A stretch of 64,000 nt of DNA, taken from contig JBHPIO010000003.1 in assembly GCA_042568575.1 (NCBI GenBank), positions 32,001 through 96,000 on the forward strand, read 5' to 3'. The DNA comes from Patescibacteria group bacterium (GTDB lineage Bacteria; Patescibacteriota; Gracilibacteria; UBA1369; PNNO01). Shown piece after piece: positions 1 to 64,000 of the stretch; the stretch's first letter is position 1, and each line of letters opens with the position of its first letter. The notes under the pieces are model-generated. The model was not told where the DNA came from. It saw nothing but the letters and a program-made list of their open reading frames with translations, and searched no databases. The translations under genes were made by a program, and so were the position numbers.

Positions 1-50
1 ACGTAGCAAACACACTTCGGTGATTTCCCGGAGCTGATTGCTCATTCTTG

Positions 51-90
51 CCCTACACCAAGCTTAGTTTAGTTTGCGTGTAGGGTTTTT
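51..90 (+). terminator. Intrinsic terminator-like hairpin for a + strand transcript entering from the left, next to the dnaK 3' end
   Basis: CCCTACAC(51-58)/GTGTAGGG(78-85) stem extended by CAAGCT/AGTTTG, followed by a T run. Confidence 0.55.
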
Positions 91-92
91 GA

Positions 93-2063
93 TTATTTTT
101 TTTCTTCCTCATTTGCAGGCGCCTCTTCTTTATCCTCATCTACAACTTCACCTTCAACAACTTCTTCTTCGTCGGTTTTCTTTTCTTTTACAGTTACGCC
201 GTCGTCTTCTTCGGCAGGAGCACCTTCTTCGCCTGGTGCTGCAGCACCAGCGGCTTTGTACATTTCTGCTCCAACTTTTTGAATAACTTCGGACAATGCT
301 TCGTAAGCTGGTTTAATTTCTTCGTCTGTAGCTTCTTTGTTCTCAAGGATTTTCTTTAGTTCGTCGATCTTTTCCTGAACTGGCGCTTTCACGTCGTCGC
401 TGACTTTGTCGCCGGCATCTTTAAGAGTCTTTTCACTTTGGAAAACTAGGCTTTCCGCTTTATTTCGAACTTCAATTGCTTCTTGTTTTTTCTTGTCTTC
501 TTCAGCGTATTGTTCAGCTTCTTTTTTCATTCGTTCGATTTCCTCATCAGCCATATTTGAAGATCCTGTAATTGTAATATGCTGCTCTTTGTTTGTCGCC
601 TTATCAGTTGCTTTTACGTTCAGGATTCCGTTTGCGTCGATGTCGAATGTAACTTCAACTTGTGGTACGCCCCGTGGAGCTGGCGGAATTCCATCGAGCA
701 TGAATTTTCCGAGCGACTTATTGTCAACGGCCATTGGACGTTCACCTTGCAGTACGTGAATCTCAACAGATGTTTGATTGTCTGCAGCAGTTGAGAAAAC
801 CTGAGATTTTGAAGTAGGGATTGTTGTGTTGCGTTCAATCAATTGCGTACAAACACCTCCCAGAGTTTCAAGTCCAAGTGATAGGGGAGTTACGTCCAAA
901 AGAAGGATGTCTTTTACATCTCCTTGTAAAACTCCACCTTGAATTGATGCTCCCATTGCCACAACCTCATCTGGATTGATTCCTCTGTGTGATTCTTTGC
1001 CGAAAATTTCTTCTACTTTAGCTTGAACTGCTGGCATTCTTGTCATTCCTCCAACAAGGATTACTTCATCAATGTCGCTTTGATAAACCTTTGCATCGTC
1101 CATTGCTTTTCGGCATGGCTCTACAGTGTCATGAATCAAGTCGGCAATAAGATCTTCCAATTTTGCTCGGTTCAATTTGATGTTCAAATGCTTTGCCCCA
1201 TCGCTATCTGAAGTGATAAATGGAATGTTGACTTCAGTCTCATGTTGAGAAGAAAGCTCGATTTTAGCTTTTTCAGCTCCATCTTTTAATCTCTGGATAG
1301 CAACTTTATCTTTTGATAAATCTACTCCCTGTTCTTTTTTGAATTCTTCTACAAGCCAGTCGATGATTTTTTGATCGAAGTCATCACCACCAAGCTGAGT
1401 GTTTCCATTTGTAGAAAGTACTTCGAATTGTTTTTCTCCTTCTACATCATCAATCTCAAGGATTGAAACATCGAAAGTTCCTCCACCAAGATCGTATACT
1501 GCGATCTTTTTCTCTCCGCCTTTTTTATCCATTCCATATGCAAGAGCGGCAGCTGTTGGCTCGTTAATGATTCTTTTTACTTCAAGTCCTGCGATTTTCC
1601 CGGCGTCTTTTGTCGCTTGTCTTTGCGAATCGTTAAAGTATGCAGGAACTGTGATTACTGCTTCTGTAATTGTTTCACCTGTATATTTTTCCGCGTCCGC
1701 CTTTAGCTTTTGTAAGATCATTGCTGAAATTTCAGCTGGTCTTCGTTCTTTCCCATCAAGCACCATCTCAACTTCTCCACTTTTTCCTTTTACGCACTTA
1801 AACGGCATACGATCAATATCTTTTTTAGATTCATCATACAAATGTCCAATAAAACGTTTTGATGAAAAGATAGTATTGTCTGGGTTTGTAACTGACTGAC
1901 GTTTAGCAGCAACACCAACAAGACGTTCTTTGTCTTTAATTGCAACCATCGATGGAGTGGTTCTTCCACCTTCAGCGTTAGGGATCACAGTTGGCTCTCC
2001 GCCTTCCATAATTGCCATACAGCAGTTAGTTGTTCCCAGGTCGATTCCAAGTATTTTACCCAT
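93..2063 (-). CDS. dnaK: Molecular chaperone DnaK (Hsp70)
   Basis: [28 protein letters not shown] and [10 protein letters not shown] motifs; 656 aa. Confidence 0.99.
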
Positions 2064-2083
2064 TTTATTGATTGTTAATTAAT

Positions 2084-2124
2084 TTAGCACTCGCAATTAT
2101 AGAGTGCCAGCAAGTTCAGGTCAA
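2084..2124 (-). promoter_or_regulatory. CIRCE operator (2084-2110) overlapping the sigma70 promoter of dnaK
   Basis: TTAGCACTC-N9-GAGTGCCAG against CIRCE consensus TTAGCACTC-N9-GAGTGCTAA; minus strand TTGACC(2124-2119)-N17-TATAAT(2101-2096); hrcA is nearby. Confidence 0.9.
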
Positions 2125-2215
2125 GAGAAATTTATATAACTTTACACAGGGAGAAGTTTTTGACTTTCTATACGGAAATGCTATATTTAGATCTCCAGAG
2201 GGTTCTTAACCTAAA

Positions 2216-2413
2216 ATGATTATGAATGGACTAGGAGAAAACCCACAAATAGGTAGGCCTTCAGCAGTTCCTCGCGAACATGGTGATGTTAAAGCACGGC
2301 TTCGAGGGATGCGTGAAGCAAGCCTTGAAGAAGCTGATGCGGTTATTGCGGATTTGGAAAACGGCAACTACGAAGATGAAGATGCTTTGCTTGGTATGGA
2401 AGAAGCAGCTTAA
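2216..2413 (+). CDS. Small acidic hypothetical protein
   Basis: 65-aa ORF preceded by TTGACT...TGCTATATT promoter-like sequence (2160-2187). Confidence 0.55.
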   Translation: MIMNGLGENPQIGRPSAVPREHGDVKARLRGMREASLEEADAVIADLENGNYEDEDALLGMEEAA

Positions 2414-2432
2414 GTAACGCTTAGCTTTCATT

Positions 2433-3488
2433 CTAACTTTCGTCCTTAAGGCGGAAGAGTTTTTTCTGGTATTTAATAAATCTCATTACGCGAATTACCT
2501 GAACAGTCCTTGCTAACAAATATTTCAATTTTGCAGAAGGATTATCTATAAATTCACCATCTTCGTCCTCATCATCAAAAGTCAAAGACATGTTTTCATC
2601 GCTTCGTATATTACTGATAGTTTGTCCAGCAATAGAATTTGCTTGATGCTCGAGTAATCTTTTTATTATTGCTGCTAGAAAATCTGCTGTATCTTTTTCT
2701 TCAGTGAAATATTTAGTAAATGATTCTTCAACCTCGGCTATGGCTTCAGCTAGTGCTTTGTCTTTCAACTTTACTTCTTTTGGTTTGACTCCTAATTGTT
2801 CTATGAAAACCCTTGACTCACAAGTTTCAATAAGTGTGTCTGCTCTATCTTCAGATTGCATCAATCCAGTTTTTTTCCTAAATTCACTTTTTCTTTTGCT
2901 GTCGAATCCGGCGGAATTGTTAATTTCACTGTATTTTTCTGACAATTCACAAAGTTGCTTATTACTAACCTCACTTCTCCCTTCAGTCATTTTTTCCAAT
3001 ATCTCAAGTAAACCTATTCGAAATTGTTGGTTGCATCTGTAATGATCAGGAGTTGATTGTGCAAGGAAGAAAACTCCCTTAGTTTTTAACTCATGAAGAA
3101 ATTTATCAACTAAACTTTCAAGTTCATTATAGTGTTTTATTAATGCTTCAAAAAACTCATCTCCCAATTGATTCATTGCCTCGACAAGTTTTGCTTTCCC
3201 CTCTGGCGGTAATTTGAAATTAGGATCAAATTCAGCTGTACTGTTTGCAACTTTTCCTAAACCTGCATACAGTGTTGCTAGCTCTCTTACTGTGTCGTCA
3301 TCTTCTCGAGCACCAACAATAACTTCCATATCGTTCTTCATTTGTTCAGGATCAAATCTAAACGGAGATACAACTTCTGCCGCAGCCGATTTAGTTGCTG
3401 CGTCACCTTTTACAGAAGGTTCATCTGTTTCTGGTTGTGCACCTTCTTCTAACCCTTTTTTTAGCTCCTTGTCGCGATCTTCAGTCAT
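2433..3488 (-). CDS. Hypothetical protein (acidic, probably helical)
   Basis: 351-aa ORF with its own consensus promoter; no recognisable motif. Confidence 0.8.
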   Translation of the reverse strand: MTEDRDKELKKGLEEGAQPETDEPSVKGDAATKSAAAEVVSPFRFDPEQMKNDMEVIVGAREDDDTVRELATLYAGLGKVANSTAEFDPNFKLPPEGKAKLVEAMNQLGDEFFEALIKHYNELESLVDKFLHELKTKGVFFLAQSTPDHYRCNQQFRIGLLEILEKMTEGRSEVSNKQLCELSEKYSEINNSAGFDSKRKSEFRKKTGLMQSEDRADTLIETCESRVFIEQLGVKPKEVKLKDKALAEAIAEVEESFTKYFTEEKDTADFLAAIIKRLLEHQANSIAGQTISNIRSDENMSLTFDDEDEDGEFIDNPSAKLKYLLARTVQVIRVMRFIKYQKKLFRLKDES

Positions 3489-3512
3489 GATATTTTATTA
3501 AATCATCAGTTA

Positions 3513-3541
3513 ATTATACAACGCAAACAGGTTTGCGTCAA
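3513..3541 (-). promoter_or_regulatory. Sigma70 promoter with an overlapping 8-bp inverted repeat (candidate operator)
   Basis: TTGACG(3541-3536)-N17-TATAAT(3518-3513); ACGCAAAC-AG-GTTTGCGT at 3521-3538. Confidence 0.6.
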
Positions 3542-3574
3542 TTGCTGTAGTACGATTTGGACGATCAAAACGTC

Positions 3575-4084
3575 TTAACTGCCATCTCCAACTTTAACTT
3601 TTGCAGGACGTAATGTCTGATCCTCAATTAGATAACCCGATTCGAGCTCTTCTATTACAACATCCTTTTCTCCGGGACCTTGTGCGATGGCTTCATGGAA
3701 GTCTGTGTTGAATTTTTCGCCGACCGCTTTCATCTTGGTTATTTTGAATTTTTCCATTATTTGTTCGAACTGTTTGATGATATTTTGAATTCCTTTAACC
3801 CAGTCATTTTCAACCAAGTCTTCTGGCAGATGTTCTGCAGCTCTTTCGAAACTGTCAAAAACTGGAAGGATCTCTGAAAATACGCTTGCTGATGCGAATT
3901 TCACGAATGCCTGTTTTTCTTCTTCGGCGCGTTTTTTGTAATTTTGAAGATCGGCCATTGCGCGCATTGCCTGATCATTTAGTTCTTCGATTTTTTTGTT
4001 TGCCAGTTCGAGTTCATTTGGGCACTCCTCTTGTGCGTTAGTTTCCTCTTCTTGAGGCACGCTTGTATCGTCCGTATCGTTCAT
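3575..4084 (-). CDS. grpE: Nucleotide exchange factor GrpE
   Basis: RAMADLQNYKKR, FHEA and GYLIEDQTLRPAKVKV motifs; lies between hrcA and dnaK. Confidence 0.97.
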   Translation of the reverse strand: MNDTDDTSVPQEEETNAQEECPNELELANKKIEELNDQAMRAMADLQNYKKRAEEEKQAFVKFASASVFSEILPVFDSFERAAEHLPEDLVENDWVKGIQNIIKQFEQIMEKFKITKMKAVGEKFNTDFHEAIAQGPGEKDVVIEELESGYLIEDQTLRPAKVKVGDGS

Positions 4085-4103
4085 TATTAAAAGTGATTAA
4101 AGA

Positions 4104-4820
4104 TTATTTTTTGTCTTGAAAAAGTCTTTTGATTTCTTCAAGGATAGCTTTATTAAAAGGATAATTCATGCGAGTAGGGCCGATAATTCCCATGTAGCCT
4201 TGGAATCCGTCTTTTTCATATTTTGTGACAACAACACTGCAGCTTTGGATCTGTTCGAGAATATTTTCTTTTCCAATATAGATTTTAATTGAGTCGTCGA
4301 TATCAAGATCTTCAAGAAGTCTTCTAAAGTTGTCATCGTTTTCGAGTACCTCAACTACCTGGCTTGCCTGAATATTGTTTAAAGCGAATTCTGGCTGTTT
4401 TAAGGCATTTGAAAGGCCAAGATAAAAAGTTCTTTTGTTGTCTGGAAGTGTTGCGAAACTGACATTTTCCGTAGCGCGAGAAAGAATAGATACAGCATCG
4501 TAAATATGTTCACGAATTTTCTCTGCCTGATATTGTTCCTGAACATTTTTGATTTTCTGAATTGCCTTTTTCTTTGCTTCTTTGTAATCTGCGATTTCGT
4601 CTACATAAAGGCGATATCCTTGATCTGTTGGAACGCGTCCGGCAGAAGTGTAAGGTTGATAAATGAGTCCTTCCTTTTCGAGAGATGCCATGTCGTTACG
4701 AATTGTGGCAGGGCTTACGGAAAAATGATAGCTCACAAGTATCGTCTTTGATCCGACTGGCTCGGCTGTCTGGACGAAGTGTTTTACAATTGCCTTTAAG
4801 ATTTGTTGCTTCCTATCCAT
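4104..4820 (-). CDS. hrcA: Heat-inducible transcription repressor HrcA (short form)
   Basis: EPVGSK, SPATIRNDMASLE, TSAGRVPTDQGYRLYVD and GIIGPTRMNY motifs. Confidence 0.95.
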   Translation of the reverse strand: MDRKQQILKAIVKHFVQTAEPVGSKTILVSYHFSVSPATIRNDMASLEKEGLIYQPYTSAGRVPTDQGYRLYVDEIADYKEAKKKAIQKIKNVQEQYQAEKIREHIYDAVSILSRATENVSFATLPDNKRTFYLGLSNALKQPEFALNNIQASQVVEVLENDDNFRRLLEDLDIDDSIKIYIGKENILEQIQSCSVVVTKYEKDGFQGYMGIIGPTRMNYPFNKAILEEIKRLFQDKK

Positions 4821-4829
4821 GGGGTTTGA

Positions 4830-4869
4830 TTAGCACTGAGTATTATACAGTGCCAGCTTTATTTGGCAA
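4830..4869 (-). promoter_or_regulatory. CIRCE variant (4830-4856) overlapping the hrcA promoter
   Basis: TTAGCACTG-N9-CAGTGCCAG with a compensatory C/G swap; minus strand TTGCCA-N16-TATAAT. Confidence 0.85.
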
Positions 4870-4945
4870 GATTTCGTTTAAGGTGCTTGAAAAAGAGCTC
4901 TTTTTGTGTTAAAATAGAGAGAAAATAAAAATAAATATAACCATC

Positions 4946-7096
4946 ATGAAAAATACAAACGCGGAAGCTCCGCAAACACCAAAAAAGCCTAGGAAGATAG
5001 GTAAAATTTTATTAATTGCCCTTGCAGTTGTAGTCCTTGGAGGGGCAACTGTATACACTCTTATGTTCTCCGGGGGTGGAGGAAGGCTTACAGGAAGCCT
5101 TATTCAAGTTCCGGAGTGTAGTCCAAATAATATAAAAGGACTAACAATATCTGATGCACCGTATGATTGGTGGGGAATCACCGATGAACAATGTGAGTGT
5201 AATGATAGTGAAAATTGGACAATAAACTCCTCTCTCCCTACTTATACAGGTGCGTATTGTGACGAAGCTTATGGTGTGTCTTGTTATAGATTAGAACAGG
5301 AGAATACACCTTGTGTTTGTAAGACCGGATTTCATCTTGAGGACTTTAACTGTGTTGAAGATGAATCTTCGGCTATGTGTATATTTTCAACACCTGAAAT
5401 TGATTATTGTACTTCGGGTGGAACGTGTATAGATAACTCGCATTTGGAACAAAATAGATGCCAGTGCGATAGTGGATATGAATTTAAAGAGGGGAAATGT
5501 GAAGCAGAAACCGCAACTGTTGAATCTGGAACATTTACCAAGGTTGTCGGTACCGGAATAACTAAGTCGTATGTAGATATGACTGAAAGATTTCCGGGAA
5601 CTGCAACTGATACAAAGAACGTAACTCAGTGTGCGGATTCTTCAATGAATTCAAGTTGTATTTGTCCTGATGATACTTATTTCGATTCGGTTAACGGGGA
5701 TTGTGTAGAGATTACTTGTGATCTTGATAAACAAAAGGTTGATGAAACTTACAACCACAATGTTGAGTCTTATGATCATACATCTGTGGCTGGACGGGCA
5801 ATGCTTGAAAATTATTATAAAGAGGTAGGATCTTATGCGGATGATTGTGCAGAGGAAGAAGTTGTTGCAGAAGAAACTACTACTGAGGAAGAAGCTGCGG
5901 TCGAAGAGGAAGCTGAAGAAGAAACTGCAGAAGAAACTGCAGAAGAAGAAACTGCAGAAGAAGAGGAAGTTGCAGAAGAAGAAGTTGCGTTAACTTGTGA
6001 TCAGTTATTTGCACTTTTGTCTCAAGCTTTCCGTGATGTGGACTGGGATGTGTATGAGTCTACAATGGAAGCTCTTGATGCTGATGAGTGTTTTGGATAT
6101 TGCGAATCAAGATTCTATTGGACAGTTATGTATATTTCTTTACGTGACTCGATTGCAGCGCGTTTATATTACGATGATGAGAACTGTACAAGTTGTGTTA
6201 TGTACAATGCACTTGCAGGTTATGCTGCAGAATTAATGACAGATTATACGGACTTTATCGAAACTGATGCTCAGATGCTTCGTGATCTTTTAGAGAGCTC
6301 TCTGGACTACTGTGAGGCGCCTACAGACCTTCAGGAGTTTAAAGATGGTCTCGAGTTTGATGATAGTATGTTCTTTACATATGAGGAAGAAGCACCAAAG
6401 GTAGCTGGAATATTCAGTTCATTTATTCCTACAGCGTATGCTCAGTCTAGCGACTTTTCAGATGATGTTGATAGTGTAATTGATGACGTGTTTAGCGAAA
6501 AATTTGAATTGCCAGAGCTTGAAGTTCCACCTACTCCGCAGTGTCGTTCACTTGATATTGTGAAACCTGATGCAGCGGTTGGAGATCAGCCTACAATTCT
6601 TATTCCTTTATCGGGATATGTTAATGAAGAGCTTGCGATCCTTGTTGATACTGATCCAAATGCGGTAAGTCTTTATAGATACAAATCTTTAGAAGCTACG
6701 ATTACTTTTGATAATCAGGGGCACATTTACGATACAATTAAAACTTCAGTTGTGATGAATCACACTGATACTAGCAAAGGCGATATAGTTACTGTTTGGG
6801 CTCTAGATAGTGAAGGAGCGGGAATTCAGGAGTGTCATGACTCATTTGTCGTGCAGATAAATACACCTGAACCGCCACCAGTTGTTTCAGCGCCTGCTAC
6901 TACTTACGTTCCGCCTGTTGCGGCACCACCTGCAGCGCCAGTTACATCTGCGCCACAGGTTCAACAAGTTGTGGCTCCGGCTCCAGTTTTTCATGCTGCT
7001 GCAGCACCAAATTCACCAGAAAATGGACCTGGCATGCTTTTGTATCTTGCAGGAGCAGGTATCGGAGGTGCATTACTAAGGCGTCGTAAAAAATAA
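4946..7096 (+). CDS. Surface protein with N-terminal TM, Cys-rich EGF-like repeats, acidic linker and C-terminal sorting-signal-like tail
   Basis: CxCxxG(F/Y)x4-5C repeats; EEETA repeats; ends SPENGPG-hydrophobic stretch-RRRKK. Confidence 0.75.
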   Translation: MKNTNAEAPQTPKKPRKIGKILLIALAVVVLGGATVYTLMFSGGGGRLTGSLIQVPECSPNNIKGLTISDAPYDWWGITDEQCECNDSENWTINSSLPTYTGAYCDEAYGVSCYRLEQENTPCVCKTGFHLEDFNCVEDESSAMCIFSTPEIDYCTSGGTCIDNSHLEQNRCQCDSGYEFKEGKCEAETATVESGTFTKVVGTGITKSYVDMTERFPGTATDTKNVTQCADSSMNSSCICPDDTYFDSVNGDCVEITCDLDKQKVDETYNHNVESYDHTSVAGRAMLENYYKEVGSYADDCAEEEVVAEETTTEEEAAVEEEAEEETAEETAEEETAEEEEVAEEEVALTCDQLFALLSQAFRDVDWDVYESTMEALDADECFGYCESRFYWTVMYISLRDSIAARLYYDDENCTSCVMYNALAGYAAELMTDYTDFIETDAQMLRDLLESSLDYCEAPTDLQEFKDGLEFDDSMFFTYEEEAPKVAGIFSSFIPTAYAQSSDFSDDVDSVIDDVFSEKFELPELEVPPTPQCRSLDIVKPDAAVGDQPTILIPLSGYVNEELAILVDTDPNAVSLYRYKSLEATITFDNQGHIYDTIKTSVVMNHTDTSKGDIVTVWALDSEGAGIQECHDSFVVQINTPEPPPVVSAPATTYVPPVAAPPAAPVTSAPQVQQVVAPAPVFHAAAAPNSPENGPGMLLYLAGAGIGGALLRRRKK
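5915..5965 (+). repeat. Coding tandem repeat GAAGAAACTGCA (EETA)
   Basis: Three near-identical units inside the acidic linker. Confidence 0.7.
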
Positions 7097-7106
7097 TCTA
7101 AATTTG

Positions 7107-7198
7107 GACGTGCCGAACCCGATTCATTGCGCATGCCTCGTTGCTATACTCTTTGGTATGCTTTGAGATGGCTGCTGTGAATGCGGGTTGGTGTTTTT
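7107..7198 (+). terminator. Long imperfect hairpin followed by a T run between convergent genes
   Basis: GCCGAACCCG-ATTCAT ... GTGAAT-G-CGGGTT-GGT pairing with inner helices. Confidence 0.45.
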
Positions 7199-7225
7199 GG
7201 ACTTTGTGAGGTTAGTGGGGAGGGG

Positions 7226-7732
7226 TTATGCTGCGAGTTCAGCTTGATCCATTTCGGCCAGGATACCTTGTATGTACTTCCAGGATATGCCGTTTAGGGC
7301 GTGCCGAACGATGATGTTGGCGCGAACTGCGACACCGCGAAGTGTGATATGATTTTGTGTTCGCAACCAGTGGTCATTTTCTTGACTACCGAAACAGCCA
7401 AGGCATTCACCCATCTTATCCGGGGACTTTACTTCTCGGATGAACCTCCTGGCTCTGTTCACGGCCATGTTGCTTACACGATTTGCTTCATCGACGACTT
7501 CCGGCCTTTCGGCGCAGATTTCTCGATGTTTTTCTCTATACCAAAGGGTATACTTCACGGCCCATGCCATTGGTATTACCACAACCTTCTTGCCTTCGGG
7601 CAAAGAAATGTTCATGAGACCACAGAGATACCGTGAGGCCTCCGTGAGGACTTCCCAGTCAAGCTGTGCATACAGCTCTTTTAGGTGCTCCGGGTGATTC
7701 CAATCCTTCAAATTTTCCGCAGTACCGCTCAT
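7226..7732 (-). CDS. Hypothetical protein (start revised to MSGTAE)
   Basis: Strong SD AAGGAGGA just before ATG at 7732; looks GC-richer than its neighbours. Confidence 0.7.
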   Translation of the reverse strand: MSGTAENLKDWNHPEHLKELYAQLDWEVLTEASRYLCGLMNISLPEGKKVVVIPMAWAVKYTLWYREKHREICAERPEVVDEANRVSNMAVNRARRFIREVKSPDKMGECLGCFGSQENDHWLRTQNHITLRGVAVRANIIVRHALNGISWKYIQGILAEMDQAELAA

Positions 7733-7813
7733 TGCATCCTCCTTGTTGTTGCATAAACCGTCAAAAACATACAATTGTTAATATGCTTGTGGCGGCTTAT
7801 GCAATTCCACTAC

Positions 7814-7870
7814 CTTTCAAAGATCATAAAAAAAACAGCTGAATTATAACGGTGATAACTCAGCTGTCAA
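7814..7870 (-). promoter_or_regulatory. gap terminator hairpin overlapping a consensus promoter, followed by boxA-like GATCTTTGAAAG
   Basis: ACAGCTGAATTAT/ATAACTCAGCTGT stem with T8 on minus strand; TTGACA(7870-7865)-N16-TATAAT(7848-7843); motif at 7825-7814. Confidence 0.65.
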
Positions 7871-7887
7871 CTTTTTGTCTTAGGCAA

Positions 7888-8892
7888 TTACATCTGTTTT
7901 CCAATATATTCAACCATATCAACTGTTCTTTCTGAGTAACCCCATTCGTTGTCATACCATGCAATTACTTTCACCAGGTTTCCCATCACCATTGTGGAAA
8001 GCCCATCAATAACAGATGAGAAGTGAGTTCCTTTGTAATCGATTGATACTAGTGGTTCTTCAGAGAATCCAAGGATTCCTTTTAGTCTATCTTTAGATGC
8101 TTTTTTCAAAATTTCATTTACTTCTTCTGCGCTTGTTTCTTTTTCAACATTGCATACGAAGTCAACAAGTGAAACAGTTGGAAGTGGCACACGAATCGCC
8201 ATTCCGTTTAATTTCCCTTCCATCTCCGGGATAACAAGTGCAACTGCTTTTGCAGCTCCAGTTGTTGTTGGAATCATTGAAGAAATAGCGGCTCTTCCAC
8301 GTCGTAAGTCTTTGTGAGCAGCGTCCAGCATGTTTTGAGATGTTGTAACTGCGTGAATTGTTGTTAGGAGTCCTTTCTCGATTCCAAGTTTTTCGTGAAG
8401 CACTTTAATTACAGGTGCAATACAGTTTGTTGTACAAGAAGCATTTGAAATTAGAAGATCTTTTTCTGCGTGCAGCTCTTCTTCGTTAACCCCCATTACG
8501 AGAGTTCTGTCGATATCTTTTCCAGGCGCACTAATAAGTACTTTTTTTGCTCCAGCCTGAAGGTGCTTTGATGCTCCTTCTCTAGTTCTAAATGCTCCAG
8601 TTGCTTCAAGTGCGATATCAATATTGTTGTCACGATGAGGAAGCTCAAGCGGTTCACGTGTGTGGTAAAGTTTGATTGATTTACCATTTACGATCATTTC
8701 ATCTTCGCTTTTTACTTCAATGTCAGCATCGAGCGTTCCATAACTTGAGTCGTACTTAAGCATGTGAGCCATTGTTGCTGCATTGTTTGGATCGTTGATT
8801 GCAACGATGTCAAATTTGTCTCTTAGCAAGTTTATGCGAAAAACAAGTCGTCCAATTCGGCCAAAGCCGTTTATTGCTACTCTAGGTTTCAT
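7888..8892 (-). CDS. gap: Type I glyceraldehyde-3-phosphate dehydrogenase
   Basis: INGFGRIGR, SNASCTTNC and WYDNEWGYS motifs; start at MKPRVAING. Confidence 0.98.
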   Translation of the reverse strand: MKPRVAINGFGRIGRLVFRINLLRDKFDIVAINDPNNAATMAHMLKYDSSYGTLDADIEVKSEDEMIVNGKSIKLYHTREPLELPHRDNNIDIALEATGAFRTREGASKHLQAGAKKVLISAPGKDIDRTLVMGVNEEELHAEKDLLISNASCTTNCIAPVIKVLHEKLGIEKGLLTTIHAVTTSQNMLDAAHKDLRRGRAAISSMIPTTTGAAKAVALVIPEMEGKLNGMAIRVPLPTVSLVDFVCNVEKETSAEEVNEILKKASKDRLKGILGFSEEPLVSIDYKGTHFSSVIDGLSTMVMGNLVKVIAWYDNEWGYSERTVDMVEYIGKQM

Positions 8893-8971
8893 AATATATA
8901 GTGTGTTAAGGATGCGCAGATAGTAATAGCGCACCAAGTGCCCACGGTCAATTAATTTTTATAAAATTTAT

Positions 8972-9580
8972 ATGAAAAGAATAAATGTTACGAAAGAAAA
9001 GTGGAAAGATTCGATTGTTGATGAAGCTGTTTTGGTTCTTAAGAATGGGGGAATAGTTATGCATCCTACAGATACTTGTTATGGACTTGCGGTTGATGTT
9101 TTTAACGAGGAGGCTTTGCACAAATTATATTCTTTAAAAAGAATGGATGAATATAAACCCGTAAGTATTATTGTTACTTCTATTGAAGATGCGAAACAAT
9201 GGGGAGAGGTAGATGAGAAGGCGGAAGATTTGATGCGTCGATTTTGGCCTGGTCCTTACACTTTTTTAGTTAAACGAAAAAGCACCCTGCCAATGTTTTT
9301 TAACAAGGGGATTGATAAAGTTGGGTTACGTAATCCGGCTTCACCTAATGTTATGGAAGTTGTTAAGAAATTTGGCCGTCCAATAACAACGACTAGTGCG
9401 AATATTTCGGGTAGGCCAGAAACTTACGATGCTTCAGAGTTTCTTGGGCAGATAAAGGGTGAGGATAACTCTGTAAAGCCTGATTTGATTATAGATATAG
9501 GCTTGATTGGCGAAAACGAACCATCAACTGTTTATGATATTGAAAATGATGTTTGTTTGAGAGGGAGTATCGATTTATAA
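8972..9580 (+). CDS. tsaC: L-threonylcarbamoyladenylate synthase (TsaC/Sua5/YrdC)
   Basis: PTDTCYGL, KR..KP, FWPGPYT, TSANISG and PST motifs. Confidence 0.93.
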   Translation: MKRINVTKEKWKDSIVDEAVLVLKNGGIVMHPTDTCYGLAVDVFNEEALHKLYSLKRMDEYKPVSIIVTSIEDAKQWGEVDEKAEDLMRRFWPGPYTFLVKRKSTLPMFFNKGIDKVGLRNPASPNVMEVVKKFGRPITTTSANISGRPETYDASEFLGQIKGEDNSVKPDLIIDIGLIGENEPSTVYDIENDVCLRGSIDL

Positions 9581-10036
9581 GATACTAACTATGCCCATTG
9601 CACCTAAAGTAATTACTATTCCAGCAATTGCGAGTCCTATTGCGATGAGCCCCATTGCCTTCCAGTATTTTATTCCGAAAAGGAAAGCCACTAGGCTTCC
9701 TGTCCATCCACCGCTTCCAGGAAGTGGGATTGCTACGAATACTATTAGTAGGATTGGTCCGTACTTTTCTAATGCATCTTTGTGCTTATGCTGTGTTTTT
9801 TCAAACAGTTTAGTAAAGAACTTATTGAAGAACTTAGAATGACGCATTAAAAACCGTGAAACTGGTCCAAGTAGCCAAAGTATAAAGAAGCACGGGATGA
9901 TATTACCTATATATGCCCATAAAAATACAGCTTCTGCCGGCATTCCCATTGCAAATCCAACAGGGATTGATCCGCGCAGTTCTATGATTGGAAGCATTGA
10001 AGAGAAAAAAACTATAATTTCAGGAGGCATGTTCAA
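9575..10036 (-). CDS. Small multidrug export-like membrane protein (COG2426)
   Basis: PIIELRGSIP and FVAIPLPGSGGWTG motifs. Confidence 0.85.
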   Translation of the reverse strand: MNMPPEIIVFFSSMLPIIELRGSIPVGFAMGMPAEAVFLWAYIGNIIPCFFILWLLGPVSRFLMRHSKFFNKFFTKLFEKTQHKHKDALEKYGPILLIVFVAIPLPGSGGWTGSLVAFLFGIKYWKAMGLIAIGLAIAGIVITLGAMGIVSIL

Positions 10037-10359
10037 AAGATTTATACTGGTATTTTTTTATGCGCCTGTTTTTGTTTTATCATAGTCGATACTAATTGCC
10101 AAGACATAATCTTGTACAAAAAAATTACGCAATATTTACACTTTTGAACAATAGGAATGTATAATAAGCTTCGATGGCTTATTTAAAAGGAGAAGGTACG
10201 CCTGGATATCGTTTTGGAACACAAAACTTACTCTGTTTTTGGTAGAATCATTGACAGAAGAGTGTAAAAACCTTAATTTAGAGACGTATTCCGATGATCT
10301 AAAAAGTTATACACATTTTGTGCACAAGTTTTGAACAGCAGAAGTGATAAAAACCTAGA

Positions 10360-11307
10360 ATGCCGCTTAACAAAAAGAATTATGGTCATGATCCTGTCCT
10401 TACTGAAACTGTTGAAAAGTATGCGGGACTACAAAAAGGTGACACGGTCATCGATTGCACATTAGGTCTTGGGGGGCACAGCGAAATGTTCCTAGAAATG
10501 ATAGGGAAGAAAGGAACTTTAGTTGCGTTTGAACAGGACGAAAGGAATCTAGAAGTTGCTAAGAAACGTCTTAACGAAAACAAAAACAAAATTCTTTTTA
10601 TCCACAAAAACTTTGTTCATTTACAACAAGAGGTTCAAGAGAGAAAGATAGAAGGAATTAAGTTGATATTCATGGATTTGGGACTAGCGTCGACACATAT
10701 TGATGATCCGGAGAGAGGATTTGCCTTTCTACATGATGGACCGCTTGATATGCGATTCGATAAAAGAAGTCCACTCACTGCAGAAAGAATTCTAGAACGA
10801 TACTCGGTTAAAAGGTTGGAAGAAATATTTAAAGTTTATGGAGAAGAACGATATAGCAAGAAATTTGCCAGAATCATTAAAGAAAATATTCCTTTTCATA
10901 CAACTACGGAGCTAGCGAACTTTATAGAGCAGCATTATCCAAAAGGAAAACAGAAAAGAGGAAAAAGGATACATCCTGCCACAAAAATATTTCAGGCCCT
11001 CAGAATCGAAGTTAATAATGAGCTTGAAATATTGGAAGACACATTACAGCAAGCAATAGAGGTACTGGATAAAGGAGGAAGGTTAATGGTTATCTCGTAT
11101 CACTCACTGGAAGACAGAATAGTAAAAAGAGCGATGAAAGCGGCTACTAAGGAATGTATCTGCCCACCAGAAAAACCGATATGTGATTGCAACCACAAAC
11201 CAGTACTTAAAATCCTTACTAAAAAACCGATCACGCCAACAGAAGAAGAAATTGAAAAAAACCCGCGAAGCAGAAGTGCAAAATTACGAACCTCAGAAAA
11301 AATCTAA
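10360..11307 (+). CDS. rsmH: 16S rRNA m4C1402 methyltransferase RsmH
   Basis: DCTLGLGGHS, GPLDMR, HPATKIFQALRIEVN and NPRSRSAKLR motifs. Confidence 0.97.
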   Translation: MPLNKKNYGHDPVLTETVEKYAGLQKGDTVIDCTLGLGGHSEMFLEMIGKKGTLVAFEQDERNLEVAKKRLNENKNKILFIHKNFVHLQQEVQERKIEGIKLIFMDLGLASTHIDDPERGFAFLHDGPLDMRFDKRSPLTAERILERYSVKRLEEIFKVYGEERYSKKFARIIKENIPFHTTTELANFIEQHYPKGKQKRGKRIHPATKIFQALRIEVNNELEILEDTLQQAIEVLDKGGRLMVISYHSLEDRIVKRAMKAATKECICPPEKPICDCNHKPVLKILTKKPITPTEEEIEKNPRSRSAKLRTSEKI

Positions 11308-11348
11308 AAATTAGAAATCTTTATATATACAAATAACAATCTCCCTCA

Positions 11349-11705
11349 ATGTCACAAGTTATCGTAAATAGGAACTCACTTGCATACAGACGCCGCAGGC
11401 AGTCGATGCAAAAGATTAGCTTAAAACCATTTTTGTTGATGGTTTCTATGGGGCTTTTTATAAGCTTTTTAAGTGTGATGATGCTTGTGAATTTTAATAT
11501 GGCTTCTACAAAGGGATATACAATTAAATATTTAGAGGTACAGCAACAAGGACTTTGGGAAGAGAACGAGGAACTTAAGAAAGATTTACTGGAGCAAAAG
11601 GCATTGTCTGTGTTAAGCGAAAGTGAAAAAGCGAGATCGATGGTGAAACCGGGAAGAATTACCTATGTCTCAGGGCATAGCACAGTTGCACAAGTTACTG
11701 ACTGA
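11349..11705 (+). CDS. FtsL-like bitopic cell-division protein
   Basis: Directly after rsmH; basic N-terminus, one TM, KGY followed by a coiled coil. Confidence 0.6.
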   Translation: MSQVIVNRNSLAYRRRRQSMQKISLKPFLLMVSMGLFISFLSVMMLVNFNMASTKGYTIKYLEVQQQGLWEENEELKKDLLEQKALSVLSESEKARSMVKPGRITYVSGHSTVAQVTD

Positions 11706-11744
11706 TTGATTTTCAGATAAGATTGCTAAGGTTGGGCCACAAAT

Positions 11745-11787
11745 AAAAAAATCCTCCTCGATAGGCTTTCCGGGGGGATTTTTTTTT
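11745..11787. terminator. Bidirectional intrinsic terminator
   Basis: A-run-ATCCTCC...GGGGGGAT-T-run. Confidence 0.75.
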
Positions 11788-11831
11788 GCTATAGTTACTT
11801 CCGGCTTTTCTATTTTTATAACCGGACAAAA

Positions 11832-12866
11832 ATGGCTGATTTGGCACCTTTTTCAAAAGACAACAATCCTAATATTCGCGAATTAACTGGCGGATATACT
11901 TTATCAAACCTTAAAACTCTCCTTAGCGTAGCGGATAAACATGGTTTTGGTATTCCTGCATGTAACGCGCGTCATAAAACAATTGCGGAAGCGATTCTTG
12001 ATGCAGCTTGGGAAGCAAAATCTCCAATTATCATTGAAATTGCTGAGAGTGAATCAGGATATTGCCCAATGCAACCTGACATGCTTTCGGACATCGTTCA
12101 TAACGCAATCGAAGAACGAATAGCAAAATATGGGTATAGCGTGCCAGTTTGTCTTCATCATGATCATATTCAAAAAGATGTTGATGGATGCATACAAAAA
12201 TCAATCGATGCAGGATTCTCATCTGTAGAAGTTGATCTTTCTAAACTTCCAACTGAAGAAAACGCAGCAAAGTGTAGGGAAGTTGTTGAAAAAATTCACC
12301 CACTTGGAATTTCTATTGAAGTTGAAGAAGGTGAAATTGGAGCGGCATCTGCTCTTGCAGATCCTGACGTAGAACAGAATATTGCCAACTATTACACAAA
12401 GACTGAAGATGCGGTTAAGCTTGTTGAAGGATCTAAGCCAGAGGCGCTAGCGTTCTTTGTTGGAAATGGTCACGGAGTTTATTTGAAAGAACCACACTTA
12501 GGATTCGATCGTATTAAAGAAATTTGTGATCAGATTCGTCCTCTTGGAGCTTATGGAGTTTTACATGGTGGAAGTGGAATCTCGCCTGAAATGTTCCAGA
12601 AAGCAGTTGAAGCTGGTGCTCGAAAGTTCAACTACGCTACAACGCTTCAGAACATTTGGTTTAAATACTTCCCTCAGGAACTTACAGAAGCTATGGATAA
12701 AGCAGCTAAAGAAAACGAAAAACCTTTCCGAAAAGTTCTTTACATGTTTATTGACGAGGTAAACAAACTTGATCACACAGAGGCTAAGAAGGAAATTGCG
12801 GAGCATTTAAAGATGATGTTTAAAGAAGCTTTCCTTTGTGATGGTAAGGCTGATCTATACAATTAA
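11832..12866 (+). CDS. fba: Class II fructose-bisphosphate aldolase
   Basis: LHHDH, EGEIG, GNGHGVY, LHGGSG and KFN motifs. Confidence 0.9.
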   Translation: MADLAPFSKDNNPNIRELTGGYTLSNLKTLLSVADKHGFGIPACNARHKTIAEAILDAAWEAKSPIIIEIAESESGYCPMQPDMLSDIVHNAIEERIAKYGYSVPVCLHHDHIQKDVDGCIQKSIDAGFSSVEVDLSKLPTEENAAKCREVVEKIHPLGISIEVEEGEIGAASALADPDVEQNIANYYTKTEDAVKLVEGSKPEALAFFVGNGHGVYLKEPHLGFDRIKEICDQIRPLGAYGVLHGGSGISPEMFQKAVEAGARKFNYATTLQNIWFKYFPQELTEAMDKAAKENEKPFRKVLYMFIDEVNKLDHTEAKKEIAEHLKMMFKEAFLCDGKADLYN

Positions 12867-12877
12867 AAAACTAAATT

Positions 12878-13795
12878 ATGTCTATTGTTTCACTTGATAA
12901 GCATCTGCGCGATGCAAAGATCGATCACGATTTACGTCATGTTATAGGAATAATCGCGCGTAGTGCTAAGTATGTTCATAATGCAATGCAAACTGGTGAT
13001 CTTGGTCTTGCTGGTACTAGTAATATGTATGGCGAAGATCAACTTGCACTTGATGTGCTTTCGAATCAGATCTTTGTTAAAGAGCTTGAAGATTCACACT
13101 TAACTTCATGTCTTGCGTCTGAGGAGATGGAAGAAATCTGTAAAATTCCACTGGAGAAACAAGGGAAGTATGCTGTTGTTTTCGATCCACTTGATGGCTC
13201 TTCACTTGTTAATGCTAATTTTTCTATTGGAAGTATCTTTGGAATTTATGAGGGCGACAAGATTATGGGGAAAAAAGGTGATGATCAAGTAGCTTCAATT
13301 GTGGTTGTTTATGGACCACGCGTAACGCTTCTTTATACTGTTAAAAGCGGTGTTCATGAATTTATTTTGAATGCAGTTGGAGAATTTATTCTAACTCAGG
13401 AAAACATTAAGGTTGAGAAGGATGCGAAGAATTTTGCGCCAGGAAATCTGCGTGCAACTGTTACTGAGGAGAAATATGCGAAGTTGATTCAGAGTTGGAT
13501 GGATGAAAAATATACATTAAGATATTCGGGAGGAATGGTTCCTGACATCAATCATATATTCATGAAAGGGCAGGGAATATTTACTTACCCAGGTTATGAG
13601 GACGCGCCACAAGGGAAACTTCGGCTTCTTTATGAATGCGCTCCAATGGCACTTTTAATGGAGCAGGCGGGTGGAAGAGCAACTAATGGAAACAAAAGAA
13701 TCCTTGATATTGAAATTGAAAAACTGGATCAGAGAACGCCTATTTTCCTTGGAAGTGAGAACGAAGTTATAAAAGCTGAGAAAGCTCTTTCATAG
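12878..13795 (+). CDS. fbp: Class I fructose-1,6-bisphosphatase
   Basis: SEE, FDPLDGSS, LRYSGGMVPD and GKLRLLYECAP motifs. Confidence 0.93.
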   Translation: MSIVSLDKHLRDAKIDHDLRHVIGIIARSAKYVHNAMQTGDLGLAGTSNMYGEDQLALDVLSNQIFVKELEDSHLTSCLASEEMEEICKIPLEKQGKYAVVFDPLDGSSLVNANFSIGSIFGIYEGDKIMGKKGDDQVASIVVVYGPRVTLLYTVKSGVHEFILNAVGEFILTQENIKVEKDAKNFAPGNLRATVTEEKYAKLIQSWMDEKYTLRYSGGMVPDINHIFMKGQGIFTYPGYEDAPQGKLRLLYECAPMALLMEQAGGRATNGNKRILDIEIEKLDQRTPIFLGSENEVIKAEKALS

Positions 13796-13800
13796 AAAAT

Positions 13801-13826
13801 TGTAAAGAAACCTACGTGAATACGTT
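13801..13826 (+). promoter_or_regulatory. Putative ECF sigma promoter
   Basis: TGTAAA-N16-CGTT, matched by AGTAAC-N16-CGTT at 14412-14437. Confidence 0.5.
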
Positions 13827-13834
13827 TACTAATT

Positions 13835-14416
13835 ATGATGAATATTAAAGATTCTAAAATTTCGGATAAAGAGATTGAGAAACTGGTTGTGAAGAGCCAG
13901 CAGGGAGACGCGGATGCTTTTGCGATCGTTTACGATACATACGTCACTCCTATCTATCGTTATATTTTTTATAAAGTGAAAAGGGAGGATGTTGAAGATC
14001 TTGTTGAACAGCTTTTTCTTAAGGCATGGGAGAACATTCGTAAATATAAGAAAAGAGATAAGACTACTTTTAAATCCTGGCTTTTTAGAATTGCTCACAA
14101 TCTTGTTGTTGATCACTATCGTCTTACAAGAGAGCATTCTTCGCTTGATCCACGATTATCTGACACTAAAAGGGAGTCTAATCCTGTTGGGCAGGCCTCT
14201 GAGAGTTTAAATAATGAACATTTACAGAGGGCGATTAAAAAGTTAAAGCCTAATTATCAGCAAATTGTTATTTTGAAATTCTTGAATGAATTATCAAATG
14301 AAGAAATTAGCAAGGTATTGAAGAAAAGCGAGGGGAGCGTGCGAATTTTGCAGTTTAGGGCACTTAAAGCTCTGAAAATTATTCTATCTGATATGGGTGT
14401 GAATTCGTATGAGTAA
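13835..14416 (+). CDS. ECF sigma-70 family RNA polymerase sigma factor
   Basis: EDLVEQLFLKAW and FKSWLFRIAHNLVVDHYR (region 2); LSNEEIS...SEGSVRILQFRALKAL (region 4). Confidence 0.95.
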   Translation: MMNIKDSKISDKEIEKLVVKSQQGDADAFAIVYDTYVTPIYRYIFYKVKREDVEDLVEQLFLKAWENIRKYKKRDKTTFKSWLFRIAHNLVVDHYRLTREHSSLDPRLSDTKRESNPVGQASESLNNEHLQRAIKKLKPNYQQIVILKFLNELSNEEISKVLKKSEGSVRILQFRALKALKIILSDMGVNSYE

Positions 14417-14437
14417 CAAAATCCAACTTTTGTCGTT
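14412..14437 (+). promoter_or_regulatory. Putative ECF sigma promoter overlapping the sigma stop codon
   Basis: AGTAAC-N16-CGTT, same spacing as at 13801. Confidence 0.5.
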
Positions 14438-14470
14438 AGTTATAACGCAATAAGGCATAAAAGGGGAACC

Positions 14471-15697
14471 ATGAAAAACGATTATAAAAAACTGGAAAAA
14501 GCGCTTAGCGCTCTTAAGAAACCTTCTTTAGATGAGGGTATTAAGGGACGTATCAAAAGCAATATAGTTCAGCAAATAAGAGTAAATGAGCCTATTCCTG
14601 CTACTTATTCTAGATTAAAAGATGCACTCCATAAACTTGCAAGTACTGTTAAACCGGAGTCGACGGTGAGAGCTAGAATGAAAGAAGTAGTTCTTTCGAG
14701 TATCGAGCGTTTATCTATAAAGAAAAGCTTCTTTAGAAATACCTTAGGCAATTGGCAGAGAGCATTTGCTTCTTTCTTTATCGTCATGTTTACTTTTGGA
14801 GCTATAACTTTCTACATTAAAGATATTCCGGTTACAAACGCAGCTCTTAAGACTGTATTCAATAAGGTTTTTGGGACAGTTGAAGTAATAAGAAATGGTG
14901 AAAGGATCGAAGCTGAAAAGGATATGAGTCTTAAACAAGGCGATATTGTTGTTACTGGCGAAGATGGAATTGCTGTTATTCGTTATGTTGATAACTCTAT
15001 TACACGTCTTTCTCCAGAAAGTGAACTTAAGATACATAAGTTGTATCAGGATGTTCTTGATGAAACTAAGACTGAAGTTGAAGTTGAGTTAACACAAGGT
15101 CGTGTATGGACTCAGGTTGTGAATACTGACTCTAACGAAGCGACTTTTAAGGTTGCTGCTAATGATATTACTGCTAACGCTCAAGTAACAACATCATTTG
15201 ATATTAAACACGAAGATGAAGATGAGGGAGTTACAGTTTCTGTATTTGATAATGAAATTGAAGTTACTGTACAGGATGTAGAGGATCAAACACAGGTTAT
15301 TCACGAAGGATATGCTGTGGAAATTAATGATACCTCAGAACTCGAGGTTGTTACGCATTCAAATGGTGATGCTGAAGATAAATTGTGGGTTAATGTAAAT
15401 ACGGCTGAAGATAAAGAATATACTGAAGGTATGGTTGTAGAAGAAAGCGTGATTGCGGAAGAAACTGTTGTTGAGCCAGTTGTTACTGCTGTTAAAGCTC
15501 CAGTTGTAGAGGAAGAAGAGGTTGTTGAAGAACCTTCTGAACAAGATGTAGCTACACTTGCTGAAGTTGAGGTTGTTGAAGAACCAGTAATCGAAGAAGT
15601 AACTGAGGAGCCTGTTGTTGAAGAGCCAACAGAAACTACGCCAGAAGAGCCAACAGAGCCAGGATCAACCCGGTCATTGCAACGATCCCCCCAATAA
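14471..15697 (+). CDS. Putative anti-sigma factor with one TM and a FecR-like domain
   Basis: Follows the ECF gene; TM then LKQGDIVVTGEDG..A.I...D.S..RLSPESEL...LTQGRVW (FecR pattern); acidic tail. Confidence 0.75.
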   Translation: MKNDYKKLEKALSALKKPSLDEGIKGRIKSNIVQQIRVNEPIPATYSRLKDALHKLASTVKPESTVRARMKEVVLSSIERLSIKKSFFRNTLGNWQRAFASFFIVMFTFGAITFYIKDIPVTNAALKTVFNKVFGTVEVIRNGERIEAEKDMSLKQGDIVVTGEDGIAVIRYVDNSITRLSPESELKIHKLYQDVLDETKTEVEVELTQGRVWTQVVNTDSNEATFKVAANDITANAQVTTSFDIKHEDEDEGVTVSVFDNEIEVTVQDVEDQTQVIHEGYAVEINDTSELEVVTHSNGDAEDKLWVNVNTAEDKEYTEGMVVEESVIAEETVVEPVVTAVKAPVVEEEEVVEEPSEQDVATLAEVEVVEEPVIEEVTEEPVVEEPTETTPEEPTEPGSTRSLQRSPQ

Positions 15698-16700
15698 TCC
15701 AGAAGCGCATTACAACTTTTGCTTCTGACCAGCCGATATGTTCAAAATGGTGATGAAGCGGAGCTATCTTAAATACCTTTTTCTTGAATAGCTTTTTTGA
15801 AACTAATTGAATAATTACAGATAGTGTTTCTATAACGAAAACAAATCCAATAAGGATCAACGGAATGAATGAGTCTGTGAGCATGGCTATTACCCCTAAT
15901 GTGGCTCCAAGTGCCAAAGAGCCTGTATCACCCATATAGAACTTTGCGGGCGGTACATTGAACCATAAGAAGGCTAGCGTTGCTCCTGTTATAACTGCGC
16001 ATAGAGATGCTAAAAGAAGTAGTCCTTCCGCAAACGCAATTACACCAAACGATGCAAATGCTATTACAAGGAGGCCTCCTGCTAGTCCATCAAGGCCATC
16101 TGTGAAGTTAACTGCATTAGCTGTCGAAATGATTACAAGCATGAATAGGGGAATGTACCAGATTCCTAGGGGCACGTCTCCGAAACCAGGAAGGTTGAAC
16201 TGGTCATAACCTAGCTTGTAGTGGAACCATAATCCTCCAAGAAGCGCAAAAAAGAATAACCACAAGAACTTTGGTTTTATATTTATTCCTTTAGATTTCC
16301 CAAGTCCTTTTATATTAAAATAATCGTCAACTGCTCCAAGAACTGCAATAACAAGTAATGTAGCCACAGGAAGCCAGGTTTCTTTTCTGTTTAAAAGTGA
16401 ATGGTCTACAAGTCCGACTGCCGATAAAAGGCGACTTCCGAGCACAATAATAAGTGTTGTTCCCCAAATAAGAATTCCTCCCATTGTTGGTGTGCCCGCT
16501 TTTCCTTTATGTAGTGCGTGATATCTTTTTGCAGGTTCACCTGTTGAAGCTACTTCTCGAATTTGTTTGTGAATTTTATATTTCGTCAAAACTTTTATAA
16601 GTGGTTTTGCAAGAAACAAAGCCAGAACAAAAGCAGCCGAAAAAGAAAGGAATATAAGTGTTAAATGGCGCAGAATAAGGCTCAGATCGTATTCAAACAT
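15636..16700 (-). CDS. mraY: Phospho-N-acetylmuramoyl-pentapeptide transferase MraY
   Basis: KAGTPTMGG, NAVNFTDGLDGL, MGDTGSL and APLHHHFE motifs; start likely MFEYD. Confidence 0.96.
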   Translation of the reverse strand: MFEYDLSLILRHLTLIFLSFSAAFVLALFLAKPLIKVLTKYKIHKQIREVASTGEPAKRYHALHKGKAGTPTMGGILIWGTTLIIVLGSRLLSAVGLVDHSLLNRKETWLPVATLLVIAVLGAVDDYFNIKGLGKSKGINIKPKFLWLFFFALLGGLWFHYKLGYDQFNLPGFGDVPLGIWYIPLFMLVIISTANAVNFTDGLDGLAGGLLVIAFASFGVIAFAEGLLLLASLCAVITGATLAFLWFNVPPAKFYMGDTGSLALGATLGVIAMLTDSFIPLILIGFVFVIETLSVIIQLVSKKLFKKKVFKIAPLHHHFEHIGWSEAKVVMRFWIIGGIVAMTGLILALLALLA

Positions 16701-16714
16701 AGGGAATAGGGGAA

Positions 16715-17608
16715 TTACCAGATATAAGATCGGAATGCCCAAGATGCGAGTCTTTTTGTCTCGGTAAACCGGGCAGGACTATTAAGTACGACGGTAATAA
16801 TTTTGTTATCGTTGTCGTTTTCAATTATCGATACAAAGCATAATCCCGCGAGTTCGGTATGTCCAGTTTTTAATCCAAGAACATTCATAAATCCTCCCAG
16901 AAGATCATTTGTTGATTCAAGATCATGGCTCAATGAACCATCAGCCGAAGAAATACTCATAGATGGGATAATAACGGCCCTGCGAATAAATGGCTTACGG
17001 TAGGCGTATCTTGCAAGCAATGCAAGGTCGTGAACTGTCGAATAATTTTCAAGCGCATCAAACCCTATTGGGTTTTCATAGTGTGTACTATACAAACCAA
17101 TTTTCTTTGTTTTGTCATTCATTTTTTGAACAAAGGTTGGAACGTCTCCTCCAATATGTTCAGCAACTGCAACTGCAGCATCATTTCCAGAGTGAATTAG
17201 AATTGCTAAAAGAAGATTTCTAAGCGTGATTTCTTCTCCACCATAAAGCCAAACTTTAGATCCTTCTGTTTGCGCGGCTTTGCTGCTTACATAAACAGTT
17301 TCGTCAAGATCACCTTCTTCAAGCGCGATTATAGCTGTCATTAATTTTGTTATACTTGCGATTTGCAACTTGGTATCCGGATTTTTTTCGTACAAAATGG
17401 TACCACTATCAAAGTCTACAATAATTGCTGCCTCTGCTTCTATTATTGGTGCGATCGAATGTTCTTTCTTCAAAGGGATCGACGAAGATGGAAGTGTTTC
17501 TTCGTATGAAACCGGATTCTCTACAGGTTCTTCAACAGGAGTATCTATCGCGATATCTCCAGTGCCGATCGTAATCGCAGCGTAAAGTTGTAAAAAGGAA
17601 GTAAGCAT
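16715..17608 (-). CDS. D-alanyl-D-alanine carboxypeptidase (peptidase S11)
   Basis: SITK, SGN and KTG penicillin-binding motifs. Confidence 0.92.
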   Translation of the reverse strand: MLTSFLQLYAAITIGTGDIAIDTPVEEPVENPVSYEETLPSSSIPLKKEHSIAPIIEAEAAIIVDFDSGTILYEKNPDTKLQIASITKLMTAIIALEEGDLDETVYVSSKAAQTEGSKVWLYGGEEITLRNLLLAILIHSGNDAAVAVAEHIGGDVPTFVQKMNDKTKKIGLYSTHYENPIGFDALENYSTVHDLALLARYAYRKPFIRRAVIIPSMSISSADGSLSHDLESTNDLLGGFMNVLGLKTGHTELAGLCFVSIIENDNDNKIITVVLNSPARFTETKRLASWAFRSYIW

Positions 17609-17611
17609 TAT

Positions 17612-18319
17612 TTATGCCAGTAATTTATCAATTTCATTATTATTCAGAATGCGGAATTTACCTTTCTCAAGGGAGCCAAGACGCAACTTTCCAATTCTGA
17701 CGCGCATTAAGTATATAACGGGATTTCCTATTTCTTCAAACATTCTTTTAATTTGTCGTTTTCGCCCTTCATGAATTGTTACGTGGCATACTCCATGATT
17801 GTTCTTAGTCTTTCGATCTTTAATATCAACTTCACATGGGGATGTCATTTTTTTGTCAATCATAACGCCTTTTTCAAGCGCTTCTTTTTGGGCTTGAGTA
17901 AGCTCTTTTTTGCTGTATACCATGTACTCTTTTTCATGCTCAAATTTTGGATGAGTGATTTTGTATGCGAGGTCTCCGTCGTTTGTTAAAAGAAGTAGAC
18001 CTTCTGTGTCACGATCAAGTCTGCCAACAGGAAACAGATCGTCATATGGAATAAGATCCATCACGGTTTTTCGATTTTCTGTATCTGAACGCGTTGTAAT
18101 ATAGCCTGAAGGTTTGTTAAGCATCAACGTAATAGTTTCTGCTTTAGGTTTGATAGTTTCATCATCAACAGTAACTTTAGGATTTGTCTCGGGATCAACT
18201 TGTGTGCCAAGTTTAGTTACTATTTCTCCATTCACCGAAACACGCCCTTCCTCAATTAGGACTTCCGCTTTCCGTCTAGAATAGGAGCTGTTTAGTGCGA
18301 TATAACGTTGGAGACGCAT
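17612..18319 (-). CDS. rRNA pseudouridine synthase (RsuA/RluB family)
   Basis: S4 domain MRLQRYIA..SRRKAE; GRLDRDTEGLLLLTND; EGRKRQIKRM; start revised to 18319. Confidence 0.93.
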   Translation of the reverse strand: MRLQRYIALNSSYSRRKAEVLIEEGRVSVNGEIVTKLGTQVDPETNPKVTVDDETIKPKAETITLMLNKPSGYITTRSDTENRKTVMDLIPYDDLFPVGRLDRDTEGLLLLTNDGDLAYKITHPKFEHEKEYMVYSKKELTQAQKEALEKGVMIDKKMTSPCEVDIKDRKTKNNHGVCHVTIHEGRKRQIKRMFEEIGNPVIYLMRVRIGKLRLGSLEKGKFRILNNNEIDKLLA

Positions 18320-18320
18320 A

Positions 18321-19832
18321 TTATTCTGTGGTTGTTTCAGCTGGTGCCGGTGCCTCTGTAGCAGCGTCAGCCTCTCCGCCTTCCTCCTCTTCTTCATCCG
18401 CTGCTGCTTCATCAGCGCTTGCCTGTGTAGGGAAATAATAATAGAAAATGTCTTCTGGGCGTGAATCAACGTAATCTTCGCCGAGTTCTATAATGATGTC
18501 TGCGTCGCTTATATATTGTGGTTCCATGTAAATTGAAGGGATGTCACTTGAAGTTTGTCCACCAATTAATTGTTGAATGAATGAAAGACCTGCAGGTTTC
18601 TTTTCTGGTTCTTCTGGTCCTGATGTGTCTTTGTAATAAATCATTGTTTCATTGATTTCCTGATTTTGCGCATTTCCGAATCTAATAACGTCAAAGCATA
18701 AGCGATTTAGCCGTGCTTTGGTTTCTGCGGCAAGTCCGCCTGTTTTTGTTCCGTTTAAGAGTTGTATCTCTGGTGGGTTTAAATTCAATTCTGGATAGTG
18801 GAAAATCAAATCAACATATTGATGTATGAATTCGAAATGGTCACCGATAGGAACAAGAACGAATGCTCCTCCAAATAGATCTCTTTGAGGAACATACAGG
18901 AATCCTCCGCATCCAATTGGGTTGTCTGTAATCACGCGGCTGATGATGTTTTCTTCGTGAAAGTCCTGAGATATCTTTGCTAGCTCAATAATATGCCCGA
19001 GAGTTAGGTTTGTTTCGATATTGTCTTCAACTGCATCAAATAAATCTTTAATTTTTCCGGGATTCAAAAGTACATCCTTTGTCATCGCTTTCTTTTTAAT
19101 CGCAAAGAGTAGCTTTTGCTGACGCTTTGAACGATCAAAATCACTTGTTGTTTTTCGGCTTCGTGCGTATTTAAGTGCTGTTTCTCCATCCATTTCTTGA
19201 AGTCCTGCTGATATGGAGAATGTTTGGTACAAAATTGTTCCATCTAGTGGATAGTATGGGTCGTGAATTGGTTCATCAACATAAACTTCAACACCACCTA
19301 AGCTATCAACAATATCCTTCATTCCTTGGAAGTCGATTTTAACGTAATAATGAATGTCTACACCTGTAATTTCTTCAGCTGCTTCTACCGCTAGTTCAAG
19401 GCCTGTTTCTGAATCGTACATTTGTTTTCCGAGCTCATAAAGTCTGTTAATTCTTACGCCTCCTCCGATTTTTTCTTTGTCTGCGTAGAAGTCACGAGGG
19501 ATAGAAACCATTGGTACAAGTTTGTTTGTTTGATCGATACTTGCAACGATTATTGTGTCGGTTAAGTCAGCACCATCATGATCACCACCACCAGTTCCCA
19601 GAAGCAAGATATTCGTATTTCCATAAAAGTCAGTTTCAAGTTGTTGTCCAAAAATTCCAATTACATTAATGAATCCGATTTGTTTGATAATTGCCGAGCA
19701 TCCATATAAGAAAAGAGCAAAAACAGTAATTACAGCAACAACCATGCCCCATTGCATGTGCTTTTTAACTTTAGGTCTGTGAAAGTTCAAATCTTTTTTC
19801 TTTCCTTTAAGACCCTTAAGGCTTTCGAGCAA
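18321..19832 (-). CDS. LCP (LytR-CpsA-Psr) family protein with LytR_C domain
   Basis: NILLLG, LTDTI, SIPRD, ALKYARSR, DFDRSKRQQ and LNGT..GGLA motifs; true start may lie further upstream. Confidence 0.9.
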   Translation of the reverse strand: MLESLKGLKGKKKDLNFHRPKVKKHMQWGMVVAVITVFALFLYGCSAIIKQIGFINVIGIFGQQLETDFYGNTNILLLGTGGGDHDGADLTDTIIVASIDQTNKLVPMVSIPRDFYADKEKIGGGVRINRLYELGKQMYDSETGLELAVEAAEEITGVDIHYYVKIDFQGMKDIVDSLGGVEVYVDEPIHDPYYPLDGTILYQTFSISAGLQEMDGETALKYARSRKTTSDFDRSKRQQKLLFAIKKKAMTKDVLLNPGKIKDLFDAVEDNIETNLTLGHIIELAKISQDFHEENIISRVITDNPIGCGGFLYVPQRDLFGGAFVLVPIGDHFEFIHQYVDLIFHYPELNLNPPEIQLLNGTKTGGLAAETKARLNRLCFDVIRFGNAQNQEINETMIYYKDTSGPEEPEKKPAGLSFIQQLIGGQTSSDIPSIYMEPQYISDADIIIELGEDYVDSRPEDIFYYYFPTQASADEAAADEEEEEGGEADAATEAPAPAETTTE

Positions 19833-19878
19833 CTTTGAAAGAAGAGATTGCTTTCTCCTTTGCCGTATTTTTCGTGTT

Positions 19879-22338
19879 TTAAACTTCAGTGTAAATTACA
19901 GTTAGAAATAAATTGCTCCAGTCATCTTGTTTTATACCTATCCCTATTTCTTTCCATTGTGAGTTCAAAATGTCGCTTTCTTCTAAGAGTTTTTCTTGAA
20001 GAGTTTTCGCAGAACCTTCTTTTAAAATGTATGCTTTTCCTTCAGAAGTGATTCCATTGCTTTGGACTACATCAATCAGGTTTATACCAGATGGAGCGGT
20101 AAAAGAAAAGAAGTTTAGATTGATCATATCCGCACTCCATTCTCGGGATATATTTCGTAATTCGCTATTTAATATAAACGGAGCTTCTCGATTATTGTTA
20201 ACACCATTTAAAATTTCATATTCAAACTGCTCAAGATCGCCATCATTCCATGGAGCGTGCGAGAATTCTTCTGCAATAAATAAGTATCCAGAATCTCCTA
20301 AAGAAATTCCAAGTCCTACGTTGTCCCAGGTAGGATCCAAAACGTTTTGACGGTGTATTGCACTTCTCATTAGCGCTTTATGTGCGAAGTAAACTGTTGG
20401 AGCATGAGCAAGGTTTTCACCAACTTCTGTGGATATTCCATAATTTATTCTACGGTCGTCTGGGGTTTCTCCATCGAGATTGATGTGTGAAAAATAGTTC
20501 AGATCCCCCATGTCGTCGGCATGTGCTTGAGAAAGATTATTTAAATCATCTCGCATTGAAATACCAGAAAGTCCGTGTGATGCTCTTTCTTCATTTATGT
20601 ATGAAAGAAGCTCATTTCTGGAGCTTACAATGTGAAGTGATTCAGTAATTTCCATTGGATCCTGTAGATCGAAGAAGTCAGGAATAATAGGAATTCCATT
20701 ACCTATATATATAGGTACATTAACAACAGCTGAGCCGCCTTGATCATTTATCTCTAAAATATAAGTTCCTGTTTGTGCTGGCTTGTATGAGAAATTGAAA
20801 GATGAGTTTGCCGGAATTACGTCGTTTCCATAGTAATCAAGAAGTTGAGCTGAGGTGTGGATATCAAACATATCTATTGACCCGTCCGGTTTTATAACAG
20901 CACCTTCTGCGAAAATGTTTTCTTCAGTAAATCCAGATACAGAAAAAGTTTCTGTAGAGGTTAGAGTTTCCGGGAGTGAGTTGTATGTAAGTGCGTCATC
21001 AAGCGTTAATTTAAAATGATGCTTTACTCCTTTAAATGTTGTGTCGGCACTTTTGCCCCATTTAGATGAAAGCCGCACAGGAGCAAGTGAATCAGCTTGT
21101 GCTCCATAAACTCGCCATTTAATGTTATCTTCCTCGAATGTTTTAAAGTCGTTGTAGACGATTTCTAGAGTATCTACGTCGCGAACAAAATAAGATTCCA
21201 CATTGTTGTTCTGCATGAAGTAGATTCTGAATACGTCGTTTTGAGTTTTATTCCACGAAATTGTTGTAGCATCGTCTTCAAAGTCTATTGAAAGTCCGGA
21301 TGGAGTGTCTGAATTTGTTGCTGTCCCTTCTCCTGGGATTCCATCTAAAACATGAATAGGAGCAATTTTGCTTTCTCCATTATTTCCAGGAATTACACCT
21401 AACTGATACGTTCCGGCATTCCTGAATACCATCGGGATTTCAAAGCGATTACCACTAACTGTTCCTATAAAGTGAGTGTAATCATTTCCGCTTCCGTTAT
21501 CTTCCGCAAGAAAAGCAAAGATTGTATCGTAAGATCCACCATTAGTTATTTCGCCTTCCATAATGTATATCTCGTTTTTATAGAAAGTATTTGGAAGTGT
21601 ACTATCTAGCTCAATTTCGCTGAAGTAGTCAGAATTTATGGTAGAAAAATCTTCCGGATTATCAACATCCTGCACTTCATTAATTTTGTCTTCCGCTGTT
21701 TTATCTCCGCTATAGTTAATTACATCTTTTATAATAGTTTGATACATGAGCTGCGCCATATATCCTCTTGTGATTTCTTCACTTGGATTCAAAATGTTCG
21801 TTTCCGCAGTTAAAATTCCTTCTTCTTTGGCAAAATAAACATAAGGTGAGTACCACGTGAAACGGTAAGTGTCGTCGTAAGAGTTACTAGGAACTTCGGC
21901 AAGATCTAAGCGATCCCATTCTTGAACTTCGCCTAAAATTTTAAGTGCCTCCACTTTATTAATATGCTTTAGAGGTTGAAATGTCCCGTCAGGATATCCC
22001 TGAATCCATCCTTCGTATTTGGCTTTGCGAACGTAAGGTGCGTACCATTGGTTCTCATCTATATCAGGAAAACCACTTGCTGTATCGATATCCAGATTTA
22101 CTTCCGTTCCTTCAAGAACGATCTTCAAAAATTCGGTACGACTGATTGGTTGATCCGGACGAAATGTTCCGTCTTCATATCCCTGAACAACTCCATTTGA
22201 TTGAAGATAAGTGATCGCAATTTCGTTTGGATGCGTTATTGATACATCCGAAAATGTTGATCCAAACACCGTACTTGATTGAATAAAAAACACTATAATA
22301 ACGGGTACACTCAGGTACCTTAATAACTTTGATTTCAT
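19879..22338 (-). CDS. Secreted SLH-domain protein with C-terminal CAP (SCP) domains
   Basis: Signal peptide; GYEDGTFRPDQPISRTE SLH repeats; INEERASHGL...HADDM...YFSH...GENLA...SAIHRQNVL. Confidence 0.85.
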   Translation of the reverse strand: MKSKLLRYLSVPVIIVFFIQSSTVFGSTFSDVSITHPNEIAITYLQSNGVVQGYEDGTFRPDQPISRTEFLKIVLEGTEVNLDIDTASGFPDIDENQWYAPYVRKAKYEGWIQGYPDGTFQPLKHINKVEALKILGEVQEWDRLDLAEVPSNSYDDTYRFTWYSPYVYFAKEEGILTAETNILNPSEEITRGYMAQLMYQTIIKDVINYSGDKTAEDKINEVQDVDNPEDFSTINSDYFSEIELDSTLPNTFYKNEIYIMEGEITNGGSYDTIFAFLAEDNGSGNDYTHFIGTVSGNRFEIPMVFRNAGTYQLGVIPGNNGESKIAPIHVLDGIPGEGTATNSDTPSGLSIDFEDDATTISWNKTQNDVFRIYFMQNNNVESYFVRDVDTLEIVYNDFKTFEEDNIKWRVYGAQADSLAPVRLSSKWGKSADTTFKGVKHHFKLTLDDALTYNSLPETLTSTETFSVSGFTEENIFAEGAVIKPDGSIDMFDIHTSAQLLDYYGNDVIPANSSFNFSYKPAQTGTYILEINDQGGSAVVNVPIYIGNGIPIIPDFFDLQDPMEITESLHIVSSRNELLSYINEERASHGLSGISMRDDLNNLSQAHADDMGDLNYFSHINLDGETPDDRRINYGISTEVGENLAHAPTVYFAHKALMRSAIHRQNVLDPTWDNVGLGISLGDSGYLFIAEEFSHAPWNDGDLEQFEYEILNGVNNNREAPFILNSELRNISREWSADMINLNFFSFTAPSGINLIDVVQSNGITSEGKAYILKEGSAKTLQEKLLEESDILNSQWKEIGIGIKQDDWSNLFLTVIYTEV

Positions 22339-22467
22339 ATTAATTTGCTAAGGACGCTAATGCATAATAAGCCTGCTCTTACGAGGTGTCAAACATCTAT
22401 TTTTGACATAAATAACCGTTTTCATTACAATTTGTGAGACTGTTTAATTCTTTAACCTTAAAAGGAT

Positions 22468-23502
22468 ATGAAAGTATTTTCTAAGGTCACTCTATTTACT
22501 CTTGTTGCAGGGCTTCTAGCCTTCGGAGCAGGTTGTGGTGGGGAAGGTCTTCCAGCAGGTAAATCACCTGAAGATGTAATTACGGAAGCACTTCTCAACT
22601 CAGAAGAAGTGACAAAATCTGTCTTTGAAATGTCAGTAGTAGCTGACCTCAAGGGAGACGTTGATGGTGAAAAAAACGATCTTAAAGGAGAAATGAAAAT
22701 TTCTGGAACTAACGACGTAGATGCTGGAACAATGCAGATTGCATTTTCTGTAGACGGAAGCATGAATGATGATAGCGTTGAAGCTAGCCTTGAGTTACGT
22801 GCTAACAAAGATGGTGTATTCGCAAAAATTGGAAAAGTAAAAGTTTCTGACTCAGATGTTACAGAACTTATCGATGCACTTGATGAAGAAGGATACATTG
22901 GAGACTGGCTTAATCTTTCTTTCATTAGTTCAGAAGATCTTATGCAAGGTGGATTCGGTGAAGTTGATTATACTGAGGGAGACGATCTTCCATTCACAAA
23001 TATTGAATACAAAGGAACAAAAGACGTTCTAGGTATCAACAGTTATTATTTTGCAGCAGATATCGACAAAGAAATGTTTGTTGGAATGATGGAAACAGGG
23101 GATCTTGCAGATGCTGAAGAATTCTTCGACGCAGCAGAAATTAGTGGAGAAGTATACGTTGCAGTAAAAGAAAACCTTCTAACAGGATTTGCTGGAAAAA
23201 TGAAACTTGATGACAAAGAAATGAACGGAACAATGGATATGTCATTCATGATCAACCCAACAAAATCAAGCCCAGTATCAACACCAGATGCAAAGAAAGA
23301 AATCACTGAAGAAGACATTGCAATGCTAATGTTCGGAGGTGCAATGATGGATCCAGGTCTTGAACTAGACGATGAAATGATGGTTGATGATCTAACAGGA
23401 GAAACAATTCCTTACTTCGACGGTGAAGAAATCACTGACGAAGAAGCAATGAGACTCCTTGAAGAAATGGAAGCAGAGTTAGAAGCTTTAGAAGCTATCT
23501 AG
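22468..23502 (+). CDS. Acidic lipoprotein, hypothetical
   Basis: Lipobox-like LAFGAGC after a basic/hydrophobic leader. Confidence 0.8.
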   Translation: MKVFSKVTLFTLVAGLLAFGAGCGGEGLPAGKSPEDVITEALLNSEEVTKSVFEMSVVADLKGDVDGEKNDLKGEMKISGTNDVDAGTMQIAFSVDGSMNDDSVEASLELRANKDGVFAKIGKVKVSDSDVTELIDALDEEGYIGDWLNLSFISSEDLMQGGFGEVDYTEGDDLPFTNIEYKGTKDVLGINSYYFAADIDKEMFVGMMETGDLADAEEFFDAAEISGEVYVAVKENLLTGFAGKMKLDDKEMNGTMDMSFMINPTKSSPVSTPDAKKEITEEDIAMLMFGGAMMDPGLELDDEMMVDDLTGETIPYFDGEEITDEEAMRLLEEMEAELEALEAI

Positions 23503-23521
23503 TCACGCATTACGAAACATC

Positions 23522-23560
23522 AAAAAAAGGCCTTCTCGCGTGATGCGGGAGGGTCTTTTT
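23522..23560. terminator. Bidirectional intrinsic terminator
   Basis: A7-GGCCTTCTCGC-GTGAT-GCGGGAGGGTC-T5. Confidence 0.8.
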
Positions 23561-23625
23561 ATCTAAATTAGTCTGAGGCCCTTATTTATACTCGCTGGGC
23601 CTAAATGTACGAGTATTGACGGAGA

Positions 23626-23937
23626 CTATCCTGAGTCCACGTCGGCGGGGAAGATGCCAAATGTCTTGAACAGATTTGTCACGACACTTAGGGGCGTCTC
23701 CTTCTCGTTTACCCGCTCAGCTATGTTTACTTCCACATTGAAGCGATCAAACGATTTTATTGATCCACTACCCGAATTCACGGCTTCGAGGGATATAATG
23801 GTTACTATCCCCTCGCGTTTTTGTTCCGTGTTCTCTCCTTGGTGATGGGTCCATTCCACAACGTTATCTTTGTCGTCAACGATTGCGTACAGTTTCGCGA
23901 GGTCCTGAATCTTGAGAAAACTCAATTCGATGATCAT
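23626..23937 (-). CDS. Hypothetical protein (start revised to MIIELS)
   Basis: SD CAGGAGGAA before ATG 23937; upstream boxA-like GTCCTTTCACAA (23993-23982) and TTGACA-N16-TATGAT promoter (24048-24021). Confidence 0.65.
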   Translation of the reverse strand: MIIELSFLKIQDLAKLYAIVDDKDNVVEWTHHQGENTEQKREGIVTIISLEAVNSGSGSIKSFDRFNVEVNIAERVNEKETPLSVVTNLFKTFGIFPADVDSG

Positions 23938-24056
23938 ACTGTTCCTCCTGCAGATAATGTCTGCTGTAATGGATTCTTGGGTTGTGAAAGGACATAAATG
24001 ACACATAGCTAACTGCCTGCATCATACAATTAATCATGGGGGTGTCAAGCTTTTGC

Positions 24057-24767
24057 TTACTTATCCCAAACTGCGTTGAATTGTTTTAGAAGGATTTGAA
24101 CGATTTCTTTGTTGATGATTTCGATGCCGTACTGCTGATAAGTTGAACAAATGAAAGCTTTGCTCTCTCCAATAAACTGAATTGGCGTACATGCGGGAAG
24201 TGCTTTTAAATCTTCAATGGTGGAGACTTCAAATCGTTCCTGCTTTTTGTCTCCAAGAAGAATGAGTTTAATCTTTTTTTCGTTTTCAACAAATGCCGGA
24301 GCAAATCGCTGAAAAAATTTATGATGTTCTTTCGAACGCAGCGCCCAAATCGTGAGTTTTTGTTCTTTGATAACTTCATGAAAAATATTAGATATTCCGG
24401 TTTTGCTCGAATAGGATTTAACAGTTGGCATCACATGGTGCGGATGTTTCAGTGCTTCAAACGAAGGCAGCGACACAAGAATTTCTTCTTTATGGTAAGC
24501 GAGATTCCGCTTTTGTTCGTTGATATATGTGATTAGTTGTCTTGGCTCGACAGCCGTAAAATACCTGAGTTTATTTTGAATGAATTGGCAAACAAGCCCC
24601 TTTTTTACAAGCGATTCCAAAACTGAATATGCCGTACAACGATTAAGTTGTGCCTTTCGTGCGATAGTACTTGCCGGATGAGTTCCAATTTTTAAATTTG
24701 TACAATAAGTAATAGCTTCTTTCTCAGTTAACCCAATGTTTCTTAGCAATTCAATTAAGCTGTGCAT
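24057..24767 (-). CDS. TrmB-family helix-turn-helix regulator
   Basis: LRNIGLTEKEAITY...ASTIARKAQLNRCTAYSVLESLVKKGLV...YFTAVEP. Confidence 0.85.
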   Translation of the reverse strand: MHSLIELLRNIGLTEKEAITYCTNLKIGTHPASTIARKAQLNRCTAYSVLESLVKKGLVCQFIQNKLRYFTAVEPRQLITYINEQKRNLAYHKEEILVSLPSFEALKHPHHVMPTVKSYSSKTGISNIFHEVIKEQKLTIWALRSKEHHKFFQRFAPAFVENEKKIKLILLGDKKQERFEVSTIEDLKALPACTPIQFIGESKAFICSTYQQYGIEIINKEIVQILLKQFNAVWDK

Positions 24768-25232
24768 ATCACGTATTGTGAAGGAAAGGAGTGCATTAAA
24801 GTATATTTACCGAGTTTTGTAAAGGTGGTGGTGTTGGTATAGTGTGACAACAGGGCGTGATTTTGTTTTTGTAGCGCGATGGAGGGTGCTTTGGAAATTG
24901 CGCAAAAAAGTCGACTTGACCGATATTTAATGAACATAAAATTGGTGTTATTTTGCTCCTATTCATATTGTTTGAAAATTTTTGAGAGGCGTGTTGATTG
25001 AGTGTTGATTTGTTTATTTTTGCGAACATTTAGTGGGTATATATTGAAGTTGAAAGCACGATCATTATATGAGTAGTTAGAATATTGTGTAATCGCTTTT
25101 TGCAGCGGATTTTGGGTTGTAGCTAGTGGCGATTTTTGATAAAATTTAAATAGGATTAATTTTATTTAGATTAGGTTTATATTGTTTACTTGTGGGGTCC
25201 TCAAAGTATTTATTTTGTTAACCCCAATATTT

Positions 25233-26057
25233 ATGAACCTTTTAAAAATGACAGATTGTGAATTATATGAGTATTGCAGAGAGATCGGAGGAAAAGCGCG
25301 TTTATGGAAAAAAAGATTTGTGGCTACTTTGCCTGAAATTGCAAGGCGCGGAATTCATAAGAAGAAAGGATTTGCTACTATTACTGAGTTTGCTGCAAAA
25401 GTTGGTGGCGTTGGGAAGAAAACTGTAGAAGCTGTTTTTCAGGTAGAAAAAAGGATCAAGGACAAGCCTGCTTTAATGGAACTATTGCCAAAGGTGGGGG
25501 TTAATAAAGTAAGGGTGATTTCTAGTATTGCAACGAAGGAAAATCAAAAGGACCTGGCGGAAAAAGTTCAGACTATGTCTAAACCTGCTCTTGAATTATT
25601 TGCTCGATCACAGCGAGAAGGGATTAAAGGAATTGGTCAAGCTCCTCCCGGGAGGAAAAAACGAGAACATATAAGTTTTGGTGTAGACGAGAAAATTGCA
25701 CTCAAGTTACGTAAGTTCAAGCAAAGGATTGAAAAAGAAAGAAGGCAAGCAGTTGATTGGAATGAGGTAATGAAGGCGCTTCTTGAAAATGTTGAAGATG
25801 ATCAGGAAAGATGTGCTTTTCCAGATTGTAATAAACCGGCGGAAGAAATTCATCATCCTGAAAGATATTCGCTTACTAAAAGTCATGAAAACGTGAAGCC
25901 GCTTTGCAAAACTCACCATGAAATTGCTCATCATGGTTTGATTGAAAATGAGGAGGGCGATCCGACGACGTGGCGAATTCGAAAGCATGCGGATCGAAAT
26001 CATCCGAAGTTTTGGATTGATAGGAAAACGATAAAACACAAACAATTCAGTTTTTAG
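25233..26057 (+). CDS. Protein with C-terminal HNH-endonuclease-like domain
   Basis: CAFPDC...EIHH...ENVKPLCKTHHEIAH; start revised to MNLLK. Confidence 0.7.
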   Translation: MNLLKMTDCELYEYCREIGGKARLWKKRFVATLPEIARRGIHKKKGFATITEFAAKVGGVGKKTVEAVFQVEKRIKDKPALMELLPKVGVNKVRVISSIATKENQKDLAEKVQTMSKPALELFARSQREGIKGIGQAPPGRKKREHISFGVDEKIALKLRKFKQRIEKERRQAVDWNEVMKALLENVEDDQERCAFPDCNKPAEEIHHPERYSLTKSHENVKPLCKTHHEIAHHGLIENEEGDPTTWRIRKHADRNHPKFWIDRKTIKHKQFSF

Positions 26058-26101
26058 AATTTTTTTACAGAATTTTTAAATCACACGCGTATTGTTACGA
26101 T

Positions 26102-27580
26102 ATGAAAAGCATTTCTTTGAAAATATTTTGCTGCTTCTTCCTGGCGGGTGTGTTTCTTTATTCGACAATAGAAATATCTGCCTCGGTATTTTTTGTGATT
26201 CTGACTTGGAGTGTTTTCTTATGCTTCACCAAAAACAAAAAGCTGTTTTTTGTTGCGATTGCTGTTCTTGCGCTTTCAATCGGTTATTTAAGGGCTTTGT
26301 ATAATATCCCACAAGCACATGAAGGATTGATATCTTTCTACCATAACGAGAATCTTTTGCACATTTTTCAGGGAGAGATAGTTGCAAATCCAGATCGAAG
26401 AAGGGAGAAAGTTAACTATATCGTGGAGGCGCAAAGGATTTCTATTGATGGTCAATGGCGCGAAATCGATGGGCGTGTTTTGATTTCAAGCGATTTGTAT
26501 CCTGAATATAATTATGGTGATACTGTTGAGATATCTGGTTACATCATTGAGCCGGCGGAGTTTGATACGTTTTCTTATAAAGATTATTTGACGTTGTATT
26601 CGGTTTATTCGGTTATGTATCGACCGAGAATAAAACTTGTTGGTGAAGGCGGCGGTTCTTTGTTTTTTGCCTCTCTTTTTTCTTTAAAAGATGGATTTGA
26701 AGATAGATTGAATAAGCTTTATCCTGAGCCAATGGCGAGTTTTGAGGCGGGACTTTTAACAGGTTCAAGAAAGGGGATTCCTGATGATTTACTGAAAAGC
26801 TTCAACCTTACCGGGCTAACTCATATTATTGCGATTTCTGGGTATAATATCTCGCTTATCATTATCTTGATTTCATCTTTGCTCAAGAAGTTTTCGAGGA
26901 ATGTGAAAATCCCGATTGTGATAGTTTTTATTATTGTTTTTACTTTGTTTGTAGGGGCTTCGGCGGCTGTAGTAAGGGCTTCAATAATGGGAGTGATTGC
27001 GGTTTTGGCTTTGTGGTTTGGGCGGCAATCTCAAATTATAAGCGCTTTATTGTTGTCGGCGCTTGTCATGGTTTTTTGGAATCCACCCACACTTCTTTAC
27101 GATGTTGGTTTTCAACTTTCCTTTTTGGCGACGCTGGGATTGATTGTGAGTGGGAATTTTTTGCAGCGAATCTTTGCTTTTCTGCCTGCATCTTTTGGCT
27201 TTCAGGAAGCCTTTGCAATGACTTTGAGTGCGCAGGTGTTCGCACTACCTGTAATTCTCCTAAACTTTCAAAGGTTTTCACTAATTTCGCCAGTTGCGAA
27301 TGTCTTTGTTGTTCCGCTGATTCCGTTAGCAATGCTTTTTGGATTTATATCTGTCGTGCTCAGTATGGTTCATTTTTCTTTGGGATTTGTTTTTACTTTT
27401 CCTGCATGGTTTGTACTTAAAATATGTGTTTTAATAACACACTTTTTGGCAAACTTACCATTTGCATCTATGGAGACGCCATGGTTTTCGGTGTGGTTTC
27501 TTGTTGGATATTACCTCCTATTCATACTGCTTACCTATTTCGTATACCCATATTTTCGAAATGTTCTCAGGAGGGATTGA
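26102..27580 (+). CDS. comEC: ComEC/Rec2 competence protein (OB-fold plus Competence domain, no MBL domain)
   Basis: GLTHIIAISGYN, SAAVVRASIM and DVGFQLSFLAT motifs. Confidence 0.92.
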   Translation: MKSISLKIFCCFFLAGVFLYSTIEISASVFFVILTWSVFLCFTKNKKLFFVAIAVLALSIGYLRALYNIPQAHEGLISFYHNENLLHIFQGEIVANPDRRREKVNYIVEAQRISIDGQWREIDGRVLISSDLYPEYNYGDTVEISGYIIEPAEFDTFSYKDYLTLYSVYSVMYRPRIKLVGEGGGSLFFASLFSLKDGFEDRLNKLYPEPMASFEAGLLTGSRKGIPDDLLKSFNLTGLTHIIAISGYNISLIIILISSLLKKFSRNVKIPIVIVFIIVFTLFVGASAAVVRASIMGVIAVLALWFGRQSQIISALLLSALVMVFWNPPTLLYDVGFQLSFLATLGLIVSGNFLQRIFAFLPASFGFQEAFAMTLSAQVFALPVILLNFQRFSLISPVANVFVVPLIPLAMLFGFISVVLSMVHFSLGFVFTFPAWFVLKICVLITHFLANLPFASMETPWFSVWFLVGYYLLFILLTYFVYPYFRNVLRRD

Positions 27581-28123
27581 TGGCTCGATGTGAACGGGAT
27601 TCCATCCTTCTATGTGGAATGCGTATGAGATGATTTTTGCGCCTTTTTTGAGGTCTTTTTCGAATTTTGGGATGAATTTACGGAGAGTGTCTGGGAGCAT
27701 GTAGCAGACGATATAGTCTGTTCCTTCCAGGTTGCACAGTCTAAAGTCGCCAAATTTGATTTTTGCTTTTGATCGCCAGAATAATTGTCTGATTTTTGCT
27801 AGAAAGTACACTAGGGGTGAAAGTTCGTATCCAGTCGCTTTTGCTCCGTGTTTATTTGCAGCAAGATATGCGAGGCGTCCATCGCCGCATCCAATATCTA
27901 CTACGTTATCGTCTTTTTTGATTCCGGCAACTCTCATCATTCTTTTGCAGGCTTTCATTGGGGTTGGAACGAATGGTGCTCCGCCAATAAGTGCGACCAT
28001 TGTTGGAACCAACAGAAATAGGAACGAGAGTAGCATGAAAAGGTCTGGCATTCGTGGACTTGAGATTGCCATTACCCCGAACATGATACCGAGAATTACT
28101 GAGAAACTAAAGAAATCTAGCAT
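27518..28123 (-). CDS. Membrane-anchored class I SAM-dependent methyltransferase
   Basis: GAPFVPT, DIGCGDGR and GYELSP motifs. Confidence 0.88.
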   Translation of the reverse strand: MLDFFSFSVILGIMFGVMAISSPRMPDLFMLLSFLFLLVPTMVALIGGAPFVPTPMKACKRMMRVAGIKKDDNVVDIGCGDGRLAYLAANKHGAKATGYELSPLVYFLAKIRQLFWRSKAKIKFGDFRLCNLEGTDYIVCYMLPDTLRKFIPKFEKDLKKGAKIISYAFHIEGWNPVHIEPSIPPENISKIWVYEIGKQYE

Positions 28124-28124
28124 T

Positions 28125-28649
28125 TTATATTTTGTATAAATAAAGTGTTGGTGTTTTTTCTTTTGGATTTTTCTTGATGACTCTTTGTGGTTTGAGTCCT
28201 TGGATTTTGAATGTATTGCTCACGATTCGTGTTCCTTTTTTACATTCCTTTTTGAGTTTTTTTGCGAGTCTTTTAAGTTCATGTGGCATTAGGTAGCAGA
28301 AAATAACATCTGCTTTATCCAGTTTTTCTTTAAAGAAGTTTTTGAAATGGATTTTAGCCTTGGAACCATTCATTAATTTACGAATAATAGCCAAAATATA
28401 GACTAATGGCGCAATTTCGTATCCAACAGCATTAATTTTTCTTCTTTTTTCCGCTTCAATAAGCATTCTGGCGTCGCCACATCCAAGATCCATGAATGTT
28501 TCCCCTTTTTTTAGAGAAATTTCGTCAAGAACCTTATCCATAACATTCTTTTTGGTTGGAACATAAGGCACGCGCAAGACTATTCCTACAAGTGCGGTTG
28601 CTGTAAGTAAGAATACGAAGATCAAAAATATGAGTAGTATGATGTCCAT
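28125..28649 (-). CDS. Membrane-anchored class I SAM-dependent methyltransferase (paralog of the adjacent gene)
   Basis: VPYVPT, DLGCGDAR, GYEIAP and IVSNTF motifs. Confidence 0.88.
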   Translation of the reverse strand: MDIILLIFLIFVFLLTATALVGIVLRVPYVPTKKNVMDKVLDEISLKKGETFMDLGCGDARMLIEAEKRRKINAVGYEIAPLVYILAIIRKLMNGSKAKIHFKNFFKEKLDKADVIFCYLMPHELKRLAKKLKKECKKGTRIVSNTFKIQGLKPQRVIKKNPKEKTPTLYLYKI

Positions 28650-28722
28650 TTATTTGTTTTAAATTCATACCATTTTAGCACAAATATGGCATAATATAAA
28701 TGCATGATTTAACTTTTTACCT

Positions 28723-29058
28723 ATGATCGACTCATATAAGTTTGGATCCATTGAAATCGATGGGCAAAGATATCGTCACGATGTGATTGTTTACAAAGAT
28801 GAAGTAAGTGAATGGTGGCGTGAATCTGGCCATAATGTGACCATTGGAGATTTAAGTGAGGTTCCTCCAAAGATTGATATTTTTGTTATGGGAAATGGAG
28901 CCAGCAGCAGGTGTGCTTTTCCAGACGAGACAAAAGAGTATTTGGAGAAAAAGGGGATAGAGGTAATTGTGGAAAAAACTGGAGATGCTTTTAAGACGTA
29001 CAATAAGCTCGCCAAAGAAGGGAAAAATGTGGCTGGAGGATTTCATTTGACGTGCTAG
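28723..29058 (+). CDS. Mth938-like domain protein (DUF498)
   Basis: IDSYKFGSIEIDG and C-terminal FHLTC. Confidence 0.88.
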   Translation: MIDSYKFGSIEIDGQRYRHDVIVYKDEVSEWWRESGHNVTIGDLSEVPPKIDIFVMGNGASSRCAFPDETKEYLEKKGIEVIVEKTGDAFKTYNKLAKEGKNVAGGFHLTC

Positions 29059-29063
29059 GGTGA

Positions 29064-31328
29064 TCAAGCCCTAATCCGTCTCTTCTTAACACCTTTTCCA
29101 ACAACTTTCTTTGCTGCCTGGGCAATTTCTTCTTCGCGCTTCTTTTCTGAGATGCCTTTTTTTGGTTTAAGTATACCTTTTGAACGTTTTTCAAGTTCTC
29201 TTTTGGCAAGTGCTTCGCGTTTATCAATGTCATCACGGACTTTATTGTGGTCGGATCTTGTGCCCCTAGATTCGTCTACAAATTGGGCGGGAAGATGATC
29301 GTCGTGTCCCAATTCTTGTAAGGCTCTTTTTGCATTGTGAACTTGTCCAACTTCGTTTCCGAATTTAAGTACATCGAATTTTTGATTTTCTTTAACTTGC
29401 TTTTTCTCATTTATTCCAAGTTTACCGCCAGATTGTTTAACTAATTCTTCGTGAAGAGCTTTTTCGTCTGCAGATAAATGAGTTGTCTGTTTTGTGACGT
29501 CCTCTTGTCCTGCATGTTTGTGGGCTTTTCTTTCACTATCTGCAAAAACTTCTCTAACAATAGCAATTTTTTCCAGTTCTGCTTTCATACTTTCGCTTTT
29601 TGCTATGTTCTCAAGTGCTTCCAGAATATCTGGATCTTCAGTTGTTCCTTGTGCCTCAAGAAGCATTGTTAACTCTTCTTGTTTCTTTTTACTTAGTGCG
29701 TTTTGAGGATCGCCTTCCAGCACAGTTTCATGCATTGCAAGCGCCTCCTGCAGCTTGCCAATTTCCTCGTAAATCTTAGCCTTAGACTGCAAACTAGTAA
29801 TCATCCTTTCGCTTCTTTCCTCGTCGGCGCTCTCCTTTCCCTGCTTTTTTTCAACTTTTGCTGTATCTTTTTTCTCGGTCTTTTCTGCGATTAACTCGTC
29901 ATTGTAATCGTTAGCAGCATTAAACAATTTAAGCCGTTCCCTATAACCTTCTTTATAAAATTTTGAGAACTTTGTTTGCGCTTTTGGATCAAGATTTTCG
30001 AAATCATCAAGAAGATTCTTTCTTGGGAGAATCATAGACGCAAATCCACCAATTTCCCTTGTTCTTCCTTTAAAATCAGTGCCGTGTTTGTAATACTCAA
30101 ACATATCTGCTCTTGTTTGCGGACCAATGACTCTGTTTTTTTCATAGTAATCAAGAAGCTTCACCGCACGTTTCATTAACTTTTCTTCTCGCTTCATTTG
30201 TTTAATCATTTCCTTTTTCTTGTCGATTGAACAATTTTCCCATTTACGCACTGTGTGTGGTTCAAGATCTAGAACATCATCGGAAAATCCTTTGTATTCA
30301 TTAGTCAATTTCTCGTCTTCCTTAAGCATTTCTCCGCTTTCCAGCTTTTTAAGAAGCTTGGCTTTTAGTTGCAAAGGGGCTTGTTTGAAAAACTTCTTAG
30401 TTGCGTCCTTACTTTCTTTAGACCACGTTGTTGATTTAACCGCCTCAACTTCTCTGTCAAAATCCCGTTCGAGTTGCCTGTTTAGATTTTCAAAGAACTT
30501 GACCTTATCACGTCGACGTAGCTCTTTAAAGCTGCTATCTTGGAATTCTTTTGGTAAAGTTTTAAACTTTTCGGTGAGTGCTTCGCGAGGTTTCAGAGTT
30601 TCTTCTTTATATACCGCAATCCATTCATCCAGCTTTTCAGGCGTTAAGTCACGAAGCTGCTTTTTAAACTTTCCAATAGATTCTTTGCTAAAATGCTTTG
30701 CGTCACGATCAAGCCAGCTTTCATATAGATTGATTCTTTTATCGCATTCTCGAAGCTCTTCAAGGCGATCACGCATTTCGTGACGTCTCCATTTTGTAAC
30801 TTCTTTTGCGAGATCAGGACGTAATTTAACGATTTCTTTTCGTAGTTCGACTCTTTCGCGGATTTCGTCTGTTAACTTGCGTTCTGCTCTTGCTTGATCC
30901 CACTCTGCGGTTATGTCTTCCTCTGGTAGTTCTTTAAACCATTCAATGTATTCCTTAGCACTATCTTCCGTGAAGGCCTCTTTTACATTGCCCATCACTC
31001 GTTGAGTATAATTATCAACACGGTTGCGTATCCTGTTTTGTTGGCCTTCCAGCTGTCTTTCCAGCGCCGCCAGTTCATTTGGTGATAAAGATTCACTGTG
31101 CATGAGATTTTCCAATTTGTCCTCCCATTTTTTTTGTTCTTTTTTGTTTAAAACACCTCCTTCTGCGAGTCTTCTTCTAAAAACCGCGCTGCGTTGGAGG
31201 ATATCCTGTGTTTCAGTCACGTCATTTCTTCTATTTGCTAAATTTTCAACTGCACCTTCACGATCTTCTCTATCTTTAGGGGCTCTTTCATTAAATACTA
31301 ATCGTCTTTCGGCAAAAAAATCATGCAT
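29064..31328 (-). CDS. Large charged helical hypothetical protein with one TPR-like repeat
   Basis: 754-aa ORF; AKIYEEIGKLQEALAMHETVLEGDPQN resembles a TPR. Confidence 0.8.
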   Translation of the reverse strand: MHDFFAERRLVFNERAPKDREDREGAVENLANRRNDVTETQDILQRSAVFRRRLAEGGVLNKKEQKKWEDKLENLMHSESLSPNELAALERQLEGQQNRIRNRVDNYTQRVMGNVKEAFTEDSAKEYIEWFKELPEEDITAEWDQARAERKLTDEIRERVELRKEIVKLRPDLAKEVTKWRRHEMRDRLEELRECDKRINLYESWLDRDAKHFSKESIGKFKKQLRDLTPEKLDEWIAVYKEETLKPREALTEKFKTLPKEFQDSSFKELRRRDKVKFFENLNRQLERDFDREVEAVKSTTWSKESKDATKKFFKQAPLQLKAKLLKKLESGEMLKEDEKLTNEYKGFSDDVLDLEPHTVRKWENCSIDKKKEMIKQMKREEKLMKRAVKLLDYYEKNRVIGPQTRADMFEYYKHGTDFKGRTREIGGFASMILPRKNLLDDFENLDPKAQTKFSKFYKEGYRERLKLFNAANDYNDELIAEKTEKKDTAKVEKKQGKESADEERSERMITSLQSKAKIYEEIGKLQEALAMHETVLEGDPQNALSKKKQEELTMLLEAQGTTEDPDILEALENIAKSESMKAELEKIAIVREVFADSERKAHKHAGQEDVTKQTTHLSADEKALHEELVKQSGGKLGINEKKQVKENQKFDVLKFGNEVGQVHNAKRALQELGHDDHLPAQFVDESRGTRSDHNKVRDDIDKREALAKRELEKRSKGILKPKKGISEKKREEEIAQAAKKVVGKGVKKRRIRA

Positions 31329-31354
31329 GCTTTACTAAATTAGGGGCTTCATTG

Positions 31355-33877
31355 TTACACAGAGCAAGCGGAAAATCCACATGAAAGACAAAGCATGCAA
31401 CCTTCTGCAATTTGGAGCTGAGTTTTGCATTCAGGGCAAGCTTTGCTGTCCATAATTTCGTGCTTTGTGAGTACAGCTGTTTTAGTCCGTGTCTTCATTT
31501 CAGGTTGCATAGCAGCCTCTGTAGCAACACTTACGCCACCACCAACATGTTTATGTTCTCTTTGTGGTTGAATCGGAGGAAGTGTGAACTCTTCAGCTGG
31601 TGTACTAGCTGCCTCCATCCTTATAGATTGTTCATTTGTTGTTTTAGGTTCGTTATCATCAAGCGGGATCTGGTGTTGTCTTTCTGCTGTCTGTGGCATT
31701 TCTGGTAGAGCAACCTCCTGCGCTTGAACTTTTGGAGTTTCCGGTGTTGGTTCAGGGGTTGGAGCTGCAGGTTTTTCTGCTGCAGGAGCAGGAGCAGGAG
31801 CAGGCGTAGGAGCTCTTTCAGTTTTCGCTTTCTTATTAACCTTTCCGATGTTTAAAACTTGTCCTTCACGACTCTTATCTCTGTAAATTGTCACACCTTT
31901 ACATTTTAATTTGTAAGCAAGCATGTACGAGTCCTCAATATCTTTCATTGTAGCTTCTGTAGGGAAGTTGATAGTTTTTGATACTGATGAATCAACATGT
32001 TTCTGGAACGCACCTTGCATTTTTAGATGCCATTCAGGCGCAATATCTTGCGCAGTTACAAATACGTCTCTTATTTCCTGTGGAATTTCATCGAAGTCTT
32101 GAATTGATCCAACTTTTGCGATTTCTCTCATAAGATCTTTTGAGTAGAAACCTACGTCTATTGCAAGTTCTTCAAAATATTTATTAGTGTAAACAAGCTC
32201 TGTCCCGTCCATTACGTTCTTAATGAATGAGATTGCGAAGTTTGGCTCAAGTCCTCCAGAAGCTTCAGCAAGCATTCCAATTGTTCCAGTTGGAGCAACA
32301 GTTGTAACGCATGTATTTCTCATCCTAACGCCATTTTTTTCGTGGGTTGAACCCTCATAAGCTGGGAACACACCTCTGTCTTCAGCAAGCATTTTTGATT
32401 TATTGCATGCTTCTTCATTAATGAATCCCATAACTTTTTCACCAAAGGCAATTCCTGCGTCGCTATCGTATTTAATACCAAGTTGATATAAAACATCCGC
32501 AAATCCCATCAAGCCAAGTCCAATTTTTCTTGTTGATCTTGTTTTTTCAGCGATTTTTTCAATAGGATAATGGTTTGCATCGATAACGTTGTCCAGGAAT
32601 TGAGTTGCTAAGTGAACAACTTCCTTTAAAGCTTCCCAATCAAGGTCTGATTTATCTTCTATTACGAATTTGTTTAGGTTTATTGATCCAAGATTACAGC
32701 TCTCATGAGCTAGAAGTGGTTGTTCTCCACATGGGTTTGTAGCCTCAATTTCTCCAAGTTCTGGTGTTTTATTGCACCTATTAATTTCGTCAATAAAGAT
32801 AAGTCCCGGGTCACCGTTTTTCCAAGCATTTGAAACGATAATATCGAATACCATGCGAGCTTTTAACTTTTGTAGTGGTTCTCCGTCACGTGGATTGATA
32901 AGGTCATATTCTCCATTATTTTCAAGCGCTTCCATGAATTTATCTGTAACTGCAACAGAGATATTGAAGTTTTGAAGTGTTTTCATGTCAGACTTCATGC
33001 TAATAAAGTCTAAAATATCCGGATGATCAATTCTTAGAATTCCCATATTGGCCCCACGTCTCTTTCCTCCTTGTTTAATTACATCAGTAGCTGCATCAAA
33101 TACCTTCATGAATGAGATAGGTCCTGAAGAAACGCCTGTTGTTGAGTGAACTATATCGTTAGCTGGTCTTAGTTTGCTGAATGAAAAACCTGTTCCTCCT
33201 CCGCTTTTATGAATTAAAGCGGCGTCTTTTAATGAGTCAAAGATGCCTTCCATAGAATCTTGAACTGGAAGAACGAAACATGCAGATAATTGTCCAAGTT
33301 CTGTTCCTGCGTTCATTAAAGTTGGAGAATTTGGCATGAATTTAAGATCTTTCATCATTTCATAGAATTTTTCTTCCATCTCTTTTACGTCTCCTCCGTA
33401 ATTTTCTTCTGCTGCTGCTATTCCTCTTGCTACTCTGTGTAGAAGATCTTCGGGTGTTTCAACTATGTCTCCTGAATCGTCTTTTAATAGGTACCTTCTT
33501 TCTAGTACCTTTAGTGCATTTGTTGAGAAGTTAAGTGATGCATCTCCTTTTCCTTTTCCCAGAATTGCTTCCTTTTCTGCTCTTTCTTCTGCTCTTTTTT
33601 GTCTGTATATAATGTATGCCTTTGCTGTTTTTGCGTGTCCTCCTTCAATAAGAATCTTTTCTACTAAATCCTGAATTTGCTCAACAGTTGGAACTTCGCT
33701 GTCGTCTTTAAAGAATACTTCCAAAACTGCGGCAACTTGATTAGAAATCTTTTCAGCTTCGCTTCTATCGTTACCACCAACAGATTGTGCGGCTTTCCAT
33801 ATTGCTTCTGCTATTCGTTCTTGGTCGAAATCTACTACTCGACCATCTCTTTTTTGAATTTTCTTGATAGAGGACAT
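31355..33877 (-). CDS. nrdJ: Class II (adenosylcobalamin-dependent) ribonucleotide reductase with ATP cone
   Basis: KRDGRVVDFD ATP cone; PNSPTLMNAG, TNPCGEQPL, APTGT; C-terminal CPEC/CLSCGFSAC. Confidence 0.92.
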   Translation of the reverse strand: MSSIKKIQKRDGRVVDFDQERIAEAIWKAAQSVGGNDRSEAEKISNQVAAVLEVFFKDDSEVPTVEQIQDLVEKILIEGGHAKTAKAYIIYRQKRAEERAEKEAILGKGKGDASLNFSTNALKVLERRYLLKDDSGDIVETPEDLLHRVARGIAAAEENYGGDVKEMEEKFYEMMKDLKFMPNSPTLMNAGTELGQLSACFVLPVQDSMEGIFDSLKDAALIHKSGGGTGFSFSKLRPANDIVHSTTGVSSGPISFMKVFDAATDVIKQGGKRRGANMGILRIDHPDILDFISMKSDMKTLQNFNISVAVTDKFMEALENNGEYDLINPRDGEPLQKLKARMVFDIIVSNAWKNGDPGLIFIDEINRCNKTPELGEIEATNPCGEQPLLAHESCNLGSINLNKFVIEDKSDLDWEALKEVVHLATQFLDNVIDANHYPIEKIAEKTRSTRKIGLGLMGFADVLYQLGIKYDSDAGIAFGEKVMGFINEEACNKSKMLAEDRGVFPAYEGSTHEKNGVRMRNTCVTTVAPTGTIGMLAEASGGLEPNFAISFIKNVMDGTELVYTNKYFEELAIDVGFYSKDLMREIAKVGSIQDFDEIPQEIRDVFVTAQDIAPEWHLKMQGAFQKHVDSSVSKTINFPTEATMKDIEDSYMLAYKLKCKGVTIYRDKSREGQVLNIGKVNKKAKTERAPTPAPAPAPAAEKPAAPTPEPTPETPKVQAQEVALPEMPQTAERQHQIPLDDNEPKTTNEQSIRMEAASTPAEEFTLPPIQPQREHKHVGGGVSVATEAAMQPEMKTRTKTAVLTKHEIMDSKACPECKTQLQIAEGCMLCLSCGFSACSV

Positions 33878-34065
33878 GATAATAAATAAAGTTAGGAAAC
33901 AGAGAGGGGGGCAAAAACAAAGATACCAACAAGGATCTTTAATTTTTATCCTGTCCTAGAAAGCCTAAAATCTAGGTATGAGCGCTGATTGAATGTTGCA
34001 ATCCGACTATAGTCCCATCGTGGTATGGAGTGCAATATAAAAAAAGAAACTTTAGTTGCGGAGTT

Positions 34066-34174
34066 TAGGTATATGTAGTGTATTTATTTTAAGGGCATAC
34101 CATATGTAGTAAGCAATTGTTAAAAATTGATGAAGAAAACAGGATAAATCGAGGTCGAAAAGTACATATAGTGA
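34066..34174. promoter_or_regulatory. Tandem NrdR boxes upstream of nrdJ
   Basis: TAGGTATATGTAGTGT(34066), ATACCATATGTAGTAA(34097) and AAAGTACATATAGTGA(34159) against consensus acaCwAtATaTwGtgt; offsets 31 and 62 bp. Confidence 0.7.
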
Positions 34175-34319
34175 ATAGGTGATTTTTGAACAAAAAAGTT
34201 GTACAAAAAGAGGGTAAAAAGTGGATTTGGTGGCTGGGGCTAAAAGAATTTCAATATTTGTATTTGACGGGAGTGGGAAATGATGTATTATATGAGTAGA
34301 TGTATTATAATTTTTTAAT

Positions 34320-35053
34320 ATGACTGATGAAAAAAAGGTGAAATACTAAGAAATTTAGGAGCAATTGATTTTGGAGAAGGAAGTGTTGAAGAGGTTCCGG
34401 AATCGGAAGAAGTTACACCAGATGAAGGAGAAGGTGGGGAAGTTAAAGAAATTAGACACGGAGACGAAAGTGTTAAACCTAAAGTTGATGCATTAATTGT
34501 AGGTACACTAGAAGATCTTGATAATAAACCGGCAGTGCTGGAAAAGGAGGAGCATGTTGTTGAAGCTGCTGTAGATGAAGAAGGGTGTACTTTATATTTT
34601 GAGCCGGGTCATTATCAAATACCTGCTGCAGATTTTCCTGAATTGAATCAACGTATAAAAGAGCAGGTTGTTAAGGGGTTTGAAGATGTGAGTTTTGTAA
34701 AAAAGAATATAACGGCTCCTTTTGCAGGGTATTCTGTTGCATCCGAATCAGATTATGATTGTGAAACTGCTTCTTACAGCACAAGAACAACTCTAATTGA
34801 AGTAAATGGAAATAGATATTTTGTAGTTTATAATTATCCTGGTAGTTCAGGGCATAGAAAAGCTGATACTGGATGTAGAACAGCCTGGGGAGAAAAAGCT
34901 TTTAAAGCAACAGAAGAAGATTGGCGAGAAACATTTTTGAAGCGTTCGCTTATTCCTGCTACAAAATTACAGGACAATGAAAGAGTTGTTGAGTGTCATA
35001 AAAAGGCAATGGAACTTAATGGAAGGTCGCAGAGGGTAGACGTTAGGATGTAA
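34320..35053 (+). CDS. Hypothetical protein interrupted by a -1 frameshift at an A7 run near its start
   Basis: ATG 34320 gives MTDEKKVKY*; the -1 frame is open from 34331 through the 34535-35053 ORF; promoter TTGACG at 34264. Confidence 0.6.
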
Positions 35054-35093
35054 AAGTGGTATAATAGTATAATGAAAACTAAAACAAAACAAA

Positions 35094-36275
35094 ATGCCTC
35101 CAGAGAAACCACAAAAAAGGGTTGAATCTAAAGAAGCAAAGGAAGCTTTGAAGCAAGAAGCAATGAAGGCTTGCGGAAAGCTTTGCCTGAAATATCATCA
35201 GGATCATGCAAGTGGGTATAACATGGATAGTTTGCCAAAGGATAAAGCTTTATATACGCTCTTTCGCAAGTTTTTTAAGTCTAAGTACTGGCCTGTTTTA
35301 CCACAACATTTCAAAAATGTATTAGTTCATAGATATTTGTATGTCCGAATGATGGTTGAACTTGGATCAAAGCCAAAAATTCGAAAATTTGTTAAGGAAT
35401 TTCAGCCTGGAGTTAAAGGACAGATGCTTGCTGATAGCAATTTTGATGTTCTTCACGCAAAGCTTAAAAACAGTTCTTCATTTGCAGTATTAGAAGAATC
35501 AGATCTTCAATTTGCATTAGAAACTGTTTCTAATGTTGCTGATGTACTAGGTAGAATTCCTAGTGGTGGTAAATGGGGTGCAATGGCGCAACGAGATATG
35601 GGTGCTATGAAAATTGCAGATAAAATCGACGATCAAGTTGCTGCTCCAAGACTTCGAAAAGGGCTTCGTAAGGTTGCAAGGAATATTATTAGAATAATGC
35701 AATTAAGAGCAGCGAAAACAGCAGAAAGAAAAGAAAAACAAAAATCTTTCGATAAACATGAGGAATCGTATAAAAAACAACTTGAAAGTGTAGATAAAAC
35801 ACCAGAAGGAAAGCAAGTTAGAGCAGGTGTTTGGAAGCTAATTAAAAGTAAGGTTTCAGCTGGGGAATTTTCACGTATAAAATATAGAATTGATTTTACT
35901 CAACCATTTAGCAAACTGTTATATGAATTGCGTTTAATACTTTTAACAGAAAACAATGGACGTGTTAAAAAACAAATGGATGCAATAGCACGTCAAAGTG
36001 GATTAGGTGGGAAAAAACGTGAAGAATATGGAAGAATGAATAAGAAACTAAGTTTAGATATCTGGAAAGCTATAGAAAAAAATACTTCGAAAACTCCAAA
36101 AACGCAGAAGTTTTTTAAACAAATGTTCCAGAATCTTAAAAACAGAGATTACAGAATCAATGTCTATACACGACCTTTATTTGACTCACAACCAAGACAG
36201 ACTAAACAGAAAAAACGAATCGAGTTCGAAAATGATATGTATGAACATGACAAATTAGATCGCGATAAAGTTTAA
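35094..36275 (+). CDS. Basic hypothetical protein
   Basis: 393-aa Lys-rich ORF, no recognised motif. Confidence 0.75.
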   Translation: MPPEKPQKRVESKEAKEALKQEAMKACGKLCLKYHQDHASGYNMDSLPKDKALYTLFRKFFKSKYWPVLPQHFKNVLVHRYLYVRMMVELGSKPKIRKFVKEFQPGVKGQMLADSNFDVLHAKLKNSSSFAVLEESDLQFALETVSNVADVLGRIPSGGKWGAMAQRDMGAMKIADKIDDQVAAPRLRKGLRKVARNIIRIMQLRAAKTAERKEKQKSFDKHEESYKKQLESVDKTPEGKQVRAGVWKLIKSKVSAGEFSRIKYRIDFTQPFSKLLYELRLILLTENNGRVKKQMDAIARQSGLGGKKREEYGRMNKKLSLDIWKAIEKNTSKTPKTQKFFKQMFQNLKNRDYRINVYTRPLFDSQPRQTKQKKRIEFENDMYEHDKLDRDKV

Positions 36276-36772
36276 AGCGCTTTCGCTATTTTCTTTCCAA
36301 ATTTGTATGAAGCACGCGGTCCACTGGCTGTGATGACTTTTCCGTCAATGCAGACATCTTTCCCGGTATAATCTGCTCCTAGTCCAAGTAGTTCTTCACG
36401 TGCACCTTCCCATGAAGTAACTTTTTTGTCTTGAAGGATTCCAGCATGTCCTAAAATTAACGGTGCGATGCAGATTGCGGCAACAATCTTTCCTTCTTCA
36501 TAAAATGCTTGAGCGAGGTTAAGTGCTTTTTCGTTATTGAAGTAGACCTTTGCACCGCTTCCTCCAACAAAAACTATTCCATCGTAATCGGTAGTTGCAT
36601 CGGCTACTAGAACATCAATATGAACCGTTGTTTTATCGATACCGCTTACGGCTTCTGTTTGAGTGCTTGCAACCGTAACTTCCACGCCTTTCTTTTCAAG
36701 ACTTTCTCGTGTTTGGAAATATTCTTCATCGCGAAAATTCTCTGGTGCGATGATCATTATTACTTTTTTCAT
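36272..36772 (-). CDS. DJ-1/PfpI family protein
   Basis: FRDEEY, VFVGGSGA, AAICIAP and DGKVITASGP motifs. Confidence 0.93.
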   Translation of the reverse strand: MKKVIMIIAPENFRDEEYFQTRESLEKKGVEVTVASTQTEAVSGIDKTTVHIDVLVADATTDYDGIVFVGGSGAKVYFNNEKALNLAQAFYEEGKIVAAICIAPLILGHAGILQDKKVTSWEGAREELLGLGADYTGKDVCIDGKVITASGPRASYKFGKKIAKAL

Positions 36773-36873
36773 TTTAGTGAGTTTTAATGAAGTATTTATA
36801 TTTTAAATGAATGCAGAGCTATCCTCAATAAGTAAATTTTGGTATAATGGTATGTAGTGTTTAAACAAAAAAC

Positions 36874-38235
36874 ATGGCTACAAAAAAATCAAAAAAGGAG
36901 CATAAAGAAAAAATCGAAATAGTTTTTCCAAAAGATTTTATGTGGGGGACTGCGATGTCTTCGCATCAGGTTGAAGGTGGAAATATGTATAACGATTGGT
37001 GGGCTTGGGAGCAGGAAGGTAAGGTGCTGAATAGGCAGGTTTCTGGTGATGCTTGTGATCATTATCATCTGTATAAAAAAGACTTTGATATGATGCAAAA
37101 GATGCATCATAATACGCACCGTCTTTCTATTGAATGGAGCCGTATTGAGCAAAAAGAAGGGGAATTTAATAAGTATGAGATTCAACATTATCGAAAGGTT
37201 CTGGAGGATTTACGATCAAAAGGAATCCAGCCTGTTGTTACTTTGTTTCATTTCACTTTACCTCACTGGTTTGCAAAAAATGGAGGGTTTTTACAGAAGG
37301 ATGCGCGCAAGATTTTTAATAGATTTGTTAAGAGAGTAGTTAATGAGCTTGGTGATCTTGTTGATTATTGGATAACTGTTAACGAGCCTTATGTTTACGC
37401 GAATTTTGGTTATTGGGAGGGCGTTTGGCCTCCAGGGAAAAAGAGTATTTTTAAGACCTTAAAGGTGTTGAAGCAACTTATCTATGTTCATATTGATTCA
37501 TACAAGTCGATCAAGGAACTCTATAAAAAACAACATTGGAAAAATCCTCAGGTTGGATTTGCAAAGAACTTTATCTGGTTTGCTCCATATAAGAAAGAGA
37601 CTTTTCTAAGCAAGCTTCTTACCAGGTTTTATCATTACAATTATAATAAAGTTTATTTTAGGCCGTTTTACAGTGGTCGTTTCCCGCTTATTTTAGGTTT
37701 TGGGAAGATTCCTGAAGCAAAAGAAAGTCTGGATTTTGTGGGGATGAATTATTACTTTCAGTGCAGCTGTACATACACTTCCATTAAATCGCCGTTTCAT
37801 TTAAGGGAGCATTTTTCTCCTGATCAAGAGAGGACGCTTTTTAACTGGGAGGTTAACGCGGAAGGCTTGTATCACGTTTTGAAGCTTATTTATCTAAAGA
37901 TTAAAAAGCCTATTTTGATTACAGAGAATGGAATTTCGACGTTAGATGATAATCAACGAACTTCATATATTATTCGTCATCTTGATGCAATTAACAGAGC
38001 AATACGAGATGGTGTTGATGTTAAAGGATATTTGTATTGGTCGTTTATTGATAATTTTGAATGGGCAGAGGGATATAGTCAGTTTTTTGGATTGAATGCT
38101 ATGAATCAACGTACTTTTGAACGTACACCTAAACCGAGTGCACAGGTTTATGCGGAAATTTGCAAGACTGGCAAAATCACGGACAACATGCTTAAAAAGT
38201 ATGCCAAAGATCTTCACGATAGGGATATAAAGTAA
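36874..38235 (+). CDS. Glycoside hydrolase family 1 (beta-glucosidase-like)
   Basis: FMWGTAMSSHQVEG, TVNEP (acid/base), ITENG (nucleophile) and DNFEWAEG motifs. Confidence 0.95.
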   Translation: MATKKSKKEHKEKIEIVFPKDFMWGTAMSSHQVEGGNMYNDWWAWEQEGKVLNRQVSGDACDHYHLYKKDFDMMQKMHHNTHRLSIEWSRIEQKEGEFNKYEIQHYRKVLEDLRSKGIQPVVTLFHFTLPHWFAKNGGFLQKDARKIFNRFVKRVVNELGDLVDYWITVNEPYVYANFGYWEGVWPPGKKSIFKTLKVLKQLIYVHIDSYKSIKELYKKQHWKNPQVGFAKNFIWFAPYKKETFLSKLLTRFYHYNYNKVYFRPFYSGRFPLILGFGKIPEAKESLDFVGMNYYFQCSCTYTSIKSPFHLREHFSPDQERTLFNWEVNAEGLYHVLKLIYLKIKKPILITENGISTLDDNQRTSYIIRHLDAINRAIRDGVDVKGYLYWSFIDNFEWAEGYSQFFGLNAMNQRTFERTPKPSAQVYAEICKTGKITDNMLKKYAKDLHDRDIK

Positions 38236-39897
38236 TTATTTCATAATCGCTCCGGTGTGCGCGCTAGTTACTAGTCTAGCGTACCTATTTAGATATCCCT
38301 TGGTTATTTTAGGTTCGAATTCCGGGAGTCCGTTAAGTCGCTCTGCAAGTTCTTCGTCAGACAATTTAACTTCGATAATGTGATTCGGAATATCGAGATG
38401 AATGATGTCCCCGTCTCGAAGTGCTGCAATTGGGCCGTTCTCTGCTGCTTCCGGGCTTATATGTCCAATACAGGCTCCACGAGTACCTCCAGAGAAGCGC
38501 CCGTCAGTTATTAAGGCTACTTTCTTGCCAAGTCCCATTCCTACTATATTTGCTGTTGGAGATAGCATTTCCGGCATTCCAGGTCCGCCTTTTGGCCCTT
38601 CGTATCTAATAACAACAACCGCACCTTCTTTAACTTCTCCGTTTAGAATTCCTTGGCATGCTTCTTCCTGAGAGCCGAATATAATCGCAGGGCCTTCAAA
38701 TTCCATCATTTCAGGATCTACTCCTCCGCTTTTAACAACAGATCCGAGAGGGGCAAGGTTTCCAAACAGGAATGCTAACCCTCCTGTTTCGCTATATGCA
38801 TTATCTAGTGTGTGAATAATTTCTGGGTTTGTTATCTCAGCGTCTTGAATATTTTCACCAAGTGTTTTTAAAGTGACTGTTTTTCTATCAAGCTTTAAAA
38901 GGTCTTTTTTGGAAAGTTCTTTCAGGATAGCCGAGATTCCACCAGCATTTAGTACATCTTCAACGTGAATATCAGGCGCTGAGGGGCTTACTTTACAAAT
39001 ATATGGAGTTTTATCAGCAAGTTCGTTTACACGTTTGATGTCGTAATCTATGCCAGCCTCGTTCGCGATTGCGAGTGTGTGTAGAACTGTATTTGTTGAA
39101 CCACCCATTGCCATGTCGAGGATGAATGCGTTGTCGATTGCATCGTGAGTTACGATGTCGCGTGGTTTTAAATCTTCTTTAACAAGTTGCACGATTTGTT
39201 TTCCTGTTTTTGTAGCAAGTTCTTTACGTTCTTCGCTTACAGCAAGGTATGTCCCGTTTCCAGGAAGACCTATCCCAAGCGCTTCTGAGAGGCAGTTCAT
39301 TGAATTTGCTGTGAACATTCCTGCGCAAGAACCACACCCGGGACATGCACTTACCTCGAGTTCCTTTAATTCTTCCTCCGACATTTTGTTTGCTTTAAAT
39401 TTGCCCACGCCTTCAAATGCTGTAACAAGATCTACAGATTTTCCGTTAACTTTACCGGCTTTCATAGGGCCGCCAGAAAGCATGATTGTTGGGATATTTG
39501 TGCGGACTGCAGCCATCATCATTCCTGGAACGATTTTGTCGCAACTTGCTATGCAAACCATTCCATCCAGTCTGTGCGCTTCAACTACAGTTTCAACTGA
39601 ATCGCAGATAAGCTCGCGCGAAGGGAGAGAGTAATGCATCCCAAGATGCCCCATCGCAATTCCATCATCAACACCAATTGTATTGAATTCAAAAGGAACA
39701 CCACCTGCATCTCGAATGGCTTTCTTTACTATTGCACCGATTCTGTTTAGATGGATGTGGCCAGGAACAATATCGATATAAGAGTTAGCAATGCCAATAA
39801 ACGGTTTATCGAAATCGTCGTCCTTTAAACCGCATGCACGTAAAAGACTTCTATGAGGAGTTCGTTCGAATCCTTTTTTAACTTCATCAGAACGCAT
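38236..39897 (-). CDS. ilvD: Dihydroxy-acid dehydratase
   Basis: [44 protein letters not shown] and TDGRFSG motifs. Confidence 0.96.
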
Positions 39898-39940
39898 ATT
39901 TAAAAATGATCAATAATAAGTTGATCAAATAATCTCACAT

Positions 39941-41821
39941 TTAAACGTTTGCGTAAATCCGTCTTCCTTGAGCGTCGCGATAATTATTGTGATGCCATCC
40001 TTCGCGGTAGTATGTTTTTCCTAAGAAGAAACTGGCTTGTAGTTTTTCATCGAGATATCGCCTGTTTCTGATTGCGAGTTTATCGTTTTGGCTTAAGTTG
40101 TCTACTGCGATTATGTAGTAGGATTTCATTACTCTTAAGTATTCTTTGAGTTTTGCCTCTCTTAATTCTGGGCTTAACCTTGCTATTTTGCGGACATGAC
40201 TTGCACGTAGCCATGCACTTTCTTTTGAGTTCCATATTCTTCTTTTTATAGATCGAGAACTTAGTTTTTTTTCTGCAGCTTGTTTAATTAAATCTGTAAA
40301 AAATCGGAATTGATAGTTTTCCATTTGTTCTGATTTTGTTTTTCGTTTGTCTTCATCGAGTAAAGCTAAATTATATACTGTTCGTGGTTTTATATAGCAC
40401 ATAACTTTGTCATACCTTGTCCATCTGCCGTTGAATCTGAATCTATTACTTGTAAGGCGTTTTCCATTTTCTGTTATAGCGACATCTTGTGCGCCTCCTG
40501 TGTTGTGAGGAGATCCGCCTCCTGGTGCAACCCACTTTCTGTTTTCTGCATGTGCAGCTTTAAGGAGTCTTGCTTCTGACCATTTTGGATGCTTTTTTTT
40601 GAGTTTCGCATACCTCCTGTCTAAACCAATCTTATACCATCTTGCTTGTTTGGCGGCTGGTCTATGGCCAGATCCAATATGAAATTCGTATCTGTTCCCA
40701 GTTTTTGCAGATAAAAGTTGTAAATATCGTTTATACATCCCATGGCACAAAGCAACAGGAGCTCTTAGTTTTTGACCTCCGCTTCCTGGAAATTCAACCA
40801 TTGAATCACGTGGATGGCGTTTTAGTCTTTTTCTCATTGCTATGAGTTCTGCCATGCTGTTTACTTTTTTGATTTCCCTCCATTGCCTGAGGAATTCTGC
40901 TCTTCGCATAGGCTTGTCAGCATATTCGCCTGTAGAAGGGAGTCGTAGTTTTTTTGATGGTGCATCATCTAATGCTAATTTTTTTCGTGGGGCTTTAGTA
41001 CGTTTTCTTGGGCCAACTCTACCAGCTTCCCTTTTTTGAGTAGGTATCCTCCCAGTTTCTGCTTTCTGGCTTCTTGTAAACCCTGTTCGAGATGTGTTTA
41101 TCAAATTATCCCAATCTGTTTCTATTGGGAGACCTTTTTTCTTAAGTTCTGCTTTTGTTAGAATTTTGGTTGGAGTAAGGACTGCCCAATAAACTGCGGC
41201 ATATCCTTTTGAATCTTCCCAATAGAAATGTCCGTCTGCGCCACGTACTGCGTATCCGCTTTTACCTTTGCCTTTTTCTAGGTTTTTTACGTACAATTTT
41301 GTGATCCCTGGTTGTCTTGCTGTTAAAGCTTTAAGTCCGATGCTTCTATATGCTGCTCCACATAAATTTAGATTGATTTCGGTTGGTTCTCCAAGTTTAT
41401 ACTTACTTCCAAACTTCATGTCTCTGTAAATGTCCAGTTTGTCGTGTCTTGATATTGATCTGCCAAATAATCTTCTTAATGCTCCAGGTTGTTTTTTGAG
41501 TCCTTCAATTAGCTGTTCGGCAGATAATCCACTTACTGTTCTTTTGATGGATTTGCCTGTGGCATTCTTTTTTATTGCTACACCAAATGCTTTTTTGAAT
41601 TTTTCTTTTTCCGGGGCGGTAAACTGATATTCCCAATTACTTCTTTTAGTTCCTTCTGGATGCTGGATTGTACCTTTTAATCTTTGACGATGAAGTTTTA
41701 TTCGCGCTTTCACAACAGCTTCACTACCTTTTTTTCGGGTAGCTTGAGTTGTTTCATCCACATTCTTTAATAGAGATGAAACCTTTTTTACCAAATCGAC
41801 AATGCCTTTACGGATATCCAT
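39941..41821 (-). CDS. Highly basic protein with a C-terminal M15 (VanY-like) zinc peptidase domain
   Basis: SGHR...Q, SPHNTGGAQD (SxHxxGxAxD) and EGWH; start revised to MDIRKG. Confidence 0.65.
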   Translation of the reverse strand: MDIRKGIVDLVKKVSSLLKNVDETTQATRKKGSEAVVKARIKLHRQRLKGTIQHPEGTKRSNWEYQFTAPEKEKFKKAFGVAIKKNATGKSIKRTVSGLSAEQLIEGLKKQPGALRRLFGRSISRHDKLDIYRDMKFGSKYKLGEPTEINLNLCGAAYRSIGLKALTARQPGITKLYVKNLEKGKGKSGYAVRGADGHFYWEDSKGYAAVYWAVLTPTKILTKAELKKKGLPIETDWDNLINTSRTGFTRSQKAETGRIPTQKREAGRVGPRKRTKAPRKKLALDDAPSKKLRLPSTGEYADKPMRRAEFLRQWREIKKVNSMAELIAMRKRLKRHPRDSMVEFPGSGGQKLRAPVALCHGMYKRYLQLLSAKTGNRYEFHIGSGHRPAAKQARWYKIGLDRRYAKLKKKHPKWSEARLLKAAHAENRKWVAPGGGSPHNTGGAQDVAITENGKRLTSNRFRFNGRWTRYDKVMCYIKPRTVYNLALLDEDKRKTKSEQMENYQFRFFTDLIKQAAEKKLSSRSIKRRIWNSKESAWLRASHVRKIARLSPELREAKLKEYLRVMKSYYIIAVDNLSQNDKLAIRNRRYLDEKLQASFFLGKTYYREGWHHNNYRDAQGRRIYANV

Positions 41822-41950
41822 TTTTTTGTTTTTATATCCCAATATTATACCAGAAAATGGACGAAAATGCACTTTGTTTTACTGCTTTGTTCGTAAGTCT
41901 TCCATAAACAGCATTCTTATGCTATAATTATAGGAAAATAATTAAAAAAA

Positions 41951-43288
41951 ATGACTAAAGTAAAAGGAGCACTTTACAGTTCATTTATAATTGCAATTAT
42001 CGCAATTATGACAGTGGGGCAAGTTGCAACTGTTTATGCTCAAGAAATCATAGTAAATACAGATATAGATTTTCAGGAAAATAATCTAATTCTTGATGCA
42101 GATGACTCAGGATCTGATATTACTTTGCAATTTGGTACAACTTTGAATAAGTATCTAAAGTGGGATAACACAAATTCCTATTTTTCTTTTAATGCGGATA
42201 TAAATTTGGAAGGAAATGAGATCCAAAATTTTAATATTGAGAATTTAGCTGTAGCTCCAACTTGTGATGCTGCTGCAAGTGGACGAATGTATCACGATAC
42301 AGCAGATACAAACTCGTATATTTGTGACGGAAGTAGTTGGCAGCAAATAGATAGTAGTGGAGCGGCTGGAACTTCTCTTGCAGCGGTACAAGCGCGCAGA
42401 GATACAGATTTTACATTAACTTCAGCAAGTACTTGGTATGATATCCCTCTTACACTTACAGATTTGGAAAGCGATACTTCTGTTCTTCAACACAACGATA
42501 CAAATAATGATCGGATTGATGTTAAGGAAGATGGTTTATATAGAATTACATATCAAATTAACTCAAATGATGCCTCTGTAACTCATCAGCTTGAAACTAG
42601 AGTTCGCATAAATGATACAACCGTTTTAGATGGATCACTTCTGGTTAATCGTAACTATTCGGATGAATATAGTCCTTCGACAGGAACATTCCTGGCCGAC
42701 TTAACTAGTGGTGATTACATTTCATTGCAGGCGCAAAGAACAACAGCAAATCTAGTTATAGAGGAAACATCAGTAACAATTGTTAAATTGGAAGGAATAA
42801 AAGGGGATCAAGGTGATCCCGGAGCTCCTGGAACATTAACTTATACAATTGGTCAGTTCTATGACGGGACTGGCGGGCAGAATGTTAATGTAACTACCCC
42901 TGTTGCAATTCAATTAGATAATGAAACTCGAAAAGATTCAGGAATTACTCATAGTACAGTTATTAATGATTCACGTGTAGTTTTAGATGCTGCTGGTTGG
43001 TATCAAATTACATATAATGTTTCCACAGAAAGCCAAACTACAAACAGAAAAAATGTTAGGTGCAGAGTGCGCATGAATGGATCAACTTATGTCACTCCTT
43101 CTGATTCGTATATGTATTCCAGAAATATAACTGATGAGTGGGGAACAAATACAGCCGAGTTAATTGTTGAGACTACAGGTACGAATGAATATTACGAAGT
43201 GATGTGTAATGGTGAAGGTTCTGGGGTAGGAAGTGAGGCTGCAAATACAGTTGCAGGACAATCTTGGACCTTGGTTGAAAAGAAATAG
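41951..43288 (+). CDS. Secreted protein with two C1q/BclA-C-like beta domains and a short collagen-like linker
   Basis: Signal peptide ending VYA-Q; DGLYRITYQ and AGWYQITYN strands; GIKGDQGDPGAPG. Confidence 0.65.
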   Translation: MTKVKGALYSSFIIAIIAIMTVGQVATVYAQEIIVNTDIDFQENNLILDADDSGSDITLQFGTTLNKYLKWDNTNSYFSFNADINLEGNEIQNFNIENLAVAPTCDAAASGRMYHDTADTNSYICDGSSWQQIDSSGAAGTSLAAVQARRDTDFTLTSASTWYDIPLTLTDLESDTSVLQHNDTNNDRIDVKEDGLYRITYQINSNDASVTHQLETRVRINDTTVLDGSLLVNRNYSDEYSPSTGTFLADLTSGDYISLQAQRTTANLVIEETSVTIVKLEGIKGDQGDPGAPGTLTYTIGQFYDGTGGQNVNVTTPVAIQLDNETRKDSGITHSTVINDSRVVLDAAGWYQITYNVSTESQTTNRKNVRCRVRMNGSTYVTPSDSYMYSRNITDEWGTNTAELIVETTGTNEYYEVMCNGEGSGVGSEAANTVAGQSWTLVEKK

Positions 43289-43336
43289 GCTTATAGTGTA
43301 TATTTCCCATGGCTTTTCACTTTAGGATTTTTCAAC

Positions 43337-44977
43337 ATGGAACAAAAGCAGTGCAAGAATTGTAATATAGAATTTAAAGTTACTGATTCAGATCAGGAAT
43401 TTTATAAAAAGTTGGAAGTTCCGGAGCCAACTCACTGCCCTGATTGTCGTCAACAAAGGCGATTGGCTTTTAGAAACGAACGAAAATTGTTTAAGCGAAA
43501 ATGTGATTTGTGCGATGAAGATATTATTTCGTTTTTTCAGGAAAACGAGCCTTTTCCGGTTTATTGTTCGGAGTGTTGGTGGAGTGACAAATGGGATCCA
43601 GTAGATCATGGTCAGGATTTCGATTTTGATCGACCATTCTTTGATCAATTTAAAGAACTTATGATGAAGGTTCCTAAAATGGGAATGCTTCTCTATTTTG
43701 TTGAAAACTCTCCATATAACAGCTTGCTCGCGTATTCCAAAAATACATACATGAGTCCGGGAAGTTACTATTGCGATGATTGTTTGTATGTTCGCAAAAG
43801 TCAGTATTCAACAAATTGTATGAATAGTAATTTGTTAGATCACTGTGAGCTTGTTGCAGATAGTACAAATTGCAAAAGTTGCTACAATAGTCATCATCTA
43901 ATTAATTGTAGAAATTGTACGGACTGCGGGTATATGGCGGATTCATTTAGTTGTGAAAATTGCTTTATGTGCAGCGGAATTTCTCGAAAGAAATTTCATT
44001 TTAAGAATCAATCTTATCCGGAAGAGGATTATCATCGTCTGGTTGAAGAGCATATGAAGAGAGATCCAAAAGAACTTGAGTTGGAATTTAATGATTTCAA
44101 TAAGGAAATTCCGAAAAAATATCAAAATCAGATTCAATGTGAGAATTCTTCGGGTGATTTTCTTCAGAATTGCAGCAATGCACATGAGGCTTACGACTGT
44201 TTTGAAGTAGAGGATTGCAAATACATGTACGATTGCGTGGGAGTTACAGATTCAATGGATTTGTCGTTTCATGATAAAGATATCGAGCTTTGTTATGAGC
44301 TTTGTAGTGGTGGAGATGCGAATAAAAATCTTAAATTCACTTTTTGCAGTTGTCTGAATAGTGATTCGATGTATCTTTTTGTGACAATGGGTGGGCATGA
44401 TTGTTTTGGTTGTGATGGACTTCATTCAAAACAGAAATATTGTATTCTGAACAAACAATATTCGAAGGAAGAATATTTTGAAATGCGTGACAAAGTCATC
44501 GAACATATGAAAAAAACAGGAGAATTTGGTGAGTTTTTCCCGATTAGTTTGTCTTTGTATCCTTACAATCATACAAGTGCGCAGGATTATTATCCTTTAA
44601 CGAAAGAGGAGGCGCTTGCAAAGGGATATAAATGGCTTGATGAAGATCCGAAAGATTATAGTAAAGCTGCAACTGAAATCCCTAATGATATTAATGAAGT
44701 TCCGGATAGTATTGTGAAAGAGGTTTTGGTATGTAAGGAGTGCAGCAAAAATTACAAGATTATTGAACAAGAGTTGCGGCTTTCAAAGAGAATGAAAGTT
44801 CCGATTTCTCATTTGTGTGCTGATTGCAGGCAGCTTAAGCTGAACAAGTTAAAGAATCCGCGAAAACTGTGGGATCGAAAGTGTGATAAATGTGATGATC
44901 CGATTCAGACTACTTACGCACCGAAAAAGCCCGAGAAGGTTTATTGTGAGAAGTGCTATTTGAAGGAGATTGTTTAG
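43337..44977 (+). CDS. Cys-rich zinc-ribbon/solenoid protein, paralog 1
   Basis: CxxC...PTHCPDCRQQRRLAFRNER; ILNKQYSKEEY...HMKKTGEFGEFFP; KVYCEKCY. Confidence 0.9.
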   Translation: MEQKQCKNCNIEFKVTDSDQEFYKKLEVPEPTHCPDCRQQRRLAFRNERKLFKRKCDLCDEDIISFFQENEPFPVYCSECWWSDKWDPVDHGQDFDFDRPFFDQFKELMMKVPKMGMLLYFVENSPYNSLLAYSKNTYMSPGSYYCDDCLYVRKSQYSTNCMNSNLLDHCELVADSTNCKSCYNSHHLINCRNCTDCGYMADSFSCENCFMCSGISRKKFHFKNQSYPEEDYHRLVEEHMKRDPKELELEFNDFNKEIPKKYQNQIQCENSSGDFLQNCSNAHEAYDCFEVEDCKYMYDCVGVTDSMDLSFHDKDIELCYELCSGGDANKNLKFTFCSCLNSDSMYLFVTMGGHDCFGCDGLHSKQKYCILNKQYSKEEYFEMRDKVIEHMKKTGEFGEFFPISLSLYPYNHTSAQDYYPLTKEEALAKGYKWLDEDPKDYSKAATEIPNDINEVPDSIVKEVLVCKECSKNYKIIEQELRLSKRMKVPISHLCADCRQLKLNKLKNPRKLWDRKCDKCDDPIQTTYAPKKPEKVYCEKCYLKEIV

Positions 44978-45031
44978 TTGACAGTATTTTGTTTTAGTGC
45001 TTGAATATACGTGGCTTGTATCACTCAACCC

Positions 45032-45802
45032 ATGCGCAAAAAACTAACTAATTTGTTGCGGCTTGCACAGCTAAAAGATGAAGAAATAACACTTTATCTG
45101 TTTTTGCTTAAGTTCAAACAGGTAACAATTTCCGAGCTGGTTGAAAAGAGCCAGTTAAATTTTATGATGGTTTATCGCACAATTAAACGTCTTCGTGAAA
45201 GAGGGATGGTTGAAGCAGTGCCGGTAAATAATAAACAGGACATTTATAAACCACTTTCACTACAATCGATTATTAACAAAATACAATCGCAGCAGCGAAA
45301 GCTTAAAAGATTAGAGTGCGGATTAAAGGGGCTTGATGATTTTCTTCCGTATGTGGATATTGATAATACTGAAGAGGATTTGATTCAAGTGAGAGAAGGA
45401 ATAGATGCATTTAAAGAAGAATATCTAAAATTACCAGAACTAAATTGTGAAGAAATGCTGCCATTAGGAGATATAACGCATTTATGGAGAACATCTAAAT
45501 TGTCTTATGATTGTCCTGAAGAAAGAAATTTTATTCACAAACGGCTCAAAAAAGGCCTTTCTGTTCGTATGTTAACAACCCCATGTGAAAATGGAAGAGC
45601 CCTGCTTGCTAGAGATGGTCTTGAGAAAAGAACAACACGTTTAAAGTCTAAACTTCCAATTACAGAAAACATGTTGATAATTACTAAAAACCAATCATCG
45701 CTATTTATTTGTGATGAAGATGATCCACGGGTCATTACAATTAAACAACCGGATATGCTTGAAATGCAGAAAAATCAATTTCACGGTTTGTGGTCGGCGT
45801 AA
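45032..45802 (+). CDS. TrmB-like HTH regulator
   Basis: LKDEEITLY...TISELVEKSQLNFMMVYRTIKRLRERGMV; C-terminal effector-like domain (EGIDAF...KRLKKGLSVRML). Confidence 0.8.
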   Translation: MRKKLTNLLRLAQLKDEEITLYLFLLKFKQVTISELVEKSQLNFMMVYRTIKRLRERGMVEAVPVNNKQDIYKPLSLQSIINKIQSQQRKLKRLECGLKGLDDFLPYVDIDNTEEDLIQVREGIDAFKEEYLKLPELNCEEMLPLGDITHLWRTSKLSYDCPEERNFIHKRLKKGLSVRMLTTPCENGRALLARDGLEKRTTRLKSKLPITENMLIITKNQSSLFICDEDDPRVITIKQPDMLEMQKNQFHGLWSA

Positions 45803-45869
45803 TATTAACAATCCATTGAAAATAAATAGTGAAGTTTTGCCTTTATTAAAGCCAAATTTGTTTTTTTAT

Positions 45870-45906
45870 GGAAAAATTTTGCAATTTTCCTATGTTCGTC
45901 TACTAT
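45870..45906 (+). promoter_or_regulatory. Promoter of paralog 2 with an overlapping imperfect inverted repeat
   Basis: GGAAAAATT-TTGC-AATTTTCC (45870-45890); TTGCAA-N16-TACTAT. Confidence 0.5.
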
Positions 45907-45928
45907 TGTGGTGGATTAACAATTTTTT

Positions 45929-47572
45929 ATGGAACAAAAGCGGTGCACAGATTGTGGAAACAGTTTTACAATCGATGACGATGAGCTAGAGTTGTATGAA
46001 AAGTACGATATGCCGCCTGAAGATATTTGCTTTAGATGTTCTCAAATGCATCGACTTAGTTTTAGAAACGAAAGGGTTTTGTATCAAAGGAAGTGTGATT
46101 TTTCGGGAGAGTCTATTCTTTCGATTTATTCGCCAGATAGTCCATATAAAGTTTATAAAAACACTCATTGGTATGGCGATAAGTGGGACGCATTAGAGTA
46201 TGGTCGTGATTTTGATTTTAATCGGTCTTTTTTTGAACAATTTAAAGAATTACAATTGGAGGTTCCTCGTCTTGCTTTAATTAATGCTAGAGCCGAAAAC
46301 AGCGATTACTGTAATATGACGTGGGGGAATAAAAATTGCTATTTGGTTTTTGGCGGAGATTTCAATGAAGATGTTCAGTGTGGGACTTTATGTATGTACA
46401 ACAAAGACTGTGTTGATGTGGATTTAAGTGATAAAAATGAGGTTTGTTATTTTATGGGTGATTCTTATAACTGTTATGGATGTCAGTATACGTTTGATTC
46501 TAAGAATTGTACTGACTGCTTCTTTATAAGTGATTGTATTGGGTGTTCGGATTGTATTTTGTGTACGAATTTAGTTAAAAAGTCGTACTGTATTTTAAAT
46601 AAACAGTATTCAAAAGAAGAATATTTTGAGAAAAAAGCCGAACTTTTGGATGGAAGTTATAGCAAAATGAAAGAAAATTTCAAAAAATTGCTCGAATTAC
46701 GAAATGAAAGAATTGTTAAGTATTTTCACGGAGTTAATTGTGAGAATTGTACTGGAGATTACATAAATAATTCGAAAAATTGTATAAATTGTTACAACAT
46801 TGGTGATAGTGAGGATCTCCGAAATTGCATTTTAGTAATAAATGGGAAAGATATTTTTAATGCTTCATATATAGGACATAAAACAGAAGCATCTTATGGG
46901 TCTGTTGCAACAGTAACAGCTAATTTTGTGAATAATACTTATTTTTCTTTTGATTGTAACAATATTGATTATTCTGAGCAGATGCAAAATAGTGAAAACT
47001 GTTTTGGGTGTAATGGTTTGAATCATAAAAAGAATTGTATTTTGAATAAACAATATTCTGAGGATGAATATAAAGAGATGCGGAAAAAAATTATTGAACA
47101 TATGAAAAAAACAGGGGAATGGGGGAAGTTTTTCCCTAAAAACTTGGGATGTTTTGCATATAATGAAGGTACAGCTCATCAATATTTTCCTTTAAAGAAA
47201 GAGCAAGCGTTAAAGTTCGGTTATAGGTGGAAAGAGGAGGATAAACGTGAATATAAGCCGGCAACATTTACTCTGCCGGATAGTATTAAAGAAGTTCCAG
47301 ATTCTGTTGTGGATGAGATTTTTGCTTGTAGTGATTGTGGAAAAAACTACAAAATAAACGCGGCTGAATTGAAGTTTTATAGAAGGTTCAATATACCTGT
47401 TCCGCACGAATGTTTTGAGTGCAGGCATAGAGCAAGATTGAATTTAAGGACACCTTTGCATCTTTGGGATAGAAGTTGCGGAAAATGCGGTGCTGAGTTT
47501 AAAACGACGTATTCAGAAGATCGTCCTGAGCAAGTTTATTGCGAAAAATGTTACCTTGAAGAAGTCGTTTGA
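45929..47572 (+). CDS. Cys-rich zinc-ribbon/solenoid protein, paralog 2
   Basis: Same conserved blocks (FRNER, GRDFDF, HMKKTGEWG, VYCEKCY). Confidence 0.9.
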   Translation: MEQKRCTDCGNSFTIDDDELELYEKYDMPPEDICFRCSQMHRLSFRNERVLYQRKCDFSGESILSIYSPDSPYKVYKNTHWYGDKWDALEYGRDFDFNRSFFEQFKELQLEVPRLALINARAENSDYCNMTWGNKNCYLVFGGDFNEDVQCGTLCMYNKDCVDVDLSDKNEVCYFMGDSYNCYGCQYTFDSKNCTDCFFISDCIGCSDCILCTNLVKKSYCILNKQYSKEEYFEKKAELLDGSYSKMKENFKKLLELRNERIVKYFHGVNCENCTGDYINNSKNCINCYNIGDSEDLRNCILVINGKDIFNASYIGHKTEASYGSVATVTANFVNNTYFSFDCNNIDYSEQMQNSENCFGCNGLNHKKNCILNKQYSEDEYKEMRKKIIEHMKKTGEWGKFFPKNLGCFAYNEGTAHQYFPLKKEQALKFGYRWKEEDKREYKPATFTLPDSIKEVPDSVVDEIFACSDCGKNYKINAAELKFYRRFNIPVPHECFECRHRARLNLRTPLHLWDRSCGKCGAEFKTTYSEDRPEQVYCEKCYLEEVV

Positions 47573-47624
47573 GTACTAGGTACTCTCATGCGATTAGCTT
47601 TAACAAGCCATTTCATAGCGAGTA

Positions 47625-48083
47625 CTAAGTACTACTTAAATTTGGCGTAACCATAAACCGCACGCTCCAGTTTCCGTCTTTGTCTTTTTTCAGACAAACA
47701 ATTCCGCCTTGCTGGAATGTGATAACTGGTTTTTCTGCGTTTCCGGTAAGAAGAAGTGAAGAAAGCTTTTGCATGAATGGGAGATGACCAACAAGCATTA
47801 ATCCATCTTGTAATTGGTCGACCCAAATAGTCACATCATCCATTGGCTTTAGGCCTTCTTTTTCTTCAAGTTGGCCTTCTGGGAGGAGATGTTTTGCAAA
47901 GATCTCAGCGGTTTGTTTTGCGCGCAGTTTAACGCTGTGGAACATTGCATCAACTTTTATTCCTTCTTTTGCGGCGTATGAAGCGACTTTTTCACAGTCA
48001 GAACGTCCTTTGTCAGACAAACCTTCTTGCGGATCAACATCTTCCGTAAGTTGATTACCGTGTTGTACTAAATAGATTTTCAT
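47625..48083 (-). CDS. sixA: Phosphohistidine phosphatase SixA
   Basis: MKIYLVQHG, HSVKLRAKQTA and MLVGHLP motifs; start revised to 48083. Confidence 0.85.
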   Translation of the reverse strand: MKIYLVQHGNQLTEDVDPQEGLSDKGRSDCEKVASYAAKEGIKVDAMFHSVKLRAKQTAEIFAKHLLPEGQLEEKEGLKPMDDVTIWVDQLQDGLMLVGHLPFMQKLSSLLLTGNAEKPVITFQQGGIVCLKKDKDGNWSVRFMVTPNLSST

Positions 48084-48215
48084 AGTATGATTATACCCTT
48101 CTTTTTTTAACTTGTAAAAAAGAGTATAATTCGCCCAGACACGAAGCAAAGCTGAGTGTCCTGCTGAGCTAAGGCGAAGCGTAAACGTGAGCGAAGCGAA
48201 CACCTTATTGAAATT

Positions 48216-49865
48216 ATGGAAAAACATTCGTGCAAAAATTGTAGTAGCAGTTTTGAAATCACAAAAGATGATGTGGAGTTTTATGATAAGTTGGCGATTC
48301 CTTCGCCGACCTTTTGTCCTGATTGTCGTTTGCAGCGGCTTTTATCGTGGCGAAATGAGAATACTTACTACAGTCGCACATGCAATAAGTGTGAATGCAA
48401 AGTGATTTCTGTGCATTCGCCTGATCAACCTTATCCGATTTATTGTAATAAGTGTTGGTGGAGTGATGACTTGTATGCGATTGATTACGGACGGGATTTT
48501 GACTTTGATCGTCCTTTCTTTGATCAGTTCATCGAACTTCAAAAAGATGTTCCACAAATTGCAATGATGAATGATAACGGAGTAGCGAGCGAGAATTGTG
48601 AGTATTGTCAGGATTTTGCGTTTGGGAAAAATTGCTATCTAGTGACTGGAAGTTGGAAAATTCGTGATTCTTTTTATAGCAATAATACAAATCATGTTCA
48701 GGACGTTGTTGACTGTTCGTCTGTGAATCTTGAGTCGGAACTTGTTTATGAATCTGTGCATTCGCAGAAGTTATACAATTGTTCTTTTATGAATGTTTCG
48801 ACAAATTGTACTGACTGTCATTTTGGATACGATCTAAAGGGCTGCAAGGATTGTTTTGGTTGTATAGGGCTGCGGCAAAAGCAGTATTTCATTTTTAATG
48901 AAGCGCACACGGAAGAGGAGTATCGTGAAAAAATGTCGAAAATTGATTTAGGATCTTACGAAGGTCTCGAAAAAGTGAAAAAAGATTTTGCAGATTTCAT
49001 TTTGAATTTTCCGCGAAAGCATATTAATCAGATTAACTGTGAAAATTGTATTGGTGATAATTTATATAATTGCAAAAACACAGTTGGTTTTGATTGTTTT
49101 CATGCAGAGGGTTGTAAATATTTCTATAAAGGAGATCATCCGCAGTTTTGCTACGATATTTATCAAAGTGGGAACCCACAGTGGTGCTGCGAGTCTATAA
49201 CTCCTGATGATTCTTTTATGACTGCGTACAGTTTATGGTGTTGGAAGGATAAGCATGTTTTTTATAGTGATAACTGTCATTCGTCTGAACATTTGTTTGG
49301 GTGTATCGGTTTGCGTCGTCAAAAACATTGTATTTTGAATAAAAAATATTCAGAGGAAGAGTATGAAGATTTGAAAGCGCGCATTATTGAACATATGAAA
49401 AAGACTGGAGAATGGGGGCAGTTCTTCCCAGTTGAGAAATCTCCGTTTGGATACAATGAAACGGTTGCTCAGGATTATTTTCCTTTAACTAAAGAGCAAG
49501 CAGTAGAAAAAGGTTACAAATGGAAAGACATCGATCCAAAAAATTATCAAGAATCAACATACAAAATACCAGATGGTATTCACGATGCGCCAGATTCAAT
49601 TGTTGATGAGGTTCTTGCGTGCAGTGATTGTAAGAAAAATTATAAAATTATTCGTGGCGAGCTTGCGTTTTACAGGAAAATGGATTTGCCGATACCTGAA
49701 AAATGCCCTGACTGCCGTCGTTTAGATAGAATGAAACTTCAAACACCGAAAAAGTTGTGGAAAAGGACGTGTCACAAGTGTGGAATTGAAATTCAAACTG
49801 CTTTTGCGCCTGATAGGCCTGAAAATGTGTACTGCGAGCAATGTTATTTAAAGGAAGTTGCTTAA
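48216..49865 (+). CDS. Cys-rich zinc-ribbon/solenoid protein, paralog 3
   Basis: Same conserved blocks. Confidence 0.9.
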   Translation: MEKHSCKNCSSSFEITKDDVEFYDKLAIPSPTFCPDCRLQRLLSWRNENTYYSRTCNKCECKVISVHSPDQPYPIYCNKCWWSDDLYAIDYGRDFDFDRPFFDQFIELQKDVPQIAMMNDNGVASENCEYCQDFAFGKNCYLVTGSWKIRDSFYSNNTNHVQDVVDCSSVNLESELVYESVHSQKLYNCSFMNVSTNCTDCHFGYDLKGCKDCFGCIGLRQKQYFIFNEAHTEEEYREKMSKIDLGSYEGLEKVKKDFADFILNFPRKHINQINCENCIGDNLYNCKNTVGFDCFHAEGCKYFYKGDHPQFCYDIYQSGNPQWCCESITPDDSFMTAYSLWCWKDKHVFYSDNCHSSEHLFGCIGLRRQKHCILNKKYSEEEYEDLKARIIEHMKKTGEWGQFFPVEKSPFGYNETVAQDYFPLTKEQAVEKGYKWKDIDPKNYQESTYKIPDGIHDAPDSIVDEVLACSDCKKNYKIIRGELAFYRKMDLPIPEKCPDCRRLDRMKLQTPKKLWKRTCHKCGIEIQTAFAPDRPENVYCEQCYLKEVA

Positions 49866-49867
49866 GA

Positions 49868-50143
49868 TTATCCCATTTCTTTCCAAAAACATTCTTGGCA
49901 GTAGACAGTATATTTGCTGTCTTGAGAATATGTGGAGATGATGTTTTTTTTGCATTTATCACAAGTTCTTCGGTGTAACTTTCGTTCGTTTCTTTGCAAG
50001 AGTCTTCTCTTTTGCCTGCATTCGGGACAATTTGAAGGGACCGGGAGTTTTTTCTTTGTATAAAACATCTTTTCTTGAGGGATAATCAAGAATTGCCTTT
50101 TGCATTCTGCGCAGGTTATTTTGTCTGATGTTGTTGTATTCAT
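49868..50143 (-). CDS. Stand-alone zinc-ribbon protein (CxxC pairs plus CxxC-x17-CxxC), equivalent to the terminal module of the paralogs
   Basis: CAEC..F.I...EK.FY...LPVPSNCPECRQKRR...RNER.L..RTCDKC...VYCQECF; ATGA overlap with the upstream gene. Confidence 0.85.
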   Translation of the reverse strand: MNTTTSDKITCAECKRQFLIIPQEKMFYTKKKLPVPSNCPECRQKRRLLQRNERKLHRRTCDKCKKNIISTYSQDSKYTVYCQECFWKEMG

Positions 50144-51078
50144 AGTCCGTAGGTTATTACTTCTGGATAAGTTGATTTGTACCATTTGCACCATGTTCCG
50201 TCAGCCTTCATTTCTTCAATAATCTCTTTAACTTTTTTGTGATAGTCTTCTTCGCTATATTGTTCGTTTAAAATTTGATATTTAGCATGATTTATTCCTA
50301 CGCATCCGAAACAATCTTTGCTGTTATAAACAAGATCGCAATAAGTTAGGTCGTTTGAATACCAGCATCCGTAACAGAACATGCAATTAGTTAAATTACC
50401 CCCGCTCATAATTTCATAGCATTGCTCTGACCATCCAAGATGGCTGCAATCAACTAGATCTTTTGAGTCATCGCAGTGGTAAACGTGCATGCAATCGTGT
50501 AATCCTTTTGAGTCATATCCTCCAAAAACCTCTTTTGAGTTATGAAGATTTTCGCCATATGCTTCTTCATTATTTCTTCCGTACATTGCTGTTCGTGGAA
50601 CGCTTGTAAGTAAAGGCTCGAGTTTTTCATAAACTTCTTTGTGGGGCATTTTTTTGAGTTCAGCGAGACGTTTTTCGTATTCCTCTTTTGTATATTGCTC
50701 ATTGAAAATGCAGAATGATTTTTTTCGTAGCCCAACGCATCCGAAGCAGTTTTGTATTCCAATAGAGTGATAGCAGAAGTCGCAGTCGATAGCTTGTTCG
50801 CATTGAACGCAGTAATTACAGTTGTATGATCCAATGCAATCAACGCACTCGTAGCAGAGTTCACATTTTTCGCAGAGTGTGCAATCGACGCAATCCGTAC
50901 AATAAAAAACACGGTGATTATATAAGCAGTCCTCAGATTGATAACTCGCAAAAGTCATGTAGCAGTTGTTGCTTTTTTCTGTGTACTGGCAATATGGGCT
51001 GTTTTCGTTTTGTACACATTGAAGCCCGATGCGTGGTACTTTCTGTCGTAATTGTTCGAATTGTTCTAAGAAGCTCAT
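50140..51078 (-). CDS. Stand-alone Cys-rich core, equivalent to the central region of the paralogs
   Basis: FLEQF..L...VPR, CELCYEC and two CFGC.G.......I.NEQY..E.Y repeats. Confidence 0.88.
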   Translation of the reverse strand: MSFLEQFEQLRQKVPRIGLQCVQNENSPYCQYTEKSNNCYMTFASYQSEDCLYNHRVFYCTDCVDCTLCEKCELCYECVDCIGSYNCNYCVQCEQAIDCDFCYHSIGIQNCFGCVGLRKKSFCIFNEQYTKEEYEKRLAELKKMPHKEVYEKLEPLLTSVPRTAMYGRNNEEAYGENLHNSKEVFGGYDSKGLHDCMHVYHCDDSKDLVDCSHLGWSEQCYEIMSGGNLTNCMFCYGCWYSNDLTYCDLVYNSKDCFGCVGINHAKYQILNEQYSEEDYHKKVKEIIEEMKADGTWCKWYKSTYPEVITYGL

Positions 51079-51201
51079 TTGAGTAATTATGGTGATAGTT
51101 TCATCGATTTGATTATAGCTGCTGCCTCATCGTCTGGCTAGCAGTTGTGAACGCAGCAAAATGATGTAAAATTGAATTGAAATAATAATTAAATCTGATT
51201 A

Positions 51202-52884
51202 ATGCAGAAAAATTGCAAAAACTGTGGTAGCCAGTTTACGATTGAAGATGAAGATTTAAAGTTCTACGACAAAATTTCACCGACTTTTGATGGAAAGAAG
51301 TTTCAAATTCCACCACCTACTCATTGTTCTGATTGCAGGCAACAAAGGAGGCTCGCTTGGCGTAACGAGAGAACTCTTTATAGACGTAAGTGTGATGCAA
51401 CTGGGAAGAATGTTGTCTCGGTTTTTTCATCTGACAAACCTCTGAAAGTTTATAATAACGACTATTGGTATTCTGATAAGTGGGATCCACTTGAATACGG
51501 CATGGATTTTGATTTTAATCGGCCATTTTTTGAGCAGTTTCATGAGCTTATTGAGCAAGTTCCACAAGTTGCTCGTTCAGCGGTACGTAATCAGAATTCC
51601 GATTACGTGAATCAATGTGGATGGTGCAAAAATTGCTATCTCATTTTTGAAGCGGACTATAATGAAAACTGCATGTACGGAAATAACGTTTATGACTCCA
51701 GAAGCTCCATGGATTTTTTACATATTTTTGGTTGTGAACTTTGTTATGAGTGTGTGAATTGTACAAACTGTTATAATTTGAAATTTAGTCAGAATTGTCA
51801 GAACTGTTCCGATTCATATTTCTTAAAAAATTGTATAGGTTGCAAAAATTGTTTTGGATCAATTAATTTACGAAACAAAGAATTTTATTTCTTAAATGAA
51901 AAATGTACAAAAGAGGAATATGAACAGCGATTAAAATCGATTTCATTAGGGGAATTTTCGACTTTAAATAAATTAAAGGAAAAATTTACCGAACATACAT
52001 CGGCATTTCCAAATAAATATATGGAAGGAACACAGAATGAAGATTCAACAGGTGATTATTTGAACAATACGCAGCGATGTAAAGATTGTTATGATCTTGT
52101 TAACTGTCAAGACTGCAAATATGTTTTCAACTCACGAAATGTGAAAAATGTTTATGATATGACTGTTTTTGGATCTAAACATGGCGTTGAATTTTGTTAT
52201 GAAAACCATGAGATAGGTGATGGGGTGCGTAATGTGTGTTTTTCTGATCAAGCTTGGAGCGGTATATACGATATTTACTATTCCAAATTGTGCATGAACA
52301 ATAGCCATGATTTATTTGGATGCGTAGGTCTTAAACATGCGAAGTATTGTATCCTTAATAAGCAGTATTCTGAGGAGGAATATGAAAAACTTGCCTCAAA
52401 AATAGTTGAACACATGATTAAAACAGGTGAGTGGGGAGAATTTTTACCTGCTTCAATGTCTCCATTTGCATATAATGAAACAATTGCGCAGGATTATTAT
52501 CCGCTTAAAAAAGAAGAGGCTTTGCAGAAAGGATACAGGTGGAAGGAGCCTGATCAAAAAGAATATCAGCCTAAAACATATGTAATTCCAGATGATATTA
52601 AAGAAGTTCCGGATTCAATAATGAATGAAATTTTGGCGTGCAGTGATTGTGGAAAAAATTACAAAATTATTCAACAGGAGTATGATTTTTATCAAAAATT
52701 CAATCTCCCAATCTCAAGAAAATGTCCAGATTGCAGACACAAAGATAGAATGAAATTAAGAAATCTACGAAAGTTGCATAATGGAAATTGCGATAAATGT
52801 AATGCGGATATTCAAACTACCTATTCACCAGATCATTCGGAAAAGGTATACTGTGAACGTTGCTACCTCGAATCGGTAGTTTAA
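51202..52884 (+). CDS. Cys-rich zinc-ribbon/solenoid protein, paralog 4
   Basis: Same conserved blocks, with an SPTFDGKKFQI insert in the first zinc ribbon. Confidence 0.9.
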   Translation: MQKNCKNCGSQFTIEDEDLKFYDKISPTFDGKKFQIPPPTHCSDCRQQRRLAWRNERTLYRRKCDATGKNVVSVFSSDKPLKVYNNDYWYSDKWDPLEYGMDFDFNRPFFEQFHELIEQVPQVARSAVRNQNSDYVNQCGWCKNCYLIFEADYNENCMYGNNVYDSRSSMDFLHIFGCELCYECVNCTNCYNLKFSQNCQNCSDSYFLKNCIGCKNCFGSINLRNKEFYFLNEKCTKEEYEQRLKSISLGEFSTLNKLKEKFTEHTSAFPNKYMEGTQNEDSTGDYLNNTQRCKDCYDLVNCQDCKYVFNSRNVKNVYDMTVFGSKHGVEFCYENHEIGDGVRNVCFSDQAWSGIYDIYYSKLCMNNSHDLFGCVGLKHAKYCILNKQYSEEEYEKLASKIVEHMIKTGEWGEFLPASMSPFAYNETIAQDYYPLKKEEALQKGYRWKEPDQKEYQPKTYVIPDDIKEVPDSIMNEILACSDCGKNYKIIQQEYDFYQKFNLPISRKCPDCRHKDRMKLRNLRKLHNGNCDKCNADIQTTYSPDHSEKVYCERCYLESVV

Positions 52885-52894
52885 GGCTTTTTAT

Positions 52895-54559
52895 ATGGAA
52901 AAAATCGTTTCCACAAAAAATTGTAAAAATTGTACGAAAGAATTTTCCGTTACCGATAGAGATCAAAACTTTTACAAAAAAATGGCTGTGCCTGAGCCTA
53001 CGTTTTGCCCTGCATGCAGAATGCAGCGGCGGATGGCTTTTCGAAATGAAAGAAATTTGTATAAACGAAAATGTGATTTTTCCGGGAGAGACATAATTTC
53101 AGTCTATCCACCAACAAGTAAATACAAAATATACGATCAAAAAATTTGGTGGAAAGACGATTGGGATCCAATGGAGTATGGTCGCGAGTTTGATTTCGAT
53201 AGACCGTTTTTTGAGCAGTTTAATGATCTTTTGTTGGAAGTTCCACGACAAAGTCTGCAGCTTGTGAATTGTGAAAATAGTGATTATGGAAATGATTGTG
53301 ATGGATCTAAGAATTGCTACTTATGTTTTAACTCAGGAACAGTTGAAGATAGTTATTATTGTACGACTTATGGAAGGAACAGTAAGAATTGTATGGATAT
53401 GTTTTGGAGTATTACGTGCGAGCTTTGTTATGAATGTTCAAAAGTTACACAAGGTTATCATTCATTTTGGTGTTTTAATTGTACAAATGTAACCGATTGT
53501 TATTTTTGCGATGATTGTAGAAGTTGTGAGTATTGTTTTGGATGCGTTGGACTTCGTCATAAGAAATATCATATTTATAATAAAAAAGTTTCAAAAGAAG
53601 AGTACGAAAATTTTATCAAAAACTTTCACTTCACTTATGATGAAATTGAAAAAGCAAAAGTAAAATTAAAAGAATTGCGCTTAACTGTCCCTTATAAAAA
53701 CTTACAAATTGTAAGTAGTGAAGACTCGGAAGGGGATTTTCTCGAAGGATGTAAAAACTGCACTGAATGTTTTGATGTAATCATGTCGGCTGATTCAAAA
53801 TATGTTTGGGATGGATTAATAGATGGTGGGTATGATTGTTTTAATACAGGTGTAGATACGAAATTCGTTTATGAATGTTTAGTAGCTTATTACGCAAACA
53901 ATATTAAATTCGCCAATATTTCTTTTTATTGTTCAGACGTACAGTATTCTGATTCTGTCTATAATAGTGAGCATTTGTTTGGTTGCGTTGGTTTGAGACA
54001 TAAAAAATACTGCATTTTAAATAAACAATACACAAAGGAAGAGTATGAAAAATTGCTTCCAAAAATTATTGAACACATGAAAGAAACTGGTGAGTATGGG
54101 GAGTTTTTTCCAGCTTCATTAAGTTCATTTGGATACAATGACACAATGGCCCAAGAATATTTTCCACTAACAAAAAAAGAAACTGATAAGCAGGGATTCA
54201 ATTGGAATGATTATGTGCAACCAAAGCCAGAAGGTATTAAAACAATTAAAGCGAAGGATTTGCCGGAAAGTATTAGCGATATTACGGACGATGTTTTGAA
54301 TTGGGTAATTGAATGCGAAAAAGACGGAAAACCATTTAAAATTATTCCGCAGGAGCTTAAGTTTTATAAAAAAGAAGGATTGTCGTTGCCGCATTTGTGC
54401 CCTGATTGTAGGCACTATGAAAGAAAGTGGAAAGTTAATCCTCGAAAATTGTATGACAGAACATGTGGCAAATGTGGAGAGGATATGAAAACTACTTTTG
54501 CACCGGATAGGCCGGAGAAGGTATACTGTGAATCCTGTTATCTTAAAGAAATCGTTTAA
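52895..54559 (+). CDS. Cys-rich zinc-ribbon/solenoid protein, paralog 5
   Basis: Same conserved blocks. Confidence 0.9.
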   Translation: MEKIVSTKNCKNCTKEFSVTDRDQNFYKKMAVPEPTFCPACRMQRRMAFRNERNLYKRKCDFSGRDIISVYPPTSKYKIYDQKIWWKDDWDPMEYGREFDFDRPFFEQFNDLLLEVPRQSLQLVNCENSDYGNDCDGSKNCYLCFNSGTVEDSYYCTTYGRNSKNCMDMFWSITCELCYECSKVTQGYHSFWCFNCTNVTDCYFCDDCRSCEYCFGCVGLRHKKYHIYNKKVSKEEYENFIKNFHFTYDEIEKAKVKLKELRLTVPYKNLQIVSSEDSEGDFLEGCKNCTECFDVIMSADSKYVWDGLIDGGYDCFNTGVDTKFVYECLVAYYANNIKFANISFYCSDVQYSDSVYNSEHLFGCVGLRHKKYCILNKQYTKEEYEKLLPKIIEHMKETGEYGEFFPASLSSFGYNDTMAQEYFPLTKKETDKQGFNWNDYVQPKPEGIKTIKAKDLPESISDITDDVLNWVIECEKDGKPFKIIPQELKFYKKEGLSLPHLCPDCRHYERKWKVNPRKLYDRTCGKCGEDMKTTFAPDRPEKVYCESCYLKEIV

Positions 54560-56218
54560 ATGAGTGAAAAAGTCATTGGGACAAAGCCATGTTCAAAGTG
54601 CGGGGATGAATTTACGATTACGAATCAAGATCGAACGTTTTATGCAAAACTGGATGTTCCGGATCCAACTCATTGTCCGGTTTGTCGAAATAAACGCAGA
54701 ATGATGTGGCGGAACGATCGGACTTTTTATAAACGGAAATGTGATATGACGGGAAAGTCGATGATTTCAATTTATCCTAAAGATGCGCCTTTTCCGGTTT
54801 ATCATCCGGAGCAGTGGTATAGCGATAAGTGGGATCCGATGGATTACGGTCAGGATTTTGATTTTGATCGACCTTTTTTCGAACAATTCAAAGAGCTGCT
54901 TTTAAAAGTTCCGCATTTGGGGATTGATATCGTTAATTGTGAGAATAGTTTTTATTGTAATTATTGCGGTGATGACAAGAATTGCTATCTTGATATTGCA
55001 GGTGAGGGAAATGAAGACTGCTACTTTAATCTTTTTACAAAATTTTCGAAAGATACAGCTGACTGCACTTTTGTTTATAACTGCGAGCTCTGTTATGAGT
55101 CGATAAATTGCTACAATTGCCACAATGTTCGCTATTCAATGTATTTGGACAACTGTAACGATTGTGCGTTTTGTTATGACATGAAAGGCTGCAGCGATTG
55201 TCTATTTTCGTATAATTTGAGGCACAAAAAATATCATATTTTCAATCAGGAATATTCAAAAGAGGATTATGAAAAGAAATTGGCCGAGCTTCAGTTTGGT
55301 TCGTTTCAGGCGCTTCAGGTGGAGATAAAAATGTGGCAAGATATGATGAAGCAGGCGATTCATCGTGATATGTACAATTTGAATTCGGAAAATTGTACCG
55401 GAAATAATATTAAAAATTCGAAAAACTGCCACGATGCTTATAACGTCGTAAATTGTGAAGATTCTAAGTTTTTGTATGATGTTTTGGATGCGAAAGACTG
55501 CTACGATATGAATTATTCTTTGTATAAACCTGAGGTTGCCTATGACATTATTAGTACCTTAAGCATGCGGTTTTCTGCGTTTTGTATGGCGAGTCATTAT
55601 TGCAATAATTCTTTTTATTGTGACACATGTAATAACTCATCTAATCTTTTTGGATGCACAGCTTTGAATCAGAAAAAATACTGCATTTTGAATAAACAAT
55701 ATACAAAAGAGGAGTACGAAAAAATGGTTGAGAAGATAAAAGAGCATATGAAAAAAACAGGAGAGTGGGGAGAGTTTTTCCCGGTTGAGATTTCGCCTTA
55801 TGGATATAATGAAACAGTTGCAAATGAGTATTGTCCGCTAACAAAAGAGGAAGCAGGGAAGAAGGGATATCCTTGGAAAAACCTTGAAATGGCTGGATAT
55901 AAACTGCAAAAATACGAAATTCCAGATTATATTGATGATGTTTCTGATGGAATTACAGATGAAGTTCTTGCATGCTCAAGTTGTATGAAAAATTTTAAAA
56001 TAATTACTCAGGAGCTTGGATTTTATAGAAAAATGAAGCTTCCTATTTCGCGAAAATGTCCCGATTGCAGACATCGAGATAGGATGGAAAGGCGTCATCC
56101 GCGTAATTTATGGATGCGTCAGTGTGTGCGGTGTAATAAAGAAATTCAAACTCCTTATACTCCGAAAAGATCGGAAAAGATTTATTGTGAGGAGTGTTAT
56201 TTGAAGACAGTTTATTAA
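54560..56218 (+). CDS. Cys-rich zinc-ribbon/solenoid protein, paralog 6
   Basis: Same conserved blocks; start abuts the paralog 5 stop (TAAATG). Confidence 0.9.
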   Translation: MSEKVIGTKPCSKCGDEFTITNQDRTFYAKLDVPDPTHCPVCRNKRRMMWRNDRTFYKRKCDMTGKSMISIYPKDAPFPVYHPEQWYSDKWDPMDYGQDFDFDRPFFEQFKELLLKVPHLGIDIVNCENSFYCNYCGDDKNCYLDIAGEGNEDCYFNLFTKFSKDTADCTFVYNCELCYESINCYNCHNVRYSMYLDNCNDCAFCYDMKGCSDCLFSYNLRHKKYHIFNQEYSKEDYEKKLAELQFGSFQALQVEIKMWQDMMKQAIHRDMYNLNSENCTGNNIKNSKNCHDAYNVVNCEDSKFLYDVLDAKDCYDMNYSLYKPEVAYDIISTLSMRFSAFCMASHYCNNSFYCDTCNNSSNLFGCTALNQKKYCILNKQYTKEEYEKMVEKIKEHMKKTGEWGEFFPVEISPYGYNETVANEYCPLTKEEAGKKGYPWKNLEMAGYKLQKYEIPDYIDDVSDGITDEVLACSSCMKNFKIITQELGFYRKMKLPISRKCPDCRHRDRMERRHPRNLWMRQCVRCNKEIQTPYTPKRSEKIYCEECYLKTVY

Positions 56219-56279
56219 AAAGCAAACTTGACTTTTGTCTCAAAATATAGTTAAATTAAACATCCCGTATCAATTTTTT

Positions 56280-57050
56280 ATGGCTATCTATTCAAAATTA
56301 AGAAAACTACTAACGGATGCCGGCTTAACAGAAGCCGAGATCACTGTGTACTCTGAACTTTTGAAAAATCCTGCGCAAACAAAGTGGGAGATTGTTGAGC
56401 GTACAGGCTTAAATAGAAATGCAGTTTATAGAGCCTTTGAAACTCTTGAGACACACATGATGGTTGAGTCGACTGATGAGGGATTTAAAGCATTGTCGTT
56501 GAAGGTTTTGGTTAGTAAGCTTCATAATTCGGGGCGAAAACTTGGAAAACTTGCTAATAAAATTAAGCATGTTGCGCCATTTTTAAACTCATCGCATGAA
56601 ACTATTGAAGAATTTGAAACTTTTTATACTCCAGAGCAAATAGCAGAGCCATATATTTTTATGGCGGAGCATAAATACGGAACGAATTTGGATTTTGGTG
56701 ATTTTGAAAACTTTATTCCGACAATTGGAGGCATTCCGATTGCTTGTAAATTTAGAAAAGAGAGAGCGAGGAAGTCTGGTCACCATGCAATTTGTACAAC
56801 AAATGGAAAATATACAGGATATTTTTGTACTAATGATGCAAAGCAACGTTTTAAAACTCAAATCGATCGATTGAATATAGATTTTGGAGGAACTTTTGTG
56901 ATTTTTTCGGATTCGAGTGATTATGTTTTGTTTAATCATTTTGCAGACCCGAACAATCAGTGTTCTGTTCTTGTAAAATCAAAGCCAGTTGCAGATATTC
57001 AGCGTGCTCAGTTTGATATGTTTTCTCAAAAACTTGAGAACTTGCAGTAG
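56280..57050 (+). CDS. TrmB-like HTH regulator
   Basis: LTDAGLTEAEITVY...EIVERTGLNRNAVYRAFETL; paralogous to 45032; start revised to MAIYS. Confidence 0.8.
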   Translation: MAIYSKLRKLLTDAGLTEAEITVYSELLKNPAQTKWEIVERTGLNRNAVYRAFETLETHMMVESTDEGFKALSLKVLVSKLHNSGRKLGKLANKIKHVAPFLNSSHETIEEFETFYTPEQIAEPYIFMAEHKYGTNLDFGDFENFIPTIGGIPIACKFRKERARKSGHHAICTTNGKYTGYFCTNDAKQRFKTQIDRLNIDFGGTFVIFSDSSDYVLFNHFADPNNQCSVLVKSKPVADIQRAQFDMFSQKLENLQ

Positions 57051-57086
57051 GTTTTTTGGCTTTTAAGAGCGGTTTTGAAATTTTAT

Positions 57087-57125
57087 GCGTCAAATTTTGA
57101 CGCTTTTTTTGTTCCGTTTTATTTT
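57087..57125 (+). promoter_or_regulatory. Promoter of paralog 7 with a perfect palindrome over the -35 box
   Basis: GCGTCAAA-T-TTTGACGC (57087-57103); TTGACG-N17-TATTTT. Confidence 0.6.
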
Positions 57126-57155
57126 GTGATCTGTCTAATTAAATAATCAAAAGTT

Positions 57156-58796
57156 ATGCTTAATAAATCATGCAAAAATTGTGGAAACAATTTTGAAATC
57201 ACAGATAATGATCTTCAATTTTATAAAAAAATAGATGTAACGGAACCAACTTTCTGTCCGACGTGTCGTTTGCAAAGAAGGCTAACATTTAGGAATGAGA
57301 GAAATCTCTTTAAGAGAAAATGTGACATGTGCAGCAGAGAAATTTTTACTTTCTACGATCAAAATGTTGTGTTTCCGGTTTACTGTACTGAGTGCTGGTG
57401 GGGCGATAAATGGGATTCACTTGAGTATGGAAGAGAGTTTGATTTTAAACGCCCCTTCTTTCCTCAATTTCAGGAATTAATGAATGAAGTTCCAAAAATA
57501 GGAATGCTTTCATTTCAAAATGAGAATTCTCCGTACAATTCGCTACTAGCTTTTAGCAAAAATACTTATATGAGTCCGGGAAGTTACTGTATGGAGGATT
57601 CATATTATGTTCGAAAGAGTCAGTATAGTAAGGATTGTTTGAACAGCCTTTTTCTTGATCATTGCGAGCTAGTTTCTAACAGTGTGAATTCGCAAAATTG
57701 TTACAATTGTGATCATATTTTGAATTGTAGAAACTGTTTTGATTGTATGTATCTTGCAGATTCCTTCTCGTGCAAGAATTGCTTTATGTGTAGCGGAATT
57801 TCGAATAAAGAATTCTATTATAAAAACCAAAGATATTCGGAAGGTGATTATCGAGCTATCGTAAAAGACCAATTGGAAAGAGATCCAAAAGATTTAATGG
57901 ATGAGTTTTTAGAATTTAATACGACTGTTCCAAAAAGATTTCAAAATCAGATTAATTGCGAGAATTCTTCAGGAGATTATATTCAGAATTCTAGTAATGC
58001 GCGTGAATGTTATGACTGTTTTGATGTCGAAGATTCAAAGTATTTATTTGAATGTGTGAATGTGAAGGATTCGATGGATGTGAGTGATCATGATAAAGAA
58101 GTTGAGCTTTGTTATGAACTTTGTACGGGAGGTGAAAAGAGTTACAAGCATATTCTTTCGGTGGCTTCTATTGCATGTCCAAACACGAGCTATCTTTATT
58201 CTTGTTATTATCTTTCTGACAGCTTTGGGTGTGACGGGTTTCACTCAAAACAAAAGAACTGTATTTTGAACAGAAAGTATTCGGAGACTGATTACAATTT
58301 GCTAAAAGGTAAGATAATTGAACATATGAAGGCATTAGGGGAGTATGGGGAGTTTTTTCCTAGTTCAATTTCGCCTTTTCCGTACAATCACACAATTGCA
58401 CAGGATTATTTTCCTCTTACAAAAGAGTTTGCTTTAGAAAAGGGATATAAATGGAAAGATGAAGATGAGTCTCTTTATAAGCCGGCTACTTTTCAGCTTC
58501 CCGATGATATTAATACAGTTCCAAATTCAGTTACTAAGGAAATTCTTGAATGTGAAGATTGTTCAAAAAATTACAAAATAATTTCTCAGGAGTTGAATTT
58601 ATGTAAAAGGACGCACAGATCTCTTTCAAAGAAATGCCCTGATTGTAGGCATAGGCTGCTTTTGTCTTTAAAGAATCCAAGGAAGCTTAACGATCGTGAG
58701 TGTGATAGATGCGGAGATCCAATTCAAACAACTTACACTGAAAATAGGCCAGAAAAGGCTTATTGTGAGAAGTGTTATCTCCAGCAAATAGCATAA
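57156..58796 (+). CDS. Cys-rich zinc-ribbon/solenoid protein, paralog 7 (closest to paralog 1)
   Basis: Same blocks; shares ENSPYNSLLA.SKNTYMSPGSY with paralog 1. Confidence 0.9.
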   Translation: MLNKSCKNCGNNFEITDNDLQFYKKIDVTEPTFCPTCRLQRRLTFRNERNLFKRKCDMCSREIFTFYDQNVVFPVYCTECWWGDKWDSLEYGREFDFKRPFFPQFQELMNEVPKIGMLSFQNENSPYNSLLAFSKNTYMSPGSYCMEDSYYVRKSQYSKDCLNSLFLDHCELVSNSVNSQNCYNCDHILNCRNCFDCMYLADSFSCKNCFMCSGISNKEFYYKNQRYSEGDYRAIVKDQLERDPKDLMDEFLEFNTTVPKRFQNQINCENSSGDYIQNSSNARECYDCFDVEDSKYLFECVNVKDSMDVSDHDKEVELCYELCTGGEKSYKHILSVASIACPNTSYLYSCYYLSDSFGCDGFHSKQKNCILNRKYSETDYNLLKGKIIEHMKALGEYGEFFPSSISPFPYNHTIAQDYFPLTKEFALEKGYKWKDEDESLYKPATFQLPDDINTVPNSVTKEILECEDCSKNYKIISQELNLCKRTHRSLSKKCPDCRHRLLLSLKNPRKLNDRECDRCGDPIQTTYTENRPEKAYCEKCYLQQIA

Positions 58797-58800
58797 CTGT

Positions 58801-58891
58801 TTGACAAAGTGGCGAATTTAACTCTAAAATCGAGCTGTTGATTTGTTCGATTGCAATTTTTGGAATACGGACAAATTACGATCATTGATAA
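58801..58891 (+). promoter_or_regulatory. Sigma70 promoter and boxA-like motif ahead of the putative ncRNA
   Basis: TTGACA(58801)-N18-TAAAAT(58825); GATCATTGATAA at 58880-58891. Confidence 0.55.
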
Positions 58892-59440
58892 CCCGCTTAT
58901 GCCTAATTAATTTCAGTTGATGGGTTCTGTTTGTGCAAAATGTTTTTATTTTGTTTAGGCAAAGCCCATCTACTAAATAGATGGAAACAGGATCGAAGGG
59001 TTCGCCTGTGTGAATGACCAGAAAGCCGTTGTAAAGTAGACATTTATTGGCTTCTCCATTCGTTTACGTAGGGAACCCTTCTACTTTTTTTCGAAAGGTG
59101 GCTTTGCACTCCGCCGTTTGGCTTCCTCCTGAGTGCTAAGTTGCCAGGTTGCAGGCGTGAGTATTGCGTGGTTTACCCTCCATTAATTGCAATGGAAAAC
59201 CGCTCACGCCTGCGACCGCTATTTTTTTGTTTCCAGGATTAGAGATGTCACTTGTTATACGATGGCTACCCAACCCATCACGCCCATCTTTGCCCTGTCT
59301 TCGCCTAGTCCCAAACTGCTAAGCGTTTAAGATAGATTACTTTATCCACGCATTGACCCAAGGGCAGATAACAGTCACATCTCAGCGCAGGCACGGCTAA
59401 GACCGTGCCTGCGCAACTTTTCTTCTTAGACATAAGCGGG
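58892..59440 (+). ncRNA. Putative large (~550 nt) highly structured non-coding RNA, family unrecognised
   Basis: No ORF of 60 aa or more in 745 bp; 15-bp closing stem and at least seven nested helices, with many pairs that are G-U only on the + strand. Confidence 0.6.
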
Positions 59441-59541
59441 CCTTTCTTATTCTCCAGAGAGGCCAGTGTTATTTGGATGATGTTGTGTAGGCACCAATGG
59501 TGCTGTAAAATTCATTACTGATCTATTAGTAACGATTTTTT

Positions 59542-59961
59542 ATGAAAAAATTTCTTATAATCCTGTTGGTTTTAGTTATTGGTGCGGGTTTGGCGTATTT
59601 TTTGTTAATGAATAATAGCCCTCAGGAACCTGCGATAGAGGATCCTCAGTATCTTTCTTACTCGGAATCGCTTTATTCCGATCTTATTGGAAATAATAAG
59701 CCTTTTACACTTTTCTTTTATGACAGTAACGACGAGGCTTTGAAAACATTGAGGCAAAGTTTAAAAGATGACATAGAGAATTATCCGATTGGTTCAAAAA
59801 TAATTGAAGTTGATTTTGGTGTGGATACAGAAATTCAAAATCAATATGAGGTTACTGAGGCGGGTGTGTTTATTTCAATTAATTCTAAAGGTAAGGTTAT
59901 TGAGACTTTTAGTTCTGTAGATGTTGAGGAGATAAAAACGGCTGTATCTTCGTCTTTATAA
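59542..59961 (+). CDS. Membrane-anchored thioredoxin-fold protein lacking CxxC
   Basis: N-terminal TM; PFTLFFYDSNDEAL at the usual FxAxWCxxC position; IIEVDF and YEVT...FISINSKG. Confidence 0.6.
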   Translation: MKKFLIILLVLVIGAGLAYFLLMNNSPQEPAIEDPQYLSYSESLYSDLIGNNKPFTLFFYDSNDEALKTLRQSLKDDIENYPIGSKIIEVDFGVDTEIQNQYEVTEAGVFISINSKGKVIETFSSVDVEEIKTAVSSSL

Positions 59962-60032
59962 GTTATCTTTAGTTGACGTAATGTGCCTTAAGTGTTAGCA
60001 TACGCTCCAATTTAAAATTAACCAGTTTAAAC

Positions 60033-60365
60033 ATGTTTGATAGAACTGAAAGAGATCCTGATACAGGTGTTGAAGTTGAAGCCGAAACTGAAACTGAAAC
60101 TGAAGTATCTGGAGAAGAAGGAGAACCTACGGGAGTAGATGCAATAAAAGCAAGATTTGCTAAATCCGCGGCAGCTGCAGAACCTGAAGTGGTTGCAGAA
60201 CCTGAACAGGATCCACTTACTCGAAAAGAAGCTTTAGCAAATGCAGGTGCAAAAACTTCTCTTGGGGAGCCTTGGGCGCAAAAAGTAAGAAAAGGAATGC
60301 AACAAGCAGTTCAAGATCCACGATCAAGTAGAAAGGGAAAACCTGAAGATGGAGAAGAGGGATAG
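60033..60365 (+). CDS. Acidic hypothetical protein
   Basis: 110-aa ORF; promoter TTGACG-N17-TAGCAT (59973-60001). Confidence 0.65.
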   Translation: MFDRTERDPDTGVEVEAETETETEVSGEEGEPTGVDAIKARFAKSAAAAEPEVVAEPEQDPLTRKEALANAGAKTSLGEPWAQKVRKGMQQAVQDPRSSRKGKPEDGEEG

Positions 60366-60398
60366 TCTAAAAAAAACCACGCAGAAGCGTGATTTCAA

Positions 60399-60473
60399 TG
60401 GTAGTCCCAAGGGGAATCGAACCCCTGTTTCATGGATGAAAACCATGTGTCCTAACCACTAGACGATGGGACC
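60399..60473 (-). tRNA. tRNA-Glu (TTC)
   Basis: GGTCCCATCGTCTAGTGGTTAGGAC-A-CATGG-TTTTCAT-CCATG-AAAC-AGGGGTTCGATTCCCCT-TGGGACTACCA; encoded CCA. Confidence 0.97.
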
Positions 60474-60545
60474 AAATTTGCGAAACTTATTTTCAAACTT
60501 GCAAAAAAGATTATATAGAAACCAATTCTAAAGTCAAACAAATCA

Positions 60546-60881
60546 CTAAGGCGAGATATATTTTGAGCCTTCTGGTTTTTCCATATCATACATCTTATCG
60601 CTTTCTTCAAGCATAAACATCGATTTTGCCTTTAATACCTTAATACGCAGTTCTTTATTAATGTTTTCCAGTTCTTCATTTTGAAGTATTAGTTGCGAAT
60701 GAACGTATCCTTTTTGCGCGGAGTTACTAGTATTCAACAAAAATACGATACTCAACACGACAGTTATTAAAACCAGGCCAAATAATAAAGCGACGATCGT
60801 CTTACGTACTTCCTGTGAAAGGGGAGTACGCTTGCGTATGAGTTTGCTCCCGAACCTCTTATTAAATGTTTCATCAACCAT
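60546..60881 (-). CDS. Second FtsL-like bitopic protein
   Basis: TM followed by SAQKGY...NEELENINKEL...L.AKSM...M.KP, paralleling 11349-11705. Confidence 0.55.
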   Translation of the reverse strand: MVDETFNKRFGSKLIRKRTPLSQEVRKTIVALLFGLVLITVVLSIVFLLNTSNSAQKGYVHSQLILQNEELENINKELRIKVLKAKSMFMLEESDKMYDMEKPEGSKYISP

Positions 60882-60883
60882 TT

Positions 60884-61879
60884 TTAAACTTCATTTATAA
60901 TTTCATATTCCACCCAGATAACTCCAGTTCCAGGATGTGCAATCGTCTCAAAAGCGCTGCGTGATAAATCAATAACGCGACCAGTAATAAACGGTCCACG
61001 GTCATTTATCCTCACAGTAACTTCTGCACCATTTGCAAGATTAGTTACTTTCACCACAGTGTTAAAAGGTAGAGTCCTGTGTGCTGCGGTTAGTTCCGCT
61101 GCCCTGTAAGGCTCGCCGGAAGATGTTCCATTTCCTTCAAGTGAATCGTGATAGTACGATCCTTTTCCAAACATTGCTCCTTCTTTGCTCTTCATGTATC
61201 TGTAAACAAGTTCTGCAAACTTGCTTCGAGTCATTTCTCGGCCTGGATTAACGGTTCCATTCATCATCACATATATAATCTGTCGTAATTTTGCTTCTTG
61301 AATATATGGAGCGAACCATTCATTCATATTTACATCAACATACGGATTTTCTGTTACTTCTGGAAGAACAACGTCGTCGTCTTCCATAACCATTTTAAAA
61401 CTTTCTACCCTGTTTACAGTAATAATAGGCCTGAAGGTTCCATCTTCATATCCTTGAACAACACCTTCTTCAACTCCCTTTTTAAGATAAGGGAAATACC
61501 ATTGGCTTTTATATATGTCGGAAAAGCTAACAAGATCTAAATTTGTTGAATAATTACTCCCTCCTAGTCTATTTTGTTCAACATAATCGTCAGTAATTGT
61601 TCCATTTGCCTCTAAAATTATTTTTAGCGCCTCAATTCTATTAATTAGATTTCCTGGCTTAAAACTTCCGTCGTTATAACCTTCCAAAATTCCTTTTTCT
61701 TTTAGATATTTGAGTGCAACGTACTCGGGATGGCCAACATCAACATCCGAAAAAACATGAGTATCAACCGGTTCTTCTACTGCTTCTTCAGATTGCGCGC
61801 TAGCAATAAAAGGAACACTAAAGATAAGGAATGCTCCCAGTGTTGTTATTAAAAGTTTGTGACTGCTTCGCATCTTCAT
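60884..61879 (-). CDS. SLH-domain protein fused to an RlpA-family (DPBB) lytic transglycosylase domain
   Basis: GYNDGSFKP and GYEDGTFRP SLH repeats; TAAHRTLPFNTVVKVTN...VRINDRGPF...IDLS. Confidence 0.9.
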   Translation of the reverse strand: MKMRSSHKLLITTLGAFLIFSVPFIASAQSEEAVEEPVDTHVFSDVDVGHPEYVALKYLKEKGILEGYNDGSFKPGNLINRIEALKIILEANGTITDDYVEQNRLGGSNYSTNLDLVSFSDIYKSQWYFPYLKKGVEEGVVQGYEDGTFRPIITVNRVESFKMVMEDDDVVLPEVTENPYVDVNMNEWFAPYIQEAKLRQIIYVMMNGTVNPGREMTRSKFAELVYRYMKSKEGAMFGKGSYYHDSLEGNGTSSGEPYRAAELTAAHRTLPFNTVVKVTNLANGAEVTVRINDRGPFITGRVIDLSRSAFETIAHPGTGVIWVEYEIINEV

Positions 61880-61882
61880 AGT

Positions 61883-62359
61883 TTATGAAGGGTTTTGAAG
61901 AATTATAGTTACTTGTCTGTGATCACCATCTCCAATACTTTCAGTTACAATGTCTTTAAAGTCTTGTTCAGTTAAATACATATGAACAACACGTCTAAAA
62001 TAAGGTGACATTGGTGGCAGAACTTGAGTTTTCTTAGTCTTGCGAGCCATATCAACTTTTCGCTGTGCGAGATTAATTACGTTATCTTCCTGTCTCTTTC
62101 TGTAATTATCAACATCAAGAAGAATATTGAAATCTTCTTTTGTCTGCTTCCATGCGATAACTTTAAGCAGATGCTGAAGAGCTTGTATATTTTCACCGTG
62201 AAATCCAATTAACATGCTTGGGTCTTCAGTTTCGATATTGATCCGATACAAGTCGTTATCACCACTTTTTTCTTTGTCGATATGTATCTTATCAAACGGA
62301 GCCTCGATTTTAATAAGAAGAGTTTCGAGGATTTCCTTGAGGGATTTATCTATCTCCAT
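61883..62359 (-). CDS. jag: Jag/KhpB (EloR)-like KH plus R3H RNA-binding protein
   Basis: LIGFHGENIQALQ, DVDNYR, PMSPYFRRVVH and ESIGDG motifs; follows yidC. Confidence 0.88.
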   Translation of the reverse strand: MEIDKSLKEILETLLIKIEAPFDKIHIDKEKSGDNDLYRINIETEDPSMLIGFHGENIQALQHLLKVIAWKQTKEDFNILLDVDNYRKRQEDNVINLAQRKVDMARKTKKTQVLPPMSPYFRRVVHMYLTEQDFKDIVTESIGDGDHRQVTIILQNPS

Positions 62360-62420
62360 TTTAGAGGGTATATTTAAGGATATTATTAACGTAAATAGTG
62401 CGCTTTGTAATTATAGCAAA

Positions 62421-63689
62421 TTATGAATCTTTTTCTATGACTCTAACTGTGCTTTTGTTCTTATTGCCTGGACTCACACGTTTGTTTACATAAAGTTGTT
62501 GTCCTATACCGAAGATTGTTGAAGTTCCCCAATATAGACCCACACCTGAAGGTACTGATGCGGTGAAAAGCGCTATCATAATTGGCATTATATATACCAT
62601 CATTTGAGTTGCCATTTCCATTTCTGCTCCCTTTTTTGGCTTTCCATCTTTCTTTTTCTCGATTTGCTTCTTATTCTGCTGTTGCTGTTGGTTCTTTTTA
62701 CGTGCTGTAGCAAGCTTCATTTGGAAGAATTGTAGTCCTGCTACGATTAGTGGCAATACGATGATATTTCGCTCCGTTAGATTAAGTAATCCGAAGAAGT
62801 TTGTATTAATTAGAGATAAATCAAATCCTTGTTGGAACGAGTAAAGCAAGTGAACGTTATCCGGATTTAATCCTGTTTGAATTACGTAGAAGAGCGCGAT
62901 AAGTATTGGCAGCTGAATAACAAGTGGCAAACAACTTCCAAAAGGATTTACCTTGTACTCTTTATATAATGCAAATGTCTCTTGAGCTATTTTTTGTTGA
63001 TTGTTCTTATATTTTTCCTGCAATTTTTTAATTCGTGGTTGAAGATCCTGTAACTTTCTTTGCGATTCAAGACCACGCTGCGCAGGGATGAATAATAAAA
63101 GTCTTAAAAGAATAGTAAGCAGGATAATAGCTAAACCAAGATTATAACCCGGCATTATACTTACTATATATATAAGTGCGTTATAGATAGGTTGATAGAA
63201 GAATGTTCCCCATGTGTATCCCCACCATGATTGACCTGAAACTGTGAATTCGTTACTTTCAAAAGTAGCCATTTCACCTTCGATTTCTGTTGTAATACCT
63301 ATTTTATATCTACCTATCGTATTAAAGAGAGCATGGTTCCAAGAGCGATATTCAATTACTGATTCTTCTAGCGGAGGAATTTCGGTGTCTATTACTGTTG
63401 AGCAGTCAATATTTGGAGTTGCTGTAAGTTGGTTGAAATTACCATTTTGATATAAGAAGACATCAAGTGGTTCTTCTGGACATTCACTTGGAAGAATAAT
63501 TGGTGAATTTGTGTTGTTTTTGATCTTAACAGAAACAAGTTGATTTTGTTTGTATTCATTATTTAAAGTTGCTATTCCAATATCTCCTCCAGCGAGATTG
63601 GCATCTATTTCTGTGTTTCCGCTACATCCTCTGAAAATAACGAGAAGTGCAACAAAGAATATTGCGAATGTGATTAATTGTCGTTTCAT
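62421..63689 (-). CDS. yidC: Membrane protein insertase YidC
   Basis: GLAIILLT, LQPRIK, NPFGSCLPLVIQLPI and PSGVGLYW motifs. Confidence 0.95.
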   Translation of the reverse strand: MKRQLITFAIFFVALLVIFRGCSGNTEIDANLAGGDIGIATLNNEYKQNQLVSVKIKNNTNSPIILPSECPEEPLDVFLYQNGNFNQLTATPNIDCSTVIDTEIPPLEESVIEYRSWNHALFNTIGRYKIGITTEIEGEMATFESNEFTVSGQSWWGYTWGTFFYQPIYNALIYIVSIMPGYNLGLAIILLTILLRLLLFIPAQRGLESQRKLQDLQPRIKKLQEKYKNNQQKIAQETFALYKEYKVNPFGSCLPLVIQLPILIALFYVIQTGLNPDNVHLLYSFQQGFDLSLINTNFFGLLNLTERNIIVLPLIVAGLQFFQMKLATARKKNQQQQQNKKQIEKKKDGKPKKGAEMEMATQMMVYIMPIMIALFTASVPSGVGLYWGTSTIFGIGQQLYVNKRVSPGNKNKSTVRVIEKDS

Positions 63690-63693
63690 TGAT

Positions 63694-63999
63694 TTAAGGT
63701 GCTAAAGAAGTGAAAATATCGTTAGTATTCTGAACGATTCTATCATAATTGCAAGATAAGATTTGCTTATGCGGGATGAGCACTATGTCGTAAAATTGCT
63801 CTGTCTCCGGCTGACTTGGTAAGTTGTTTCTGATTGCCTCGTAAATTTGTCTGCGTTTTTTATTGCGAACTGTGGCGAGTTTTTCGAATTTCCTACTAAG
63901 CACTAGCGACCATCTGTGATACTTACACTTATTTGGAAGGTATTTCACAATAAACAACCCAACCTTCTTATTTTCTCCTTTATTAAGAACTTTTTGGAC
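63694..63999 (-). CDS. rnpA: Ribonuclease P protein component (5' end outside the window)
   Basis: SRKFEKLATVRNKKRRQIYE (RNR-like motif); upstream of yidC; frame open to the window edge. Confidence 0.85.
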   Translation of the reverse strand, partial: VQKVLNKGENKKVGLFIVKYLPNKCKYHRWSLVLSRKFEKLATVRNKKRRQIYEAIRNNLPSQPETEQFYDIVLIPHKQILSCNYDRIVQNTNDIFTSLAP

Positions 64000-64000
64000 A

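Follow-up and report, generated by a model that had tools for sequence, protein, structure and literature searches.

A candidate orphan large structured RNA downstream of a Cys-rich gene array in a Patescibacteria genome

Large ornate RNAs of bacteria and the candidate locus

Large structured RNAs of unknown function are few in bacteria. To our knowledge OLE, ROOL and GOLLD (Rfam RF01071, RF03087 and RF01998) were all discovered through the covariation among many homologs, a method which is blind to RNAs of a single lineage. Another system of interest here is RNAIII of Staphylococcus aureus, a regulatory RNA about 514 nt long and confined to the genus, with many autonomous hairpins, C-rich accessible loops and long-range helices that close its domains. 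For ROOL, PMC5737381 gives a mean length of 581 nt, six junctions and three pseudoknots; it also places ROOL and GOLLD frequently beside tRNAs and in prophages. PMC12286853 describes ROOL and GOLLD as RNA-only cages and the solved large RNAs (OLE, ROOL and GOLLD) as unexpected RNA-only assemblies, and PMC3413148 mentions OAP and extremophilic anaerobes in connection with OLE.

The window analysed here is a stretch of 64,000 nt (contig C23, positions 32001-96000) in an assembly of 1,203,139 bases, 31 contigs and 81.8% completeness. Between the terminal gene of a Cys-rich array (57156-58796, + strand; the upstream array consists of paralogs of roughly 550 aa) and a gene for a 139-aa protein with a membrane anchor at its N terminus (59542-59961, + strand, ATG at 59542), it carries a segment which is a credible orphan candidate for a large non-coding RNA. 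It falls outside the known families, and it does not rank as a newly established one. The predicted fold and the signals described below support a + strand, non-coding and highly structured unit of about 550 nt. The GC content is 0.47-0.51 at 59000-59500 versus about 0.30-0.37 in the adjoining upstream genes, for a genome-wide value of 0.38. Downstream of the 139-aa gene come, in this order, a gene for a 110-aa acidic protein, tRNA-Glu (60399-60473, - strand, about 960 nt from the candidate), an SLH/DPBB lytic-transglycosylase-like gene and a gene with the Pfam domains KH and R3H, and further downstream two ORFs which their sequence suggests are yidC and rnpA. Among the immediate neighbours (seven proteins searched with Pfam, four with PHROGs and NCBIfam) there was no integrase, transposase or phage-family gene; with PHROGs, three of the four proteins had no match and the fourth a single weak match of unknown function.

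ROOL and GOLLD share several traits with the candidate: they are large (about 580-800 nt), ornate, patchily distributed and of unknown function, with joined ends and many helices. Among the differences, the minimum free energy (MFE) fold of the candidate contains three multistem junctions versus six for ROOL, a count taken from the dot-bracket string of a folding method that cannot predict pseudoknots; its helices are much longer and more regular, and it has neither a prophage context nor a linked tRNA. The tRNA-Glu mentioned above has its own promoter, lies on the opposite strand and is kept in a genome of the same genus (G001) where the RNA is missing, so that the tRNA or prophage location typical of ROOL and GOLLD does not apply. 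Moreover the candidate is a single representative, whereas ROOL and GOLLD were defined by covariation over many. OLE is also an ornate and highly structured non-coding RNA, of about 600 nt, which works with protein partners; on the other hand its Rfam model does not match the candidate. With RNAIII the likeness is a functional analogy only, that of a lineage-private, multi-hairpin RNA acting in trans; Rfam gave no match. An anti-Shine-Dalgarno action of the candidate is unlikely: as a decoy acting through its loop UUCCUCCU it was rejected, SD-like 4-mers preceding only 100 of the 1331 crudely called starts. Finally the processing stalks of rRNA and other stable RNAs resemble the candidate by a strong promoter, a long-range helix flanking a structured core and an encoded RNase III. 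At variance with these precursors, the boxA antitermination motif is unsupported. The initial annotation had seen a boxA-like motif, but the sole nearby match (58796-58807) has three mismatches to the E. coli consensus, and with this consensus the matches in the window number 122, versus 105.6 +/- 10.2 by chance.

At gathering score, tRNA was the only Rfam 15 match in the 64-kb window. With permissive filters and E <= 10, positions 58700-59600 (901 nt) gave seven matches, all sub-threshold; the best of them, GcvB (RF00022) at 59421-59543, has 21.6 bits and E = 0.021 for a gathering threshold of 42 bits. The models for RNase P, tmRNA, SRP, introns, OLE, ROOL and GOLLD are absent from these seven matches, and there was no Rfam match to riboswitch, T-box or leader families. 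Both searches thus agree with the earlier claim that the region bears no RNase P, tmRNA, SRP or intron signature, and with the expectation voiced there of no Rfam match. As for the size class of OLE, ROOL and GOLLD to which it had been assigned, the term holds as a description of size and fails as a family membership, in the lack of any covariance-model match. The region was also considered as the RNase P RNA or the tmRNA of the genome and rejected, the real ones being at C23:119243-119620 (168.8 bits) and C26:47449-47884 (113.7 bits) respectively; ARAGORN finds no tmRNA in the window. The literature searched offered no account of large structured RNAs in Patescibacteria/CPR; for the 224 motifs reported in PMC5737381 the comparison relied on Rfam 15, and the preprint 10.64898/2026.10.21.760802 contained none of the terms sought.

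Predicted fold, strand and transcription signals

Folded with ViennaRNA, positions 58880-59450 (+) have an MFE of -224.7 kcal/mol, compared with -148.4 +/- 6.2 for 100 dinucleotide shuffles (z = -12.4), none of the 100 being as stable. This fold comprises 188 base pairs (85 G-C, 82 A-U and 21 G-U) and reproduces, at their coordinates, all the helices proposed initially. Its closing helix is formed by 58892-58901/59431-59440 and 58903-58906/59426-59429; taken as an inverted repeat, the two arms (cores 58892-58906 and 59426-59440) are 15 nt long, 14/15 (93%) complementary and 519 nt apart, while about 0.01 such 14/15 helices is expected by chance in 700 nt (simple arithmetic). Inside it, domain 1 is predicted as a long hairpin at 58910-58978 (4+3+8+6+8 bp, UUUU loop), previously noted as a hairpin at 58915-58974. 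Domain 2 (58982-59235) would be a four-way junction closed by 58982-58992/59225-59235, with arms at 58995-59081, 59097-59145 and 59147-59217, the last on a 16-bp base; in the fold no base of its internal loop UUCCUCCU (59123-59130) is paired. Domain 3 (59242-59383) appears as a less regular three-way junction with C-rich loops, for whose inner part the MFE and centroid folds disagree. It is followed by T1 (59385-59414), a terminator-like hairpin of 12 bp, 10 of them G-C, with a U-rich tail.

The extended fold, from 58797 to 59545, reaches -272.5 (z = -10.6, 20 shuffles). It gains a 5' leader hairpin at 58839-58878 (11+3+3 bp), and the closing helix grows to 58881-58906/59426-59481: its extension pairs 58881-58892 with 59468-59481 around a second terminator-like hairpin, T2 (9 bp, 59439-59464), which makes a three-way junction with it. 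A cut at 59424 alters none of the internal domains, and its sole effect is to free the 5' strand of the clamp from pairing. The predicted domains are the same in the cut and extended folds and therefore appear autonomous. Last comes T3 (59505-59543), an A/U-rich hairpin whose run of six U abuts the ATG at 59542; it is either terminator-like or a structure over the start of the 139-aa gene.

Computed with the same script and 20 shuffles each, z is -10.3 for the candidate, -3.8 for RNase P RNA, -3.8 for tmRNA and between -0.3 and -2.2 for three 550-nt segments of the rRNAs (16S/23S) of the same genome. By these predictions, and with composition taken into account, the candidate region greatly exceeds in stability the genuine structured RNAs of this genome. 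Helices of such length and regularity, with arms of 27-35 bp, are unusual in a functional RNA that is conserved; none of the hairpin loops in the predicted fold is a GNRA or UNCG tetraloop, and the unpaired bases are poor in G (86 U, 55 C, 54 A and 24 G). Long regular helices without GNRA or UNCG loops are equally compatible with a functional element and with one that is young or selfish.

The - strand folds less well than the + strand (-207.7, z = -7.7). A C·A mismatch is a G-U pair on the opposite strand, so that the decay of a DNA palindrome should yield both types equally. In the + fold the 21 G-U pairs stand against only 3 C·A among the seven 1x1 mismatches; tested against 1:1, this ratio has a two-sided binomial p of about 3e-4 (simple arithmetic). 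This 21:3 excess suggests that pairing is maintained in a + strand transcript, and bears out the preference of G-U pairs for the + strand noticed from the start.

The promoter announced by the initial annotation is readily recognised: a sigma-70-type promoter-like site, TTGACA-18-TAAAAT at 58801-58830 (+), matches the consensus at 11/12 positions, lies 55 nt upstream and would place the RNA start near 58837. In 44001-64000, both strands included, only three sites reach 11/12; the other two are 60537-60510 (-), directly upstream of tRNA-Glu, and 48118-48090. Since promoter-like sites as a whole occur there at chance level (66 versus 67.6 +/- 8.8), only the quality and the placement of the candidate promoter count as evidence. 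A scan of the same 20 kb for terminator-like hairpins listed T1, then T2, first among 18. A further but weak promoter-like site, TTGTGT-17-TAAAAT at 59483-59511, lies ahead of the 139-aa gene.

As already claimed, the region has no long ORF: the longest is of 52 aa with table 11 and of 57 aa with table 25 (TGA = Gly). Compared by tblastx with the genome it finds only itself, besides sub-threshold matches in its own region and one in contig C31 (E 0.15-0.55). None of five start-codon ORFs of the region is present in a collection of 15 billion proteins. A stop-to-stop frame of 79 aa, searched against 1.84 billion representatives, gave one match (E 1.9e-4, 34% identity) to four stretches of a 720-aa protein, which we regard as repetitive or due to chance.

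Distribution in the genome and among relatives

By BLAST the RNA was found in 0 of 40 relatives and in 0 of 204 other genomes of the order; of 400 genomes of the phylum, nine gave only matches of 19-34 nt (E 0.001-0.01 per genome), which we read as chance. Two single-sequence covariance models were built, R1 on domain 2 (58982-59235) and R2 on 59236-59440, which includes domain 3; the searches bore on species representatives, and the sets of genomes drawn from order, class and phylum have members in common. R1 detected nothing in 150 genomes of the order, 150 of the class and 150 of the phylum, nor, with laxer filters, in 39 relatives apart from one match of 14.1 bits (E 0.14). R2 likewise gave 0/150 in the order and 0/150 in the class, bar one match of 12.2 bits (E 0.46). 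Phage and plasmid records contain no match to the RNA, and three exact 20-21-mers are absent from the viral contigs. An 18-mer occurs at 21 loci of genome contigs and a 19-mer at three loci of metagenome contigs, none with a blastn extension beyond 40 nt; their best R1 score is 14.2 bits, and they too are read as chance. Related loci sought in metagenome contigs with the 139-aa protein gave 597 pattern matches, none of which was confirmed. On sequence comparison the candidate is thus an orphan, with no homolog in any collection searched; not being found there is weaker than a demonstrated absence.

In G001 (97% complete) the stretch from jag to tRNA-Glu is orthologous, with 84% DNA identity. 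After the tRNA comes the 110-aa gene's homolog, which only 150 nt separate from a Cys-rich gene; the RNA and the 139-aa gene are both missing. In G012, a genome of another genus of the same family, the homolog of the 139-aa gene lies 28 nt after a Cys-rich gene with no RNA in between; at the eight other loci with homologs of the 139-aa protein (tblastn), no Cys-rich gene stands alongside. The synteny in G001 and G012 indicates therefore that the RNA is an insertion/deletion polymorphism within a conserved neighbourhood. Its absence at the syntenic site of G001 means that any function is either dispensable or very recent.

The initial annotation had proposed the adjacent zinc-ribbon (Cys-rich) proteins as possible partners of the RNA. 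This proposal gains no support: the Cys-rich family is found in 29/40 relatives, with 18 matches in this genome, versus 0/40 for the RNA, and none of nine Cys-rich array loci from relatives has an analogous structured gap. The lone strongly folding gap among these loci (L065, 8138-8350) was rejected, as it reads as a tRNA and a terminator. Adjacency is the only link between the RNA and the Cys-rich genes, and co-occurrence speaks against an obligate partnership.

Within the genome the RNA is single copy and matches no other ORF-free gap, 110 of which are of at least 250 nt. It is not a miniature transposable element (MITE), which many copies with target-site duplications would have revealed: there is one copy and no flanking direct repeat in the repeat listing, despite the 14/15 inverted repeat. 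A DGR template or variable repeat, a tandem array and a TIGR- or CRISPR-like array were discarded, there being no direct or tandem repeats; so was a specific target in the start region at C6:9874, the 12-nt complement found there being at chance level (simple arithmetic). Outside the window, 18 kb away on the same contig, we observed a second ORF-free and GC-rich (0.47) island, C23:109230-110040, with z = -6.3, a consensus-like promoter, no Rfam match and no BLAST match in 40 relatives. In a rough scan, at 8 shuffles per gap, several other ORF-free gaps likewise had a strongly negative z. The candidate may not be the only private structured RNA of this genome.

Possible origins, mechanism and meaning

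The explanation that we favour, with middling confidence and on the strength of predicted structure and signals, is that the + strand carries a structured RNA gene, transcribed on its own and private to this lineage. The same segment would, if the promoter at 58801 drove the 139-aa gene and the three hairpins gated read-through, be a giant structured 5' leader, i.e. a cis-regulatory attenuator of this gene. The common strand of RNA and gene, their joint absence in G001, the hairpin 59505-59543 over the start codon region and the three terminator-like hairpins in series are all in keeping with such a leader. We nevertheless find it unlikely: the G012 homolog follows its Cys-rich gene at 28 nt without a leader, some 700 nt with four autonomous and hyperstable domains exceed known attenuators by a wide margin, Rfam shows no match to a riboswitch, T-box or leader family, and the weak site at 59483-59511 could serve the 139-aa gene alone. 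It is also rather unlikely that the segment is the cargo or remnant of a mobile or foreign element, recently acquired and without host function, for instance a piece of a satellite or plasmid that has integrated, a single-strand origin with secondary structure, or a non-autonomous element bounded by terminal inverted repeats of 15 nt. Single copy, the segment shows no flanking direct repeat in the repeat listing, has no integrase, transposase or phage-family gene in its immediate neighbours and matches nothing in phage, plasmid and viral-contig collections; the 21 G-U pairs versus 3 C·A mismatches point to pairing maintained in a + strand transcript rather than to a DNA palindrome, and a consensus promoter is correctly placed ahead of the RNA. 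These points outweigh, in our opinion, those which such an element would explain well, i.e. the presence/absence polymorphism within the genus, the orphan distribution, the GC content about 10 points above the flanks, the 14/15 inverted repeat at the ends and the second orphan, GC-rich and structured island 18 kb off on the same contig.

We hold it improbable that the hairpins are an accidental or neutral run without function, arising for example from local inverted duplications, whether transcribed or not. The lack of conservation in any search, the very regular helices and the strongly negative z of several other ORF-free gaps (8 shuffles each) would suit this explanation, but a z of -12.4 with 0/100 shuffles as good, the strand asymmetry of G-U pairs, the raised GC and the nested long-range helices, of which about 0.01 of the 14/15 closing type is expected by chance, are hard to reconcile with it, as are a strong promoter and terminators correctly placed, in a genome of 1.2 Mb which keeps little non-coding DNA (the 110 gaps counted above). 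Lastly, the RNA might belong to one of the known large families (ROOL, GOLLD, OLE or other) but have diverged so far that the Rfam models are too narrow to catch it. The ornate multi-junction fold, the sporadic distribution and a core of 549 nt, close to the mean of 581 nt stated for ROOL in PMC5737381, would be compatible with such a kinship. We judge it very improbable, given that the permissive search of the 901 nt, up to E = 10, brought up no Rfam match to ROOL, GOLLD or OLE; that three junctions are predicted, versus the six junctions and three pseudoknots given for ROOL in that same paper; and that the context is not that of a prophage, the nearby tRNA having a promoter of its own on the opposite strand and being kept in G001 without the RNA.

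If the candidate is indeed an independently transcribed RNA gene, transcription would begin at about 58837 from the strong sigma-70-type promoter and end at one of the three terminator-like hairpins, after 59414, 59464 or 59541. Should T1 be an efficient terminator, transcription would stop short of the closing helix's 3' strand. With or without this 3' end, the transcript would fold into the leader hairpin and four self-contained domains; read past 59440, it could be clamped at both ends by the long-range helix 58881-58906/59426-59481. The clamp helix, together with the arms of 27-35 bp, might yield a very stable RNA. The stalk would be of the type cut by RNase III in the release of stable RNAs, and the genome encodes an RNase III (C3:28592-29251; 258.7 bits, above the curated cut-off). 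The mature core may then work in trans as a scaffold or binding platform, via its G-poor and C/U-rich exposed loops. Because the closest relatives are without the RNA, its role must be accessory and not a housekeeping one.

Several features make this candidate worth attention: its predicted stability is well above that of the RNase P RNA, tmRNA and rRNA segments of the genome, in 1.2 Mb with little spare DNA, and its promoter is as near to the consensus as the one before tRNA-Glu. If not expressed, it would show how misleading the fold signal of a single sequence can be. If expressed, it would be a compact and easily synthesised target for probing and cryo-EM, and an example of 'orphan' large RNAs in uncultured bacteria with small genomes. 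We venture, as a doubtful conjecture, that this genome carries private large ornate RNAs, fast-evolving or horizontally acquired, of which the candidate and C23:109230-110040 would be two, each driven by a consensus promoter and acting as self-assembling or protein-scaffolding particles comparable, yet unrelated, to ROOL, GOLLD and OLE. Were this true, surveys which are based on families and depend on covariation would greatly understate the diversity of large structured RNAs.

Gene neighbourhood of the predicted RNA in the genome and its relatives

The predicted structured non-coding unit (about 58837-59470, +) is followed directly by a 139-aa gene with an N-terminal membrane anchor (59542-59961, +), and preceded by the last member of a Cys-rich family. 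The paralogs of this family, roughly 550 aa each, are arrayed at 43337-58796 and occur also elsewhere in the assembly: tblastn gave 18 matches in this genome, and 29 of the 40 relatives contained matches as well. Compared with Pfam, they display only a weak treble-clef match. Two TrmB-type HTH genes (45011-45802 and 56235-57050) are interspersed in the array, and a pair on the minus strand (50140-51078 / 49868-50194) looks like a shorter or split Cys-rich paralog. The site syntenic to 58797-59961 in a genome of the same genus (G001, contig C8) contains neither the 139-aa gene nor the RNA; in G012, from another genus of the same family, a homolog of the 139-aa gene (contig C48) is directly coupled to a Cys-rich gene, 28 nt apart.

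Matches and complementarity of the predicted RNA

A GcvB-like match at 59421-59543 (+) scored 21.6 bits (E = 0.021), below its threshold of 42 bits, and was taken as chance. The segment is ordered as a hairpin, a G/U-rich linker, a hairpin and a U-tailed hairpin, a layout that resembles a small RNA in shape. Further upstream, the UUCCUCCU loop region (59119-59131) is perfectly complementary over 12 nt to contig C6 around 9860-9876, i.e. the GGAGG-ATG start region of the gene at C6:9874 (duplex of -34.7 kcal/mol). We did not retain this gene as a specific target, since by our own arithmetic a 12-nt match is at chance level over all start regions.

Other structured regions without ORF

Outside the window, the same contig carries a second orphan structured island (C23:109230-110040; 330-1140 of locus L037), without ORF and with a GC content of 0.47. 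Its fold energy is -339.8 over 895 nt (z = -6.3 against 20 shuffled sequences) and a promoter-like TTGACA-17-CAATAT lies immediately upstream. This island gave nothing at the Rfam gathering threshold, BLAST matched it in none of the 40 relatives, and it is not similar to the predicted RNA. A rough scan, with 8 shuffles per gap, found strongly negative fold z also in the ORF-free gaps C30:36479-36997, C3:1198-1856, C27:64478-65167, C12:65481-66125 and C12:69974-70601. The two C12 gaps have 84 nt in common at 80% identity; the C30 gap (z = -8.4 on the plus strand) appears to contain a short GC-rich ORF after a GGAGG site, with strong hairpins on either side.

Promoter-like sites and start signals

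ARAGORN found only 25 tRNA/tmRNA genes in the assembly, which is 82% complete, and just 100 of 1331 crudely called starts genome-wide have a Shine-Dalgarno-like 4-mer at -20 to -4. Immediately upstream of tRNA-Glu (60399-60473, -), TTGACT-16-TATAAT (60510-60537, -) scores 11/12 against a sigma-70-type consensus and serves as an internal control for a stable-RNA promoter in this genome. Another 11/12 site (48090-48118, -) sits inside the 5' part of the listed 200-aa ORF at 47625-48227 (-), which suggests that the true start is an internal Met near 48083, from which the mRNA would possibly be leaderless.
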